DNA from: a virus | Virus record (IMG/VR): IMGVR_UViG_3300000117_000003 | Direction: 5' to 3' (one strand) | DNA: 41,176 nucleotides | The notes under the pieces: model-generated | Database searches by the model: none | What the model saw: only the letters and a program-made list of their open reading frames with translations | What the model was told of the DNA's origin: nothing | Translations under genes and position numbers: made by a program | Shown: piece after piece, positions 1 through 41,176 of the stretch | Layout of the letters: each line of letters starts with the position of its first letter | Numbering within the stretch: the stretch's first letter is position 1

Positions 1-670
1 CGAAGTTAAAGCTGATGATAATGAGATCTATGTAGATCAAGTAGGTGCTACAGCAAATATAGATTTAGAACAACTTGGTAGCGGTAACATAATAGGTGGA
101 CTTTTATCAGCACATGGATCTATGACTCCGTTTGATCTCGATGGTGCTACGATGACATTAGATGTAAATTTGATTGGTAACAATAACAAGATGCTTGGCG
201 ATATTAACTCAGATACATTTACAGGTGTATTTGATTTAGATGGTGATACTAACTCTTACACAATACAAGTAGATCCTACGAACACTTATAGTGCTGATAA
301 TGCAAATGTTAATGTAGACGTAGACGGAAGTACAAATACATTTACGCTTGATCTAGCTACTAATAGTTTATCTAGTGGAGCAGATATAGACACAATAGTT
401 CAAGGTTCATCTAACACAGTTAATATTGATCTCGATGTAGACTCAGCGACAAACTATATTGATCTCGATGGAGATTCTAATACTGTAAACTATGATGGAG
501 ACGGATATGCAGGCGGTTATTTCAAGCTTGAACATGATGGTAACTCAAGGTCGTTTACGGTGGATCAACAGTCTACTTTGGATAATGATTGGCTGCGCAT
601 TGTGTCTGACGGAAACAACGGAACGGTATGCGTTAATCAGGATGATCAAGGCACAGCAGTTGGATGTTGA
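1..670 (+). CDS. Curlin-like (CsgA/CsgB-type) repeat protein, 3' part (codons start at nt 2). The 5' part with the signal peptide is 41051..41176 across the circular junction; the full ORF is about 248 aa.
   Basis: The frame is open from nt 2 to TGA 668-670 and continues in frame from ATG 41051 (nt 1-49 = 41128-41176). It holds about eight imperfect ~22-aa units of curlin type (hydrophobic-x-hydrophobic-x-Q/D-x-G-x-x-N-x-hydrophobic-x-hydrophobic): IYVDQVGATANIDLEQLGSGN, FDLDGDTNSYTIQVD, VDVDGSTNTFTLDL, IVQGSSNTVNIDLDV, IDLDGDSNTVNYDG, FTVDQQSTLDN, IVSDGNNGTVCVNQ. It lies immediately downstream of the csgF/csgG homologues. Confidence 0.6.
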   Translation, partial: EVKADDNEIYVDQVGATANIDLEQLGSGNIIGGLLSAHGSMTPFDLDGATMTLDVNLIGNNNKMLGDINSDTFTGVFDLDGDTNSYTIQVDPTNTYSADNANVNVDVDGSTNTFTLDLATNSLSSGADIDTIVQGSSNTVNIDLDVDSATNYIDLDGDSNTVNYDGDGYAGGYFKLEHDGNSRSFTVDQQSTLDNDWLRIVSDGNNGTVCVNQDDQGTAVGC

Positions 671-1688
671 TATAGGAAGTATTACAGAACTCAACGGAAA
701 CACCAGAGTAGTAAGAGATAAACCATACGAAAGTGCTATAGACTTTTCTCTTAATGCTATGGATAAACTTGAAACTGCTAAAGGCAGAATGGGTGTTACG
801 TTTAGAGATGAAACTACAATACGTCTAACAGAACACAGCAATGTTATTATTGATGAGTTTGTGTTTGATCCAAATCCAAGTAAGTCTAGCATGGCTCTTA
901 ACTTTGTTAAGGGTACTGGTAGATTTATATCCAGTAAAAAGAAACGTATACCTAACGATAATATTGTTGTAAGAACACATGCTGCTACCATTGGAATAAG
1001 AGGTACAGACTTTACAATAACTGTAAAAGAAACTGGAGAAGCTCTCGTAATACTTTTACCTGATGAGTTTGGAGATGCTAGTGGAGAGATAACAGTTAAT
1101 ACTGCATTAGGTCAAGTCATATTAAATAGACCTTATGAAGCTACAACTGTTTATAACTTTGAGACAGCTCCAACACCAGCAGTAATATTAGATTTAACTT
1201 TAGACATGATTGATAACATGTTAATTGTCAATCCTCCAGAAACTATCCAACAAGAAACTGAAGAATCTAATGCAGTAGCAGACAATATTCTTGATGTCGA
1301 TTTCTTAGAGTTTAGTGAGCTAGAAGAAGATGGATTAGCTGAAGATGAACTTGAATATACTGAGTTAGATATAGATTATCTTGCTGCTAATTTTCTTGAG
1401 GATCTTTTAGACATTATTCAAGAAGTAGATGAGTTATCTAAAGCAGACAAAGCACTGTCAGCCGATGGTATCAAAGGTACTGCTATTGGTTATGATAGCG
1501 ACACTCAAATAAATACATTTGTAAACGATAGTGAAGTTAAGTTTATTAGACAAGTAGAAGATAACTTACAAATGCAAGTATCTAAAGATGGCTCTTATAA
1601 CATCCGTATAGATCAAAGTGGAAAAGTAAATCAGGTAACAACGAATGGCGGTAGTTCATCTACCATAACAATCAAACAAGGTAGCTAA
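492..1688 (+). CDS. FecR-domain (LipL45-like) protein, probably exported or a lipoprotein; likely start at 534/537
   Basis: FecR-type pattern: GRMGVTFRDETTIRLTEHSNVIIDEF...ALNFVKGTGRFIS...VVRTHAATIGIRGTDFTITV...ALVILLPD...GEITV. An acidic linker follows, and the C-terminus YNIRIDQSGKVNQVTTNGGSSSTITIKQ resembles a curlin unit. Mets at 534/537 give MMVTQGRLRWINSLLWIMIGC, which looks like a signal peptide plus lipobox. Downstream of these, the only candidate starts before the FecR domain (which begins ~672) are ATG 642 and TTG 660, neither of which gives an export signal. Confidence 0.6.
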   Translation: MMETDMQAVISSLNMMVTQGRLRWINSLLWIMIGCALCLTETTERYALIRMIKAQQLDVDIGSITELNGNTRVVRDKPYESAIDFSLNAMDKLETAKGRMGVTFRDETTIRLTEHSNVIIDEFVFDPNPSKSSMALNFVKGTGRFISSKKKRIPNDNIVVRTHAATIGIRGTDFTITVKETGEALVILLPDEFGDASGEITVNTALGQVILNRPYEATTVYNFETAPTPAVILDLTLDMIDNMLIVNPPETIQQETEESNAVADNILDVDFLEFSELEEDGLAEDELEYTELDIDYLAANFLEDLLDIIQEVDELSKADKALSADGIKGTAIGYDSDTQINTFVNDSEVKFIRQVEDNLQMQVSKDGSYNIRIDQSGKVNQVTTNGGSSSTITIKQGS

Positions 1689-1691
1689 ACA

Positions 1692-2177
1692 ATGAAATTA
1701 AAATTCTCAAAGATTAAAAACCTAATAGGAGCTGTAGCACCAACAATCGGTACAGCATTAGGTGGAAGTATGGGTGGTACAGCAGCTAAAATGGTAGCTG
1801 AAGTTTTAGGCTGTGAACCAGAGCCAAAGAAACTTGAAGCAGCAGTACAAAATGCAACACCAGAACAATTAGCAGAACTAAAGAAAATAGATAAAGACTT
1901 TGAAATAAAAATGAAAGAATTAGATGTCGATTTATATGCTTTAGAAACTGCTGATATCCAAGATGCTAGAGATTCATTTAGAGAAGATTGGACTCCAAAA
2001 TTATTCGGAATGGTTTCATTATTAGCATTTGTTGGATATATTTTTACAGTCACAATTATGCCTCCTGATCAAAATTCAGACACAATAGTCAGTCTTGTAC
2101 TAGGTTACCTTGGCGGTCTAGTGTCAGGGATATCTAGCTTTTATTTTGGAGCATCAAATAAAGAAGAAAAACAATAG
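1692..2177 (+). CDS. Holin-like membrane protein (resembles the 3-TM GTA-type holin family)
   Basis: Gly/Ala-rich N-terminus, a coiled segment (TPEQLAELKKIDKDFEIKMKELDVD...ADIQDARDSF), then W-x-P followed by hydrophobic helices (LFGMVSLLAFVGYIFTV, IVSLVLGYLGGLVSGISSFYFG). This layout is typical of that holin family. It is the last gene before attP. Confidence 0.5.
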   Translation: MKLKFSKIKNLIGAVAPTIGTALGGSMGGTAAKMVAEVLGCEPEPKKLEAAVQNATPEQLAELKKIDKDFEIKMKELDVDLYALETADIQDARDSFREDWTPKLFGMVSLLAFVGYIFTVTIMPPDQNSDTIVSLVLGYLGGLVSGISSFYFGASNKEEKQ

Positions 2178-2338
2178 GTTACAAAACATATATAACAAAT
2201 TAAATAGTCAAATATTTAGTCTTGTAACCCTTTAAAAACAAAAGAAAACACCAGCAATTCAATCTTAAATTTATAAAAATAAGTTAGTTGTATCGGTGTT
2301 TTTTCAAGATTAGTTTTGGTGATCTTAATACAAAAGAT

Positions 2339-2366
2339 TTGACATGTGTCGAAAAAAATGTAATCT
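2339..2366 (+). promoter_or_regulatory. Candidate sigma70-type promoter reading toward attP and int
   Basis: TTGACA (2339-2344), a 16-nt spacer, then TAATCT (2361-2366) with TG immediately upstream. It lies in a 420-bp intergenic region. Confidence 0.3.
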
Positions 2367-2420
2367 AGTAACCCTAGACATACAGAAAGCGTTCAAGCTT
2401 TTCTATAAAAACAGACCAAT

Positions 2421-2465
2421 AGATTCCTAATCTTGGGGTCAGAGGTTCGAATCCTCTTCGGGGTA
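2421..2465 (+). other. attP core candidate: 3' half of a tRNA gene (anticodon loop TTCCTAA would be Arg-CCU), not a complete tRNA
   Basis: Reading 5'->3': anticodon-loop-like TTCCTAA (2424-2430), variable GGGTC, T-arm AGAGG-TTCGAAT-CCTCT (2441-2457), acceptor 3' strand TCGGGGT (2458-2464), discriminator A. No complementary 5' acceptor strand (ACCCCGA) and no D-arm lie upstream. It sits 134 bp upstream of a tyrosine integrase. Confidence 0.7.
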
Positions 2466-2539
2466 CTCCCATTTTTATAGGTAAAAGGTTGCAAGATTTT
2501 TTCCGCTTTTTACATGTAATAAATAGGGAGAGATAAAAA

Positions 2540-2602
2540 ATGAAGCAAAAACAGTTATGGCGACCTTCTAGGATCACACACAATGGAGGAGACCTAAAAT
2601 GA
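2540..2602 (+). CDS. Possible 20-aa leader ORF translationally coupled to int
   Basis: ATG 2540 is preceded by GGGAGAGA. Its stop TGA (2600-2602) overlaps the int ATG (2599-2601) as ATGA. It is too short to judge. Confidence 0.15.
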   Translation: MKQKQLWRPSRITHNGGDLK

Positions 2603-3501
2603 AAATGAAAGAATTTTACGATAAACATAAAGAAATGCTATGGAATGAGTCATGTGAGCAACATAGAGTAGAAAACATAAGGAAGATCAAAAAGTTTTTT
2701 ACTTATGAAGACATAGCATCGAGAGATATTGATGATGTAAAAGAAGTGGATGTGGATCTTTTCATAAACCACTTACACAAAGTTGAAGGATTAGCAAAGT
2801 CTACCTGTAACCGCTACATTGCTGCTATCTCAGGATTCTTTAAACTGGCAGTTAAGTATCGTTATATTAAAGACAATCTAAAGATTAAACAGACAAAAGA
2901 AATACTGTCTCGCCCACGTTATTTTACTGAGGAAGAAATAACAAAAGTAAATGAAATATTAGACAACAGCCGTCATCCGTGGGTAAAACATTTCTTTACG
3001 CTTGGTCTAATGACAGGTATGCGAAAAGGCGAAATATTATCTATAGGTTTAGATAAAGAAGAATGTAAGAAACAAGGTAAAACTTATGGTGTTATATCTA
3101 AAGATCGCAAGATAGTACATCTACATCAAACTAAAAACGGACATGATAGGATTGTTCCTTTGAACGATGATGCTAACAACGCATTACTCGCATTGAACGA
3201 CAAACCAAGTTCGTTTTATACCCAAAAGAGTTTTTATAACACTTGGCAAAAAGCTAAGAAATGTGTTGTCGGTAATGACAATAACTTTGTGTTCCATGTT
3301 ACACGGCATACTTGTGCTACAACTTTAGCTAATGATCATGGTGTACCTACAGTCTTGATTGCCGAGATATTAGGGCATAGATCAATGGATACAACTAAAA
3401 GATATGTTCACGGTAAAGAAAAAAACTTATCGGCAATAATGAATCAATTAACAGGAATTTCAAACAATAGAAGAGAGAAAGGTAATGCGATTAATCAATG
3501 A
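2599..3501 (+). CDS. int: Tyrosine recombinase / phage integrase
   Basis: Catalytic signature: TGMRKGEIL (Arg I), HVTRHTCATTLA (H-x-x-R box) and GHRSMDTTKRYVH (His plus Tyr nucleophile). There is an N-terminal SAM-like core-binding region. It is adjacent to the tRNA-like attP. Confidence 0.93.
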   Translation: MKMKEFYDKHKEMLWNESCEQHRVENIRKIKKFFTYEDIASRDIDDVKEVDVDLFINHLHKVEGLAKSTCNRYIAAISGFFKLAVKYRYIKDNLKIKQTKEILSRPRYFTEEEITKVNEILDNSRHPWVKHFFTLGLMTGMRKGEILSIGLDKEECKKQGKTYGVISKDRKIVHLHQTKNGHDRIVPLNDDANNALLALNDKPSSFYTQKSFYNTWQKAKKCVVGNDNNFVFHVTRHTCATTLANDHGVPTVLIAEILGHRSMDTTKRYVHGKEKNLSAIMNQLTGISNNRREKGNAINQ

Positions 3502-3955
3502 AAAAGAACAAATCTTGATTATGACAAGTAATCATGATATAAAAAAAGAACATTCTAAAGGGAGAGGTAAAGAAGATATGTTCAAACATAAGCAAGCGTA
3601 TCGTCTACAAATGTTACGAAGGAAACATGGGTTAACTACAAGGAAACTTGCAGAAAAATTAGGTGTTTCAAACGGTATTGTTAGTAGATGGTGTAGGGGA
3701 GATGCATATCCGACAAGAAAGCATGTCAGAGTGATCTGTGAATATTTTAAAGTTGAGCCTGCATGGTTAATATACGGTATTGACGACAAGCCACAAGAAA
3801 ACGATTTAAGTTTTGTATACGACAGTCTCAATGATAAAAATAAAGATAGTTTACTAGATATTGCTAGAGCGTTATTAAATGCACAAATAAACTACAATAA
3901 AACAGGGATAGACGAGGAGGTGAGTAATGGGACTAATGGTGACAGGGAAGGATAG
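3485..3955 (+). CDS. XRE/CI-like helix-turn-helix regulator (alternative start 3578)
   Basis: HTH motif: LTTRKLAEKLGVSNGIVSRWCRGDAYPTRKHVRVICEYFKVEPAWLIYG. ATG 3578 is preceded by GGGAGAGG. The gene lies next to int. Confidence 0.7.
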   Translation: MRLINEKEQILIMTSNHDIKKEHSKGRGKEDMFKHKQAYRLQMLRRKHGLTTRKLAEKLGVSNGIVSRWCRGDAYPTRKHVRVICEYFKVEPAWLIYGIDDKPQENDLSFVYDSLNDKNKDSLLDIARALLNAQINYNKTGIDEEVSNGTNGDREG

Positions 3956-4556
3956 GTGTAGGGAGAAAATTAAAGATGCTCAAAAGTATTTTGTAAAAAT
4001 AGTAAGTGAGTTTATTTATAACGATGAACCTGTCTTTGCCGTGAATAAAAAAAGAGAGATAAGATTATCAGGTAACACAAAGAGACATATAGGTAAGCTG
4101 AACCAAGATCAAAAGAAATGGCTGAAAGATGTATTTGACGATGAGCTTGATATTGTAGTGCAAGATTGGATTAAAACAAGAGCGTCTTATAATGAAGATC
4201 TCGAACACCCATCAGCTCAATTGAAAAACTTTTTAGCATGGCAGAAAGTGGGTATCTTGTACCTCTACATAATTGATGGTAAAGAATCTTATCTTGATGT
4301 TGTCCCTCATGAACATGTGGAATCATTTGTATATTGGGCTAAACTGGCAACTCGTTTTATGGACTGTAGGTATTACCCAAGAGTAAAGCATTATTTCAAT
4401 GATGACACTAATGAAAGGTACGTCAAATCACCGAATAACAAAGATATTCTGGACGATTTAGAGATTGCTATTGGCGATTATGGCGATGGTTCTGGATTTC
4501 CACGTTATGTGAACTACCACAACAGCATAGTTACGACAAAAGCAACAATAGAATGA
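3927..4556 (+). CDS. Hypothetical protein
   Basis: 209-codon ORF with GAGGAGG 6 nt upstream of the ATG. No motif recognised. Confidence 0.65.
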   Translation: MGLMVTGKDRCREKIKDAQKYFVKIVSEFIYNDEPVFAVNKKREIRLSGNTKRHIGKLNQDQKKWLKDVFDDELDIVVQDWIKTRASYNEDLEHPSAQLKNFLAWQKVGILYLYIIDGKESYLDVVPHEHVESFVYWAKLATRFMDCRYYPRVKHYFNDDTNERYVKSPNNKDILDDLEIAIGDYGDGSGFPRYVNYHNSIVTTKATIE

Positions 4557-4686
4557 TACCTTACATGTTATAACGTATAGTCGTTCACCTACTTATGAAT
4601 ACATAGGTGTTCGGCTTTTTTGTGCCTGTAACGGACATTTTTAGTAACCAAATATTAATTATGGTGATCCTTTAGGAGGGGAATCT

Positions 4687-7317
4687 ATGGAGAACATTAT
4701 GAAAAAAAGTAATGTGATTGATGAAGTTTTGAGAGAAAGAAAGATGCTTGAAAGAGGTAAAGACAGGTATCTTAAGAGATACTTAGGAGACGATGGGCAA
4801 TTAGACAAAAGAAGGTCTAGTCATAATAACCCTCATAATATAATTAAAGGAGCTTTGTCTAAAGTATCTAAAGATATCCAAGAAAGCATAGAAAAAGAGA
4901 AAACTAAAGAAGGTGGTAGACCGTCAAGATGGTATTCAGAGATGAAGGATTTGGATGTCGATATCTTAGCTTACTTAGGTTTAGTTACATGTTTTGAAGC
5001 TGTAACTCAAAGTCTTTCCCATACTTCATGTATTGTTAAGATAGCTGAAAGAGTAGAAAGAGAAATATGGTCTAAAGAATTAAGAGATTTTGATAACAAC
5101 TTACCTAAAGAAGATAGATTTCTAAAAGGTGTTGTCGATAAAGTAACTAAAGAACACTCATCAGAAAAATACAGAAAGAACGCTTTGAGTGCTATAGCTA
5201 GGAAAAAAGGATTTAAATCTAAGTTTAAAGAAAGATGGAAAGGTAAAGATAAGATACCTTTTGCTGAACCTGTAATCAATGCTGTCTTACGAACATCAGG
5301 TGTCTTTGAGATATGGGAAAAGTCTATACCTAAGAAGACACATAAGATGGTCGGGTTAACTTATGAAGCAAGACAGATGCTAGATAAGATGGATTTCGAT
5401 TCTATGTGGAACGAACCCATGTTAGCACCTATAACTTATAAACCTATTGCATGGGAATCTATAGATACTGGTTGTTATAAAGATGATGTAGTAGCTAGTT
5501 TTGTACCTTTAGTCAGAGCTGCAAATTCACAACAAAGACAAGCGATAAGACATCAGTTAAAACTTAAGAAACTAGCAGGTGAAACTCCAGATTACATCAA
5601 AGCCCTTAATGCTATCCAAGATACCCCTCTTACGATTAATACATTCATGTTAGAGGTCGTAAACTTTTGTTGGGAGTCAGGAGAGCTTGTCGATAAATTC
5701 CCAAGAAAGGAATACTACGAATACCCTGATAGACCTGAGAACTATGATGAGTTATCAGATGAAGAAAAGAAAGGGTGGCGATTGAAGTGTAAAGAACGCA
5801 TGATTAAAAACAGAGAAGTAGATGGTGCTAGGGCAGTATTTGATCAAGACATTCGTACTGCTAGAGAACTAAGCGAATACGAGGAGTTCTATTTACCGTG
5901 GAATCTATGTTTTCGTGGTCGTTGCTACCCTGTACCATTTTTTAATTACCATCGTGACTCACATGTTAAATCATTATTTTTATTTAGAAACAAACAGAAA
6001 GTAACTAGCGATGGGTTTAACTGGCTGTGCATCCATATAGCAAACGTAGGTGACTTTGCTCGTATATCAAAAGCATCATTAGATGACAGGTTAAAATGGA
6101 CTGTAGATAACCAAGAGATGATCTATGATTGTGGTCGAGATTTTATTACCAACATAGATAAATGGAAATCTGCTGATAAACCATTTGAGTTTCTAGCGGC
6201 TTGTCATGAGTTCGCTAATATTATTGATGATGAAGATTATGAATGTGGTCTACCTATAGCGATTGATGGTAGCTGTAGTGGAGTCCAACATTATAGTGCT
6301 GCTTCATTATCGGATACTGATGGTGCTATGGTCAACTTAACTAAGACAGACAAACCTCAAGATGTTTACCAGAATGTAGCTGATAGAGTAGTGGAAAAAC
6401 TTAAGAAGATTAAAGATGGAATTGACATTGATCAGACTATTTTATCTTTGTTCCCTAATTATGAAGGTAAACTAAATTCTACAGCATACAGAGAACGTAA
6501 GAAGACATTTCCACAGTTAGCTCAATTGTGGTTAGAGTACGGAGTCAGTAGGTCTACTGTAAAAAGAAACTGTATGACTTATGGGTATTCAAGTAAGAAG
6601 TATGGATTCTCAGACCAACTCTTTGATGACTTTATGAAACCACTAAAAGATAAAGTTATGAGAGGTGAAATCAACAAACATCCATTCCAAGATGTAGAAA
6701 GAAAAGCCACTTCATTTTTAGCCGCGATAAATTACCAAACCATAGAAGAAGTTATATCGAGTGTTGCAGGTGGTATGAAGTTTTTTCAGTCTACTGTAGA
6801 TGCTTTGACTGCTGAAAATAAATCTATGCGTTGGGAAACACCCATTGGTTTTCCTGTAGTACAAAAGTATACCCATTGGAACGCTAAGAAAGTCAGGATC
6901 TTCTTATACGATAGAGTGGCTATGGTAGAGAAAAGAAGTCAAATAACTGTGAGAGAGCGTGATGAAACTAAGATTGATAGGAAAAAATCAAGATCAGGTA
7001 TATCACCTAATGTAATTCACTCTATGGATGCTTCTCATCTCATGTCTACAGTTCTCTATTGTAAGAAAGAGGGTATCAATGATTTCTTTGTTATACATGA
7101 TTCATTTGCTACTACAATCAATGATACTTCAAGACTCTATGGTTGTGTCCGTGAGGCATTCATAGACATGTATAAAGACTGGTGTATGTATGCTGATATA
7201 CAGGATCAGATACGACAGCAGTTAAATAACCCGAACACAAACAAACTAAAAGAAATACCAAAGAAAGGCAAACTTAATCTGGAGGATATCAGAGAGAGTG
7301 CTTACTGTTTTTCATGA
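4687..7317 (+). CDS. T7-like single-subunit DNA-dependent RNA polymerase
   Basis: Motif A DGSCSGVQHYSA (T7 DGSCSGIQHFSA), motif B RSTVKRNCMTYGYSS, motif C IHDSFAT (T7 VHDSFGT), and an aromatic C-terminal foot YCFS. The SD is TAGGAGGGG. Confidence 0.97.
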   Translation: MENIMKKSNVIDEVLRERKMLERGKDRYLKRYLGDDGQLDKRRSSHNNPHNIIKGALSKVSKDIQESIEKEKTKEGGRPSRWYSEMKDLDVDILAYLGLVTCFEAVTQSLSHTSCIVKIAERVEREIWSKELRDFDNNLPKEDRFLKGVVDKVTKEHSSEKYRKNALSAIARKKGFKSKFKERWKGKDKIPFAEPVINAVLRTSGVFEIWEKSIPKKTHKMVGLTYEARQMLDKMDFDSMWNEPMLAPITYKPIAWESIDTGCYKDDVVASFVPLVRAANSQQRQAIRHQLKLKKLAGETPDYIKALNAIQDTPLTINTFMLEVVNFCWESGELVDKFPRKEYYEYPDRPENYDELSDEEKKGWRLKCKERMIKNREVDGARAVFDQDIRTARELSEYEEFYLPWNLCFRGRCYPVPFFNYHRDSHVKSLFLFRNKQKVTSDGFNWLCIHIANVGDFARISKASLDDRLKWTVDNQEMIYDCGRDFITNIDKWKSADKPFEFLAACHEFANIIDDEDYECGLPIAIDGSCSGVQHYSAASLSDTDGAMVNLTKTDKPQDVYQNVADRVVEKLKKIKDGIDIDQTILSLFPNYEGKLNSTAYRERKKTFPQLAQLWLEYGVSRSTVKRNCMTYGYSSKKYGFSDQLFDDFMKPLKDKVMRGEINKHPFQDVERKATSFLAAINYQTIEEVISSVAGGMKFFQSTVDALTAENKSMRWETPIGFPVVQKYTHWNAKKVRIFLYDRVAMVEKRSQITVRERDETKIDRKKSRSGISPNVIHSMDASHLMSTVLYCKKEGINDFFVIHDSFATTINDTSRLYGCVREAFIDMYKDWCMYADIQDQIRQQLNNPNTNKLKEIPKKGKLNLEDIRESAYCFS

Positions 7318-7532
7318 GTGTAATGGTCACTTTCAGTAAACAAAACTATAAAAAAGGAATAAAAATGCACCCAAGAGAAGCAATTTTGGGACTAGCTCAG
7401 AATTTGATGTCTAAAGGTAAAAAGCTACCGAAAGATTTACTAAAGGAAGCAGAGCGTTTAGGTATCAATTTACCGCAGGAAAACAATGTTAAAACTAAAG
7501 GAGTAAATAAAGATGGCTCAAAAGAGAGTTAA
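7314..7532 (+). CDS. Small basic hypothetical protein (alternative start 7365)
   Basis: ATGA overlap with the RNAP stop. The internal ATG 7365 has an AAGGA SD. No motif recognised. Confidence 0.5.
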   Translation: MSVMVTFSKQNYKKGIKMHPREAILGLAQNLMSKGKKLPKDLLKEAERLGINLPQENNVKTKGVNKDGSKES

Positions 7533-8064
7533 GTTCGTAACCTCAACTGGTAGGTGTCAGTATCCGTATTTGACAAAACCTGATGTTCAGTTCAATCCAG
7601 AAGGAGTCTACAAAGTAAATCTAATTGTAGATGACTGTAAAGATCTTCTTGATACATGCAAACAGCTTGCCGAAGAAGAATTTGGAAAGAAAGGAAAGTA
7701 TCGTCTACCTATTTCTGTAGATGAAGATTCTGGTGAACACATCATCAAGATCAAATCTAAGTATGCACCTAAATTCTTTGACTCTAATGGTCAAATGCTT
7801 GCAGGTAAACAAGTACCTGATTTATGGGGAGGATCAATAGTCCGTATTGGTGGGACTATAAACCCATATACAGTAAGCGGTCAGAAAGGTATCACACTAC
7901 AACTGAATAAAGTACAGGTCATTGAACCTGTAGATGCAAGCACTTCACAAGATAGTGAAGGATTCGATTCTGTAGAAGGTGGATTCGTGGCTAGTGAAGC
8001 AACTGTAGAGGATACATTCGATGACAAAGAAGAAGAAACCAAAGACACGGCAGACCGCTTCTAA
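7513..8064 (+). CDS. T7 gp2.5-like single-stranded DNA-binding protein
   Basis: The size, the position between RNAP and endonuclease I, and an acidic C-terminal tail ending in an aromatic residue (DDKEEETKDTADRF) match gp2.5-type SSBs. Confidence 0.7.
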   Translation: MAQKRVKFVTSTGRCQYPYLTKPDVQFNPEGVYKVNLIVDDCKDLLDTCKQLAEEEFGKKGKYRLPISVDEDSGEHIIKIKSKYAPKFFDSNGQMLAGKQVPDLWGGSIVRIGGTINPYTVSGQKGITLQLNKVQVIEPVDASTSQDSEGFDSVEGGFVASEATVEDTFDDKEEETKDTADRF

Positions 8065-8065
8065 G

Positions 8066-8458
8066 ATGAGAGGTATCCGTTATGGATATCGTTCTGGTTT
8101 AGAAGAAAAGATAGCTAAACAAATTGCAGATGCAGGTCACAAAGTAATCTACGAACAGGAAAAGATTAGTTATGTCGTACCCCAAAGAAATGCCAAGTAT
8201 TGTCCCGATTTTAAGTTACCTAAGAAAGACGGTTTCTTTTTCGTAGAAACGAAGGGTATATGGAATGTGGGTGATCGACAAAAACACTTGTTTATCAAAG
8301 AGCAATTTCCTGAGATAGATATCAGATTTGTATTTAGTAATTCAAAAAGCAAGTTATACAAGGGTTCTAAAACTACTTATGCACAATACTGTGACAAGCA
8401 TGGATTTAGATATGCAAACAGGTCAATTCCCCCCGATTGGCTAAATGAGCATAAGTAA
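8066..8458 (+). CDS. T7 endonuclease I (gp3)-like Holliday-junction resolvase (ORF open from 8021; ATG 8066 preferred)
   Basis: RSGLEEKIAKQI...YCPDFKLP...FFFVETKGIWNVGDRQKHLFIKEQFPEIDIRFVFSNSKSKLYKGSKTTYAQYCDKHGFRYA is near-collinear with T7 gp3 (YTPDF...FVETKG...DRKKHLLIREQHPELDIRIVFSSSRTKLYKGS). Confidence 0.93.
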   Translation: MRGIRYGYRSGLEEKIAKQIADAGHKVIYEQEKISYVVPQRNAKYCPDFKLPKKDGFFFVETKGIWNVGDRQKHLFIKEQFPEIDIRFVFSNSKSKLYKGSKTTYAQYCDKHGFRYANRSIPPDWLNEHK

Positions 8459-8471
8459 CTCTTAGGAGAGT

Positions 8472-8495
8472 AGGGGATGGCTTCGGCTGTCCCCT
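8472..8495 (+). terminator. Stem-loop with UUCG tetraloop after the endonuclease gene (terminator or processing site)
   Basis: AGGGGATGGC-TTCG-GCTGTCCCCT forms a 10-bp stem including two G-U pairs, followed by TTTCATT. Confidence 0.45.
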
Positions 8496-8518
8496 TTCAT
8501 TAATTTAAGGAGAGAGCA

Positions 8519-10120
8519 ATGGATGATGGTAGTGATAGTAATTTTTTAAGACACATACCATGTGACAACTGCGGATCATCTGATGCTAACAGTTTATATG
8601 ATGATGGGCATTCTTACTGTTTTGCGTGTGAAACGCATACACCTGCTATGAGTGGATCAATAGACATTGTTGCTGTAGTTAACAATCAAAGTAAAGGGTT
8701 ACTGGATGGAAGATACGCATCACTAAAGAAGCGTGGTTTAACCGAAGAAACCTGTAGGAAATTCAACTATATGTTAGTTGATGATTACAAGGGTAAACCA
8801 GTACAAGTAGCTTGCTACAGAGATAACAACAATCAAGTAGTAGCCCAGAAACTTAGAGACTCCTCAAAGAACTTTACGATACTTGGGGATGCCAAAGCAA
8901 TGACACTTTATGGTAGCCATTTGTTCAGCACTGGTAAAAAACTAGTGATAACTGAGGGTGAACTAGATGCTATGTCAGTGAGTCAAGCTCAAGGTCACAA
9001 ATGGGCTACTGTAAGTTTACCTAATGGGTGTCAGGCAGGTAAAAAGTCACTCATGAAAGCATGGGATTATTTAGAAGCTTTTGAAGAAGTAATCTTGATG
9101 TTTGATAATGATGAGGCAGGTATAGAGTCAGCCAAACTATGTGCAGAGAGTCTACCAGTAGGTAAAGCTAAGATTGCCTCTATAGCACCATACAAAGATG
9201 CTAATGAAGCTTTATTAAAAGGTGATACCAAAGCAATCATCAATGCCATTTGGCAAGCTAAAACTTATCGACCTGATGGTATCACCAGTTCAGCAGAATT
9301 AAGAAGTGTTGTCGGTAAATCGGATGTAGCTTCATCAGTTTCTTATCCTTACCAAAGACTCAATGACATCACTAGAGGCATAAGAACTTCAGAATTGATT
9401 AGTGTATGTGCAGGAAGTGGAGTAGGTAAATCAACTTTCTTAAAAGAACTCATCTACCATTTACATACAAATGGAAATACTTGTGGCGCAATCATGTTAG
9501 AGGAATCTACAAAGAGAACTATACAAGGATTAACAGGTATTGAACTTAATAAAAACATTTGTATTGACCATGATGTAGCTACTGAAAAAGAGATAAAGAA
9601 AGCATTTGATAAGTTATTTAAGAAACACCCTATCTATCTATTTGATCATTTCGGAGCTTCTCAAGTAGACACTATTTTGAATCGAATTGAGTACATGGCT
9701 AAAGGTTTTGGCTGTAAGTACATATTTCTTGATCACATTTCAATATTGATATCAGGGTTAACTGGTGGAGTAAATGACGAAAGACGACTGATTGATTCAG
9801 CAATGACTTCATTAAGAACTTTAGTACAAAACTTAGACATTTGTTTATTCGTTGTCTCTCATTTGAAAAGACCAAGTAACGGAGGCAGTCATGAGAATGG
9901 ATCTAAAGCAAAACTGAGTGAACTTAGGGGATCACACTCTATAGCCCAACTAAGTGATTTTTGTCTATCCCTTAATGTAGACAAAGATAACCCAAGTGAC
10001 TACAGGTCACTAGAAGTTTTAAAGAACAGATTTACTGGTGAAGTAGGGTACGCAGGCACTTTAGCTTACAACAGGGAAACTGGTCGTTTATTAGATGCTG
10101 ATAAAGACAGTAAATTTTAA
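8519..10120 (+). CDS. T7 gp4-like bifunctional primase-helicase
   Basis: Zn ribbon CDNCGSSD...HSYCFAC, TOPRIM EGELDAMS and MFDNDEAG, Walker A GSGVGKST, Walker B IFLDHIS. Confidence 0.95.
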   Translation: MDDGSDSNFLRHIPCDNCGSSDANSLYDDGHSYCFACETHTPAMSGSIDIVAVVNNQSKGLLDGRYASLKKRGLTEETCRKFNYMLVDDYKGKPVQVACYRDNNNQVVAQKLRDSSKNFTILGDAKAMTLYGSHLFSTGKKLVITEGELDAMSVSQAQGHKWATVSLPNGCQAGKKSLMKAWDYLEAFEEVILMFDNDEAGIESAKLCAESLPVGKAKIASIAPYKDANEALLKGDTKAIINAIWQAKTYRPDGITSSAELRSVVGKSDVASSVSYPYQRLNDITRGIRTSELISVCAGSGVGKSTFLKELIYHLHTNGNTCGAIMLEESTKRTIQGLTGIELNKNICIDHDVATEKEIKKAFDKLFKKHPIYLFDHFGASQVDTILNRIEYMAKGFGCKYIFLDHISILISGLTGGVNDERRLIDSAMTSLRTLVQNLDICLFVVSHLKRPSNGGSHENGSKAKLSELRGSHSIAQLSDFCLSLNVDKDNPSDYRSLEVLKNRFTGEVGYAGTLAYNRETGRLLDADKDSKF

Positions 10121-10290
10121 GAGGCTAATTTGAAAAATGACCAAGGGGTTCTAATGGTATGTCCTTCCATTAGCATTTCTTCAACAGTATCTTTTTTCCA
10201 GTAACCAGCACCTTCACATTTGTCAATAGCTTCTTGTATAGTTATTTCTACCCATTCTTTTTCGCCTACAAATTGTTTTAACACTTTCAT
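10117..10290 (-). CDS. Small hypothetical protein (57 aa, below the ORF-track cutoff)
   Basis: ATG at 10290-10288 preceded by AAGGAGAG. Translation: MKVLKQFVGEKEWVEITIQEAIDKCEGAGYWKKDTVEEMLMEGHTIRTPWSFFKLAS. The stop overlaps the primase-helicase stop region. Confidence 0.5.
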   Translation of the reverse strand: MKVLKQFVGEKEWVEITIQEAIDKCEGAGYWKKDTVEEMLMEGHTIRTPWSFFKLAS

Positions 10291-10305
10291 AGTTCTCTCC
10301 TTTAT

Positions 10306-10581
10306 TTAAGTTAGTTTTTCTTTCACTTTGTTAACATATTTTTGAATATACTTAGGTAAGTCATTTGACTCATCAAGTTCAAAGTAATCTCTAGACACTT
10401 CACCCCATGCATCACTACCTCGTCTTTTTAAAATCTCAACATGATTACCATCTTTGATTTCAGCTATTACTGATTCAATATCATTTATATCCCAGTGGCA
10501 TATCAAGTCAACATGATTACCATCCTCATCTAGACTATTAATTTGCCATTCATAGAATGTTTCTAAACCTTTATTACTCAT
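10306..10581 (-). CDS. Hypothetical acidic protein (91 aa)
   Basis: ORF preceded by GGGAGAGAAAA. It lies antisense to the surrounding replication genes. No motif recognised. Confidence 0.6.
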   Translation of the reverse strand: MSNKGLETFYEWQINSLDEDGNHVDLICHWDINDIESVIAEIKDGNHVEILKRRGSDAWGEVSRDYFELDESNDLPKYIQKYVNKVKEKLT

Positions 10582-10831
10582 TTTTCTCTCCCACGCTTTC
10601 GCGTATTAGTTAAAAGGATTTCCAAGTTGTTAAAGAACGGCAGTTAATAAGTAACTGCGTATATATATATTATAACATATTGGCTCTAGCCCACTGTTTA
10701 TAAGGGTTTCAGGCGATTTGGTTTTTCTCGAAATGAGTAATATTGAGGCTGAGTACCTTATGTTATGGTTGGGCTAAAATATTTTGCGCAAATCTTTTCG
10801 TTTAAATTCAGTAACTTACAAGGAGTAACTA

Positions 10832-11092
10832 ATGTTGAAAGCCGATGGTTTTGACAAAGCAATCTTAGGTAAAACTTTTGATACAGCAGTCCAAGAAGAA
10901 AGACTTATTTACTCTTTAATTAAATGTATTGATGTACTTGTTACTAGGGACAAAATGACACCTGATGAGGCATTTGAATACATGGAATTTAATGTTTTAA
11001 ACACTTATATCGGAAAATCACAGCCGATATTTTTATTCGATACTCAATATGGAGATGGTATATGTCAAAAGGAGACAACTACAGATCTGTAG
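10832..11092 (+). CDS. Hypothetical protein
   Basis: AAGGAG SD 7 nt upstream. 86-aa ORF with no motif recognised. Confidence 0.6.
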   Translation: MLKADGFDKAILGKTFDTAVQEERLIYSLIKCIDVLVTRDKMTPDEAFEYMEFNVLNTYIGKSQPIFLFDTQYGDGICQKETTTDL

Positions 11093-11223
11093 ATAAAAAG
11101 AAATACGATAGCGAATTTGATCGCATCTTTGGAAACAAAAAGAAAAAGAAGAAACCAACAGAAGGATCTTGGGATGCCAATGGTTCACCAGTAGAAGATG
11201 TAGCTAAAAGGAGTAACAACTGA
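11062..11223 (+). CDS. Small basic hypothetical protein (53 aa, below the ORF-track cutoff)
   Basis: ATG 11062 is preceded by GGAGATGG. Translation: MSKGDNYRSVDKKKYDSEFDRIFGNKKKKKKPTEGSWDANGSPVEDVAKRSNN. Its TGA overlaps the DNAP ATG (TGATG). Confidence 0.4.
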   Translation: MSKGDNYRSVDKKKYDSEFDRIFGNKKKKKKPTEGSWDANGSPVEDVAKRSNN

Positions 11224-12974
11224 TGTCAAGAATTGTATTCGACTTGGAATCTAATGGATTACTTGAAGAATTAGATACGATTCATTGTATTGGTTATGTC
11301 GATTTAGACTCTAAAGATAAACAAATAGAAGTTTCTACTGATATTGAAGCAGTCTTAAAGTTACTTGAAGATGCTGATGAAATCATTGGGCATAACATTG
11401 TTCGATTTGATATCCCTGCTATTCAAAAAGTTTATCCAAAGTTTAAAGTAAAGAAAGCCACAGATACTTTAGTTTTATCACAGCTAGTCAAAGCTAATTT
11501 ATACAATGATGATTTCAGTAATGTGTCTTTACCTCCTGAGTTTCTTAAAAGAATGTATGGAAGCCACAGCTTAAAAGCATGGGGTATGAGAATGAGTAAT
11601 CTAAAGGATGATTATTCAGGTGGATGGGAAGAATGTAATGATGAAATGCTCAAATACTGTAAGCAAGATGTAGCAGTAACCAGAGATTTATATAGCTTAT
11701 TAATGGCTGAGGATTTCAGTAAAGAATCTATAGATCTTGAGCATACACTCAATGAAATCTGCTATCGAATTGGAAACAATGGATGGTATTTTGATGTCGA
11801 AGCAGCCAGTAATCTTTATGCAAAGTTAGCTCAAAGAAGAACAACATTGGAATCTGAGTTAACTACTTTATTTCCAAACTGGATTGTAGAAACACCCTTT
11901 ACACCTAAAGTTAACAATAAGAATCTTGGGTATGTAAAAGGTGAACTGTTTATAAAGAAGAAGGAAATCCAATTCAATCCGAACAGTAGGAAACACATCT
12001 ATAAGTGTCTAAAAGATAAATACGATTGGAAACCTGATAAATGGACTCCTTCTGGTGAAGCTAAGATAGACGAAAGTGTCTTGAGTACACTCCCATATCC
12101 TGAAGCAAAGAAACTAGCAGAGATGTTTTTGTTAACTAAAAGAATTTCACAGTTAGCTGAAGGTAATCAAGCATGGTTAAAGTTATGTGGTAAAGATAAC
12201 TACCTTAAACATACTTTAATAAGTAATGGTGCTGTGTCGGGTAGAGCTTGCCATAGATCACCAAATCTTGCTCAAGTACCAAGTGTAAGAGCTAAGTATG
12301 GAAAAGAATGTAGATCATTGTTTACTGCACCAGAAGGGTATTCAATTGTTGGCTCAGATTTAGATGCTTTAGAGTTACGTTGTTTAGCTTACTGGTTAGA
12401 TGATGATAATGAATACTACAGGCAGATACTTGAAGGTGATATCCATAGTTTCAATCAAAAGAGTGCAGGTTTAGAAACTAGAGATCAAGCTAAGACATTT
12501 ATCTATTCGCTTATCTTTGGTGGCGGTGATTTTCTCATTGGAAAAATCGTAGGTGGTAACTCAAGAGATGGGAAGAAACTCAAAGCAGACTTTGAGAGAT
12601 CTGTCCCTGCATACAAAAGATTAAAGAATGAGTTAGCTAGAGCTTATAAAGCGAAAGGTTATATCAAGGGACTAGATGGAAGAAAACTCTATGTTCGTAG
12701 TGAGCATAAACTTCTTAGCCAATTACTCCAATCTACAGGAGCAATAATTTCAAAGAAATGGGTACAAGAAGTAGATCAATTGATAACAAAAGAAAAGTTA
12801 GACGCAAAGATATGTGGTTTTATCCATGACGAAATACAAATAAGAACTTTAAATAAGGATGCAGAATATGTCGGTAACATCTCTAGAAGAATGGCGCAAG
12901 AAGCAGGAAATAATTGGGAGATGCAAATCTCCGCAGGATTTACCATTGGAAGCTCTTGGGCTGAAACCCACTAA
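11223..12974 (+). CDS. Family A (T7-like) DNA polymerase with 3'-5' exonuclease domain
   Basis: Exo I VFDLESNGL, Exo II GHNIVRFDIP, Exo III YCKQDV. Pol A GSDLDALELR, Pol B RDQAKTFIYSLIFGGG, Pol C FIHDEIQI. The C-terminus ends in His as in T7 gp5. Confidence 0.95.
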   Translation: MSRIVFDLESNGLLEELDTIHCIGYVDLDSKDKQIEVSTDIEAVLKLLEDADEIIGHNIVRFDIPAIQKVYPKFKVKKATDTLVLSQLVKANLYNDDFSNVSLPPEFLKRMYGSHSLKAWGMRMSNLKDDYSGGWEECNDEMLKYCKQDVAVTRDLYSLLMAEDFSKESIDLEHTLNEICYRIGNNGWYFDVEAASNLYAKLAQRRTTLESELTTLFPNWIVETPFTPKVNNKNLGYVKGELFIKKKEIQFNPNSRKHIYKCLKDKYDWKPDKWTPSGEAKIDESVLSTLPYPEAKKLAEMFLLTKRISQLAEGNQAWLKLCGKDNYLKHTLISNGAVSGRACHRSPNLAQVPSVRAKYGKECRSLFTAPEGYSIVGSDLDALELRCLAYWLDDDNEYYRQILEGDIHSFNQKSAGLETRDQAKTFIYSLIFGGGDFLIGKIVGGNSRDGKKLKADFERSVPAYKRLKNELARAYKAKGYIKGLDGRKLYVRSEHKLLSQLLQSTGAIISKKWVQEVDQLITKEKLDAKICGFIHDEIQIRTLNKDAEYVGNISRRMAQEAGNNWEMQISAGFTIGSSWAETH

Positions 12975-13245
12975 AGATAAACCTGCTGAATTTAAAGAAG
13001 ATGTAGAGCAGATCTTATCTTTCTATATTGTTTTAGATAGAGCATGGAGAAAACCTCCAACACTTAAATCTACATTTTCAAGAGAAGGTGCTTTTCATAT
13101 AGCTATTTGTGCCTCAATGAATTTTATTACCAACTGCATTAATTATGAAGATGATATCTATGGTAATGAATGGTTAATAACTGAAGCAGGTATGAATTTT
13201 AAAAAGGAGTTAGACAATGCGTTACGCGACCTTATCGAAAAGTAA
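12859..13245 (+). CDS. Hypothetical protein, start uncertain
   Basis: The frame is open across the 240-bp gap between DNAP and the exonuclease. The only ATGs upstream of residue ~97 (12859, 12868) lie inside the DNAP gene, 107-116 nt before its stop. Confidence 0.4.
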   Translation: MQNMSVTSLEEWRKKQEIIGRCKSPQDLPLEALGLKPTKDKPAEFKEDVEQILSFYIVLDRAWRKPPTLKSTFSREGAFHIAICASMNFITNCINYEDDIYGNEWLITEAGMNFKKELDNALRDLIEK

Positions 13246-13975
13246 ACCAACATTATTAATTGATGCTGATTTATACCTGTATAGATCTTGTGTCGCCTCA
13301 GAAGAAGAAATTTGTTGGTCTGAAGAAGATGACATTTGGAGTCTATACGCAGATCTTAAAGTAGCTAAACAGATTTTCACAGAACAAATAGATAGCTTTT
13401 GTCAAAAGTTAAATACATCAGAAATACTAATGTGTTTGTCTGCACCAGATAACTTTAGAAAAGATGTTTACCCTCTCTACAAATCAGGAAGAAAAAAGAC
13501 TAGGAAACCACTTGGATATAGAGCATTTGTTGATTGGTGTAAAGAAACTTATCCATATCACGTTGAACCCAAATGTGAAGCTGATGATGTTATGGGATAC
13601 ATCCAATCATCTAATAAAACACCTACAGTTATCGTGAGTGATGATAAAGATCTAAAGACAATCTCAGGCAAGCTATATAGACCTATGAGTGATGAGTTAC
13701 TTGAGATTAAACCTAAAGATGCTGATTACAACTGGTTAACTCAATGTTTAGTCGGTGATTCAGTAGATGGTTATAAAGGATGCCCAAGAATAGGAGAAAA
13801 GACAGCTATTAAAGTCTTAGGAAATCATCCTAGTTGGGACTTAGTAGCCCAAGCATACATCAAAGCAGGGTTAACCAAGAAAGACGCTTTAGTCCAATCA
13901 CAGTTAGCCAGAATACTTAGACATACCGATTGGGATACAAAGAAAAACAAAATAAAACTATGGAAACCAAAGTGA
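13217..13975 (+). CDS. 5'-3' exonuclease / flap endonuclease (T7 gp6 role, PIN-FEN fold)
   Basis: LLIDADLYLYR, EADDVMG, VSDDKDL, and the H3TH-like LVGDSVDGYKGCPRIGEKTA. Confidence 0.85.
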   Translation: MRYATLSKSKPTLLIDADLYLYRSCVASEEEICWSEEDDIWSLYADLKVAKQIFTEQIDSFCQKLNTSEILMCLSAPDNFRKDVYPLYKSGRKKTRKPLGYRAFVDWCKETYPYHVEPKCEADDVMGYIQSSNKTPTVIVSDDKDLKTISGKLYRPMSDELLEIKPKDADYNWLTQCLVGDSVDGYKGCPRIGEKTAIKVLGNHPSWDLVAQAYIKAGLTKKDALVQSQLARILRHTDWDTKKNKIKLWKPK

Positions 13976-14169
13976 AACAAAAGAAAGAAAGACTGTGTGA
14001 AATCGTAGGTAAAAAGATGACACCAGAAGGCGATTGGATAGAAGTAAGTTTATTTACAGGGACAATCTTTGAGTGCGAATGGTATTGGGACTCAAGAGAA
14101 TGGATTGGATTTAAAAACATGAAAGTAATAACTAAGGAGAAAACTAATAATGAGCAAGAAAGCAACTAA
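13930..14169 (+). CDS. Hypothetical protein (alternative start 13960)
   Basis: 79-codon ORF in the same orientation, overlapping the exonuclease 3' end. No motif recognised. Confidence 0.45.
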   Translation: MGYKEKQNKTMETKVKQKKERLCEIVGKKMTPEGDWIEVSLFTGTIFECEWYWDSREWIGFKNMKVITKEKTNNEQESN

Positions 14170-14485
14170 AGAAGATTGGCGCAGACTACAAAAAGAAGCT
14201 CCTGCATTACCAACTAAAGATGAATGGGAAGACATAGCTAAACACCACAAAACCTTAGATAACATTAACCCTAGTCATTACAAAATGCCAAACAATATGG
14301 AAGCTATAGATATCATGGTAGAAATCTTTGGGAGACCTGCGGTTACTAAATGGGCTGAGATCAATGCCTTTAAATATGTGTTCCGTATGTATAATAAAGG
14401 TGCGAGAGTAGACAACATCAAGAAAGCAATATGGAATCTTGAGTTTGCTTTAGGAAAAGATCCCAGAGATAAAGACAATGCCTGA
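14150..14485 (+). CDS. DUF3310-like phage protein
   Basis: INPSHYK...MEAIDI...WAEINAFKYVFRMYNKG...DNIKKAIWNLEFAL matches the pattern I associate with that family. Confidence 0.6.
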   Translation: MSKKATKEDWRRLQKEAPALPTKDEWEDIAKHHKTLDNINPSHYKMPNNMEAIDIMVEIFGRPAVTKWAEINAFKYVFRMYNKGARVDNIKKAIWNLEFALGKDPRDKDNA

Positions 14486-14663
14486 TTACATATTCAAACT
14501 AAAACAAAGAAACCCAACAACACTTAAAGTAAGAGGAAGCAATATCATAGAAGCAAAGAAAACCATTGTTAAAAGATGCTTTCAGTCATTCAATGGTTTA
14601 AGTGCTGAGGATTTCAGTCTTGAGTTAGATCGTGTCTTAACAAAAAAGACGGCTAAAGATTAA
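14478..14663 (+). CDS. Small hypothetical protein
   Basis: 61-codon ORF overlapping the previous stop (ATGCCTGA). It is the last rightward gene before the convergent terminator. Confidence 0.45.
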   Translation: MPDYIFKLKQRNPTTLKVRGSNIIEAKKTIVKRCFQSFNGLSAEDFSLELDRVLTKKTAKD

Positions 14664-14676
14664 CTCAAGCCGTCTT
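14646..14676 (-). terminator. Rho-independent terminator for the leftward small-gene block (hairpin shared by convergent transcription units)
   Basis: AAGACGGCT (14646-14654) pairs with AGCCGTCTT (14668-14676). On the minus strand the hairpin is followed by TTTTTT. Confidence 0.6.
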
Positions 14677-14716
14677 GAAGATGTATTGTATGTCATCTCC
14701 ACTATTTACCCTGTCA

Positions 14717-15088
14717 TTAAGCACATTCTCTGCATTTCTGAGCAGGTATCGTTTGACCTGTTAGCATTGCACCTAAAAATAAAACTGCACATTGACTCGC
14801 TGATTGTCTTTTGTCAATGAGCATACATGGAGCGTCTTCTTCAAAATGCCATGTGATCTTATCTTCCCAACAAACAATAGATTCTGAAGATTCTAATGTA
14901 TGTTCATCACACATTTCTGATAAAGACACTTGGGACATAAGAAACCCAATCTCACCAGTTTCATTGTTGTTCACAATTTGCATAATATAGTCTTTTAAAT
15001 CTTTACCACCTGCTTCTAAACCTGCGCATACATGGTCACTAAAACTTTGTGCGTTCTTACCTAATTTTATTTCTTTTTTCTTACTCAT
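14717..15088 (-). CDS. Hypothetical Cys-rich protein (123 aa)
   Basis: ORF preceded by TAGAGGAGATAGAGAGAT. No motif recognised. Confidence 0.6.
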   Translation of the reverse strand: MSKKKEIKLGKNAQSFSDHVCAGLEAGGKDLKDYIMQIVNNNETGEIGFLMSQVSLSEMCDEHTLESSESIVCWEDKITWHFEEDAPCMLIDKRQSASQCAVLFLGAMLTGQTIPAQKCRECA

Positions 15089-15422
15089 ATCTCTCTATCT
15101 CCTCTAATTTATATGTTATACCATCTTTTCTAATTAATAAACATAACCACTCAGTACCTATCGTTTCAAGATAACCATCAACTTCTTTTGTTGGGTATAC
15201 ATTACAATGTAGAGTCCCTGTAGAGTCGCATTTGTGAACCCCTGTGTCTTCTCCTGTTTGATCCCAACATTCAATGTCGAATGATTTATCATCAATTTCT
15301 ATACCAGTCCAAAGTGATTCTTCTCCGTTTTTATCTTTACAGAAATTATCAAATATTTTTATAGCTTTATTGGTGGCTATCTTTAATTGGTCTTCTGTAA
15401 TCCAGTCAACTTTTGTCACCAT
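15081..15422 (-). CDS. Hypothetical acidic, Cys-containing protein (113 aa from ATG 15422)
   Basis: ATG 15422 is preceded by GAGGAGATTT. The longer ORF-track start lacks an SD. Confidence 0.6.
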   Translation of the reverse strand: MVTKVDWITEDQLKIATNKAIKIFDNFCKDKNGEESLWTGIEIDDKSFDIECWDQTGEDTGVHKCDSTGTLHCNVYPTKEVDGYLETIGTEWLCLLIRKDGITYKLEEIERYE

Positions 15423-15690
15423 AAATCTCCTCACCATAAAAATTATTAACGAAATCATAATAATCAACAGAAATCATGAGCATATACGCATCTTCATATT
15501 CAGCGTTGTTTACTTTTACTAAAAGATTATATCCGTCATGTATTTCTGCATCAGAATGACATAAACTCTCTATCTTCAAATCATCTTTACACCATAGAGT
15601 TATTTCGTCTGCTGTATCTATATCAAAAGCTGATAAACCTACAGCGTTCTCAATCATTTGTTCTTTTGATATGTTGTATAATTCACCCAT
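15406..15690 (-). CDS. Hypothetical highly acidic protein (94 aa)
   Basis: ATG 15690 is preceded by TAGAGGAGATTACTG. The protein is Asp/Glu-rich throughout. Confidence 0.6.
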   Translation of the reverse strand: MGELYNISKEQMIENAVGLSAFDIDTADEITLWCKDDLKIESLCHSDAEIHDGYNLLVKVNNAEYEDAYMLMISVDYYDFVNNFYGEEIYGDKS

Positions 15691-15866
15691 CAGTAATCTC
15701 CTCTAATTACCATTAGTTTTTGATCTATTATTGATTTATATATACTGCCTTCCTCAGATAAATAGATTGTTTTTTGTTTATCTTTATTACCACAACAAGG
15801 GCATACATCAGTATGTTGGTCAATTTCAAAATAATGACTATCACATTTTAGACATTCAACTATCAT
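15690..15866 (-). CDS. Small zinc-ribbon protein (58 aa from ATG 15866)
   Basis: CLKCDSHYFEIDQHTDVCPCCGN gives CxxC...CxxC. ATG 15866 is preceded by AGAGGAGATTTCTG. Confidence 0.6.
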   Translation of the reverse strand: MIVECLKCDSHYFEIDQHTDVCPCCGNKDKQKTIYLSEEGSIYKSIIDQKLMVIRGDY

Positions 15867-15987
15867 CAGAAATCTCCTCTCTGCAATTACAACCAAATTC
15901 CTCAAAAAGTTTTTCTGACCATTTACCTGTCTTATCAGATATTCCGCATTGACAGTTATTTTCTATCCAATATTCTATTTTACTCAT
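15856..15987 (-). CDS. Small Cys-rich hypothetical protein (43 aa, below the ORF-track cutoff)
   Basis: ATG 15987 is preceded by the same AGAGGAGATTTCTG element. Translation: MSKIEYWIENNCQCGISDKTGKWSEKLFEEFGCNCREEISDDS. Confidence 0.45.
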   Translation of the reverse strand: MSKIEYWIENNCQCGISDKTGKWSEKLFEEFGCNCREEISDDS

Positions 15988-16183
15988 CAGAAATCTCCTC
16001 TACTGATTCGTCTAAACGCTCTAAGAAATAAATTAAATCATGTATCAAATCTTCTAATGTATTGTCATTATCCGTTCCACCATGCACTCTTTTAATATCT
16101 CCTAAAGAATGTGATTCAATAGTTTTTCTTATGTCATACGCATTGAATAATGCGTTGCTTGTTTCATTACTTAGATTTTTCAT
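15980..16183 (-). CDS. Hypothetical acidic protein (67 aa)
   Basis: ATG 16183 is preceded by TAAGGGAGAATAAGG. Confidence 0.55.
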   Translation of the reverse strand: MKNLSNETSNALFNAYDIRKTIESHSLGDIKRVHGGTDNDNTLEDLIHDLIYFLERLDESVEEISDE

Positions 16184-16315
16184 CCTTATTCTCCCTTATT
16201 ATTTGTATTTCTATATTTAATAAACTTGAGAGCTAGAGATCTACTGGTAAATGTTTCGCCAGTAGATATCTGAAACTCTCTCTTGTTTATCTTTGTAATC
16301 TGATGACACATACAA

Positions 16316-16510
16316 TCACCAGTTACTACTGACGGCTTGATAGTCAACGCTAGATATATTTCTACCCTGATTGATTAGGTCGTTACATAGCTCTATGTTT
16401 ATGCCATGTTGCTCGCACAATTGTTTTACAGTCAAACACTCTGCCTGCCATTGTTTATATATGTAGACAGAGAAAGCATCACTAGCTTGTACTCTTGTTG
16501 TTGTATTCAT
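16316..16510 (-). CDS. Small protein with possible HTH (64 aa from ATG 16510)
   Basis: ATG 16510 is preceded by TAGAGGAGATAAACAA. LTVKQLCEQHGINIELCNDLINQGR looks helix-turn-helix-like, but the call is weak. Confidence 0.5.
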   Translation of the reverse strand: MNTTTRVQASDAFSVYIYKQWQAECLTVKQLCEQHGINIELCNDLINQGRNISSVDYQAVSSNW

Positions 16511-16567
16511 TTGTTTATCTCCTCTAGTTATTATTAATAAAAGTAACCATATCAAGCAATATAAAAA

Positions 16568-16831
16568 CTATAATTGACCTAATACTTTGTATATTAAATC
16601 CCACGCTTTTTTATTAGGGGTTTGAAAGTCAACATTTTCTTTCAATCCTAAATGATGAATTCTTCTCCTTTTGGCTACTGATGCGTCACGCAAATTATGC
16701 TTATATTCGTGACCCCAAAAATACGCAATACCCATATATTTTTTCGTCCCAACATACGATTGATCTAACTTATGTAAGTCACATAATGATTCAAAATCAA
16801 TAGCGTTTAAATTGATACTGTAATTACTCAT
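16568..16831 (-). CDS. Hypothetical basic protein (87 aa)
   Basis: ATG 16831 is preceded by TAACTAAGGGAGAAAT. Confidence 0.6.
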   Translation of the reverse strand: MSNYSINLNAIDFESLCDLHKLDQSYVGTKKYMGIAYFWGHEYKHNLRDASVAKRRRIHHLGLKENVDFQTPNKKAWDLIYKVLGQL

Positions 16832-16847
16832 TTTATTTCTCCCTTAG

Positions 16848-16937
16848 TTAAATAATAATTTGAGCTTCAATTAATATGACTAAACAAAGTTTAAGTCCTA
16901 CTAATATAAACATGGCTTTTTGTGTGTTACTGAACAT
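16848..16937 (-). CDS. Possible 29-aa hydrophobic peptide
   Basis: ATG 16937 is preceded by GGAGGAAG. Translation: MFSNTQKAMFILVGLKLCLVILIEAQIII, with a single TM-like stretch. Confidence 0.3.
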   Translation of the reverse strand: MFSNTQKAMFILVGLKLCLVILIEAQIII

Positions 16938-16967
16938 CTTTACTTCCTCCAGTTATTAAACATAATA

Positions 16968-16991
16968 AAACCCACTCGATTGAATGGGTTT
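16968..16991 (-). terminator. Candidate intrinsic terminator or attenuator within the leftward block
   Basis: AAACCCA pairs with TGGGTTT (7-bp stem, 10-nt loop). On the minus strand it is followed by a T-rich tract (TTATTATGTTT). Confidence 0.3.
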
Positions 16992-17005
16992 GATATGTTC
17001 AACTG

Positions 17006-17329
17006 TTATTGAGGTTTACCAACATTAATTGTTTCATTGGTGCTTATTGGTCTTATGACATTGCCATAATTACCAACTAAGCATTGATTATAATCACGTT
17101 GACTGATACCAAAACTAGAATTCATCATGTCTAATAACCCATTTAATCTTTCTCTAGTGGTTACGCTTCCCCATCCGCACATATTGATCTCAATATCGCC
17201 ATTAGGTAATCGCCATGCGATTTCATTTCCATGTAAATATAAACTACTGCCATTGGTCATGGTGTTACCAACTGATTTATATTCATCGTTTAAAAATGCT
17301 TTTACTGTTTGCTCTGTTACTTTTCTCAT
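17006..17329 (-). CDS. Hypothetical protein (107 aa from ATG 17329)
   Basis: ATG 17329 is preceded by GAGAGGATAAGAAG. Translation begins MRKVTEQTVKAFLNDEYKSVGNTMTNGSSLYLHGNEIAWRL...GWGSVTTRERLNGLL. It resembles a recurrent phage/plasmid small-protein family that I cannot name. Confidence 0.6.
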   Translation of the reverse strand: MRKVTEQTVKAFLNDEYKSVGNTMTNGSSLYLHGNEIAWRLPNGDIEINMCGWGSVTTRERLNGLLDMMNSSFGISQRDYNQCLVGNYGNVIRPISTNETINVGKPQ

Positions 17330-17397
17330 CTTCTTATCCTCTCTTTTGGTTAAAATTAATCTTAATAAAGCGCACCTGATAGATGCACTTGATAAGA

Positions 17398-17712
17398 TCA
17401 ACTGTTATTGAGGTAATCGGCTACAATTTCTTCACCGATAATGTAAGCGTACATATTAACGACTTTCTCAGGTTCGCTTAAGTCTGTGAATACTTCACCG
17501 AAACAATATTGCTCATAATCTTTGATATGATTAATGACTTCAAAAGCCATATCACCTAACCATTTTTTAGCTTGGTATCTGCCGATAATGTAGTAATCAG
17601 TATTAAAAACTTCATGGTGTAGATCATCTTTGTTTTCTTCTATCCATGCTTCATCAACATCATTTAGAAAATCATTAAAATGCTGTTTAATTTCTTGTTT
17701 CTTATAGTCCAT
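17398..17712 (-). CDS. Hypothetical acidic protein (104 aa), first gene of the leftward block
   Basis: ATG 17712 is preceded by TAACTAAGGGAGAAATCAAG. Confidence 0.6.
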   Translation of the reverse strand: MDYKKQEIKQHFNDFLNDVDEAWIEENKDDLHHEVFNTDYYIIGRYQAKKWLGDMAFEVINHIKDYEQYCFGEVFTDLSEPEKVVNMYAYIIGEEIVADYLNNS

Positions 17713-17929
17713 CTTGATTTCTCCCTTAGTTATTTATATATAGTCTCTCTACTTACTATGAATATAGTATATAGCTATGATTACTAAATGTAAACCTTTA
17801 TCATTAACTAAATTACTAATGAAAACAATTAGTTATCTCCATTTATAAACTAAATGACATCTAATCTATCAAAATAATCAAAATAAGGGAGTTTTGGCGA
17901 CCCATAGGAATAGAAACTATGAGTTTCCT

Positions 17930-18120
17930 GACATGATGATTATCTGAAGATATTATTATCATATATATAATAACTATAAGAGTAATCACCATAAAAACAT
18001 TAGTTATATATAATGCATTGGTATCATATCTCTCTCTCTTCTCCCTTAATGATAACCAATGATAATAATTATTATTATAGATAACTAAAGATTACTAATA
18101 CTAATGATAATCATCATGTC
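17930..18120. repeat. 15-bp perfect inverted repeats flanking a 161-bp AT-rich segment
   Basis: GACATGATGATTATC (17930-17944) is the exact reverse complement of GATAATCATCATGTC (18106-18120). The interior is non-coding and AT-rich and has ATGATAA reiterated. Confidence 0.85.
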
Positions 18121-18130
18121 TCTCATAATT

Positions 18131-18270
18131 AACTTGAGATAACTTATGATCATAACTTGAGATTAAACGACTCCTTATGATCATTTGTTATCTTGAGTTA
18201 GTTTTATGATGACTAATGTTAATGACTAATGTTATCTGATGATGACTTGAGATGGCTAAGGATGGCTAAG
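18131..18270. repeat. Iteron cluster (candidate origin, packaging site or operator array)
   Basis: AACTTGAGAT x2 (18131, 18154) plus ACTTGAGAT (18245) and CTTGAGTT (18192). CTTATGATCAT x2 (18143, 18174) includes the 12-bp palindrome TTATGATCATAA. There is a tandem ATGACTAATGTTA x2 (18209-18234) and a tandem GATGGCTAAG x2 (18251-18270). Confidence 0.85.
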
Positions 18271-18717
18271 GTTAAACCAAGATTGTTCTTAAGAGATATT
18301 ACCTCATCCCAATAAAAATCAGACAAGGACACAAGATTAAGTATCTGTCAACCATAGAAACCTAAGTAAATCAATGACTTATAGGATTCCTACGTTAAAA
18401 AAGTGACTGCAGGTGGGTTAAAATGTTGTCGATTTCAAAAATGTCGCTAAATGCTTTGTTCTTATTTCATTATTTAGGCTTTGTTGAGTAGAGTCTAAAT
18501 TTCCAAAAAACACTAAAAGAGAAACTTATGAAACTTACATTTGAAGAAGACCTAATAAACAACGGTTTCTTCCACGTTCTACCAGAGTTTGAGATACAGA
18601 TATCCAGATTTGAGACTACTAGCAGACCTAAGAACAAACTTATGTCTCTACGGTTTAGCTGGTTATTGTGGTCGATCTGGCTTGAGTTCAACTAATACAT
18701 AAAAAGAGGTTACACAC

Positions 18718-19311
18718 ATGGCACTTGAGAGTGGCACATACATCAACAGTCTAAACGCATCGAACCCAGCAGCTACAGACTCCCTAAGTCAAGCTGACGA
18801 TCATTTACGTCTAATCAAAAGCACTGTTTTAGCTTCCTTTCCCAACGTATCTGGAGCTGTCACAGCGACACACACAGAGTTAAATCTTATTGATGGAGTT
18901 ACAGCCACTACAGCCGAACTTAATATCTTAGATGGTGTTACGTCTACTGCTAGTGAACTTAATATACTCGATGGAGTCACCAGTACGGCTGCTGAATTAA
19001 ACCTCTTAGACGGCAGTACAGCAGGTACAGTAGTTGCCTCAAAAGCCATAGTAGCTGATGGTAACAAAGATATTAGTGGTGGTAGAAACATTACGATTAC
19101 AGGAGAAATAGACGCAGCCACTTTAGACATCTCAGGTAACGGTGATGTCGATGGGACACTCGATGTGGGTGTCTTAGACTTAGGTAACTGGACTATTGAC
19201 CAAGTAGGGACTGACCTACGTTTTCTCTATGATGGTACAGCCAAATTCAAATTAACTTCAGGTGGTGTAATGACTACCGTAGGGGATATCACAGCTTCAG
19301 GAAGTATCTAA
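18718..19311 (+). CDS. Tail-fibre-like / virion protein with ELNxLDGVT repeats
   Basis: Four 13-aa repeats (ELNLIDGVTATTA / ELNILDGVTSTAS / ELNILDGVTSTAA / ELNLLDGSTAGT, about 18877-19020). The same module recurs in the 1225-aa fibre (EELNILDGVTSTAAEINLLDGSSANTVVNSKAVIY). It is the first gene of the rightward late block. Confidence 0.6.
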   Translation: MALESGTYINSLNASNPAATDSLSQADDHLRLIKSTVLASFPNVSGAVTATHTELNLIDGVTATTAELNILDGVTSTASELNILDGVTSTAAELNLLDGSTAGTVVASKAIVADGNKDISGGRNITITGEIDAATLDISGNGDVDGTLDVGVLDLGNWTIDQVGTDLRFLYDGTAKFKLTSGGVMTTVGDITASGSI

Positions 19312-19313
19312 TC

Positions 19314-20927
19314 ATGGGACAAATACTACCAATCAAAGGTTTATCAGACGTAGGTGTAGTCACTGATATAGACCCTGCAAGCTTACCTATATCTGCTTAC
19401 ACTAGAGCTAAGAACGTAAGATTTGATGAGGGTGCAGTATTGAGATCCCCTGTCTTTAGAACAGTTAAAGCCAGCTTAGGTTTCAACCCAAGATACGTCT
19501 ATGGTGTCAACCCTATCACAGGTTACTCTACTGTAGTCATAGCGACTGACACCTACGGCATACAAGAGTATTCTAATGGTTCACTCACAGACAGATCAGG
19601 ATCTATAAGTGCCACTTCAGCCACAGAATTAACGTGGACTGGTACTACTCTAGCTAACATTGTTTATATAAATCGTAGTGATAAAGTTCCTTCCTATAAA
19701 TTGATAGGGGGTACTAATTTTGCTGCTCTAACCAATTGGGACTCTAATTGGAGAAGTGAGTCATTAAGGTCTTATGGAGACTTTTTGATTGGTCTTAATA
19801 TGACTGAAAGTTCTACTAACTATGGGACTAGAGTAAGGTGGTCTAACATAGCGACTGCCAATGCTATTCCTGATTCTTGGGATGCTACAGATACAACCAA
19901 GAGTGCAGGATTTAATGATCTAGTACAAATGCAATCCCCTATATTAGATGGAGCTACTTTAGGTACTAACTTTATTATTTACTCTAAGACTGATGTTTAC
20001 CTAATGGAGTTTGTAGGTGGTACGTTTATATTTAACTTTAGGAAAATCTTTAGTGACATAGGTATCATTAATCAAAACTGTGCTATTGAAATAGACAGTA
20101 AACATTATGTCTTCTCAGACAATGACATCTATGTTCACGATGGTAACAGTAGACAATCCATAGTAGACCAAAGAGTTAAGAACTACATATTTGGAGGTTT
20201 AGATACGTCTAAAACTAACGTATGTTTTGTAGCTAGACATCCAGAGTTAGAAGAAGTTTACTTTTGTTACCATTCAGGTGACGACATGGCTGAGTTTACA
20301 TCGTCTACTAAATGCAACAGAGCAGCCGTATATAACTACAAGAATAACACTTGGTCTTTCTTAGATTTACCTAATGTTTGTTCAGCTACTATAGCTAACG
20401 TAAACTCCAGTGCCACATACGCTAACTCTACAGCCTCATACGAAGCCATAGGTGGCTCATACTGGTCACAACAAGCTAACTTTGATACTCATTGTATCTT
20501 TGTAGGACAAGACAACAGTACCGATGGTATTACCTCAGATAAAATGTATGGATTAGACTTAAGTGACACTGGATCACTTTCGTTTGCTTTAGACAGTGAA
20601 GCTACTAAAGCACCATTCTTAGAAAGAACAGGTATAGATTTAGATGAGTTATCTACTGTAACTGGATATAAAGTTATCAATAAGATATACCCACAGATTA
20701 CTACGAGTAACTCAAATAAAGCATTTGCTTTTAACTTTGGAGCAGCAGATCTAATAGAAAATTCTCCAAACTATGAATCTACAGTGACCTACACTACATC
20801 AACAGATCACAAGATAGACTCAAGAGCAGCAGGTAGGTATTTATCCTATAAATTAACTACAACTGATAACAAAGATTTTTCTTTTATTGGTTTTGATATG
20901 GATATGCTTACTACAGGAAGGAGATAA
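19314..20927 (+). CDS. Virion structural protein, possibly tail tube/nozzle-like
   Basis: 537-aa ORF tightly coupled to its neighbours. The N-terminus (GLSDVGVVTDIDPASLP...AKNVRFDEGAVLRSPVF) loosely recalls podovirus tubular protein B N-termini. The assignment is weak. Confidence 0.4.
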   Translation: MGQILPIKGLSDVGVVTDIDPASLPISAYTRAKNVRFDEGAVLRSPVFRTVKASLGFNPRYVYGVNPITGYSTVVIATDTYGIQEYSNGSLTDRSGSISATSATELTWTGTTLANIVYINRSDKVPSYKLIGGTNFAALTNWDSNWRSESLRSYGDFLIGLNMTESSTNYGTRVRWSNIATANAIPDSWDATDTTKSAGFNDLVQMQSPILDGATLGTNFIIYSKTDVYLMEFVGGTFIFNFRKIFSDIGIINQNCAIEIDSKHYVFSDNDIYVHDGNSRQSIVDQRVKNYIFGGLDTSKTNVCFVARHPELEEVYFCYHSGDDMAEFTSSTKCNRAAVYNYKNNTWSFLDLPNVCSATIANVNSSATYANSTASYEAIGGSYWSQQANFDTHCIFVGQDNSTDGITSDKMYGLDLSDTGSLSFALDSEATKAPFLERTGIDLDELSTVTGYKVINKIYPQITTSNSNKAFAFNFGAADLIENSPNYESTVTYTTSTDHKIDSRAAGRYLSYKLTTTDNKDFSFIGFDMDMLTTGRR

Positions 20928-20930
20928 CAC

Positions 20931-21209
20931 ATGGCAATTAATGAGAAAACAGATGTAGTAACTGCTCGTTATAGCCGTAAAAACTACCCATCTATAGATG
21001 ACAACGTAAAACAATACCTTATTGATGAATTTCAAAGGATAGAAAATACCTTATTGTCTATGGCTGATGCAGACATCCAAACTACAGACAAAGAACCAAG
21101 TAATCCACGGAGAGGAATGGTTAGATTCAATGTCTTACCGTGGAATCCACTGAGTAACAACTCTCAAGGCTTAGTCGTCTACAATGGATCAGCGTGGGTA
21201 GCAGTTTAA
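20931..21209 (+). CDS. Small virion-associated hypothetical protein
   Basis: 92-aa ORF. The C-terminal RRGMVRFNVLPWNP...GLVVYNGSAWVAV is a motif I have seen in small podovirus structural-module proteins. Confidence 0.5.
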   Translation: MAINEKTDVVTARYSRKNYPSIDDNVKQYLIDEFQRIENTLLSMADADIQTTDKEPSNPRRGMVRFNVLPWNPLSNNSQGLVVYNGSAWVAV

Positions 21210-21236
21210 ACATTTAGTATACACAGGAGTAACAGC

Positions 21237-22304
21237 ATGATCGGAGCTATATTGTCATTAGCAGGCGCAGCTATGGGAGCTAAAGGTGCTAGGGACGCAG
21301 GTAAAGCACAAGTTAAAGCAGCCGAAATACAAAACAGAGGCTTTGAGTTTTCTAAACCTTATTTACAAAGAGCATACACAGGCGGTGAAAAAGCACTTGC
21401 TGACGCTTTAGCTACAGGTACATACGGTGGTCAAACTTATGCAGCACCTAATCCGTATCAATATCTAGGTAACGAGTACATGGGGTCACAAGGTTTAGCT
21501 GGTATAGGGCAAGCAGCCGATCTAACTAATACTGGATTTGGATTTGGTCAAAACTTTGCTGATTTATACAATAGATCCAACGCAAACACTATTGGTGCAG
21601 CTCAAGATTATGCTTTAGCTAACTCACAGCCATTTATTGATGCTGCTATGAGAAGCACTAACCGTAGAATAGATGAACAAGTATTACCTTCTATTAATCT
21701 AGGTGCGTCTTCTAGTAATAATACAAATAGCTCCAGAACAGGTATCGAAAGAGCCTTAGCTAATAGATTTAGAGATGATAGATCAGCAGATGTAACCGCT
21801 AATATTAACAAATCTTTGATGGATGATTATTTAAGACAAAGTAACTTACAGTTTGGGCAAGGGTTATCTGCTAATCGTGGGTTACAAGATGTTTACGGTG
21901 TAGGTCAGACCGCCATAGATGCTGCTGGTAACAGAATGTTAGGAGCAGGAGCTAACTTACGAGGCTTTGATCAAGGGTTTATGACAGATCAATACAATAG
22001 ATTTAATGAAGCCAGAGATTTACCGTTAGATTTACAAATTAAATATAAAACAGGAATACTAGACAATACAGCAGTCCCTAATTCCCCACAGAATCCTATA
22101 GTTAAAACTTCTAGTACCGCAGCAGGCGCATTAGGTGGGTTAACAGCAGGACTCGGTTTATATAACCAGTTTAAGAGTGGATTTAGTAACCCAAATACAA
22201 TGAATAACTCAGGAATGACACCAAACACAGGATTTTCTCCTGCTGGATTTGGATATGGCAGAGTAGTACCTCAATACGGTATGTACGGACAACCTATAGC
22301 TTAA
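21237..22304 (+). CDS. Gly/Asn/Gln-rich internal virion protein candidate
   Basis: Hydrophobic Gly/Ala N-terminus (MIGAILSLAGAAMGAKGA) followed by low-complexity G/N/Q-rich sequence. It lies within the structural block. Confidence 0.5.
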   Translation: MIGAILSLAGAAMGAKGARDAGKAQVKAAEIQNRGFEFSKPYLQRAYTGGEKALADALATGTYGGQTYAAPNPYQYLGNEYMGSQGLAGIGQAADLTNTGFGFGQNFADLYNRSNANTIGAAQDYALANSQPFIDAAMRSTNRRIDEQVLPSINLGASSSNNTNSSRTGIERALANRFRDDRSADVTANINKSLMDDYLRQSNLQFGQGLSANRGLQDVYGVGQTAIDAAGNRMLGAGANLRGFDQGFMTDQYNRFNEARDLPLDLQIKYKTGILDNTAVPNSPQNPIVKTSSTAAGALGGLTAGLGLYNQFKSGFSNPNTMNNSGMTPNTGFSPAGFGYGRVVPQYGMYGQPIA

Positions 22305-22316
22305 AAAGAGGAAATA

Positions 22317-23039
22317 ATGGCTAACAATAGAAACTTCACAACACAAGGTTTGGCTTTATACGATAGAGCTAAAAACGCATTTAGTAACCTTAATCAAAAC
22401 CTACAGCAACCTAATCCTTATGGTGGTATTAGTGGAGCTGAAGGTGTAACTAATATTGGTTTAGAAATGTTATCCAAAGCTCCTTTAGGATTGTCGGCAG
22501 CTTTAGGTGCTGCTGGTCAAGCTAAAAGTGGTATAGAAGATTACAACAGGGCTGCACAAAGAGTTGAACAAGAACGTCTTGATAGAATAGAAGCAGCTAA
22601 TGTAGCTAGAGATTTCCAAGCTAACCAAGCTCAACTAGATAGAAACTTTCAAGAAGAAATGTTTGGTCAAAAAACCGAAGCTGCTATAAATGCTGCTATA
22701 TTACAGCGTGAGCAAGATCTGGCAGATAGAGAGTTTGACAAGGAAACTAAGTTAATGTTAAACAATTTAGATTTTCAAAATGATAAAGAACTTGTTGAAT
22801 TAAAGAAAAGTTTAGAAAAGCAAAGCCCAAATGATTTTAGAGTAAAAATATTAAATAGATTGGAAGAAGCACAAAACAACAATCAAGAAGTTAAGTTGAC
22901 TGATGCAGAGCTTGAAATGCTTAACGTATCTTTCCAGACTAATGATCCTCTAACTCAATATTTTCTACAAGAATATAAAAATAGCCAGTTAGTGTCTAAT
23001 TCTGCCCTTGATGATGTTGTTAATGCTAATACACCATAA
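22317..23039 (+). CDS. Coiled-coil virion/internal protein candidate
   Basis: 240-aa ORF, Gln/Glu/Leu-rich and heptad-like (RVEQERLDRIEAANVARDFQANQAQLDRNFQEEMF). Confidence 0.5.
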   Translation: MANNRNFTTQGLALYDRAKNAFSNLNQNLQQPNPYGGISGAEGVTNIGLEMLSKAPLGLSAALGAAGQAKSGIEDYNRAAQRVEQERLDRIEAANVARDFQANQAQLDRNFQEEMFGQKTEAAINAAILQREQDLADREFDKETKLMLNNLDFQNDKELVELKKSLEKQSPNDFRVKILNRLEEAQNNNQEVKLTDAELEMLNVSFQTNDPLTQYFLQEYKNSQLVSNSALDDVVNANTP

Positions 23040-23041
23040 TT

Positions 23042-26000
23042 ATGCAGCAACAAAAATATACTTTAGATCAATTAAAACTTGCACAAACAAACGCACAAAA
23101 AGCAGGTCGTACAAAAGATGTTGAACTACTTTCTCGGTATATTGAAACTCATCCAGATAACGTAAGTGTTGGGGAAAATTTAAAAAGAACATTTTTAGGT
23201 GCTGTCAGAGATACAGCCCAATCAACTCTGGATTTAGCTAAAGATGTTACTAAATTAAAAACTGGAGTAGATCTAAAACCGTATGTATTACCTGAAGTAA
23301 AAGAACCAACTAATTTACCTTTAAGCATGACTAGAGATGTTGCTGGGTTTATGATCCCTTATGCTGGTCTATCTAAATACTATAAAGCTGGTAAAGCAGC
23401 ACAAACTATGGCTGGTAAAATTGGGCAAGCAGCAGTAAAAGGTAGTGTCGCTGAACAATTTGCTTTTAATCCAGATGAAGAAAGGTTATCTAATTTAGTA
23501 CAAAAATACCCTAATCTACAGAACCCAGTTACAGAGTATTTACAGGCTAACCCTAATGATCCTATAGCCGAAAAACGATTTAAAATGGCTTTAGAAGGTA
23601 CAGGTATAGCAATCCCTCTTGATGTTTTATTTAGAGGATTTAGTAAAATACGAAAACGTGGAAAACCACAAGATGAAGTAGTAGAAGTAAAACCAGAAGA
23701 ACAAATTGGAGAAAAACCAATATCTTCAGACACTATAGATGTTACCTCAACAGTCGAACAAGCAAAACAACAAGTTAATCCACAGATACAACCCTCAATA
23801 AAAACTGATACAGATAGTTTTGCTGGTAACATTAATCTTAATAAAATAGATTCACCAGAAGGTGTTAAAAATGTAATTAGAGACACCGCTAAACAAAACA
23901 AAGATTTTATAGAAGCTAGACGAGGAGTAGTACCTTTTGGTAGTCAAGGTGAAGAATTACAAGCTGCTGCTACAGATTTAGGAATGACATTTGATGATGT
24001 AACTAAAAGAAAAATTGGGCAAGCTTTCAATGCTGAAGAAATTTATGCTACTAGAATGATACATAATCAAACTGCAAATGACGTTTTTAATTTAAGTACA
24101 AAATTACAAAAAAAGGTTAAAGCAGGGGAAATTTTAGAAAAACAAGATATTATAGATTTCCAACATGCGGTTACTAAAAACACAGCCGTACAAGAACAAC
24201 TTGCAGGGATGACTGCTGAAGCTGGTAGGGCATTACGCCAGTTTAGAGAAATGGGTAGTTCAGAAGGCGCAATAAAAGCTAGGTTAATTAAAGACTTTTT
24301 TGAAAATGCTCCAGATGAAAATACTGTCATGGCTCAAATTGAAGGTATAGTTAAATTAGCTGATGATCCACAAAAAATGGCTACACATATAAGGAATACC
24401 CACAAAGCAACTACGTTAGATAAAGTACAAGAAGGCTGGATAAATGCTTTGTTGTCTGCTCCCCCAACTCACATGGTAAATATGATGTCTAATGGTTTGG
24501 TGGCAGTTACACAGCCAATAGAATACACCGTAGCTGCTGGATTAGGCGCGTTAAGAAAAAAAGGATCAGATAAAATTACATTATCTGAAGTTGGAGCTAG
24601 AATATACGGTTCAATATTAGGCTCATTAGATGGGCTAAAAGCAGGATGGAAAGCTTTAAAAGATCCCGACAGCATTGAAGACCCTTTAACAAAAATTGAA
24701 GCCAGAAGATCAAATGCTATTTCTGGAGTTAAAGGTAAAATAGCGAGAATACCAACTAGACTTTTAGCAGCAGAAGATGTGTTTTTCAAAGGAATTGGAT
24801 ATCGCCAAGAACTTTGGGGACAAGCCCTAAGAAAAGCTAAAAAAGAAGGTAAGGGATTTAATCGTGCAGTAGAAATAATGGATGATCCTGCCAAAAACTT
24901 TCCTAAAATACATTTAAAAGCCCAAGATTCTGCAAGGATATTAACTTTTACAAATGAATTAGGGACTGCTGCAAAACAGGGTCAGGCAATTTTAAAACAC
25001 TTTCCTGCACTTAGGTTTCTAGTTCCTTTTTATAGAACTCCAGTAAATATTGTTAAATATGCAGGACAAAGAACTCCTCTTGGAAGATTTGGTTCTAAGT
25101 ATAAAGAAGCTATAAAAAAAGGTGGTGCTGAAGCAGATTTAGCAAGAGCCAAAATAATTACTGGAACTTCTACTATGGTGGCAGCAGGCTATTTAGCTAG
25201 TCAAGGTTACATCACAGGTAGAGGTGGGGATTTTAAAGAAAACAATATTCGTAGAGAAACAGGATGGCAGCCTTATTCATTCAAAATGGGTAATGAATAC
25301 TTAACTTATAATCGGTTTGAGCCAGTAGGTATTATGTTTGGTTTGGCGGCTGATTTTCAAGATATTATAAGTAAAGGGCTAGCTGGAGATTTGGAGTCAG
25401 AAGAATTAGGATCTTTATTACTAGCTTCAATCTCAGAAAACTTAACTGATAAAACATTTTTTGCAGGAATTTCAAACGTTATACAAGCTATCAGTGATCC
25501 CGATAGATATGGAGAAGGATTTATCAATAGTTTTGCTGGTAGTTTTGTACCGACAATTTCCGCTTATGTTAGAAAAGGTGAAGATCCATACGTTAGAGAT
25601 GCTCAAGATATAGTTGATACAATTTATAACCGTATCCCAATTTTATCAGAAGATTTACCTATAAAAACAAATGTGTTTGGTGAACCTATTGAATACCCAA
25701 AAGGTGCTGCTCCTGATTTTTTAGGTAATTTAGGTAAAACATTTTCACCTATTAAAAAAACTCAAGAAACTAATGATCCTGTATTTAAAGAACTTGTCAG
25801 ATTAGAAATGACTCCATCTATGCCTAGAAGAAAATTAGGTAATGTGGAACTCTCCCCCACACAATATGCAAGTTTAAATAACGAAATGTTAAATTTAGGT
25901 GTTAAAGAGCAAATAAAACAGCTCCTACAAACCCCTCTTTACAAAGCTTTACCTACTTTTAAAAAGAAAGAAGAAATTAATAAAATTATTAATGAAGGTA

Positions 26001-26089
26001 AAAGACTGGCAAGAGACTTAACTATTAACAAATACCCGACACTAAAAAAAGCAATATATGATCAAAAATTAAATGAAATGACACAATAG
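23042..26089 (+). CDS. Large (1015 aa) virion-associated / ejection protein candidate
   Basis: It is the second-longest ORF in the structural block, after the 1225-aa fibre, and is contiguous with the internal-protein candidates. No catalytic motif recognised. Confidence 0.5.
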   Translation: MQQQKYTLDQLKLAQTNAQKAGRTKDVELLSRYIETHPDNVSVGENLKRTFLGAVRDTAQSTLDLAKDVTKLKTGVDLKPYVLPEVKEPTNLPLSMTRDVAGFMIPYAGLSKYYKAGKAAQTMAGKIGQAAVKGSVAEQFAFNPDEERLSNLVQKYPNLQNPVTEYLQANPNDPIAEKRFKMALEGTGIAIPLDVLFRGFSKIRKRGKPQDEVVEVKPEEQIGEKPISSDTIDVTSTVEQAKQQVNPQIQPSIKTDTDSFAGNINLNKIDSPEGVKNVIRDTAKQNKDFIEARRGVVPFGSQGEELQAAATDLGMTFDDVTKRKIGQAFNAEEIYATRMIHNQTANDVFNLSTKLQKKVKAGEILEKQDIIDFQHAVTKNTAVQEQLAGMTAEAGRALRQFREMGSSEGAIKARLIKDFFENAPDENTVMAQIEGIVKLADDPQKMATHIRNTHKATTLDKVQEGWINALLSAPPTHMVNMMSNGLVAVTQPIEYTVAAGLGALRKKGSDKITLSEVGARIYGSILGSLDGLKAGWKALKDPDSIEDPLTKIEARRSNAISGVKGKIARIPTRLLAAEDVFFKGIGYRQELWGQALRKAKKEGKGFNRAVEIMDDPAKNFPKIHLKAQDSARILTFTNELGTAAKQGQAILKHFPALRFLVPFYRTPVNIVKYAGQRTPLGRFGSKYKEAIKKGGAEADLARAKIITGTSTMVAAGYLASQGYITGRGGDFKENNIRRETGWQPYSFKMGNEYLTYNRFEPVGIMFGLAADFQDIISKGLAGDLESEELGSLLLASISENLTDKTFFAGISNVIQAISDPDRYGEGFINSFAGSFVPTISAYVRKGEDPYVRDAQDIVDTIYNRIPILSEDLPIKTNVFGEPIEYPKGAAPDFLGNLGKTFSPIKKTQETNDPVFKELVRLEMTPSMPRRKLGNVELSPTQYASLNNEMLNLGVKEQIKQLLQTPLYKALPTFKKKEEINKIINEGKRLARDLTINKYPTLKKAIYDQKLNEMTQ

Positions 26090-26106
26090 TAAAACAGGAG
26101 AGCTAC

Positions 26107-26451
26107 ATGAATAACAACGCAGTAGATTACTTAAATATTCTACTCAAGATAGACACAGTAAAATCCCACAAAACACTCTCTAACCAATCCAAACAAATAA
26201 TATACAAAGAAATACGAGATCAACTACCTCCTGAAATGTTGTCTACAGCAAGTTTAGGTACTCGTAAAATAATATTAGATATTCTTGAGGATAATATAGA
26301 TGAGAAAAGCACGACAAAAAGCACCTCCCAAAAAGAAAAAACATCCAACAAAAGCACCGAAGAACAATTACTTCGCAACGCTGATGTCAACACCAGAGGG
26401 AAGGGCATTAAGAAAGGAATGGTCAACAAGACCAAGAAAAAACGGAGGTAG
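26107..26451 (+). CDS. Hypothetical protein (overlaps the next ORF by 152 nt)
   Basis: AGGAGAG SD. 114-aa ORF with a Lys-rich tail. Confidence 0.45.
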   Translation: MNNNAVDYLNILLKIDTVKSHKTLSNQSKQIIYKEIRDQLPPEMLSTASLGTRKIILDILEDNIDEKSTTKSTSQKEKTSNKSTEEQLLRNADVNTRGKGIKKGMVNKTKKKRR

Positions 26452-26803
26452 ACCAAAAGGTGTACCCGATGGTTATAGAAAAGAAACCATTGAACCGTTA
26501 AGAAAAAAAGCAAAAGAAGAAGCAAAAAAGGTAACAAAAATTATGAGTGAAAAATACAACATTGAAGACGACTATCAAAAAGAAGCTTTGTCTACAGCCG
26601 TAGAAATCATGCGTCTTGTAGGTGAAACCAGAGAACGTCTTGCAGCAGCTAGACTGGTTTTAGATTTTACTAAATCAAAACCTGCCTCTAAAAGTGATGT
26701 ATCTATCAGTAAGGCTGAAGACTTTTTGGCTTCATTATTGAATGAGGATGAGCAACAGAATGAACAAGAAACTAGCGAAAGTACGAAAGAAGTTACTGAA
26801 TGA
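26300..26803 (+). CDS. Small terminase subunit candidate (possible start 26384)
   Basis: It sits immediately upstream of, and overlapping, terL. It has a basic N-terminal region with NGGRPKGVPDG, then helical and acidic C-terminal parts. The call is based on position and composition. Confidence 0.4.
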   Translation: MRKARQKAPPKKKKHPTKAPKNNYFATLMSTPEGRALRKEWSTRPRKNGGRPKGVPDGYRKETIEPLRKKAKEEAKKVTKIMSEKYNIEDDYQKEALSTAVEIMRLVGETRERLAAARLVLDFTKSKPASKSDVSISKAEDFLASLLNEDEQQNEQETSESTKEVTE

Positions 26804-28331
26804 TTTTAGTTTCTATGCCAAATCAGCTTTAAAGATAAGAACCAAAGAAGGAAAAATAGCACCACTTCAACTAAATCCAGCACAAGAGATACTTAATAAA
26901 GTAATCAATGACCAGATGGATACTGAAGGTAAAATTAGAGTCATAATACTCAAAGCACGACAACAAGGATTATCTACTTATACAGGTGGTTATTTTTATT
27001 TTTCTGTAAGTCAAAAACCTGCAAGAAAAGCAATGGTCGTAACGCATCATGCGGATTCAACAAGAGCCTTATTTGATATGACAAAAAGGTTTCATGAGCA
27101 TTGCCCTGATATATTAAAACCACATACAAAATATTCATCAAGACGAGAAATTAACTTTGATGTTTTAGATTCAGGATTTGTGGTCGCAACAGCAGGTGGA
27201 GAAAGTATTGGACGAGGTGAAACCTTAACTCACGTTCATGCTTCAGAATTGGCTTTCTGGCAAAAAAGTACGGCATTAGATAACTGGAATGGATTAACCC
27301 AAGCAGTACCAAACACAAAAGGTACAGCCATATTTGTAGAATCAACAGCCAATGGTATTTCTGGAGTTTTCTACGATCTATGGAGAGGTGCATGTGATGG
27401 TAGTAATGGTTTTGTACCTTGTTTTATACCGTGGTTTACTGACCCTAATTACAGAGAAAAAGTACCTAAAAACTTTGAAAGAACCCCTGAAGAAAATGAT
27501 CTAATCAAAGAATATGATTTAGATGATGAACAGCTCATGTTCAGGCGAAGAAAAATAGCTCAGAATGGTATTGATTTATTTAGACAAGAATACCCAGCAG
27601 AGCCAGAAGAAGCTTTCTTAACTACTGGTAGACCAGTATTTAATCCAGAGCAACTACAGAAAATCTTAGTTAATACACCTGATTTAATAGATAGATTAGC
27701 ATTAGAAGGCGATGAGTTTGTAAACAACGCTAGAGGTGAATTAACAACTTACAGAAAACACCAAGATAGTGAACAGTATGTTATTGGTGCTGATGTTGCT
27801 ATGGGTGTAAGAAATGGTGACTACAGTGTAGCTCAAGTTTTAGATTCAAAGAAAAGACAAGTAGCTATCTGGAGAGGACACGTTCACCCTGATTATTTTT
27901 CTGAAATACTTTATGCGTTAGGTGAATATTACAATCAAGCTTTTATCTGTGTAGAGAATAACTCTCACGGAATACTAACCTGTACTCGTCTTGCAAAAGA
28001 TATGAATTATCCTAATTTTTATACTGAAGTACAGGTCGATAAATTGACTGACAGAGAAACTATAAAGCTTGGGTTTACTACAACAGCAAAAACAAAACCT
28101 TTAATAATAGATCAATTAAGAGCTTCAATGCGTGAAAACGAAATAGAGCTTAATGATAAAACAACTATTAGAGAAATGATGAGTTACATCGTAACTGAAT
28201 CTGGAGCAATGCAAGCAGAAGCAGGAGCGTTTGATGACACTATTATTTCTTTGGCTTTAGCTAACCACGTTCATGAAGGTGCGTGGCAACCTGTTAAATT
28301 TAATGACGACTTTTATATTGAGATGGTTTAA
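26742..28331 (+). CDS. terL: Terminase large subunit
   Basis: N-terminal LNDFSFYAKSALKIRTKEGKIAPLQLNPAQE, Walker-A-like ILKARQQGLSTY, and a C-terminal nuclease-like region with IGADVAMG...ENNSHG...FDDT. It is followed 3 nt later by the portal gene. Confidence 0.85.
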   Translation: MRMSNRMNKKLAKVRKKLLNDFSFYAKSALKIRTKEGKIAPLQLNPAQEILNKVINDQMDTEGKIRVIILKARQQGLSTYTGGYFYFSVSQKPARKAMVVTHHADSTRALFDMTKRFHEHCPDILKPHTKYSSRREINFDVLDSGFVVATAGGESIGRGETLTHVHASELAFWQKSTALDNWNGLTQAVPNTKGTAIFVESTANGISGVFYDLWRGACDGSNGFVPCFIPWFTDPNYREKVPKNFERTPEENDLIKEYDLDDEQLMFRRRKIAQNGIDLFRQEYPAEPEEAFLTTGRPVFNPEQLQKILVNTPDLIDRLALEGDEFVNNARGELTTYRKHQDSEQYVIGADVAMGVRNGDYSVAQVLDSKKRQVAIWRGHVHPDYFSEILYALGEYYNQAFICVENNSHGILTCTRLAKDMNYPNFYTEVQVDKLTDRETIKLGFTTTAKTKPLIIDQLRASMRENEIELNDKTTIREMMSYIVTESGAMQAEAGAFDDTIISLALANHVHEGAWQPVKFNDDFYIEMV

Positions 28332-28333
28332 AC

Positions 28334-30370
28334 ATGGCAAAAAAACAATTTGATAAATTGGATGATACAAATATTATTGCACTTGTAGATGATAATGTTA
28401 GACAAGCAGTAGGCTACTACGATTCTGAAATATCTAATGAACGTACTAGAGTAATTGATTACTACAACGCTACACTTCCAAAACCAGTACATTCAGGAAA
28501 CTCTAAATATGTATCACAGGATGTATACGATGCAGTAGAATCTATGAAATCAGCACTACTAGAAACATTCTCTAGTGGTGGAGCAGTAAACACAGTTAAA
28601 TTTGATGCTGTAAATGCAGATGATGTAGCTCAAGCTAACACTTGTACTAATTATGTCAACTATGTAGCACATAGACAGAATGATATGTTTAGCGTCATGA
28701 GTAGTGTTATCCATGATGCTCTTGTAGCAAGAAATGGTATAGCAAAAGTTTATTGGCAAGAACAAGAAGAAGTCACTCCAGAATACTTTGAGAATCTAAA
28801 TCCTGATGAATTAGATATGCTCATATCCCAAGATAACATTGAGTTAAGTGATAGTGTAGTAGATGAATTTGGGTTTACATCTGGAGAAATACTTGTATCA
28901 AGAGATACTTCTCAAGTCATTATAGAAAACATTGCACCTGAAGAATTTTTAATAGAGCCTCAAGCAAAAAGTCTTGATGACGTTTCTTTTGTTGCTCACA
29001 GAACTAGAAAAACTTTATCTGAGTTACGAGAAGAAGGTTACTCAGAAGAAATCATTGGTAAAATTGGAGATCATTCCGATGTTGACCATGAGACAGACCC
29101 AGAGGTATTAGCTAGATTTGATAACGTAGGATCTAGTCTTGCCTTTAACAATAACGACTACCAAGACCAAGTACGATCAGTACAAATTGTAGAAGCATAT
29201 ATACATTTGGATATCGAGGGTTCGGGTATAGCGGATTTGTGGCGTATCACCAAAGCTGGCAATGCACTGTTATCGAAAGTGAAAGTGACCAGAAAACCCT
29301 TCATTACGTTTTCCCCTATACCCATCCCTCATTCTTTCTTTGGTAGTAATTTTGGTGACAAAGTTGTTCCGACACAAAATGCAAGAACTGTATTAACAAG
29401 ATCAATTTTAGATCATGCTGTAGTTACTAATAATCCAAGATACATGGTTACTAAAGGTTCTTTACCTAACCCAAGAGAACTTATAGATAACAGAGTAGGT
29501 GGTATTGTAAACGTAACAAGACCTGATGCTATAACTCCAATGATGCAGCCTAATTTGAACCCATTTGTATTCCAAACTATCAAGATGCTAGATGAGCAGC
29601 TAGAAGATACAACTGGTGTTGCAGCTATATCTCAAGGTTTAAATAAAGATGCTGTAAGTAAACAAAACAGTGCTGCCATGATAGAACAACTACAAACTAT
29701 GAGTCAGCAAAGACAAAAGATTATAGCTAGGCATTTTGCAACTCAATTTATTAAACCAATGTATCAAGAGATATACGCATTATGTGTAGAAAATGAAGAT
29801 CAAGAAAAGATTGTAGATATTGGTGGTGAATATGTCGCCATTACACCTGCACAATGGGCTGACAAAAGAGATGTAACTATTAGTCTGCATCTTGGTTATG
29901 GTGAACAAGAAAGAGAGTCACAGAAAATGATTGGGATGCACCAAACATTTACTCAAGACCCAAGTTTACAACGTATGTATACACCTAATAACCAATATGA
30001 ATTAATGAAAAAGGTTATGGAATTAAATGGGATAAAAGATGCTACAACATTCTTAACACCTCCAGAACAACTACCAGAACCACAACCAGATCCAGCAGCA
30101 ATGATGCAAATGGAATTAGCACAGAAGCAAATGGAAATACAAGAAAGACAGACTGTTATAGGTGAGGCTAAATTACAAAGTGATATTGAGAAAGATAAAC
30201 TCAAACATCAATTAGATGTCATGAAAGCTGAGAACCAATTTGCTATCCAATCAGATCAAGTTGATATTAAAGAAGACACGTTAGATCACAAGAAAGCTGT
30301 AGATGCTGCTGAATTAGAATTAGCAAATAGAGCAGAAGAAATAACCGCAATTGCAAGTCCAAACGCATAG
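28334..30370 (+). CDS. Portal protein
   Basis: 678-aa ORF directly after terL and before scaffold and capsid. It has a charged helical C-terminal tail, typical of a portal. Confidence 0.8.
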   Translation: MAKKQFDKLDDTNIIALVDDNVRQAVGYYDSEISNERTRVIDYYNATLPKPVHSGNSKYVSQDVYDAVESMKSALLETFSSGGAVNTVKFDAVNADDVAQANTCTNYVNYVAHRQNDMFSVMSSVIHDALVARNGIAKVYWQEQEEVTPEYFENLNPDELDMLISQDNIELSDSVVDEFGFTSGEILVSRDTSQVIIENIAPEEFLIEPQAKSLDDVSFVAHRTRKTLSELREEGYSEEIIGKIGDHSDVDHETDPEVLARFDNVGSSLAFNNNDYQDQVRSVQIVEAYIHLDIEGSGIADLWRITKAGNALLSKVKVTRKPFITFSPIPIPHSFFGSNFGDKVVPTQNARTVLTRSILDHAVVTNNPRYMVTKGSLPNPRELIDNRVGGIVNVTRPDAITPMMQPNLNPFVFQTIKMLDEQLEDTTGVAAISQGLNKDAVSKQNSAAMIEQLQTMSQQRQKIIARHFATQFIKPMYQEIYALCVENEDQEKIVDIGGEYVAITPAQWADKRDVTISLHLGYGEQERESQKMIGMHQTFTQDPSLQRMYTPNNQYELMKKVMELNGIKDATTFLTPPEQLPEPQPDPAAMMQMELAQKQMEIQERQTVIGEAKLQSDIEKDKLKHQLDVMKAENQFAIQSDQVDIKEDTLDHKKAVDAAELELANRAEEITAIASPNA

Positions 30371-30379
30371 GAGAAAAGT

Positions 30380-30445
30380 ATGCCTTCAGGAAAAGGAACG
30401 TATGGAAAAAAAAGAGGCAGACCGCCTAAAAAGAAAAAGAAATAG
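30380..30445 (+). CDS. Possible 21-aa basic mini-ORF with AT-hook-like core
   Basis: AGGAGAAAAGT precedes the ATG. Translation: MPSGKGTYGKKRGRPPKKKKK (RGRP core). An intrinsic terminator follows. Confidence 0.25.
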   Translation: MPSGKGTYGKKRGRPPKKKKK

Positions 30446-30454
30446 TAACCCCCC

Positions 30455-30478
30455 AAGCCTCTTTATTGAGGCTTTTTT
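30455..30478 (+). terminator. Rho-independent terminator after portal
   Basis: AAGCCTC-TTTATT-GAGGCTT followed by TTTTAT. Confidence 0.65.
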
Positions 30479-30501
30479 ATGTCTAATTAAAGGAGACACA
30501 A

Positions 30502-30774
30502 ATGAGCAAACAAGAAGAAACCCTAGTGAAATTAGGAGACGATGCAGAAGAACTTATGAATACTCCTGTATTCACGAACACAATCAATGCACTTGTTGAA
30601 GCGACTTTTCAAGCTTTTATAAATTCTGAGCCTGATAAGTCAAAAGAAAGAGAAGTAACCTACACTCATTACAGAGCTATTGTAGATATTGTTAATACAT
30701 TGAAACAACGGATTTCTGTAAGAGATGAAATTAATGAAAAACTAAAAAGCGATAACAGCAAAAACGAGGAGTAA
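30502..30774 (+). CDS. Hypothetical head-module protein
   Basis: AAGGAGACAC SD. 90-aa helical ORF between portal and scaffold. Confidence 0.6.
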   Translation: MSKQEETLVKLGDDAEELMNTPVFTNTINALVEATFQAFINSEPDKSKEREVTYTHYRAIVDIVNTLKQRISVRDEINEKLKSDNSKNEE

Positions 30775-30780
30775 AGGATC

Positions 30781-31848
30781 ATGTCAAACGATAACGTCCA
30801 ACAAAACCCCACGTCTCCAGTAGCGTTGACAATTGATGATGCTGCTGAAGCCATTTTAAATAACTGGAGGGACGCTGATGAGCCATCCCAAGAAGGTAAT
30901 TTAGAGGCAACCGATGATTCAGGTGAGACTACTGATGAAGCGGTAATTGAGGATACTGAAAACGAAGTAGCCGAAGATGAGAATGAAGACCCTGAGCAAA
31001 CATCCCAAGAAGAAATTGAAGATGAAGACAATAGCGAAACAGAAGATCAAGATGAAAATTCTGAAGAATCAGAAGAAGAATCAGAAGAAGAATTAGAAGT
31101 CTTACCTGATGAAGCTATTGTTGAAGTTACAGTGGATGGGAATGTAGAACAGGTATCTGTTAAGTCTCTGAAACGATTACACGGACAAGAAAGTAGTCTT
31201 ACCAAGAAGTCTCAAGAAGTAAGTAACCAGCGCAAAGAAGCAGATGAAGCTCTTAAACAAGCTGATTTTGTGATGCAAAGTATGTTAACTAGAGCTGAAG
31301 AACGCTATAAGCCTTATGCCGAAGTAGACATGTTGTTAGCCTCTAAAACAATGGAAGCTGATGATTTTGCTCTATTACGTTCTGAAGCAAATCAAGCTCA
31401 AAGTGATTTAAAATACTTAAAAGAAGAAAGTCAAAAGTTTTATACTGAAGCTCAAGAAAAGATGGTAGCTCAACAGCAAGAAAACGCTAAAAAAGCTATA
31501 GAAGTCTTACAAAAAGATATACCTGAGTGGAGTACAAAACTGTATGACCAAATTCGTGAGTTTTCTATAACATCTGGATTGCCTGAACAGGAAGTTAACC
31601 AGTATTCAGACCCGACTGTAATTAAGTTATTACATAAGGCTATGCTGTATGACAAATCTAAAAAGACAGCCAATGTTAAAAAGGTGAAAGCCAAGAAAAC
31701 TAAAGTATTAAGATCAAAGAAAGCTCCCCCATCACCTAAGCAAACTAAAGATGTTCGTAAGCAAGCAGCCTACGACAAACTTAGAACTCAAGGTGGTAGT
31801 GATTTAGATGACATATCAGCAGCAATCTTAGCAGGCTGGGAATCTTAA
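30781..31848 (+). CDS. Scaffolding protein candidate
   Basis: It sits between portal and major capsid. The N-terminal third is extremely acidic (EDENEDPEQTSQEEIEDEDNSETEDQDENSEESEEESEEE), followed by coiled-coil and a basic C-terminus. Confidence 0.65.
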   Translation: MSNDNVQQNPTSPVALTIDDAAEAILNNWRDADEPSQEGNLEATDDSGETTDEAVIEDTENEVAEDENEDPEQTSQEEIEDEDNSETEDQDENSEESEEESEEELEVLPDEAIVEVTVDGNVEQVSVKSLKRLHGQESSLTKKSQEVSNQRKEADEALKQADFVMQSMLTRAEERYKPYAEVDMLLASKTMEADDFALLRSEANQAQSDLKYLKEESQKFYTEAQEKMVAQQQENAKKAIEVLQKDIPEWSTKLYDQIREFSITSGLPEQEVNQYSDPTVIKLLHKAMLYDKSKKTANVKKVKAKKTKVLRSKKAPPSPKQTKDVRKQAAYDKLRTQGGSDLDDISAAILAGWES

Positions 31849-31883
31849 ATTATCTTTAACCTTTAATACAATAGGAAATCAAC

Positions 31884-32765
31884 ATGGCTACATATACTAC
31901 CTACACTTCTGTAGGACAAGCCGAAGATGTATCATCTCTTATAGCAATGATTTCTCCAACTGCCACTCCCTTTCAAAGCATGGTCAAGAACGAAAAGACT
32001 TCTGCAAGAACTTTTGAGTGGATGGAGGATGCGTTAAGAGCTAGTGCTGACAATAAAAAAGTTGAAGGAGCAGATGCTTCTACAATTACTATCAGCCCGA
32101 CTACACTTCGCAGCAACACATGTCAGATTATAGCTGAGGCATTTGCTGTCTCTGGTACTGCTGACGCTGTTAAAACACATGGTCGCGCCACTGAAACTGC
32201 GTATCAACTATCAAAAACTCTTAAAGTAATCAAAAACGATTACGAAAGAGCAATGGTAGGAATCTCTAATGCACTAGCAGCAGGAAACGCTAGTACCGCT
32301 AGAGAGATGGCATCAATAGATCAGCAAATCTCTACAACTTTAGATGCAGGTTCAAACTCAACAGATGCTTTAACAGAAGCAAAATTGTTAACTTTGCACC
32401 AAACATGTTACACAAATGGTTCTGAACCATCTGTATTCATGATTAAACCTGCTGATGCTACTATCATTGCTGGTTTTGCGACTGCAACTGGTAGAAATCG
32501 TGAGATTGATGCGAAGCAACTTACTAATGTGATTGACGTAATTCTAACTCCATTCGGGGAATTGAGGACTGTAATAAATAGACAGAATTTAAGCACACAT
32601 GGGTACTTAATTGATCCATCTATGTTTAGGACTGTTACGTTACGTCCATTTGCAAGAACTTTACTCGCTAAAAATGGCGATGCTGACACACACAATGTTG
32701 TCGGTGAAGTTTCTGTGAAACACATGTCTTTCGCTGATTCAGGAATGATTACTGGATTGTCGTAA
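31884..32765 (+). CDS. Major capsid protein
   Basis: 293-aa ORF after the scaffold gene. The N-terminal ISPTATPFQSMV...ARTFEWMEDAL is typical of one podovirus HK97-fold capsid family. A strong terminator follows, as is usual for capsid genes. Confidence 0.8.
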   Translation: MATYTTYTSVGQAEDVSSLIAMISPTATPFQSMVKNEKTSARTFEWMEDALRASADNKKVEGADASTITISPTTLRSNTCQIIAEAFAVSGTADAVKTHGRATETAYQLSKTLKVIKNDYERAMVGISNALAAGNASTAREMASIDQQISTTLDAGSNSTDALTEAKLLTLHQTCYTNGSEPSVFMIKPADATIIAGFATATGRNREIDAKQLTNVIDVILTPFGELRTVINRQNLSTHGYLIDPSMFRTVTLRPFARTLLAKNGDADTHNVVGEVSVKHMSFADSGMITGLS

Positions 32766-32777
32766 GTAATAAATTAG

Positions 32778-32838
32778 GGGATTGGTTAGATATAGGGTTT
32801 TGCTCTCCTTAACTATGTCTAATCTTTCCCTTTTTTTT
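32778..32838 (+). terminator. Rho-independent terminator after the capsid gene
   Basis: GGGATTGGTTAGA pairs with TCTAATCTTTCCC (with a TT/TT internal loop), followed by T8 (32831-32838). Confidence 0.7.
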
Positions 32839-32861
32839 AATTTATCAAAAGGAATATTTAA

Positions 32862-33179
32862 ATGTCAACAAAAGACAAAAACACACCTTTTAATGATGTT
32901 GAGCAACGTCTGGCTAAAGATCCAGATTCATTAATGACCCTCCAAAATCAACAGCAGATACCACAAAGTTACATTGATGGTTTAAAAAGTGATAAATGGG
33001 ATTCAAGGAGTACAAGAGCAGGTGATTACATGCGAGTAGCAAGTATTCCTGCTGTGGTTTATGACCAATGGAAAAGAGAAGGTTTTGATGCACTCAAAGA
33101 ACCTCCTAAAGAAATATTAAAAAGATTAAAACAGCAGAATTTAGATGCGTTTATAACTACTAACAAGCGAGTTTATTAA
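32862..33179 (+). CDS. Hypothetical head/neck protein
   Basis: 105-aa ORF in the structural block. No motif recognised. Confidence 0.55.
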   Translation: MSTKDKNTPFNDVEQRLAKDPDSLMTLQNQQQIPQSYIDGLKSDKWDSRSTRAGDYMRVASIPAVVYDQWKREGFDALKEPPKEILKRLKQQNLDAFITTNKRVY

Positions 33180-33181
33180 TA

Positions 33182-33790
33182 ATGAATTACGGTGATCTAA
33201 GAACACATTTTAAAGCACTACTAAATCGTAGTGATATAACGGATGCACTAGCAAATACTTTTATAGATCAAGGTATTGCTAGAATCCAAAGAACACTGAG
33301 AATACCAAGTATGGAAAAACAACATACATACACAATATCAGCTCAGACTTCAAAAGTAACAATACCAAATGATTTCTTAGAAGCCATAGATTTAATCTAC
33401 GATAACCACACGTTAAGTAGAGTACCTATGAAAGAAATACAGGATTATAAAAAAGCAGGACAAACTGGATCTCCCCACATGTTTACTAGAGAAGGTGGAT
33501 CTTTCTTGTTATATCCAGAGCCTACAGGTGGGAGTCTAATATTAAATTATTACGCTCAATATACAGCTTTGTCTGCTGATTCAGATACCAATGTATTAAC
33601 AGATATTGCATCAGATTTAATTTGCTATGCAGCTTTAGTTTACGCAAGTGATTACTTTCTTGATGATCGTAGAACTGTATTTGAAACAACGTATCTTTCA
33701 TTCTTAATAGAAATACAGGAACAAGCTAACGATGCTGAAATGTCAGGCAGTCTTCAATCTATAAGACCTGCTTATCAATTAGATATATAG
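33182..33790 (+). CDS. Head-tail adaptor candidate
   Basis: 202-aa ORF between the capsid and fibre genes. The N-terminal LRTHFKALLNRSDITDALANTFIDQGIARIQRTLRIP pattern resembles adaptor/connector proteins. The assignment is positional. Confidence 0.4.
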   Translation: MNYGDLRTHFKALLNRSDITDALANTFIDQGIARIQRTLRIPSMEKQHTYTISAQTSKVTIPNDFLEAIDLIYDNHTLSRVPMKEIQDYKKAGQTGSPHMFTREGGSFLLYPEPTGGSLILNYYAQYTALSADSDTNVLTDIASDLICYAALVYASDYFLDDRRTVFETTYLSFLIEIQEQANDAEMSGSLQSIRPAYQLDI

Positions 33791-33805
33791 TCCGTGGAGT
33801 AATTA

Positions 33806-36800
33806 ATGGCAAAAACAAGTTTTTATTCAAGCTCTGGAGCTACAAGCACCGAAACTGATGCTATTGAAGGTAGCGTAAATGCAGCAGCAGCCAGTCAAGC
33901 AGCAGCAGCTACATCAGAAACCAATGCTGCTGCAAGTGCTACATCAGCAGCTTCATCGGCTTCAAGTGCAAGCTCAAGTTCTAGTAGTGCGACTACTGCA
34001 AAAACAGCTTCGGAAACTGCTAAGACAGCTAGTGAAACAGCCAAGACTGCCAGTGAAGCCGCCAGAGATTTAGCACTTACTTATAGAGATGCAGCAGCAG
34101 CAAGTAGCTCAACTTCGACTACAAAAGCCAATGAAGCATCAACTTCAGCAACAGCAGCAGCCTCTAGTGCTACGGCAGCAGCTTCAAGTGCATCGGCAGC
34201 AAGTTCATCTCAGTCAGCAGCCGCGTCAAGCGCGACTTCGGCTGCCTCAAGTGCTGCTAGTCTAACTGATGAAGCCATACAAGATATTGTCGGTGCTATG
34301 ATGTCTGGTAATACTGAATCTGGTATTACTGTAGATTATCAAGATTCAGATGGAACAATTGATTTTACTATCGGAACATTGAATCAATCGACCAGTGGTA
34401 ATGCAGCTACAGCCACAGCACTACAAACTACCAGAACAATACATGGTGTCTCTTTCGATGGTACATCCAACATAGATTTATCTGAAGTTATCAGCGATAC
34501 AGTAGGAGCAATGTTTAGCTCGAATACAGAATCGGGAATAACAGTTACCTACCAAGACTCAGATAACACGATTGATCTAACAGTAGGAACTCTAAACCAA
34601 GATACTACAGGTCTAGCTGCAACAGCTACAGCACTAGCTACAGCAAGAACGATAGGTGGAACTTCATTTGATGGTACTTCAAATATAGATGTAGCTTTAG
34701 CTACTCTTGCTACCAATGTTGTCGTAACAGATAACGAAAGTGGTAACAACGATTGTGCGATAACATTTGTTAATGATCTTGATGGTGCTGCAAGTATTGG
34801 TCTTCAAAGTGATGGTAATTTATTTTATAACCCATCTACAGGTACACTAACTGTAGAAAACATATCGGTATCAGGTACTCAAACGATTGTCGATAGTGTC
34901 ACCATGAACGCAAGTAACCAAGTAGTATTTGAAGGTAGTTCGGCTGATGCTCATGAAACTTTCCTTACATCAATTAATGCAACAGCAGATAGAACCATAT
35001 CGTTACCTAACGTATCAGGTACTCTACCAGTATTAGCAGCAGTCTCAGACACTCAAATTACGTCTACTCCTGAAGAACTAAATATCTTAGATGGAGTAAC
35101 CTCAACAGCAGCAGAGATCAATTTATTAGATGGTTCATCGGCTAATACTGTAGTTAACTCAAAAGCAGTTATCTATGGATCTAGTGGTGAACTAGCAGGT
35201 GCTTTAAGTACAGCAGCCCAACCAAACATTACCAGTGTTGGAACTCTAACAGCATTGACTGGTGGTACTGGTGACTTCAATTGGGACTCAAATACATTAG
35301 TAGTAGATTCTTCAACAAATCGTGTTGGGATTGGAAACGCTGCACCAGATGTGAGTCTTGATTTGGGATCAAACACTGATGCTGTTCACATGCCTAGTGG
35401 TACAACAGCACAAAGACCAGCTTCACCAGCAGCAGGTTACTTTAGATACAATTCTGAGACTTCACAAATGGAATTGTATACGGATGAATGGGGAGCAGTA
35501 GCAGGAAGTGGCGGCAGTGGTTCAGCAGTAGAGACTCAAATATTCGTGGGAGATGGTAGTGATGTAACATTTACATTGACTACAGCACCAGCCAACGAAA
35601 ACGATTTGATTGTAATGATAGATGGTGTCTTCCAAGATCACAGTGTCTACTCATTGTCTGGTAACGTACTTACTTTTGCTACTGCACCAGCTAATACTCG
35701 TAAAATAACTGTTTATCACTTTGTGGGTGCTGTAGGTGGATCTAACCATTCTATAGCGACCATGACTGGAAATAACAGTACAGACACATTGAACCTACCG
35801 ACTGCTCCAGTACACGAAAACAATGTTCAAGTTTACTTTGATGGTATCTATCAATCTAAGTCTAACTTTAGTGTCTCAGGTACAACTATTACATTTTCTA
35901 CTGCACCTCCAACTGGTGTTTTAGTAGAAGCTATATTAGCCAAAGCAACTAACATATCTACAGCAACCCAATTGGTAGACGCAGACTCGGATACACTCAT
36001 TCAATGTGAAGAAGGGACTGATGACGACACTATACGTTTTGATGTAGCAGGTACAGAAGTATTAACCATAGCTGAAGGTGCTTCTAATACAGAGATTAAA
36101 TTTAAAGGTACAGCTCCAGCACTAATAATAGGAGATGCAGGTGCAGAAGATACTAAAATCGTTTTTGATGGTAACGCTCAAGACTATTATATTGGTCTTG
36201 ATGATTCTGCCGATGATCTGGTAATAGGTAAAGGTTCAGCAGTAGGAACTACACCCGCTATTAGTATTGATTCTAGTGAAGATGTAACTCTTGCTGGACA
36301 TTTAGTATTTGCAGATAGTAAAAATGCTAAGTTTGGTGCTGGCTCAGATTTACAAATCTACCACGATGGTTCTAATAGTTATATTGCTGATTCGGGGACA
36401 GGTGCTTTATTAATTGCTTCAAATGATTTTCAAATACTAAACGCTGCCGCTAGTGAGAATATGATTACCTGTGCTGAAAATGGAGCAGTAAATCTTTACT
36501 ATGATAATGCACTTAAATTAAATACTAGAAGTACAGGTATAGATATAAACGATCAAATACATTTCCCTCATTCAGTTATTGGTGATGATCTTTTTGATAC
36601 TGACTCACTAGGTTTAGCTTGTGACCATACCGAAAGTATGGGGTTTGGTATAGAAAATGCCGATGGTTCTTTTACTGAAAGAATGAGACTAAGTAATAGT
36701 GGTGATCTGTCTTTGTTAACAGATGGTGCAGAAATCCAACTGTACTACACCGAATCTCGTAAATTCATTACCAATAGTGGTGCTTCAGTTACGATTAAAC

Positions 36801-37483
36801 AGATAGATAATAATACAACAAATGCTTACATAGACTTTACATCTTGGACGGACTCAAGCCTGATGCGTTTGAAGAATCATGGTGGTTTACTGTTTGGTAC
36901 AACTACAAACCAATTATATGACTCTACTTCAGAAACAGGAATAGTTTTTCATGATGATAATTCCTATGGCTCTTGTGGCGCACACTTAGAAATGGCTAAT
37001 TCTGCTGACTCAGGATGGTCTTTACAGTATTTGCAAAGATTTAATTGGAACTCTGGTGATGATGGAAGGTTCTTACAGTTTGCTATTAATGGTGGTTCTG
37101 ATGTAGGTAACATTACTTATGATGGTACGAATTTTGCCGTTACTAATGGTTCTGACTATAGATTAAAAGAAAACATTGTTGATTACACAGGTGGTTTAGC
37201 GAAAATAAATGCCTTAAAAGTTAGGTCATTTAATAAAAAAGAAGGTGCATCAAAAGATATTACGCAACAAGGATTTATTGCTCACGAATTATCAGAGCAT
37301 ATTCCTAATGCAGTTATAGGTACAAAAGATGCAATGAAAGTAGATGAAACTGGAGAGACTGTACCCGATTATCAACAAGTTACTAGAGAAGCATTAGTGC
37401 CTTATTTAGTATCTGCAATCCAAGAACAACAAACAATCATTGATGACCTGAAATCAAGACTTAAAACATTAGAGGACGCATAG
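33806..37483 (+). CDS. Tail fibre (1225 aa) with C-terminal intramolecular chaperone (peptidase S74-type) domain
   Basis: Ala/Ser/Thr-rich N-terminal rod, then a duplicated module containing NAATATALQTTRTIHGVSFDGTSNI (phage fibre repeat type). Also LQIYHDGSNSYIAD. The C-terminal GSDYRLKENIVDY...GFIAHEL...LVSAIQEQQ...RLKTLEDA is typical of self-cleaving chaperone domains. Confidence 0.85.
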   Translation: MAKTSFYSSSGATSTETDAIEGSVNAAAASQAAAATSETNAAASATSAASSASSASSSSSSATTAKTASETAKTASETAKTASEAARDLALTYRDAAAASSSTSTTKANEASTSATAAASSATAAASSASAASSSQSAAASSATSAASSAASLTDEAIQDIVGAMMSGNTESGITVDYQDSDGTIDFTIGTLNQSTSGNAATATALQTTRTIHGVSFDGTSNIDLSEVISDTVGAMFSSNTESGITVTYQDSDNTIDLTVGTLNQDTTGLAATATALATARTIGGTSFDGTSNIDVALATLATNVVVTDNESGNNDCAITFVNDLDGAASIGLQSDGNLFYNPSTGTLTVENISVSGTQTIVDSVTMNASNQVVFEGSSADAHETFLTSINATADRTISLPNVSGTLPVLAAVSDTQITSTPEELNILDGVTSTAAEINLLDGSSANTVVNSKAVIYGSSGELAGALSTAAQPNITSVGTLTALTGGTGDFNWDSNTLVVDSSTNRVGIGNAAPDVSLDLGSNTDAVHMPSGTTAQRPASPAAGYFRYNSETSQMELYTDEWGAVAGSGGSGSAVETQIFVGDGSDVTFTLTTAPANENDLIVMIDGVFQDHSVYSLSGNVLTFATAPANTRKITVYHFVGAVGGSNHSIATMTGNNSTDTLNLPTAPVHENNVQVYFDGIYQSKSNFSVSGTTITFSTAPPTGVLVEAILAKATNISTATQLVDADSDTLIQCEEGTDDDTIRFDVAGTEVLTIAEGASNTEIKFKGTAPALIIGDAGAEDTKIVFDGNAQDYYIGLDDSADDLVIGKGSAVGTTPAISIDSSEDVTLAGHLVFADSKNAKFGAGSDLQIYHDGSNSYIADSGTGALLIASNDFQILNAAASENMITCAENGAVNLYYDNALKLNTRSTGIDINDQIHFPHSVIGDDLFDTDSLGLACDHTESMGFGIENADGSFTERMRLSNSGDLSLLTDGAEIQLYYTESRKFITNSGASVTIKQIDNNTTNAYIDFTSWTDSSLMRLKNHGGLLFGTTTNQLYDSTSETGIVFHDDNSYGSCGAHLEMANSADSGWSLQYLQRFNWNSGDDGRFLQFAINGGSDVGNITYDGTNFAVTNGSDYRLKENIVDYTGGLAKINALKVRSFNKKEGASKDITQQGFIAHELSEHIPNAVIGTKDAMKVDETGETVPDYQQVTREALVPYLVSAIQEQQTIIDDLKSRLKTLEDA
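33998..34060 (+). repeat. 3 x 21-nt in-frame tandem repeat (AKTASET x3) inside the fibre gene
   Basis: gcaaaaacagcttcggaaact / gctaagacagctagtgaaaca / gccaagactgccagtgaagcc. Confidence 0.8.
34271..34696 (+). repeat. Tandem duplication of a ~71-aa fibre module
   Basis: EAIQDIVGAMMSGNTESGITVDYQDSDGTIDFTIGTLNQSTSGNAATATALQTTRTIHGVSFDGTSNIDLS versus EVISDTVGAMFSSNTESGITVTYQDSDNTIDLTVGTLNQDTTGLAATATALATARTIGGTSFDGTSNIDVA. Coordinates are approximate. Confidence 0.8.
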
Positions 37484-37484
37484 A

Positions 37485-38420
37485 ATGGCAATAACAAAAG
37501 CATCTCTCATAGACCTTAATGGTCAAGAACTCATACTAGACGCAGATGCAGATACTTCGATAACTGCTGATACTGATGATCGTATTGATTTTAAAACTGG
37601 TGGTACTGATAGGGTACATATTACTTCGGCAGGGCATTTATCAACAGGTGCAACAAGCATAACTAATGGCGGTGGGTATAATAAAGTTATTCAAGTTAGT
37701 GGTACTGAGGGATGTTTCAGTGCTATATCAGGTAGTAATGAAGGCTTGTTTGCACAAAATGGTGTTAATACTCAAGTAATTAATAGAGCAAATGGTTACA
37801 TGGAGTTTCGCGCAAACAATACTGAATACTTTAGAATTGCAGCAGGTCAAATAGATGTAAAATCTGCTGACTTAACAATGGATGACAATCGCTCATTGTA
37901 TATAGGCGATGGTAATGATTTAAGACTTTATCACGATGGCTCAACCTCATATATAACAGATACAAGCTCAGCGGCTTTAGTAATAAATGGGGGTAATAGT
38001 GGCGGAGTAAAATTACAAGCAGGTAGTAACTCAAGTCATAATTCACTCAATGTTACAGATAAAAATGGAAATTCATTGTTTAGAGTGCAAGGTGATGGTG
38101 ATTATTACCATGCTGGCTCTGCAATTTCTGATAGAAATTTAAAAGAAAATATTGTGGATGTTTCTGATGGTTCTTTGGAATTAGTAAAACAATTAAAACC
38201 AAGAACTTTTAATTTTAAATCTTCAGAAGATTTTGATGGCTCAAGTAGAACTGGATTTATAGCACAAGAGGTGGCAGATGTTATGACTACCAAACATAGG
38301 GTAGCATCAGGAAAAGATGGTGAAAATTATATGGGAATTGACCCTGTAGGTTTGATAGCACATTTAACAAAAGCAATACAAGAACTTGAAGCAAGACTTA
38401 AAACACTAGAGGACTCATAA
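37485..38420 (+). CDS. Second tail fibre/spike (311 aa) with its own S74-type chaperone domain
   Basis: LRLYHDGSTSYITD (paralogous to the large fibre). The C-terminal ISDRNLKENIVDV...GFIAQEV...LTKAIQELEARLKTLEDS has the same ending as the large fibre. Confidence 0.8.
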   Translation: MAITKASLIDLNGQELILDADADTSITADTDDRIDFKTGGTDRVHITSAGHLSTGATSITNGGGYNKVIQVSGTEGCFSAISGSNEGLFAQNGVNTQVINRANGYMEFRANNTEYFRIAAGQIDVKSADLTMDDNRSLYIGDGNDLRLYHDGSTSYITDTSSAALVINGGNSGGVKLQAGSNSSHNSLNVTDKNGNSLFRVQGDGDYYHAGSAISDRNLKENIVDVSDGSLELVKQLKPRTFNFKSSEDFDGSSRTGFIAQEVADVMTTKHRVASGKDGENYMGIDPVGLIAHLTKAIQELEARLKTLEDS

Positions 38421-38422
38421 AT

Positions 38423-38914
38423 ATGGCACTTACAAGCAGTGGCGCAATAGCCATGTCAGAGATCGGAACAGAACTATCAAACGCAAGTAGAAGCCTAAGA
38501 ACCCTTAGTGCTGCTGCTGGTAAATCAACTCCAGATTCATTTAGTGAGTTTTATTCATTCAGTGCTGGCGGTAGTTTTTCATTAGGCAACATAAGTGGCT
38601 CTACCAGTCAGGCATTTAAGACTACAAGTACAACATCAACTGGAATCAATCAGACAATTACTCTTAGATTTAACTTAACTAAAAATGGTAATGATGCCAA
38701 TCAGTATATTGTGGTCTATAAAAATGGTAGTTCCCAAGTCCAGATTACTTCAGGTAATTCAGATTTAACTGGTGTTACATCGAGTGATACATTTTATGTT
38801 GCAGCTTACAATTCTCAAGGTGAGCAGTTTGTAGGAACTATAACAGTGACAGATCAAACTAATGGAAATCAGTTAGACCAAAGTAGTATTAACTTTTATC
38901 GCGAGGAAGAATAA
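38423..38914 (+). CDS. Hypothetical tail-associated protein
   Basis: 163-aa Ser/Thr-rich ORF directly after the fibre genes. The assignment is positional only. Confidence 0.5.
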   Translation: MALTSSGAIAMSEIGTELSNASRSLRTLSAAAGKSTPDSFSEFYSFSAGGSFSLGNISGSTSQAFKTTSTTSTGINQTITLRFNLTKNGNDANQYIVVYKNGSSQVQITSGNSDLTGVTSSDTFYVAAYNSQGEQFVGTITVTDQTNGNQLDQSSINFYREEE

Positions 38915-39102
38915 TGGAATCTACTGATAAAGATTTAATTGATATAGCAGCAGGAGCAACTGGTGTAGCCACATACGCTCAAATTTTACCCAATATGGCT
39001 GCTTTATTTACCATCGTTTGGCTGGGAATACGCATATTAGAAAGCGATACAGCACAATCAATCAAAGATAAGGTTTTAAAACTATGCAAATCCAAAGATT
39101 AA
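38914..39102 (+). CDS. Small holin candidate
   Basis: 62 aa with hydrophobic stretches (IAAGATGVATYAQIL, MAALFTIVWLGIRIL) and a charged C-terminus. It overlaps the endolysin start. Confidence 0.5.
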   Translation: MESTDKDLIDIAAGATGVATYAQILPNMAALFTIVWLGIRILESDTAQSIKDKVLKLCKSKD

Positions 39103-39500
39103 AAGATCAACTAAAGATACATGAAGGTGTAGTCTTAAAACTTTATAAATGTAGTCAAGGGTATTACACATGTGGTGTGGGTAGAAACATACAAGCTAAC
39201 GGTATTTCTATGGAAGAAGCTGAACTCATGTTGGCTAATGATATAGACGATTGCATCGTGGATCTAAAGAGAAACATTGGTTTTTTTAATGATCTACCTG
39301 AGACAATACAGGAAGTTATGGTCAATCTATGTTTTAACATTGGTATAAACAAATTGTTAAACTTTAAGAAGACTATAGGTTTACTAAGAGATGAAAAATA
39401 CCTAGAAGCTGGCGATGAAATTTTACGATCAAAATGGTCAAAACAAGTAGGACAGAGAAGTCATGATTTAGCAGACATGATCCGAAGCTGTGCATCCTAA
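39084..39500 (+). CDS. T4-type (GH24) lysozyme endolysin
   Basis: KIHEGVVLKLYKCSQGYYTCGVGRN aligns with T4 lysozyme [23 protein letters not shown]. The E-x8-(D/C)-x5-T triad is present as E-x8-C-x5-T. There is no N-terminal TM/SAR segment. Confidence 0.88.
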   Translation: MQIQRLKDQLKIHEGVVLKLYKCSQGYYTCGVGRNIQANGISMEEAELMLANDIDDCIVDLKRNIGFFNDLPETIQEVMVNLCFNIGINKLLNFKKTIGLLRDEKYLEAGDEILRSKWSKQVGQRSHDLADMIRSCAS

Positions 39501-39853
39501 TGTTAGACGATGTAATACGTCTAGTTAATGACGTAGGTTTCCCAATAGCCAGTGCTGGTGCTTTAGGTTTCTTTATATGGAAGTTGATTAACAGAATAAT
39601 CGACAACATGGAAAAGAAGATAGACCTACTCGATGAAAAACTACAGAGCATCATTAATACTTCTGAAGAACGATTAGCCAATAAACTAGATAGTCAACAT
39701 GGAATCATTGTCGCCTTAATAGATAGAGTGAGGGCATTGGATAACCAAACAATACGTCAAGATGTCTTACTAAAGACACTTCTTGGTGTTCCTAATTTAA
39801 TTGAAATAGATAAAATTGCTAAGGCGGATCGAGATGACCAACGAAAAGATTAA
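39500..39853 (+). CDS. Membrane-anchored coiled-coil protein (i-spanin-like or holin-like; function unresolved)
   Basis: N-terminal TM (VGFPIASAGALGFFIWKLI) followed by heptad-like helical sequence. ATGTTAG overlaps the lysozyme stop. No embedded or adjacent o-spanin lipoprotein ORF was found. Confidence 0.45.
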   Translation: MLDDVIRLVNDVGFPIASAGALGFFIWKLINRIIDNMEKKIDLLDEKLQSIINTSEERLANKLDSQHGIIVALIDRVRALDNQTIRQDVLLKTLLGVPNLIEIDKIAKADRDDQRKD

Positions 39854-40301
39854 GCTATTCTTCTTAGCAACTTTACCTGTATTAGTATTAATTACATTTG
39901 TAGAAATCAAAAGTGATGAATTATCTTATAGATTTAAGTCACCTTCTTTTTCAAGGATTAATACTTCAAGTCATTATTTGACTATAGAAAACCAAGAGTC
40001 TACTAGAAGACAATCAATAAAGGATCAACTAGAAGCCTATCAAGATGATATAGAAAGAGAAGCAGATAACTCTACGTTGAGTCGTTTTATTCGTAACTTA
40101 GAATCTCGTATCTATGCACAGCTATCGCGACAGATGGTAGAGCAATTATTCGGAGAGACACCACAAACAGAAGGTAAGCTTGAATTGGAAGGTAACACGA
40201 TTGAATACATGGTGAAAGATGAACTTATTACGCTTACGATTACAGATGAAACAGGCGGTACAACTACTATTACTGTCCCTATCGGTAGCTTTACTTTCTA
40301 G
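39834..40301 (+). CDS. csgF: CsgF homologue (curli assembly/transport component); ORF open from 39816
   Basis: Signal peptide MTNEKIKLFFLATLPVLVLITFVEIKS. YRFKSPSFSRINTSSHYL aligns with the E. coli CsgF N-terminal FQFRNPNFGGNPNNGAFL. The C-terminal IEYMVKDELITLTITDETGGTTTITV aligns with [29 protein letters not shown]. Both alignments are from memory of the E. coli protein. Confidence 0.75.
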   Translation: MTNEKIKLFFLATLPVLVLITFVEIKSDELSYRFKSPSFSRINTSSHYLTIENQESTRRQSIKDQLEAYQDDIEREADNSTLSRFIRNLESRIYAQLSRQMVEQLFGETPQTEGKLELEGNTIEYMVKDELITLTITDETGGTTTITVPIGSFTF

Positions 40302-41067
40302 TTGTACTCCAAGATATACAGCATTACTCGAAGAAGGTGGTATTCCTTATATAGTAATAAAAAAAGCTTCAATACTTGAGTTACAAAATGAAGAACTTTT
40401 AAAACTAAAGCCAGCCATAAGAAAACCTGTAATAGCTATATATCCTAATAGCTTTTTAGATCATACAGGACAAAGAAAGTCTAATGGTAACTTTGCTTTA
40501 TTTTCTACAGCAATTACTCAAGCACCAGAAGCTTTCTTAATAAGAGCTTTAAAACATGCAGCTAATGGTGAGTTTTTCCAAGTGGCAGAAAGAGTTGGTT
40601 TAGACTCATTGACTAAAGAAAGGCAATTAATAAGAAGCACACGCGAAACTTTTGACGAGGAGAGTGTCGTCAAACCTCTTTTATTGGCAGGGTTATTAAT
40701 GCAGGGTGCTGTACTAAGCATAGATACTAACGTAAAAACAGGTGGTATAGGAGCTAGGTACTTAGGTATCGGATCAAGTAAAGAATATAGAGAAGACATA
40801 ATTACTTTGTCTCTTAGGCTTGTATCTGTGTCTACTGGTGAGGTTCTAATAGAAGTTTTAGTTAGTAAGAGTGTTATATCAGTAGGTGTATCTCAAGATT
40901 TATTTAGGTTTATATCTAATGGTACAAAGTTAGTAGAAATAGAAGGTGGAGCAAGTGAAAACGAAAGTACATCTATAGCCTTACAACAAGCTATTGAAGA
41001 AGGAGTGTTGAATATAATTAATATTGGACTCAACAGAGGGTATTGGAAAAATGAAGAAACTAATTAG
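40246..41067 (+). CDS. csgG: CsgG homologue (outer-membrane curli secretion channel lipoprotein); ORF open from 40219
   Basis: Lipoprotein signal MKQAVQLLLLSLSVALLSSC. VIAIYPNSFLDHTGQ, FSTAITQAPEAFLIRALK, LTKERQLIRSTRE, TGGIGARYLGIGSSKEY and LRLVSVSTGEVL are collinear with E. coli CsgG (VSVYNIQDETGQ, FSTAVPQSATAMLVTALK, LLNERKIIRAAQE, SGGVGARYFGIGADTQY, LRVVNVSTGEIL). Confidence 0.9.
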   Translation: MKQAVQLLLLSLSVALLSSCTPRYTALLEEGGIPYIVIKKASILELQNEELLKLKPAIRKPVIAIYPNSFLDHTGQRKSNGNFALFSTAITQAPEAFLIRALKHAANGEFFQVAERVGLDSLTKERQLIRSTRETFDEESVVKPLLLAGLLMQGAVLSIDTNVKTGGIGARYLGIGSSKEYREDIITLSLRLVSVSTGEVLIEVLVSKSVISVGVSQDLFRFISNGTKLVEIEGGASENESTSIALQQAIEEGVLNIINIGLNRGYWKNEETN

Positions 41068-41176
41068 TATGCTAGATTGTACTTTATTTAGTGTAGCTGT
41101 AATAGCAGGTAGCGTTTATTTATTTAACGAAGTTAAAGCTGATGATAATGAGATCTATGTAGATCAAGTAGGTGCT
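41051..41176 (+). CDS. 5' part of the curlin-like repeat protein gene (signal peptide plus first repeat); continues at nt 2 after the circular junction
   Basis: ATG 41051 overlaps the csgG 3' end by 17 nt. MKKLISMLDCTLFSVAVIAGSVYLFNEVKA|DDNEIYVDQVGA gives a Sec-type signal with a VKA cleavage-like site. The frame is open to the window end and in frame with 2..670. Confidence 0.6.
   Translation, partial: MKKLISMLDCTLFSVAVIAGSVYLFNEVKADDNEIYVDQVGA
41128..41176. repeat. Terminal 49-bp exact duplication of nt 1-49 (circular closure overlap)
   Basis: cgaagttaaagctgatgataatgagatctatgtagatcaagtaggtgct is present at both window ends. Confidence 0.98.

Follow-up and report, generated by a model that had tools for sequence, protein, structure and literature searches.

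The locus considered here raises the question of what is encoded by a viral gene that lies across the two ends of a contig, directly after homologues of the curli export genes csgF and csgG. The contig, hereafter the window, is the whole 41,176-nucleotide stretch of IMG/VR virus record IMGVR_UViG_3300000117_000003. A sequence-only reading had proposed that an open reading frame (ORF) starting at position 41051 continues in frame through nucleotides 2–670, encodes a secreted curlin-type amyloid subunit, and would be split or missed by a linear annotation. Bases 41128–41176 are an exact 49-bp copy of bases 1–49, the sole terminal overlap found, which marks the arbitrary break of a circular or concatemeric assembly. 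When bases 41051–41127 are joined to bases 1–670, a 747-nt ORF encoding 248 amino acids is obtained, with a TGA stop codon at 668–670; position 1 falls on a third codon base, and the frame proposed from nucleotide 2 onward is therefore correct. The 5′ part of the gene (41051–41176, plus strand) contains the start codon, a signal peptide (residues 1–30, MKK...EVKA|DD) and the first mature residues, and the rest (1–670, plus strand, codons from nucleotide 2) encodes nine predicted, degenerate curlin-type rungs, i.e., 18 half-repeats, followed by a loop at the C-terminus that C236 and C248 close. The ORF list of the window contains just a 182-aa fragment of this gene (122–670), as expected for a linear annotation. 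The 49-bp overlap reflects true continuity: contig L002 (52,961 bp) encodes a 94%-identical 248-aa protein, unbroken and mid-contig, between csgG and a FecR-like gene, and contig L003 also encodes the gene uninterrupted with the same neighbours. A total of 2,805 homologues were found, including full-length 248-aa proteins of 87–96% identity on independent contigs.

The gene belongs to a cassette with the conserved order 117-aa membrane protein, CsgF, CsgG, curlin-like protein and FecR-like protein. The csgG homologue (40246–41067, plus strand), encoding an outer-membrane lipoprotein pore, was identified by matches to PF03783 (2e-44), NF011731 (7e-41) and the E. coli CsgG structures (1.3e-38). 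Its ORF is open from 40219, and the likely start at 40246 gives MKQAVQLLLLSLSVALLSS|C with a lipobox; the protein aligns with E. coli CsgG (3X2R, 4Q79 and 6L7A) from the lipobox to the C-terminus, LLSS|C falling on LLSG|C, and the TGQ...FSTA constriction loop is partly conserved. This ORF ends at 41067 and the curlin-like gene starts at 41051, so the two overlap by the 17 nt originally claimed. The csgF homologue (39834–40301, plus strand) matches PF10614 (1.4e-17) and phrog_35372 (1.6e-39), and the CsgG/CsgF pair is thus genuine, as had been read from the sequence; the start in the ORF list is a TTG at 39816, and the ATG at 39834 gives MTNEKIKLFFLATLPVLVLITFVEIKS, a signal peptide of its own. 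A comparison of the phage CsgF with solved CsgF gave no direct sequence match. Directly upstream, a conserved 117-aa protein (39500–39853, plus strand) with a hydrophobic segment at its N-terminus and an otherwise coiled-coil-like sequence shares 69% identity with its counterparts upstream of csgF in loci L004–L007, 64% with that of L014 and 31% with HTVC008M gp012. It is probably the gene named 'HK' in PMC9599517, and it has no significant Pfam domain and no kinase domain. The FecR-domain protein (633–1688, plus strand; PF04773 1e-11, phrog_37870 7.5e-66) is syntenic in all related loci; the open frame reaches back to 492, overlapping the curlin-like gene out of frame.

The curlin family sits directly after csgG in every locus compared, and the order csgF-csgG-curlin-FecR recurs in HTVC008M, in podovirus-like contigs and in locus L008, which encodes the distant relative P0196; in HTVC008M, gp016 is annotated as 'curlin-associated protein / CsgB'. 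In the window, the cassette is flanked by a holin-like/endolysin pair on one side and an integrase with an HTH regulator on the other. Adjacency to lysis genes was seen in three arrangements: after the lysozyme (window), before the lysozyme (L004–L007) and beside a 160-aa membrane protein (L002). A 161-aa downstream membrane protein is reminiscent of a 3-TM holin family; the label was dropped, as Pfam gave no such match. No second curlin gene (CsgB-type nucleator) is present, a search of the complete circularised window with the family profile yielding a single curlin-type ORF, and no CsgE, CsgC or CsgD domain was found among the neighbouring genes scanned. CsgB, CsgE, CsgC and CsgD are also missing from alphaproteobacterial and published phage cassettes (PMC9599517), and they are therefore not defining for the wider system. 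The window also lacks an adenylate cyclase, which is present in many published cassettes and in L004–L007. It contains no tRNA gene that could mark an attachment site, and scans for promoter and terminator consensus sequences returned fewer sites than shuffled sequences and were uninformative on the operon limits. A blastn search against phage genomes with the 3′ end of the window as query returned nothing. The scan of the genome collection with a close alignment returned only five short MAG contigs, all with the same cassette and probably binned phage DNA, and no bacterial chromosomal copy of the curlin-like gene. The DNA polymerase is ~43–45% identical to both roseophage and pelagiphage enzymes.

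The curlin-like protein carries a predicted Sec signal peptide. It shows the pattern of MKK, a hydrophobic stretch and VKA|DD, from which a cleavable signal had been proposed. In 35 relatives, variable, hydrophobic N-termini ending in small residues precede an invariant mature start, DNEIY.DQ.G; the AF2 model places a helix at residues 2–26. The protein is rich in Asp (35), Asn (26), Gly (25) and Thr (23), consistent with the Asp/Asn/Thr-rich composition first noted, and its net charge is ~ -33, as compared with ~ -6 for E. coli CsgA. The two Cys residues noticed near the C-terminus, C236 and C248, are the two of the mature part, and both are invariant in the 35 relatives.

Searches with the protein itself did not link it to curlins: Pfam gave no Curlin_rpt match at E<=1, the NCBIfam CsgA/CsgB models gave nothing significant (best CsgB, E=0.26, 11 bits), PHROGs gave nothing significant, a profile of close relatives against the PDB retrieved no curlin, and an hhalign comparison with E. 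coli CsgA alone was not significant (probability 1.2%). The link surfaced only once relatives of 25–55% identity were gathered. The clade profile detected 416 cluster representatives at E<=1e-3, the full-length members being mostly 217–263 aa long. Pfam Curlin_rpt was matched by 27 of 36 distant family members (best, 9.9e-8), and P0196 (28.0 bits) and P0237 (28.3 bits) both exceed the 20.7-bit cut-off. The window clade was aligned by hhalign, end to end over 206 columns, with seven distant relatives including P0196 and P0237 (probability 99.85%, E=1e-30). A profile of these seven, with no window-clade sequence, retrieved just two PDB entries at E<=1, namely 8C50 (3.7e-6) and E. coli CsgA 8ENQ (0.04); with a 36-member profile the values were 1.8e-10 and 0.003, respectively. 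The mature N-terminus, DNEIYVDQVG, parallels DNAVYIDQVG of 8C50. The proposed similarity to the curlin repeat profile therefore fails as a direct match and holds through intermediate relatives, and this transitive evidence, the only kind obtained, supports assignment of the protein to the curlin family (PF07012). The suggestion that it could be a distinct beta-solenoid class was too strong, as it fits the 'degenerate' curlin class that Sleutel et al. (2023; PMC10192328) had defined.

The mature protein consists of 18 half-repeats of ~11 aa (range, 10–17), i.e., nine rungs. G-x-x-N occurs seven times, mostly at spacings of 22–28 residues, with one intermediate pair at residues 85 and 92. The best ungapped segments in self-alignment scored 77, 71, 67, 63 and 61, as compared with 36.6 +/- 5.9 for composition-preserving shuffles, 1 of 300 of which reached 78. 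Of the initial description as about eight ~22-aa units with curlin-like spacing and the motif Q/D-x-G-x-x-N, the repeats are thus borne out; the motif fits the first repeat alone (EQLGSGN), and the others read D-hydrophobic-[D/Q]-G-x-x-N. In this pattern Asp flanks the Gln position of curlins and therefore does not replace it, so that the statement that Asp often replaces Gln was out of register by one residue. Against the repeat signature of Sleutel et al. (2023), N-$-hydrophobic-$-hydrophobic-$-Q plus an X-G-X-X arc, most repeats keep the hydrophobic alternation and the Gly-containing arcs. Asn occupies position 1 in 9 of 18 half-repeats, and the outward position 6 is Asp or Glu in 11 of 18. 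The core Gln (position 7) is found in three of 18 half-repeats and, shifted by a residue, in one more; otherwise the position is L, V, I, D, G, H or S. At the level of sequence the repeats are degenerate, with Leu, Val or Ile at most core Gln sites and Asp predicted to face outward. Both terminal half-repeats retain the canonical curlin pattern, and the first ranks highest both in conservation and in fit to the canonical form (identity to the family consensus 0.70, vs. 0.29–0.52 elsewhere), which matches expectation if the ends of the rung stack are subunit interfaces.

The AF2 model of the protein (pLDDT 83.3, pTM 0.75) contains 16 strands with arcs of 2–9 residues between them in strand-arc-strand order, in line with the beta-solenoid first suggested. 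Its best structural neighbours in BFVD are models of 'Curlin associated' phage proteins (TM 0.66–0.69, probability 1.0). A Foldseek search of the PDB yielded no significant match, only weak neighbours that are mostly beta-helices, and did not retrieve the solved curli fibril entries. The protein is accordingly modelled as a two-sheet beta-solenoid, and, judging from the arrangement of its strands and from its structural neighbours, its rungs would be stacked in parallel.

Taken together, these observations suggest that the product of the gene is probably a strongly acidic curlin of the CsgA/CsgB repeat family, exported by Sec and folded as a two-sheet beta-solenoid with about nine rungs, which would stack into fibres or a layer outside the cell. 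An infected or lysogenised cell would make the protein along with the phage CsgG lipoprotein pore and CsgF; Sec would take it to the periplasm, where the signal peptide would be cleaved after VKA; the unfolded protein would cross the outer membrane via the CsgG-CsgF channel; and, once outside, it would fold, its copies joining head to tail to build curli-like fibres or a layer on the surface. Passage through CsgG, polymerisation into an amyloid or fibre and the biological role are what we infer; in the literature searched, no experimental report of self-assembly into SDS-resistant, Congo-red/ThT-positive fibres was found. Published proposals for the role include host aggregation ('sibling capture'), superinfection exclusion and import. 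Against the curlin interpretation, Asp ladders at a net charge of ~ -33 would repel one another when stacked unless neutralised by cations. Against a fibre, the family is nearly fixed in length and each rung is individually conserved, which fits a defined monomer equally well.

The latter point favours the best placed of the alternatives, which we nevertheless regard as unlikely: a curlin-derived solenoid that does not polymerise, i.e., a nine-rung monomer in the periplasm or at the surface that serves as a coat, an adhesin, or the plug or gate of a CsgE-less CsgG pore; such a gating role might help to time permeabilisation of the envelope at lysis. The degenerate core and extremely acidic surface would suit such a monomer, as would the conserved C-terminal disulfide-type loop, which could cap the last rung, although the Cys pair is missing from many family members, in which the chain ends right after the last motif. 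The neighbouring genes include neither a CsgB-type second subunit nor CsgE; CsgF, however, is retained, and its known role is to couple curlin nucleation to the pore. The three arrangements beside lysis genes are consistent with a part in lysis, but this adjacency may only mean that accessory genes were inserted where two modules meet, and the myovirus HTVC008M has no annotated lysis gene among the neighbours. In addition, Buchholz et al. (PMC9004378) proposed that phage CsgGF serves in lysis timing; they observed no clumping among cells infected with the related phage Melnitz, which also counts against the fibre interpretation, and regarded csgA/B as absent from that phage. Weighing against a monomer, both end half-repeats are canonical, and no part of the family is better conserved than the one at the N-terminus; open, stackable edges are therefore favoured.

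A more speculative form of the fibre interpretation, which we consider doubtful, involves the FecR-like protein. Its C-terminus is invariant (...IRIDQSGKVNQVTTNGGSSSTITIKQGS) and looks like 1.5 curlin repeats, the invariant 30 residues following IRIDQ-x-GKVN....NGG.S.I.I[KR]QGS. If this tail docked on the edge of the solenoid as a nucleator, anchor or cap, CsgB would not be needed, and the FecR-like protein could be a fibre partner and not an iron regulator. The solenoid, with its Asp ladders and few Gln residues, would remain unfolded inside the cell and would fold and stack, in an RTX-like manner, only outside, upon neutralisation by seawater Ca2+/Mg2+. The cassette lies between the lysis genes and the integrase of a temperate-looking genome, and expression from a prophage, as a trait of lysogenic conversion, would therefore be possible too. 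The full-length curlin family HMM scored the FecR-like protein no better than shuffled decoys, and Pfam Curlin_rpt matched 0 of 25 FecR-like homologues. A C-terminal sub-profile was equalled by 6/5000, 6/5000 and 13/5000 decoys for three FecR-like proteins, whereas two others gave 251/5000 and no signal; in hhalign tiling of the protein, the last tile alone stood out (P=0.0035 and 0.01, uncorrected for 10 tiles). The AF2 model of the FecR-like protein has a pLDDT of 38.5. The kinship of the tail with curlin repeats is, on these scores, suggestive only. The curlin-like protein has no RTX or thrombospondin-type Pfam match and, by eye, one [DN]-x-D-x-D-G site, and calcium binding is kept as speculation.

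It is highly improbable that the protein is a virion component, i.e., a fibre or decoration protein that happens to use beta-solenoid repeats. Tail-fibre genes (33806–38420) lie a few kb upstream and tail spikes are commonly beta-helices; however, holin-like and endolysin genes stand between the curlin-like gene and the structural module, and the gene is invariably accompanied by csgG, csgF and the FecR-like gene on both podovirus and myovirus backbones. The match to a PHROG 'virion structural protein' family (E=0.012) is weak and not significant, and the cleavable Sec signal peptide, conserved family-wide, is unusual in virion proteins. That the joined ORF is an artefact, its halves brought together by a chance or chimeric 49-bp overlap, has as its sole support the splitting of the gene by the ends of the present contig, and this negligible alternative was rejected, being already refuted by the independent full-length homologues and the contiguous copies on L002 and L003.

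The sequence-only reading was therefore largely right, but what it described is not new: the window contains no new kind of system, and the cassette it carries is the known type VIII secretion module of pelagiphages. Both this cassette and the curlin-type gene in it have been published (PMC9599517, PMC7029224; HTVC008M annotation), the record running from Pelagibacter phage HTVC008M (2013) through pelagimyophages (2020) to HTVC023P-type podoviruses (2022). To our knowledge, the known hosts, SAR11 and OM43, are without any curli genes. If fibres truly form, infection would lend bacteria that are among the most abundant in the plankton a transient adhesive surface, and aggregation, superinfection, gene exchange and particle formation would be affected. 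Phage-borne curli export genes were found at all 65 ocean virome stations surveyed, where they account for ~0.1% of assembled viral proteins, and CsgA/B genes were reported in the cassette and transcribed in the ocean (PMC9599517). Published accounts disagree about the presence of csgA/B in these phages; the present chain of profile homology supports it. The window provides a clean, complete example of the cassette and illustrates, at the level of sequence, the drift of a phage curlin away from the canonical ones: its core is hydrophobic, its surface acidic, its number of rungs fixed at nine and its end closed by Cys.

Among known systems, the closest is the pelagiphage type VIII cassette of HTVC008M and the HTVC023P-type podoviruses (Wittmers et al., 2022; PMC9599517), which has the same order of small membrane protein, CsgF, CsgG, curlin and FecR. 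The window curlin is 32% identical to HTVC008M gp016 over 84% of its length and 57–94% identical to metagenomic podovirus-like curlins; pelagiphage curlins are of the same length class, and the signal peptide recurs in the relatives compared. Unlike many published cassettes and L004–L007, that of the window has neither an adenylate cyclase nor a second curlin gene. With 8C50 (curlin R15.5 of Pontibacter korlensis) and the degenerate bacterial curlins, the window curlin shares ~22-aa strand-arc-strand repeats with X-G-X-X arcs followed by an Asn column, hydrophobic residues that alternate and point inward, a first repeat of canonical form and profile-level homology. It differs from bacterial curlins, among which repeat number varies widely (PMC10192328), in its mostly hydrophobic residues at the core Gln sites, outward Asp/Glu, near-fixed rung number and C-terminal Cys pair. 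With E. coli CsgA/CsgB it shares a Sec signal peptide, the Q-x-G-x-x-N of the first repeat and a last repeat of the S/N-x5-Q type, and in both systems the CsgG lipoprotein and CsgF are encoded alongside. The Gly-rich N22 targeting segment of E. coli is absent from the window curlin, whose repeats begin right after the signal peptide and form nine predicted rungs, as compared with five in CsgA/CsgB.

The last 49 bases of the window repeat its first 49 bases exactly, which is the sole terminal overlap found, and joining the two ends yields a curlin-like open reading frame (ORF) that runs from an ATG at 41051 to 41127 and continues from base 1 to a TGA at 668–670 (747 nt, 248 aa). It overlaps the last 17 nt of the csgG ORF upstream, which ends at 41067, in agreement with the sequence-only reading, which had placed a secreted curlin-type gene across a circular junction, from 41051 to 670, with a 17-nt overlap of the csgG stop. 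That reading also anticipated that a linear annotation would split or miss the gene, which is the case because the mechanical ORF list of the linear window contains only a 182-aa fragment at 122–670. Full-length 248-aa homologues with 87–96% identity are encoded by independent contigs, and in L002 (a 52,961-bp contig) and L003 a 94%-identical gene stands unbroken between csgG and the FecR-like gene. The 49-bp repeat therefore marks the point at which an assembly, circular or concatemeric, was arbitrarily cut open, by chance inside the curlin-like gene; its continuity is real, the joined ORF is genuine, and the joined ORF and the contiguous copies together uphold the observation of a junction-spanning, curlin-type secreted gene beside csgG. 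The curlin gene is present at each end of the MAG contig PBPT01000002.1 (60,834 bp), which is thus a further circular phage contig whose break falls within or close to this gene. Short contigs with the same cassette (L010–L014), binned into MAGs named Maricaulis, Candidatus Pelagibacter and Neomarinimicrobiota, probably represent phage DNA wrongly assigned to bacterial genomes.

Around the junction every gene is on the plus strand, and neighbours overlap or follow one another closely. These genes encode a 62-aa membrane protein (38914–39102), an endolysin (39084–39500; Phage_lysozyme, 5e-11), a 117-aa protein with a hydrophobic N-terminus and a coiled-coil-like remainder (39500–39853), CsgF with a signal peptide (39834–40301; 1.4e-17), CsgG with a lipobox (40246–41067; 2e-44, and 1.3e-38 to E. 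coli CsgG structures), the curlin-like protein (41051–670; repeats in the joined translation), a FecR-domain protein (633–1688, ORF open from 492), a 161-aa membrane protein (1692–2177), a tyrosine integrase (2599–3501; PF00589, 7.7e-21) and a Cro/CI-type HTH protein (3485–3955). The order 117-aa gene, csgF, csgG, curlin and FecR-like gene is the same in the Pelagibacter phage HTVC008M and in several podovirus-like contigs; in L004–L007 a gene for a CHASE2 adenylate/guanylate cyclase comes after the FecR-like one, and no second curlin gene was found by the family profile in the circularised window. The 117-aa protein, a conserved neighbour immediately upstream of csgF in both podovirus-like contigs and HTVC008M (gp012), has one N-terminal hydrophobic segment and an inner-membrane spanin-like architecture; its gene is probably the one labelled 'histidine kinase' in PMC9599517, and no kinase domain was detected by Pfam. 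The cassette always stands beside lysis-type genes, in differing gene orders: in the window the 62-aa membrane protein and lysozyme precede it (38914–39500) and the 161-aa membrane protein follows it (1692–2177), in L004–L007 a 160-aa membrane protein and a lysozyme follow it (L004 11477–12464), and in L002 a 160-aa protein precedes it (5563–6045).

The rest of the genome is that of a mosaic podovirus, with a replication module of single-subunit RNA polymerase, primase-helicase and a DNA polymerase of family A that shares 43–45% identity with its roseophage and pelagiphage counterparts, and with a portal and a virion protein approximately 30% identical to those of Pseudomonas LUZ24/tf-like and other podoviruses. 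A 420-nt gap (2178–2598) separates the cassette side from the integrase and HTH genes (2599–3955), whose presence after the cassette makes the phage look temperate; the cassette is thus in a moron-like position, between lysis genes and an integration module. No tRNA gene was found in the window. Approximately ten small minus-strand ORFs occupy 14717–17712 of the otherwise plus-strand genome, followed in the ORF list by a sparsely coding stretch (17712–18718).

The 248-aa protein is rich in Asp (35), Asn (26), Gly (25) and Thr (23), and two Cys residues, C236 and C248, are invariant in 35 aligned relatives, as the earlier description of an Asp/Asn/Thr-rich protein with two Cys residues leads one to expect. 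In the same alignment the N-termini are variable and hydrophobic, end in small residues and precede an invariant mature start, DNEIY.DQ.G, the pattern that a cleaved signal peptide leaves in such a comparison, in agreement with the one proposed earlier. The mature part comprises 18 half-repeats of approximately 11 residues, or nine rungs, where the earlier description gave about eight 22-aa units. Ungapped self-segments score 77, 71, 67, 63 and 61 versus 36.6 ± 5.9 for shuffles, well above chance. Positions 3 and 5 are hydrophobic in most half-repeats, most motifs lead into an arc of four residues that includes Gly, Asn occupies position 1 in half of the 18, and G-x-x-N occurs 7 times. The curlin Gln position holds Gln in only 3 half-repeats, plus 1 shifted by a residue, and otherwise mostly Leu, Val or Ile. 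Outward position 6 is Asp or Glu in 11 of the 18, as is often the first arc residue, giving D-hydrophobic-D-G-x-x-N as the recurring motif; Asp lies next to the Gln position rather than replacing it, so the register Q/D-x-G-x-x-N given by the sequence-only reading was off by one. AlphaFold2, which that reading had named as a solenoid test, predicted 16 strands in a strand-arc-strand arrangement over residues 43–240 (35-sequence alignment; pLDDT 83.3, pTM 0.75). A 339-aa homologue, P0046, contains an internal insertion of approximately 90 aa repeating FTGLYNFTGDTNTFTIQVDPTNTY... rungs (alignment A1 columns 146–247), indicating that rungs can duplicate as a block despite the otherwise nearly fixed family length.

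Direct tests did not place the protein among the curlins: Pfam Curlin_rpt did not match it, NCBIfam CsgB gave E=0.26, a close-relative profile found no curlin among PDB sequences, hhalign against E. coli CsgA gave a probability of 1.2%, and Foldseek against the PDB returned insignificant matches only, mostly to beta-helices. Intermediate relatives, however, connect it to the family. When 1.84 billion cluster representatives were searched with a profile, 416 relatives were collected, the full-length ones mostly of 217–263 aa, and Curlin_rpt matches 27 of 36 full-length members at 25–55% identity (best 9.9e-8), two of which pass Pfam's own cut-off; the curlin-profile search proposed earlier is thus negative for the protein itself and positive for distant members. 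One Pfam-positive relative, P0196, has the same csgG-curlin-FecR order at its locus. An hhalign alignment of the window's clade to seven of the distant members spans 206 columns (E=1e-30), and a profile of these seven, built without any window-clade sequence, had exactly two PDB matches at E≤1, namely 8C50, a curlin fibril protein, at 3.7e-6 and 8ENQ, E. coli CsgA, at 0.04; with the 36-member profile the values were 1.8e-10 for 8C50 and 0.003 for E. coli CsgA. Among predicted viral proteins, the best structural neighbours are 'Curlin associated' UniProt entries from uncultured phages (TM 0.66–0.69, probability 1.0). Sequence relationships thus identify the protein as a curlin transitively. The earlier suggestion of a distinct beta-solenoid class goes too far, since the protein fits the existing 'degenerate' curlin class, in which the N/Q columns are partly hydrophobic and arc lengths vary (Sleutel et al., 2023; PMC10192328).

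Sequence comparison and modelling establish a conserved protein with predicted export, curlin homology through intermediates and a modelled repeat solenoid; its obligatory linkage to the CsgG lipoprotein and to CsgF, both with their own export signals, is likewise established. By analogy with the E. coli pathway, the protein would be exported by Sec, pass unfolded through a CsgG nonamer, and fold and stack head-to-tail outside the cell. Stacking is favoured by the first half-repeat, which exceeds the rest of the family in conservation and in likeness to the canonical pattern (0.70 identity to the family consensus versus 0.29–0.52 elsewhere), and by the Gln that the last repeats also keep. The nearly fixed family length and individually conserved rungs speak against stacking, as do a net charge of about −33 versus about −6 for CsgA, a C-terminus closed by the Cys pair and the lack of a CsgB-type gene. 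The main rival, a non-polymerising solenoid associated with the surface or a pore and possibly tied to lysis, stays alive because the cassette adjoins lysis genes in three different arrangements, and is considered unlikely. We regard the identity as a curlin-family secreted T8SS substrate as highly probable, and actual fibre formation as marginally favoured; the two combined form the best explanation, which is held to be likely. The earlier interpretation therefore stands as to a curlin-family substrate beside CsgG/CsgF, except for its motif register and the suggested new solenoid class.

The FecR-like proteins of five diverged loci share a similar C-terminal tail, ...IRIDQSGKVNQVTTNGGSSSTITIKQGS (window 1590–1688; also L001 7640–7736, L002, L004 and L008), and 25 close homologues show no variation at Q328, G330, K331, N333, N338, G339, G340, S343, I345, I347, Q349 and G350. 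This tail resembles 1.5 curlin repeats, Q-x-G-x-x-N followed by S-x5-Q, the E. coli curlin repeat signature, with weak statistical support. The full family HMM did not separate it from decoys and Pfam detected no curlin repeat in it; a C-terminal sub-profile gave 6–13 of 5000 decoys for three FecR-like proteins and nothing for two others, and in an hhalign tiling with 10 tiles the last one alone stood out (uncorrected P=0.0035 and 0.01). AF2 of the FecR-like protein reached a pLDDT of 38.5. If the resemblance is real, this protein could dock on the curlin solenoid as nucleator, anchor or cap in place of CsgB, a lead beyond the literature. Its ORF and the 3′ end of the curlin gene share up to 179 nt (492–670) in different reading frames; the long form begins MMETDMQ.../MMVTQGRLRWINSLLWIMIGC... 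and has a hydrophobic lipobox-like segment, and the short form (ATG 633) lacks an export signal. In the myoviral version (HTVC008M gp017) and in that of L008, signal peptides are clear and the curlin gene is not overlapped.

No experimental test of fibre formation by the phage cassette was found in the literature. The HTVC008M record carries CsgF, CsgG and a 'curlin-associated protein (CsgB)', annotated by Zhao et al., and the pelagimyophage operon was described with a proposal of 'sibling capture' (Zaragoza-Solas et al., 2020; PMC7029224). In the Methylophilales phage Melnitz, csgGF was found and csgA/B judged absent, no clumping was seen and a role in lysis timing was proposed (Buchholz et al., 2022; PMC9004378). 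A cassette HK-CsgF-CsgG-CsgA/B-FecR-(second CsgA/B)-(AC) was reported from HTVC023P-type podoviruses (nine genomes); it was detected at each of the 65 GOV2.0 stations as well as in metatranscriptomes, with an inferred alphaproteobacterial origin and transfer from myoviruses to podoviruses (Wittmers et al., 2022; PMC9599517). Since published phage cassettes include a curlin-type gene, the finding of the sequence-only reading is a correct rediscovery of an already known system.

Follow-up and report, generated by a model that had tools for sequence, protein, structure and literature searches.

A podovirus FecR-domain gene with a probable export signal encoded in the +1 frame of the preceding curlin gene

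The csgF-csgG-curlin-FecR module

The window, which here denotes the whole stretch of 41,176 nucleotides that was analysed, is the circular genome (~41 kb) of a marine, T7-like podovirus with an integrase, and it carries a type VIII secretion (T8SS) module in the order csgF, csgG, curlin-like gene and FecR-domain gene. csgF (39834–40301, + strand; Pfam CsgF, E = 1.4e-17) encodes its own signal peptide, and csgG (40219–41067, + strand; Pfam CsgG, E = 2e-44; NCBIfam CsgG, E = 6.6e-41) encodes the outer-membrane lipoprotein pore. Translation revealed that the 3' end of csgF doubles, in its +1 frame, as the code for the CsgG signal peptide: with the likely csgG start at 40246, the signal peptide MKQAVQLLLLSLSVALLSSC occupies 40246–40305 and overlaps csgF, the stop codon of which lies at 40299–40301. 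A csgF/csgG overlap of at least 59 nt, with the lipobox LLSSC kept, was found in 45 distinct loci. The lipoprotein signal of CsgG and its lipobox are unambiguously located inside csgF, in the same arrangement as at the curlin/FecR junction.

The two ends of the circular window overlap by 49 bp, and the start of the curlin-like gene was therefore placed at 41051. Its 5' part, including the signal peptide MKKLISMLDCTLFSVAVIAGSVYLFNEVKA, extends over 41051–41176 (+ strand) and the rest lies at 1–670 (+ strand; 248 aa in total, stop codon 668–670), with reading resumed at position 50 because 41128–41176 are the same as 1–49. The product aligned end to end with the curlin of phage HTVC008M (BLASTP, 32% identity, E = 3e-17), and its final repeat (...VDQQSTLDNDWLRIVSDGNNGTVCVNQDD) is homologous to the final repeat of that protein; the curlin tail and the stop position were kept in 80 of 80 related loci. 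Downstream of the FecR-domain gene, and outside the T8SS genes, lies a holin-like gene (1692–2177, + strand; phrog_1544) encoding two C-terminal hydrophobic helices; in one relative, L083, the holin-like gene adjoins a lysozyme gene. Promoter and terminator scanning of positions 1–2700 gave hits no more frequent than in shuffled sequences, and a megablast search of window positions 1–4000 against GenBank phages detected no near-identical cultured phage; the homologues known from GenBank phages are distant myophage ones.

Relative to the curlin gene, the FecR frame is frame +1; it is open from 492 to 1688 on the + strand (398 aa). The conserved body of the protein begins with D-I-G-S-I at nt 669, right where the curlin gene stops, in agreement with a first-pass annotation of this DNA that had placed the beginning of the FecR region close to that stop. 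The same annotation had recognized a FecR-type beta-domain, and profile searches confirmed it: the periplasmic beta-domain (669–1220, + strand) matched Pfam FecR (PF04773; E = 9.8e-12, 45.6 bits with the cut-off at 24, nt 765–1046, profile positions 2–87 of 97), and the protein matched phrog_37870 almost from end to end (E = 7.5e-66, profile positions 21–380 of 382). The domain was modelled by AF2 with pLDDT 80–90, and Foldseek aligned it with 4m0h and 4m0n (BDI_1681) and with PupR (6ovk) at probability 1.0 and E values from 1.4e-5 to 6.6e-5. No other Pfam domain was found in the protein, and the ~54 residues before the beta-domain constitute the putative hydrophobic signal. A sequence search with the family profile returned no relevant PDB match, and neither Pfam nor NCBIfam gave a match to CsgE.

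The beta-domain is followed by a conserved acidic-hydrophobic segment (1233–1439, + strand), which the first reading had described as a very acidic linker and which indeed contains 25 D/E and no K/R among 69 aa; it was mostly disordered in the model, with a helix at its end. The remaining part (1440–1685, + strand) is a small C-terminal beta-domain with the conserved ending GG....I.I.Q.., and it had been proposed to end in a curlin-like unit. The consensus of the curlin repeat is S-x5-Q-x-G-x-x-N-x-A-x3-Q. The motif on which that proposal was based, QSGKVNQV, is present within this domain (nt 1614–1637), and the pattern Q.G..N.[AVIL] occurred only once in the 10,064 other residues of the window; the motif is conserved only in the podovirus clade and is missing from the myophage homologues. 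The curlin unit itself, however, was not supported: neither the last 62 nor the last 158 aa gave a Curlin_rpt match in Pfam even at E ≤ 10, comparison with the phage curlin profile by hhalign gave a probability of 0.4% (E = 0.14), and the AF2 model (mean pLDDT 68.9) consisted of a helix and a six-strand antiparallel meander, not a beta-solenoid. Foldseek detected no PDB fold match for the C-terminal domain and no curlin structure among the matches. The domain showed a weak, low-probability likeness to single-layer sheets (OspA, CPAP G-box).

Dual coding in the last curlin repeat

In the 164-nt overlap (507–670, + strand), frame 0 encodes the C-terminal curlin repeat and frame +1 the putative export signal of the FecR-like protein. 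Among 54 distinct related curlin genes, which are non-independent samples, the last 45 codons contained no +1-frame stop (0/2,430 codons), compared with 1,286 in the 10,785 codons upstream (0.119 per codon); the +2 frame of the same final stretch contained 316 stops in 2,430 codons (0.13 per codon). Resampling of synonymous codons gave a probability of an open frame of ~0.003 for the window and 0.001–0.046 per lineage. The +1 frame is open far beyond chance. At every related locus the 37 or more codons that precede the equivalent of position 642 were free of +1 stops, and none showed a stop-filled frame there; the first-pass observation that the alternative frame stays open from 492 thus extends to the homologues, in which both frames are kept.

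Analysis of synonymous diversity in the curlin gene, likewise based on non-independent sequences, revealed a low value in the last 9 codons (0.13, compared with 0.43 upstream; 0 of 20,000 resamples as low), but the part encoding the n- and h-regions of the signal was not lowered (0.45 versus 0.43 upstream), and within 534–670, where such constraint had been proposed as a check, it applies to the 3' end only. Diversity was also reduced at the curlin codons GAT-GGA-GAC/TAT, which contain the arrangement GGAG-N6-ATG (mean 0.17 versus 0.43, P = 0.0014), and at the GGA codon within the Shine-Dalgarno (SD) motif it was 0.08, compared with 0.4–0.7 at other Gly codons. No T3 enrichment was seen in the overlap (0.41 versus 0.49 upstream). 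The hydrophobicity of the +1 frame in the window (2.63) was weakly above the null obtained by synonymous resampling (mean ~1.8, P = 0.06). Because each +1 codon has the wobble base of a curlin codon in its middle, hydrophobic +1 residues are likely by default; the frame was hydrophobic even after synonymous resampling, and hydrophobicity was set aside as evidence of selection.

At this place the distant myophage homologues carry ordinary Sec signals that overlap the curlin gene little or not at all, and the export signal therefore appears to have been overprinted on the ancestral last curlin repeat. Since the overlapped curlin segment is this ancestral repeat, the signal would be new coding laid over old.

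Translation start, export signal and alternative explanations

The FecR frame contains ATG codons at 492, 495, 507, 534, 537, 585 and 642. They follow automatically from GAT-G../TAT-G.. curlin codons, and therefore the presence of an ATG alone is uninformative. ATG 507 is the sole candidate start with an SD motif, GGAG at 497–500 (+ strand), 6 nt upstream of the ATG and inside the curlin codons GGA-GAC; GGAG-type motifs precede most genes of the phage. Initiation most likely occurs at ATG 507, served by this GGAG, and in the best-supported reading the gene extends over 507–1688 (+ strand) and encodes a 393-aa precursor, with 534/537 as alternative starts. The first-pass annotation had argued that a signal peptide can be obtained only from 534/537; its location of the signal inside the curlin ORF stands, but 507 is the better-supported start, and a single sublineage is obliged to use 534/537. 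In L083, a distant relative, GTG is the only start available and the basic n-region is absent.

The hydrophobic core WINSLLWIMIGCALCL (561–608, + strand) goes with an uncharged stretch of 17 aa (best 10-residue Kyte-Doolittle mean, 2.53) and contains a Cys codon at 594–596 in a lipobox-like IMIGC, and the N-terminus was modelled as a helix by AF2. A Sec (SPase I) signal has a basic n-region, an h-region of 7–15 aa or more, and small residues at −3/−1 no more than ~7 aa beyond the h-region. In the window, 16 aa separate the end of the h-region from a conserved AQA/AQQ site (IKAQQ↓L) with Q at −1, which is not a textbook SPase I signal; in most podoviral relatives, by inspection, an h-region of 13–22 aa is followed by TKTIKAQA↓LDVD or ..LAQA↓VD. 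The lipobox rule, which we take to be that of PROSITE PS51257, calls for [LVI..][ASTVI][GAS]C after an uncharged h-region, with the Cys at 15–35 and K/R in the first 7 residues. MVTQGRLRWINSLLWIMIG followed by Cys fits this pattern with the start at 534/537, and the K/R rule fails with the start at 507. The lipobox Cys was kept in all lineages of the N-terminal class to which the window belongs but is not conserved in the others. From these features we infer that the FecR-like protein is exported via its N-terminal signal, and likewise the type of that signal; homologues with signal peptides and the fold match also favour the first-pass view of an exported FecR/LipL45-type beta-domain protein whose signal lies in the curlin ORF.

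The best explanation, to which we give a probability of roughly 0.7, builds on the dual coding, conserved start signals, homology and beta-domain fold shown here: the FecR-like gene would be independently translated inside the curlin gene, and its product would be exported as a periplasmic accessory of the T8SS. Translation would begin on its own from ATG 507 (alternatively, ATG 534/537), and the first ~54 codons, which are the +1 frame of the last curlin repeat, would supply an n-region of positive charge along with the hydrophobic core WINSLLWIMIGCALCL. Given this N-terminal export signal, the Sec system is proposed to send the protein to the periplasm, where it would be soluble after cleavage or, possibly in the window's sublineage, lipid-anchored at Cys30. 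The mature protein would consist of a FecR/PupR-type beta-domain without an anti-sigma domain, the acidic segment and the small beta-domain. Synteny and predicted localisation point to a role in type VIII secretion, most likely that of a periplasmic accessory of phage CsgG/CsgF/curlin secretion and not of a cytoplasmic iron regulator. A more far-reaching version is doubtful: the T8SS module might have been compacted by placing export signals in the +1 frame of the preceding gene, and the FecR protein might be an envelope component, directed to the outer membrane as a lipoprotein in the window's lineage, that replaces the missing CsgE/CsgB functions by gating CsgG or by docking or capping curlin via its acidic segment and C-terminal beta-sheet, with the module working as part of the lysis cassette.

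It is unlikely that the protein is exported but acts as the signalling partner of a CHASE2-domain sensor, with its T8SS linkage incidental. The modules of HTVC008M and Melnitz do continue with a CHASE2-domain adenylate cyclase (E = 9e-39 and 8e-41), and bacterial operons, namely Burkholderia BiofilmReg and P. aeruginosa (PA4035-type), combine a signal-bearing LysM-FecR protein and a histidine kinase of the CHASE2 type (PMC5192318). However, the window and 337 relatives keep FecR after curlin with a holin-like gene next, not a cyclase or CHASE2 gene, and according to Wittmers et al. (PMC9599517) FecR is invariably found after curlin, while the adenylate cyclase is frequent but not constant.

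Quite improbable is a signal-less protein, translated from ATG 642 or TTG 660 and acting as a cytoplasmic regulator, with the open frame arising by chance from the composition of the curlin gene; 'iron-dependent regulator FecR' is the label of the linked gene in the literature. In 85 of 120 database representatives the start assigned by gene callers lies beyond the h-region, TTG 660 is preceded by AAGG at a distance of 9 nt, and the constraint on the last 9 curlin codons could reflect a ribosome-binding region. Against this, ATG 642 is not conserved (Thr in most lineages), TTG 660 is replaced in lineages reading ..AQAVDIG, and the excess openness of the +1 frame is not shared by the +2 frame, while the SD-ATG at 507 is under synonymous constraint. 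Moreover, all non-overlapping homologues have signal peptides, and the fold is that of the periplasmic part of FecR-type proteins, with the anti-sigma domain absent. The prevalence of downstream starts has another reading, in which ~71% of the 120 cluster representatives inspected were called too short because the signal is hidden inside the curlin gene.

A programmed +1 frameshift fusing the curlin repeats to the FecR domain, within 492–667 or at the curlin stop, had been put forward earlier and is very improbable: the FecR frame is the curlin +1 frame, open across the junction, and GGAG lies inside the curlin ORF, but there is no in-frame stop or hungry codon by the GGAG and no in-frame curlin stop before 668, a shift at the stop codon needs neither 37–67 open upstream codons nor the conserved SD-ATG found in the FecR frame, fusion would leave a secreted amyloid subunit with an internal hydrophobic segment resembling a signal, the open frame of one sublineage begins exactly at stop-N-M-M and thereby points to initiation, and the homologues are separate, stand-alone secreted proteins with their own signals.

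Comparison with known systems

T8SS-linked phage FecR genes have been published (Wittmers et al. 2022, PMC9599517), and ocean viromes are rich in curli systems carried by phages (PMC9599517). The gene family itself is therefore already known; the proposed export of its product and the overlap have not been described. The function of phage curli is debated, with aggregation, import and lysis timing among the proposals, and our reading would shift the working hypothesis for the FecR protein from cytoplasmic regulation to the cell envelope, beside CsgG.

The closest comparators are HTVC008M (AGE60351) and Melnitz (gp102), in which, as in the window, FecR follows csgF-csgG-curlin. Their proteins share 36–40% identity across the mature protein and the same three-part build of FecR beta-domain, acidic segment and C-terminal beta-domain ending in GG....I.I.Q.., and at the equivalent position they have classical signal peptides ending in SLA↓SIGEV and ALA↓RVGDV. 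In T8SS pelagiphages and methylophages the signal is encoded after the curlin stop with an overlap of 0–23 nt, whereas 134–164 nt are overprinted in the window. The QxGKVNxV motif belongs to the window's podovirus clade only and not to these homologues; the window also lacks the second curlin gene and the CHASE2 cyclase found downstream in HTVC008M/Melnitz-type modules, and it belongs to a T7-like podovirus of 41 kb that has an integrase, in contrast to the myoviruses or 59-kb HTVC023P-type phage that carry the compared T8SS. Bacterial relatives were found at three loci, of which two seem to be phage sequence assigned to MAGs and the third is a remote FecR domain; they therefore offer no bacterial operon context to learn from.

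FecR/PupR anti-sigma regulators (6ovk, 4m0h/4m0n) have the beta-domain fold in common with the window protein over ~145–152 aligned columns, but at just 14–18% identity and with no match outside the beta-domain, and the N-terminal cytoplasmic anti-sigma domain of these regulators is absent from the window protein. No ECF sigma factor or TonB-dependent transducer was present among the flanking genes (csgF, csgG, curlin, holin-like, integrase and lysozyme genes). In Leptospira LipL45 and Lsa33 a FecR domain comes after a signal sequence, as proposed for the window protein, and the HMM matches to them were weak and at domain level (E = 1.7e-5 and 4.7e-6); the window protein is not a member of these families, because it scored 24–26 bits against curated cut-offs of 350–420. 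Their C-terminal parts are unrelated to that of the window protein, which has a possible lipobox. The Burkholderia and PA4035-type LysM-FecR proteins are exported and lie beside a CHASE2 sensor, an arrangement shared with the module of the myophages, whereas the window has neither LysM nor CHASE2. In comparison with the curlin repeat of CsgA/CsgB (PF07012), the single Q-x-G-x-x-N-x-V after S-x6-Q in the window is close to the consensus given above; CsgA/CsgB, however, have several stacked strand-turn-strand units, whereas the window C-terminus has one motif copy and antiparallel hairpins.

The junction offers a clear example, with statistical backing, of how signal peptides can originate through overprinting in the +1 frame: the middle position of each new codon, which determines hydrophobicity, is filled by a wobble base of the older gene. 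We found no description, in the literature searched, of an overprinted Sec export signal at two junctions of one secretion operon. In two reviews (PMC2268670, PMC8227390), overlaps produced when the translation start moves to a codon further upstream are classed as overprinting, and there, likewise, a new N-terminus is derived from the +1 frame of the 3' end of the upstream gene. What appears to be overprinted here is, specifically, a Sec export signal, at two junctions of one operon (csgF/csgG and curlin/FecR).

A type VIII secretion module across the circular junction

The first 49 bases of the window recur at its end (1–49 = 41128–41176), and this 49-bp terminal repeat indicates a circular assembly. 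The genome is that of a T7-like podovirus (41.1 kb, 35.6% GC) with an integrase (2599–3501), an RNA polymerase (4687–7317), a primase-helicase (8519–10120) and a family A DNA polymerase (11223–12974). csgF (39834–40301, stop 40299–40301; Pfam E 1.4e-17), csgG (40219 or 40246 to 41067; Pfam E 2e-44), the curlin-like gene and the FecR-like gene form a compact type VIII secretion (T8SS) module spanning the junction, every gene lying in the +1 frame of its predecessor. The curlin-like gene, placed at 122 by the first-pass annotation, starts instead at 41051, crosses the terminal repeat and stops at 668–670, encoding 248 residues with their own signal peptide. The FecR-like frame, +1 to it, is open from 492 to 1688.

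The module is located inside the lysis region, with a phage lysozyme (39084–39500) and a small phrog_18771 gene of no assigned role (39500–39853) on one side and, directly after the FecR-like gene, a gene for a two-helix holin-like protein (1692–2177; phrog_1544) on the other. L083, a locus from a 'Maricaulis sp.' MAG (NZMJ01000004.1) with tail-like genes, a lysozyme and an overlapping module, has a holin-like gene and the lysozyme directly 3' of its FecR gene (3871–4798), and L084, from a 'Pelagibacter' MAG (NHJA01000016.1), carries a non-overlapping module of myophage type; in both cases phage DNA appears to have been binned into a MAG. Phage CsgGF pores have been proposed as lysis timers by other authors (PMC9004378), and the placement of the module would agree with such published speculation.

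A probable export signal encoded within the curlin-like gene

We found 337 relatives by scanning viral contigs and kept 80 of them (77–98% identity); thousands of further FecR-like relatives were found in the protein database. The curlin-like frame ends at one same place in all 80 loci, with a conserved tail (...DNDWL[RK]..S.G..G..C..Q.DQGT.VGC, then stop). Comparison of both frames in homologous phages revealed that the FecR frame is open for 37–67 codons upstream of the 642-equivalent position in all loci whose DNA extends far enough, so that a stop-filled frame upstream of about 642 was found in none, and that the third frame is closed over the same stretch. Across 54 distinct curlin genes, the 10,785 +1-frame codons ahead of the overlap contained 1,286 stops (0.119 per codon), and the 2,430 that make up the last 45 of each gene contained 0; over these last 45 codons the +2 frame had 316 (0.130 per codon). 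When codons were resampled synonymously with each gene's own usage, the +1 frame stayed open in 0.1–4.6% of trials, depending on lineage (window, 0.3%).

Pairwise synonymous diversity in the curlin frame (57 distinct sequences) was 0.43 upstream of the overlap and 0.45 over the n/h part of the signal, and fell to 0.17 (P 0.0014) at the four Shine-Dalgarno/ATG codons GAT, GGA, GAC and TAT and to 0.13 in the last nine curlin codons (0 of 20,000 resamples that low), which read as the conserved ..IKAQ[AQ]LDVD in the FecR frame. The GGA codon of the Shine-Dalgarno motif alone showed 0.08, against 0.4–0.7 at other Gly codons. The suggested search for synonymous-site constraint gave a map in which the start signals are constrained, the n/h regions are tolerant apart from stop avoidance, and the c-region and mature N-terminus are constrained, a three-part pattern that would be expected of a signal peptide.

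Most starts in this phage have a GGAG-type Shine-Dalgarno motif 5–10 nt ahead, and ATG 507 is the sole candidate ATG with one (GGAG 497–500, 6-nt spacer), a pair found in most lineages. This makes 507 the best-supported start in place of the noted 534/537, although one sublineage must start at 534/537, its frame being open no further than the 531-equivalent (stop-N-M-M). ATG 642 lacks conservation, and some lineages have lost TTG 660. In L083 the FecR frame opens no earlier than 2717, starts with GTG and encodes no basic n-region. Gene callers were inconsistent over 120 cluster representatives: only 31 start at least 35 residues before the IGSI anchor, and the other 85 anchor-bearing representatives start within or past the hydrophobic core, so that most public FecR-like entries lack the export signal.

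Most relatives have a canonical-looking N-terminus of basic residues and an uncharged hydrophobic stretch of 13–22 residues, followed by TKTIKAQA/LDVD, ..LAQA/VD or ..AQAQA/VE (slash, putative cleavage site). A second class, which includes the window, has its hydrophobic stretch (WINSLLWIMIGCALCL in the window, nt 561–608) ending 16 residues before IKAQQ/LDVD and invariably carries a Cys, in I/T-G-C. From 534/537 the window's N-terminus would fit the PROSITE lipoprotein pattern; from 507 it would violate the K/R-in-first-seven rule of that pattern. The open frame in 54 genes and the constrained start signals argue for an export signal inside the curlin gene, as first proposed, and we infer that the FecR-like protein is exported; the signal in the window may be of SPase I or SPase II type or a signal anchor.

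HTVC008M (a Pelagibacter phage) and Melnitz (a Methylophilales phage), both myophages, are annotated in the order csgF, csgG, curlin, FecR, second curlin, adenylate cyclase. Their FecR proteins share 36–40% identity with that of the window (38–40% by tblastn) and have ordinary signal peptides, MSKWFLTFFIIFYASHSLA/SIGEV and ..LLVALLILTTPALA/RVGDV, which are encoded past the end of the curlin gene or overlap it by 23 nt; L084 is a third such case. End-to-end alignment with the HTVC008M curlin (32% identity, E 3e-17) places the overlapped segment on the final repeat of that protein, beyond which the curlin of the window extends by just 7 residues. This alignment rules out an overlap created by long read-through extension of curlin and indicates that the export signal was overlaid on older coding sequence. 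Despite its homology to both myophage curlins, the window protein had no Pfam Curlin_rpt match (E ≤ 0.1). It has the repeat G-x-x-N-x-[VFY]-x-[ILV]-D and a conserved end, ..C.NQ.DQGT.VGC, with two cysteines.

A parallel exists within the module. The 3' end of csgF, read in its +1 frame, also encodes the signal peptide and LLSSC lipobox of CsgG (..QLLLLSLSVALLSSC; 40219–40305), with the lipobox Cys codon just beyond the csgF stop. In 45 distinct related loci the two genes share 59 nt or more, unlike those of HTVC008M and Melnitz, which do not overlap. Because the CsgG family of curli systems is defined as lipoproteins, the csgF/csgG overlap has to be translated, and the curlin/FecR overlap looks less unusual beside it. 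The wobble base of each old codon becomes the middle base of the new +1 codon, and synonymously resampled +1 peptides were hydrophobic already; we therefore read the +1 frame of AT-rich genes as giving hydrophobic residues by default.

Domains and fold of the FecR-like protein

The HMM search recovered the proposed FecR-type beta-domain (PF04773, 45.6 bits; cut-off 24), together with phrog_37870 (E 7.5e-66). Its closeness to the curlin stop also held, as the conserved body begins with D-I-G-S-I at nt 669, right on that stop. In an AlphaFold2 model built from 28 sequences (numbered from the 534 start), the beta-domain spans residues 45–225 (pLDDT 80–90) and is followed by a disordered acidic stretch, a helix and a low-confidence beta-domain. 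The only Foldseek matches, at probability 1.0, were to FecR-type anti-sigma proteins, namely the periplasmic domains of BDI_1681 (4m0h/4m0n) and PupR (6ovk). The segment at nt 1233–1439, described earlier as a very acidic linker, is indeed acidic (69 residues, 25 D/E, 0 K/R), but its many invariant L/D/F positions (LD.DFL.F..L ... LDIDYL..FL.DLL), common to myophage homologues of 36% identity, make it look like a conserved interaction motif and not a spacer.

The C-terminal curlin-like unit is retained as an unproven lead. Its motif, QSGKVNQV (nt 1614–1637), is present and conserved in the podovirus clade, and Q.G..N.[AVIL] is rare, occurring once in 10,064 other window residues. However, the C-terminus had no Curlin_rpt match even at E ≤ 10, profile–profile comparison with phage curlin gave a probability of 0.4%, and myophage homologues have QGEFVQYD in its place. 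Modelled alone, the domain (1440–1685) folds as a helix with an antiparallel meander of six strands (mean pLDDT 68.9), not a solenoid, and no PDB match was found beyond weak resemblances (probability 0.18–0.28) to the single-layer beta-sheets of OspA and the CPAP G-box. Neither the curlin-like unit nor a +1 frameshift fusing curlin repeats to the FecR domain was supported.

Function and comparison with known systems

The FecR gene family is already known, and a pelagiphage T8SS module including this gene has been described, with the gene as an iron-dependent regulator, in PMC9599517; no mention of a signal peptide was found in that paper, and the uses of 'overlap' seen there referred to other matters. 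With no anti-sigma domain of its own and neither a sigma factor nor a transducer encoded in the neighbourhood, the protein falls outside FecR-type regulators as these are defined. We favour a role as a periplasmic accessory of the secretion system, because the FecR gene stays beside the curlin gene in the lineage without a cyclase. An exported partner of CHASE2 sensors would also fit: the module-end adenylate cyclases of the myophages (L001, 7353–9188; L002, 7042–9093) have an N-terminal CHASE2 domain (E 9e-39 and 8e-41), and bacterial operons pair an exported LysM-FecR protein with a CHASE2 kinase (PMC5192318). The original observation is confirmed, and its interpretation was partly right. 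What is new is the overprinting of export signals, the probable placement of the protein in the periplasm and the systematic shortening of database entries at the N-terminus (85/120 representatives).

Likeness to the exported FecR-domain proteins LipL45 and Lsa33 is at the domain level only. The podoviral T8SS modules described in PMC9599517 belong to HTVC023P-type genomes of ~58.8 kb with a histidine kinase ahead of the module, whereas in the 41.1-kb genome of the window csgF has no preceding kinase.

Follow-up and report, generated by a model that had tools for sequence, protein, structure and literature searches.

The two adjacent genes at 39834-41067 of the 41,176-nt IMG/VR record IMGVR_UViG_3300000117_000003 (hereafter the window, meaning the whole stretch of DNA analysed) are probably the channel part of a type VIII (curli-like) secretion module that is known from marine phages, here carried by a new temperate mosaic podovirus. 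Judged from their sequences, the two ORFs really are genuine CsgF and CsgG (curli/type VIII secretion) homologues on a phage genome, each lying where a preliminary description had placed it, and their Pfam and PDB scores are far beyond chance. The contig is circular (41.1 kb), positions 1-49 being a copy of 41128-41176, and the module spans the contig junction; its five genes are ordered p117 (small TM/coiled-coil protein), CsgF, CsgG, a secreted Asp/Asn-rich repeat protein and a FecR-domain protein. The features used below are, in circular order:

38914-39102, + strand: 62-aa membrane protein, a holin candidate by its position before the endolysin and its hydrophobic segment only
39084-39500, + strand: endolysin (phage lysozyme; PF00959, E=5e-11; PHROG 7 endolysin, 1.2e-16)
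39500-39853, + strand: p117, small bitopic membrane protein with a coiled coil, first module gene (PHROG 18771)
39834-40301, + strand: CsgF homologue (ATG at 39834, stop at 40301, 155 aa, Sec-type signal; PF10614, PHROG 35372)
40246-41067, + strand: CsgG homologue, outer-membrane lipoprotein precursor (273 aa; PF03783, E. coli CsgG structures, lipobox)
41051-41176, + strand: repeat protein, 5' part (first 42 codons of 248 aa, from the signal peptide into the first repeat)
1-670, + strand: repeat protein, remainder (the ORF resumes at window position 50, past the 49-nt repeat)
534-1688, + strand: FecR-domain protein (PF04773, E=6.1e-12; PHROG 37870, 1.5e-65)
1692-2177, + strand: p161, membrane protein, last gene in the late chain (PHROG 1544, 1.7e-27)
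2413-2466, + strand: attP core, 3' part of a tRNA-Arg(CCU) gene (match to cellular tRNA-Arg)
2599-3501, + strand: tyrosine integrase (PF00589, E=7.7e-21)
3485-3955, + strand: Cro/CI-type HTH regulator next to the integrase (PF01381, E=6.3e-11)
4687-7317, + strand: T7-type single-subunit RNA polymerase (~30% identity over 98-100% length, tblastn)

The csgG frame offers in-frame ATGs at 40219 (282 aa) and 40246 (273 aa), and public gene callers place the start at 40246, which gives the 273-aa protein P0001. In a profile-HMM search this protein matched PF03783 with E=2e-44 and 151.8 bits (cut-off 20.8 bits) over profile positions 8-208 of 210, and a phmmer search of the PDB aligned it collinearly with E. 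coli CsgG (3x2r, 4uv3, 6l7a, 6si7) over residues 15-277 with E=1.4e-38. The stretch TGGIGARYLGIGSSKEY, which had been paired by eye with E. coli SGGVGARYFGIGADTQY, falls inside this collinear alignment, and the lipobox LLSSC that had been read on the second ORF is equally present: the predicted site MKQAVQLLLLSLSVALLSSC aligns with E. coli LLSGC, its Cys codon begins at 40303, and the motif is kept as L[LS]SSC, FSGC or LGSC in ~70 related loci. The CsgG of curli systems is a nonameric 36-strand barrel in the outer membrane. Of the constriction-loop residues of E. coli CsgG, Y51, N55 and F56, the HMMER alignment shows F56 kept, Y51 replaced by N and N55 by L, and the loop is one residue longer. 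The 3' end of csgF is overprinted with the csgG signal peptide.

The csgF gene overlaps the p117 gene by 20 nt, and its product starts with the hydrophobic signal KLFFLATLPVLVLITFV, followed by DELSYRFKSPSF, which bears out the Sec signal first noticed on this ORF. It matched PF10614 with E=1.2e-17 and 64.7 bits (cut-off 25.8 bits) over profile positions 6-132 of 132, and PHROG 35372 with 1.4e-39. The resemblance of its N-terminal motif to E. coli CsgF, also pointed out from the letters alone, is real and weak: used as a single sequence against the PDB, the protein matched no CsgF structure, and a profile built from 15 phage CsgFs matches E. coli CsgF (6l7a chain J) with E=2e-4. This match covers the signal peptide and the FQFRNPNFGGNP region, and in E. 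coli CsgF the region covered is exactly that of the N-terminal CsgG-binding peptide TFQFRNPNFGGNP. F34, P37 and F39 are invariant among the 15 phage CsgFs, and the window CsgF has R41 at a Gly otherwise invariant in the phage family. The rest of the protein beyond the N-terminal motif was detected by the Pfam profile only.

The repeat protein carries a Sec signal, Asp/Asn/Thr-rich repeats of ~22-28 aa and a Cys pair at its C-terminus, and its gene is also uninterrupted in L001-L003, L084 and L085. Profile-profile comparison with hhalign related its family to the HTVC008M 'curlin-associated protein' (99% probability, E=7.5e-18) and to the Melnitz curlin-repeat protein (98.3%, E=1.2e-14), which itself passes the Pfam Curlin_rpt threshold; the window protein falls below that threshold, and its profile matched the curlin-repeat fibril protein 8c50 weakly (E=0.043). 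An AlphaFold model is all-beta (pLDDT 82.5), and a Foldseek search of the PDB with this model returned no significant match, the weak matches being beta-helices with E>=0.12. The window protein is Asp-rich; E. coli curlin repeats are Gln/Asn-rich. We treat the repeat protein as a candidate curlin-like substrate. The downstream FecR-domain gene may start at ATG 534 or 537, which gives a hydrophobic N-terminus overlapping the end of the repeat gene, or minimally at ATG 642; the PHROG 37870 profile runs ~26 residues upstream of the 642 start, and the myophage homologues have clear signal peptides.

The first module gene encodes p117, a 117-aa protein with one TM helix. It lies directly upstream of csgF in nearly all of at least 80 IMG/VR loci, and in cultured phages it was found upstream of csgF only, in Melnitz (two copies) and HTVC008M. 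It is the counterpart of the 'histidine kinase' of Wittmers 2022 (PMC9599517), an assignment that we reject, as p117 has no Pfam match above threshold, including none to HisKA or HATPase, and no invariant His among 33 aligned sequences. A spanin-like role is likewise unlikely for p117, since a Lys/Arg cluster directly following the TM helix hints that the C-terminus is cytoplasmic.

The order p117-CsgF-CsgG-repeat(-FecR) recurs in at least 80 IMG/VR loci, so that the four-gene module outlined in the preliminary description has to be enlarged to five genes, the small TM/coiled-coil gene standing nearly always before csgF. Measured against six diverged loci, all four genes tested (CsgG, CsgF, p117 and the repeat protein) are under purifying selection (dN/dS 0.08-0.25), and the repeat protein and CsgF are conserved as strongly as CsgG. 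None of the 32 window ORFs scanned gave a Pfam or PHROG match to CsgE, CsgC or CsgD, in agreement with what had been said of these proteins from the letters. In the gammaproteobacterial curli system these are the periplasmic gate, the chaperone and the regulator, respectively.

The carrier is a previously undescribed temperate mosaic podovirus. It had been called T7-like, and this holds for its early and replication half, which encodes the RNA polymerase (tblastn matches to Pelagibacter phage Eistla, Ralstonia phages and others; in L084, an 876-aa product in the RNA polymerase position carries PF00940) and T7-type replication genes for SSB, endonuclease I, primase-helicase and DNA polymerase. 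It does not hold for the capsid and adaptor: the major capsid protein is SU10-type (PF17236, E=3.5e-72), the adaptor is the SU10 adaptor, and the structural genes run terminase, portal, scaffold, capsid rather than in the T7-type order. The best portal matches are to non-T7 phages, at ~30% identity. Nucleotide searches of 50,697 phage records with the module and 21.5 kb of backbone gave no match, and the phage has no close cultured relative; when relatives of the backbone were sought by way of the RNA polymerase, near-identical contigs alone came up.

That the phage is temperate, as had been proposed, is supported by the integrase and by a tRNA-Arg(CCU) attP on the genome. The attP core is 92.6% identical over 54 nt to the tRNA-Arg(cct) of the cellular contig L081, and the attP of L001 has compensatory T-stem changes. 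ARAGORN found no complete tRNA within the window. Searching genome contigs for the exact attP pattern gave no match, and a degenerate pattern found one cellular tRNA-Arg. Among the public contigs retrieved via exact p161 matches we saw no integrated prophage, free phage forms only: all contigs with p161 continue into the integrase, and the L081 tRNA is unoccupied. Because the attP matches the tRNA-Arg of a MAG labelled Woeseiaceae, the host may be a gammaproteobacterium rather than an alphaproteobacterium.

The late genes from 38423 to 2177 lie end to end, neighbours touching, sharing 1-56 nt or standing no more than 3 nt apart, in a chain that leads from the tail-fibre genes via holin, endolysin and module to p161; the endolysin stop and the p117 start overlap by 1 nt. 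Scanning the module for sigma-70 promoters and for terminators gave nothing above shuffled expectation, and a direct-repeat scan revealed no phage-promoter family. Since the tail-fibre-to-p161 chain has no intergenic gap, transcription together with the late lysis genes in lytic growth is most likely for the module, rather than that of a prophage 'moron' with a promoter of its own, with the counterpoint that internal promoters may lie within coding sequence. Expression of phage curli genes has been reported in ocean metatranscriptomes (PMC9599517). Neither Pfam nor PHROG gave a family match for the 62-aa holin candidate. The terminal gene product p161, which may be holin-like, occurs in 86 Vibrio, Pseudomonas and other phage records (tblastn) and lies between lysozyme and p117 in other lineages; it is common among phages without type VIII secretion genes. 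The arrangement around the module varies between holin62-lysozyme-[module]-p161 in the window, lysozyme-p161-[module] in L055-L073 and [module]-p140-T4-type spanin-lysozyme in L088-L091. In a heuristic lipobox scan CsgG alone among the ORFs of the genome showed a lipoprotein signal, so that no o-spanin/u-spanin candidate was seen genome-wide.

The sequences establish the homology, the export signals, the synteny, the purifying selection and a wide distribution of the module. As to how a channel is assembled, which protein it secretes, when it acts and what phenotype may follow, we infer a curli-like secretion route. CsgG would be exported, lipidated at Cys20 and inserted to form an oligomeric beta-barrel channel in the outer membrane of the host; CsgF would leave via Sec, and its conserved N-terminal peptide (Y/F-R/K-F-K-S/N-P-S-F) would plug into the CsgG barrel. 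The signal-peptide-bearing Asp/Asn-rich beta-repeat protein would then be the secreted substrate, divergent and curlin-related, forming a surface fibre or adhesin, and p117 upstream and the FecR-domain protein downstream would be conserved accessory parts.

The placement of the module in or beside lysis genes in three different arrangements also suits a role as a pore, in which CsgG and CsgF permeabilise the outer membrane or time lysis together with holin and endolysin while the repeat protein is incidental or structural. Such a role, outlined for Melnitz by Buchholz et al. 2022 (PMC9004378), would agree with CsgG carrying the only lipoprotein signal of a genome in which no spanin candidate was seen. 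We consider it unlikely: it leaves the conservation of the repeat protein and CsgF unexplained, the 61-kb phages have a T4-type spanin beside the module, which is thus not a spanin replacement there, the myophage modules are not adjacent to lysis genes, cargo genes often sit near lysis cassettes merely for late expression, and the lipobox scan behind the spanin argument is heuristic. Distinctly unlikely is the related proposal that the podovirus module is a functional part of the lysis programme rather than a fibre 'accessory', which could be put forward because of at least three independent lysis-cluster arrangements, likely co-transcription with holin and endolysin, CsgG as only lipoprotein and the lack of a recognisable spanin; CsgG/CsgF, possibly with inner-membrane p117, would breach or prime the outer membrane, or else the Asp-rich repeat protein, released at lysis, would glue neighbouring host cells. 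Import has been proposed as well (Zaragoza-Solas 2020, PMC7029224; Wittmers 2022, PMC9599517): an ungated CsgG pore would admit nutrients, cofactors or siderophores, with the FecR-domain protein as sensor. The lack of a detectable CsgE and the linkage of the FecR-domain gene to the module speak for this reading, but we find it very unlikely, as CsgF and a signal-peptide-bearing repeat protein under purifying selection are left without explanation and the FecR domain sits on an apparently exported protein with no sigma/anti-sigma partner seen.

The integrase, the Cro/CI-type HTH regulator and the tRNA-Arg attP would fit lysogenic conversion, with a prophage-expressed module equipping the lysogen with surface fibres that serve in adhesion, in aggregation or in receptor masking against superinfection. 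Integration at this attP would put the module at the prophage end beside attR, and prophage ends are a common place for conversion genes. Against this, the module has no free-standing promoter or intergenic space and is chained by overlaps to the late/lysis genes, no integrated copy occurred among the public contigs looked up, most module carriers show no integrase within 10 kb of csgG, and the annotated 10.6-kb regions of HTVC008M and Melnitz list none; we give lysogenic conversion little credence. That an assembly artefact fused csg genes of a host chromosome with phage DNA has next to no probability, its ground being the formal one that the module spans the window ends. The circle closes within the repeat-protein ORF with the frame intact across the 49-nt terminal repeat, module GC is 35.0% as against 35.8% elsewhere in the genome with GC3 within the same low range, and cultured phages (HTVC008M, Melnitz) have the module too. 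The layout lysozyme-p117-CsgF-CsgG-repeat-FecR-p161-integrase-RNA polymerase recurs in at least seven assemblies made independently from different samples, with the same two junctions in L001, L002, L003, L084, L085, L086 and L092; the chimera that the preliminary description had raised as a possibility is rejected. The curli-like secretion module on a phage genome is the reading that we retain as probable.

As a system the module is not of a new kind. Type VIII secretion modules of ocean phages have been published from 2013 to 2022, in marine myophages and podoviruses (PMC7029224, PMC9004378, PMC9599517), and GenBank KC465899 (HTVC008M) annotates CsgF, CsgG and a curlin-associated protein, as does Melnitz (MZ577097), so that the statement that curli machinery was not known as phage cargo has to be withdrawn. 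The roles offered with it also each have a published counterpart, the proposals including aggregation by curli fibres, superinfection defence, import and lysis timing or a lysis pore (PMC7029224, PMC9004378, PMC9599517). Host aggregation by curli fibres is the closest counterpart of the biofilm or surface-amyloid idea. Buchholz et al. saw no clumping in Melnitz-infected cells (PMC9004378). What the window contributes is a new carrier and comparative facts on a functional puzzle of marine virology, phage-borne curli-type secretion being abundant in ocean viromes and absent from known hosts. New here are the mosaic podovirus as carrier, the position of the module in the lysis cluster and the overprinting of the csgG signal peptide on csgF.

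The closest published system is that of the HTVC023P-type pelagiphages (uncultivated podoviruses), whose module order, HK-CsgF-CsgG-CsgA/B-FecR (PMC9599517), is identical to that of the window; both modules are marine and both are without CsgE, CsgC and CsgD. IMG/VR relatives on 50-62-kb contigs have CsgGs 61-84% identical to the window's. A second repeat gene and an adenylate cyclase, frequent though not universal in HTVC023P-type modules (PMC9599517), are absent from the window module. The carriers differ: HTVC023P-type genomes average 58.8 kb and 42% GC (PMC9599517), whereas the window phage has 41.1 kb, 35.6% GC, a T7-type RNA polymerase and an integrase, and the terms RNA polymerase and integrase have 0 occurrences in the HTVC023P-type paper (PMC9599517). 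The module is also carried by an integrase-bearing phage with a T7-type RNA polymerase. DNA polymerase is only 37-44% identical to the window's, while in L013 the module genes reach 66-86%, which implies exchange of the module, between podovirus backbones sharing only 34-44% replication-protein identity. In these phages the module is repeatedly tied to lysis genes and the overprinted csgF/csgG junction is conserved. If the carrier is temperate and its host gammaproteobacterial, the module would cross host classes; the compact five-gene version in a 41-kb phage would lend itself well to heterologous expression.

The myophages HTVC008M and Melnitz are syntenic with the window, with one or two p117-like genes, CsgF, CsgG, a curlin-associated repeat protein and a FecR-domain protein, and the window CsgG is 48% identical to that of HTVC008M and 43% to that of Melnitz. 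Their modules also encode an adenylate cyclase and a second repeat protein, lie between replication and structural genes rather than inside the lysis cluster, and show no csgF/csgG overlap, whereas in podovirus modules csgF is overprinted with the csgG signal peptide. Compared with E. coli CsgG-CsgF (6l7a, 6si7, 4uv3), the window CsgG is collinear across the whole mature protein and the lipobox at low identity, the likeness resting on the E-value; the N-terminal barrel-binding motif of CsgF is recognisable in the phage protein, and the adjacency and order of F and G are shared. Y51 and N55 are not kept, CsgE, CsgC, CsgD and canonical CsgA/CsgB are absent from the window, and the p117 and FecR-domain genes are extra relative to the E. 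coli channel system. As relayed from Dueholm et al. 2012 in PMC7029224 and PMC9599517, alphaproteobacterial-type curli operons are also without CsgC, CsgD and CsgE, and in published trees phage CsgG, CsgF and FecR are closest to alphaproteobacterial versions (PMC7029224, PMC9599517).

The two ORFs at 39834-41067, which the preliminary description had read as CsgF and CsgG homologues, were confirmed as such by a Pfam search of both translations, each of which matched its family significantly: the first matched PF10614 (E=1.2e-17) over the whole profile and far above the curated cut-off, and the second matched PF03783 (E=2e-44). The solved E. coli CsgG aligned collinearly with the window CsgG (E=1.4e-38, residues 15-277) across the lipobox (LLSSC versus LLSGC) and the GGIGARYLGIG stretch already quoted as an E. 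coli CsgG motif. Searching the PDB with the single CsgF sequence did not retrieve E. coli CsgF; a profile built from 15 phage CsgFs did (E=2e-4), with the match sitting on the signal peptide and the N-terminal FQFRNPNFGG region. The csgG gene likely begins at ATG 40246, the start chosen by public gene callers (protein P0001, 273 aa), giving MKQAVQLLLLSLSVALLSSC; the upstream ATG 40219 is a possible alternative, and its equivalent is the sole option in some relatives. We also observed that residue 41 of CsgF (39954-39956), the counterpart of the GG in the E. coli FGGNP motif, differs between the window (SPSFSRIN) and the near-identical contigs L001-L003 (SPSFSGIN); it is G in almost all other family members (at least 90% conserved), and the R could reflect true variation or an error in sequencing. 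CsgF and CsgG lie at the centre of a five-gene unit spanning the contig junction.

Genes of the module and its immediate surroundings in the window
Upstream of the module, with tail-fibre genes and lysozyme: 62-aa membrane protein
39084-39500, + strand: phage lysozyme, 5' of the module
39500-39853, + strand: p117, single TM helix plus coiled coil
39834-40301, + strand: CsgF homologue, 155 aa, hydrophobic N-terminal signal, PF10614
40246 (or 40219) to 41067, + strand: CsgG homologue, PF03783
41051-41176 then 50-670, + strand: repeat protein, 248 aa, signal peptide
~534-1688, + strand: FecR-domain protein, PF04773 (E=6e-12)
1692-2177, + strand: p161, membrane protein, downstream of the module

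Using tblastn, we found CsgG relatives in the Pelagibacter myophage HTVC008M (KC465899, 48% identity) and in four strains of the OM43 myophage Melnitz (MZ577097, 43%), annotated as "curli production assembly/transport component". Gene order in both phages is as in the window (one or two small genes, CsgF, CsgG, a curlin-associated repeat protein and a FecR-domain protein) and then runs on into a further repeat protein and an adenylate cyclase. IMG/VR yielded at least 80 loci (CsgG identity 57-99%), and a large protein collection 5,443 CsgG relatives at E<=1e-20. The pelagimyophage curli cluster has been described, with uptake or "sibling capture" as proposed functions (Zaragoza-Solas et al. 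2020, PMC7029224), and Melnitz CsgG/CsgF has been modelled and proposed to time lysis in the manner of a pinholin or secretin (Buchholz et al. 2022, PMC9004378). HTVC023P-type podoviruses carry the module in the order HK, CsgF, CsgG, CsgA/B, FecR, with or without a second CsgA/B and AC; it was detected in metatranscriptomes and at every one of the 65 GOV2.0 stations, cross-family transfer was inferred, and superinfection defence, aggregation and import were discussed (Wittmers et al. 2022, PMC9599517). Given these annotations and three papers, the initial view that curli secretion machinery is not known phage cargo was wrong, and the roles then suggested (conversion, superinfection exclusion, lysis pore) each have a published counterpart. 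The first module gene, matching p117, was named "histidine kinase" (HK) in the podovirus study. A new point here is that p117 is not recognisable as one, with no histidine kinase domain match and no invariant His; it is specific to the module.

What is new in the window instance is, in part, the carrier, which bears an integrase and an RNA polymerase and measures 41.1 kb at 35.6% GC; HTVC023P-type phages average 58.8 kb and 42% GC (PMC9599517). Among the 80 IMG/VR loci listed, RNA polymerase or integrase lay within 10 kb only in the window's lineage. We found no published report of the module in Autographiviridae-like phages. Module exchange is likewise new here: the related locus L013 shares module proteins 66-86% identical to those of the window, against 37% for DNA polymerase and 34% for primase-helicase, both encoded on its other strand.

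A chimeric assembly with the host chromosome, raised earlier as a concern, was excluded, since the order lysozyme-p117-CsgF-CsgG-repeat-FecR-p161-integrase-RNA polymerase is common to at least 7 assemblies obtained independently from different samples (L001, L002, L003, L084, L085, L086 and L092; 95-99% protein identity) and GC matches (module 35.0%, rest 35.8%). Selection on the module is seen in dN/dS values of 0.08-0.25 for CsgG, CsgF, p117 and the repeat protein against six diverged relatives.

From 38423 to 2177 no gene is separated from its neighbour by more than 3 nt, with successive overlaps of 1, 19, 1, 20, 56, 17 and at least 29 nt, then one 3-nt gap. A promoter and terminator scan of the module returned chance-level hits only; we infer that the lysis genes and the module form a single late transcription unit. 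After p161 come 421 non-coding nt, then a tyrosine integrase, a Cro/CI-type HTH protein and a T7-type RNA polymerase. The csgF/csgG overlap (40246-40301) encodes the complete CsgG lipoprotein signal peptide in a second frame of the csgF 3' end, whose own product there is the conserved C-terminus TDxxGxxTxITVPIGSFTF, with the csgF stop codon 2 nt ahead of the lipobox Cys codon. This overprinting is new in the window instance; the overlap measures 44-56 nt (maximum 95) in about 70 podovirus loci (L001-L078), whereas HTVC008M and Melnitz lack it. In the FecR-domain ORF (534-670), ATG 534 or 537 gives the hydrophobic N-terminus RLRWINSLLWIMIGCALCL, coded in a second frame of the repeat gene 3' end, possibly a second overprinted export signal; the myophage FecR homologues instead have separate, clear signal peptides.

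Linkage of the module to lysis genes is also new in the window instance, lysozyme or holin being nowhere mentioned in the podovirus paper (PMC9599517). The window reads lysozyme-[module]-p161, L055-L073 read lysozyme-p161-[module], and the 61-kb phages L088-L091 read [module]-p140-T4-type spanin-lysozyme, with spanin and lysozyme just 3' of the FecR gene. Some 3 kb 5' of csgF, the 61-kb phages also have a gene for a SecB-family chaperone homologue (L088 6574-7062; L089 3343-3831). Relatives of p161 occur in many Vibrio and Pseudomonas phages without secretion genes. In a simple six-frame lipobox and hydrophobicity scan, CsgG was the sole ORF of the window with a lipoprotein signal, and the scan showed no o-spanin or u-spanin candidate next to the endolysin and holin-like genes.

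The repeat protein has a Sec-type signal (N-terminus DNEIYVDQVGATANIDLEQLGSGN). Its family matched the HTVC008M curlin-associated protein (99% probability, E=7.5e-18) and the first Melnitz repeat protein (98.3%, E=1.2e-14), which passes Pfam Curlin_rpt in its N-terminal part (residues 31-69), within the part that aligns with the window's family. The window protein did not reach the Curlin_rpt threshold, and the family profile matched the curlin-repeat fibril protein 8c50 weakly (E=0.043). An AlphaFold2 model from 36 sequences was all-beta and confident (pLDDT 82.5, pTM 0.82); Foldseek matched no PDB entry significantly, and its highest-ranking, weak matches were beta-helix and beta-roll proteins, including an RTX beta-roll. 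The most fitting description of the protein is a divergent, Asp-rich, probably curlin-related beta-repeat protein. Its repeats are Asp-rich (DLDGDSN, DVDVDGSTN; 50-670), with two conserved C-terminal Cys, and the protein might conceivably depend on Ca2+ to fold once outside the cell.

We favour, with somewhat more confidence than doubt, a mechanism in which a late-expressed outer-membrane CsgG/CsgF channel would export the adjacent repeat protein. The analysis demonstrates homology, signals, synteny and selection; channel assembly, substrate, timing and phenotype are what we infer. A pore-only or lysis role seems unlikely. Still more doubtful is an import channel, as discussed for the podoviruses, and equally so conversion by the module expressed from a prophage, in a carrier that encodes an integrase and of which no integrated copy was found among public contigs sharing p161.

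The window carries an exact 49-nt terminal direct repeat (1-49 = 41128-41176) within the repeat-protein ORF and is therefore a circular or terminally redundant (circularly permuted) contig, with a unique length of 41,127 bp. No nucleotide-level match to any cultured phage was found. The carrier is a mosaic, so that the label "T7-like temperate phage" fits only in part: the early half is T7-like (RNA polymerase, T7-type SSB, endonuclease I, primase-helicase, DNA polymerase and 5'-3' exonuclease; transcription and replication genes at 4687-13975), whereas the morphogenesis half (26742-33790; terminase, portal, scaffold, major capsid, adaptor) holds an SU10-type capsid and adaptor and a portal whose best matches, about 30% identical, come from non-T7 phages.

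SU10-type genes of the morphogenesis block
31884-32765: SU10-type major capsid protein (E=3.5e-72)
33182-33790: SU10 adaptor, also present in the 61-kb module-carrying phages

A block of small minus-strand ORFs (14717-17712) breaks the otherwise plus-strand genome; the ORF at 17006-17401 in this block has a match to the Kyanoviridae Gp96 family (E=4.7e-10).

The attP (2413-2466, non-coding region) consists of the 3' portion of a tRNA-Arg(CCU) gene, and sister contig L001 has compensatory T-stem changes in this fragment, the pattern to be expected of an attP that follows different host tRNAs. Across GTDB species, each represented by one genome, a degenerate attP search gave a single match, an intact tRNA-Arg(CCU) (1277-1351) on L081, a cellular contig (KatG and MtnA, 37.4% GC) without prophage from a MAG labelled Woeseiaceae (Gammaproteobacteria). 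We regard this match as a host lead and not as proof; accordingly, the host may not be SAR11. In L093 (3721-4662) and L094 (1589-2530), a 313-aa integrase replaces the 300-aa one behind a p161 identical to that of the window, which indicates that the lysogeny module is swapped between close relatives.
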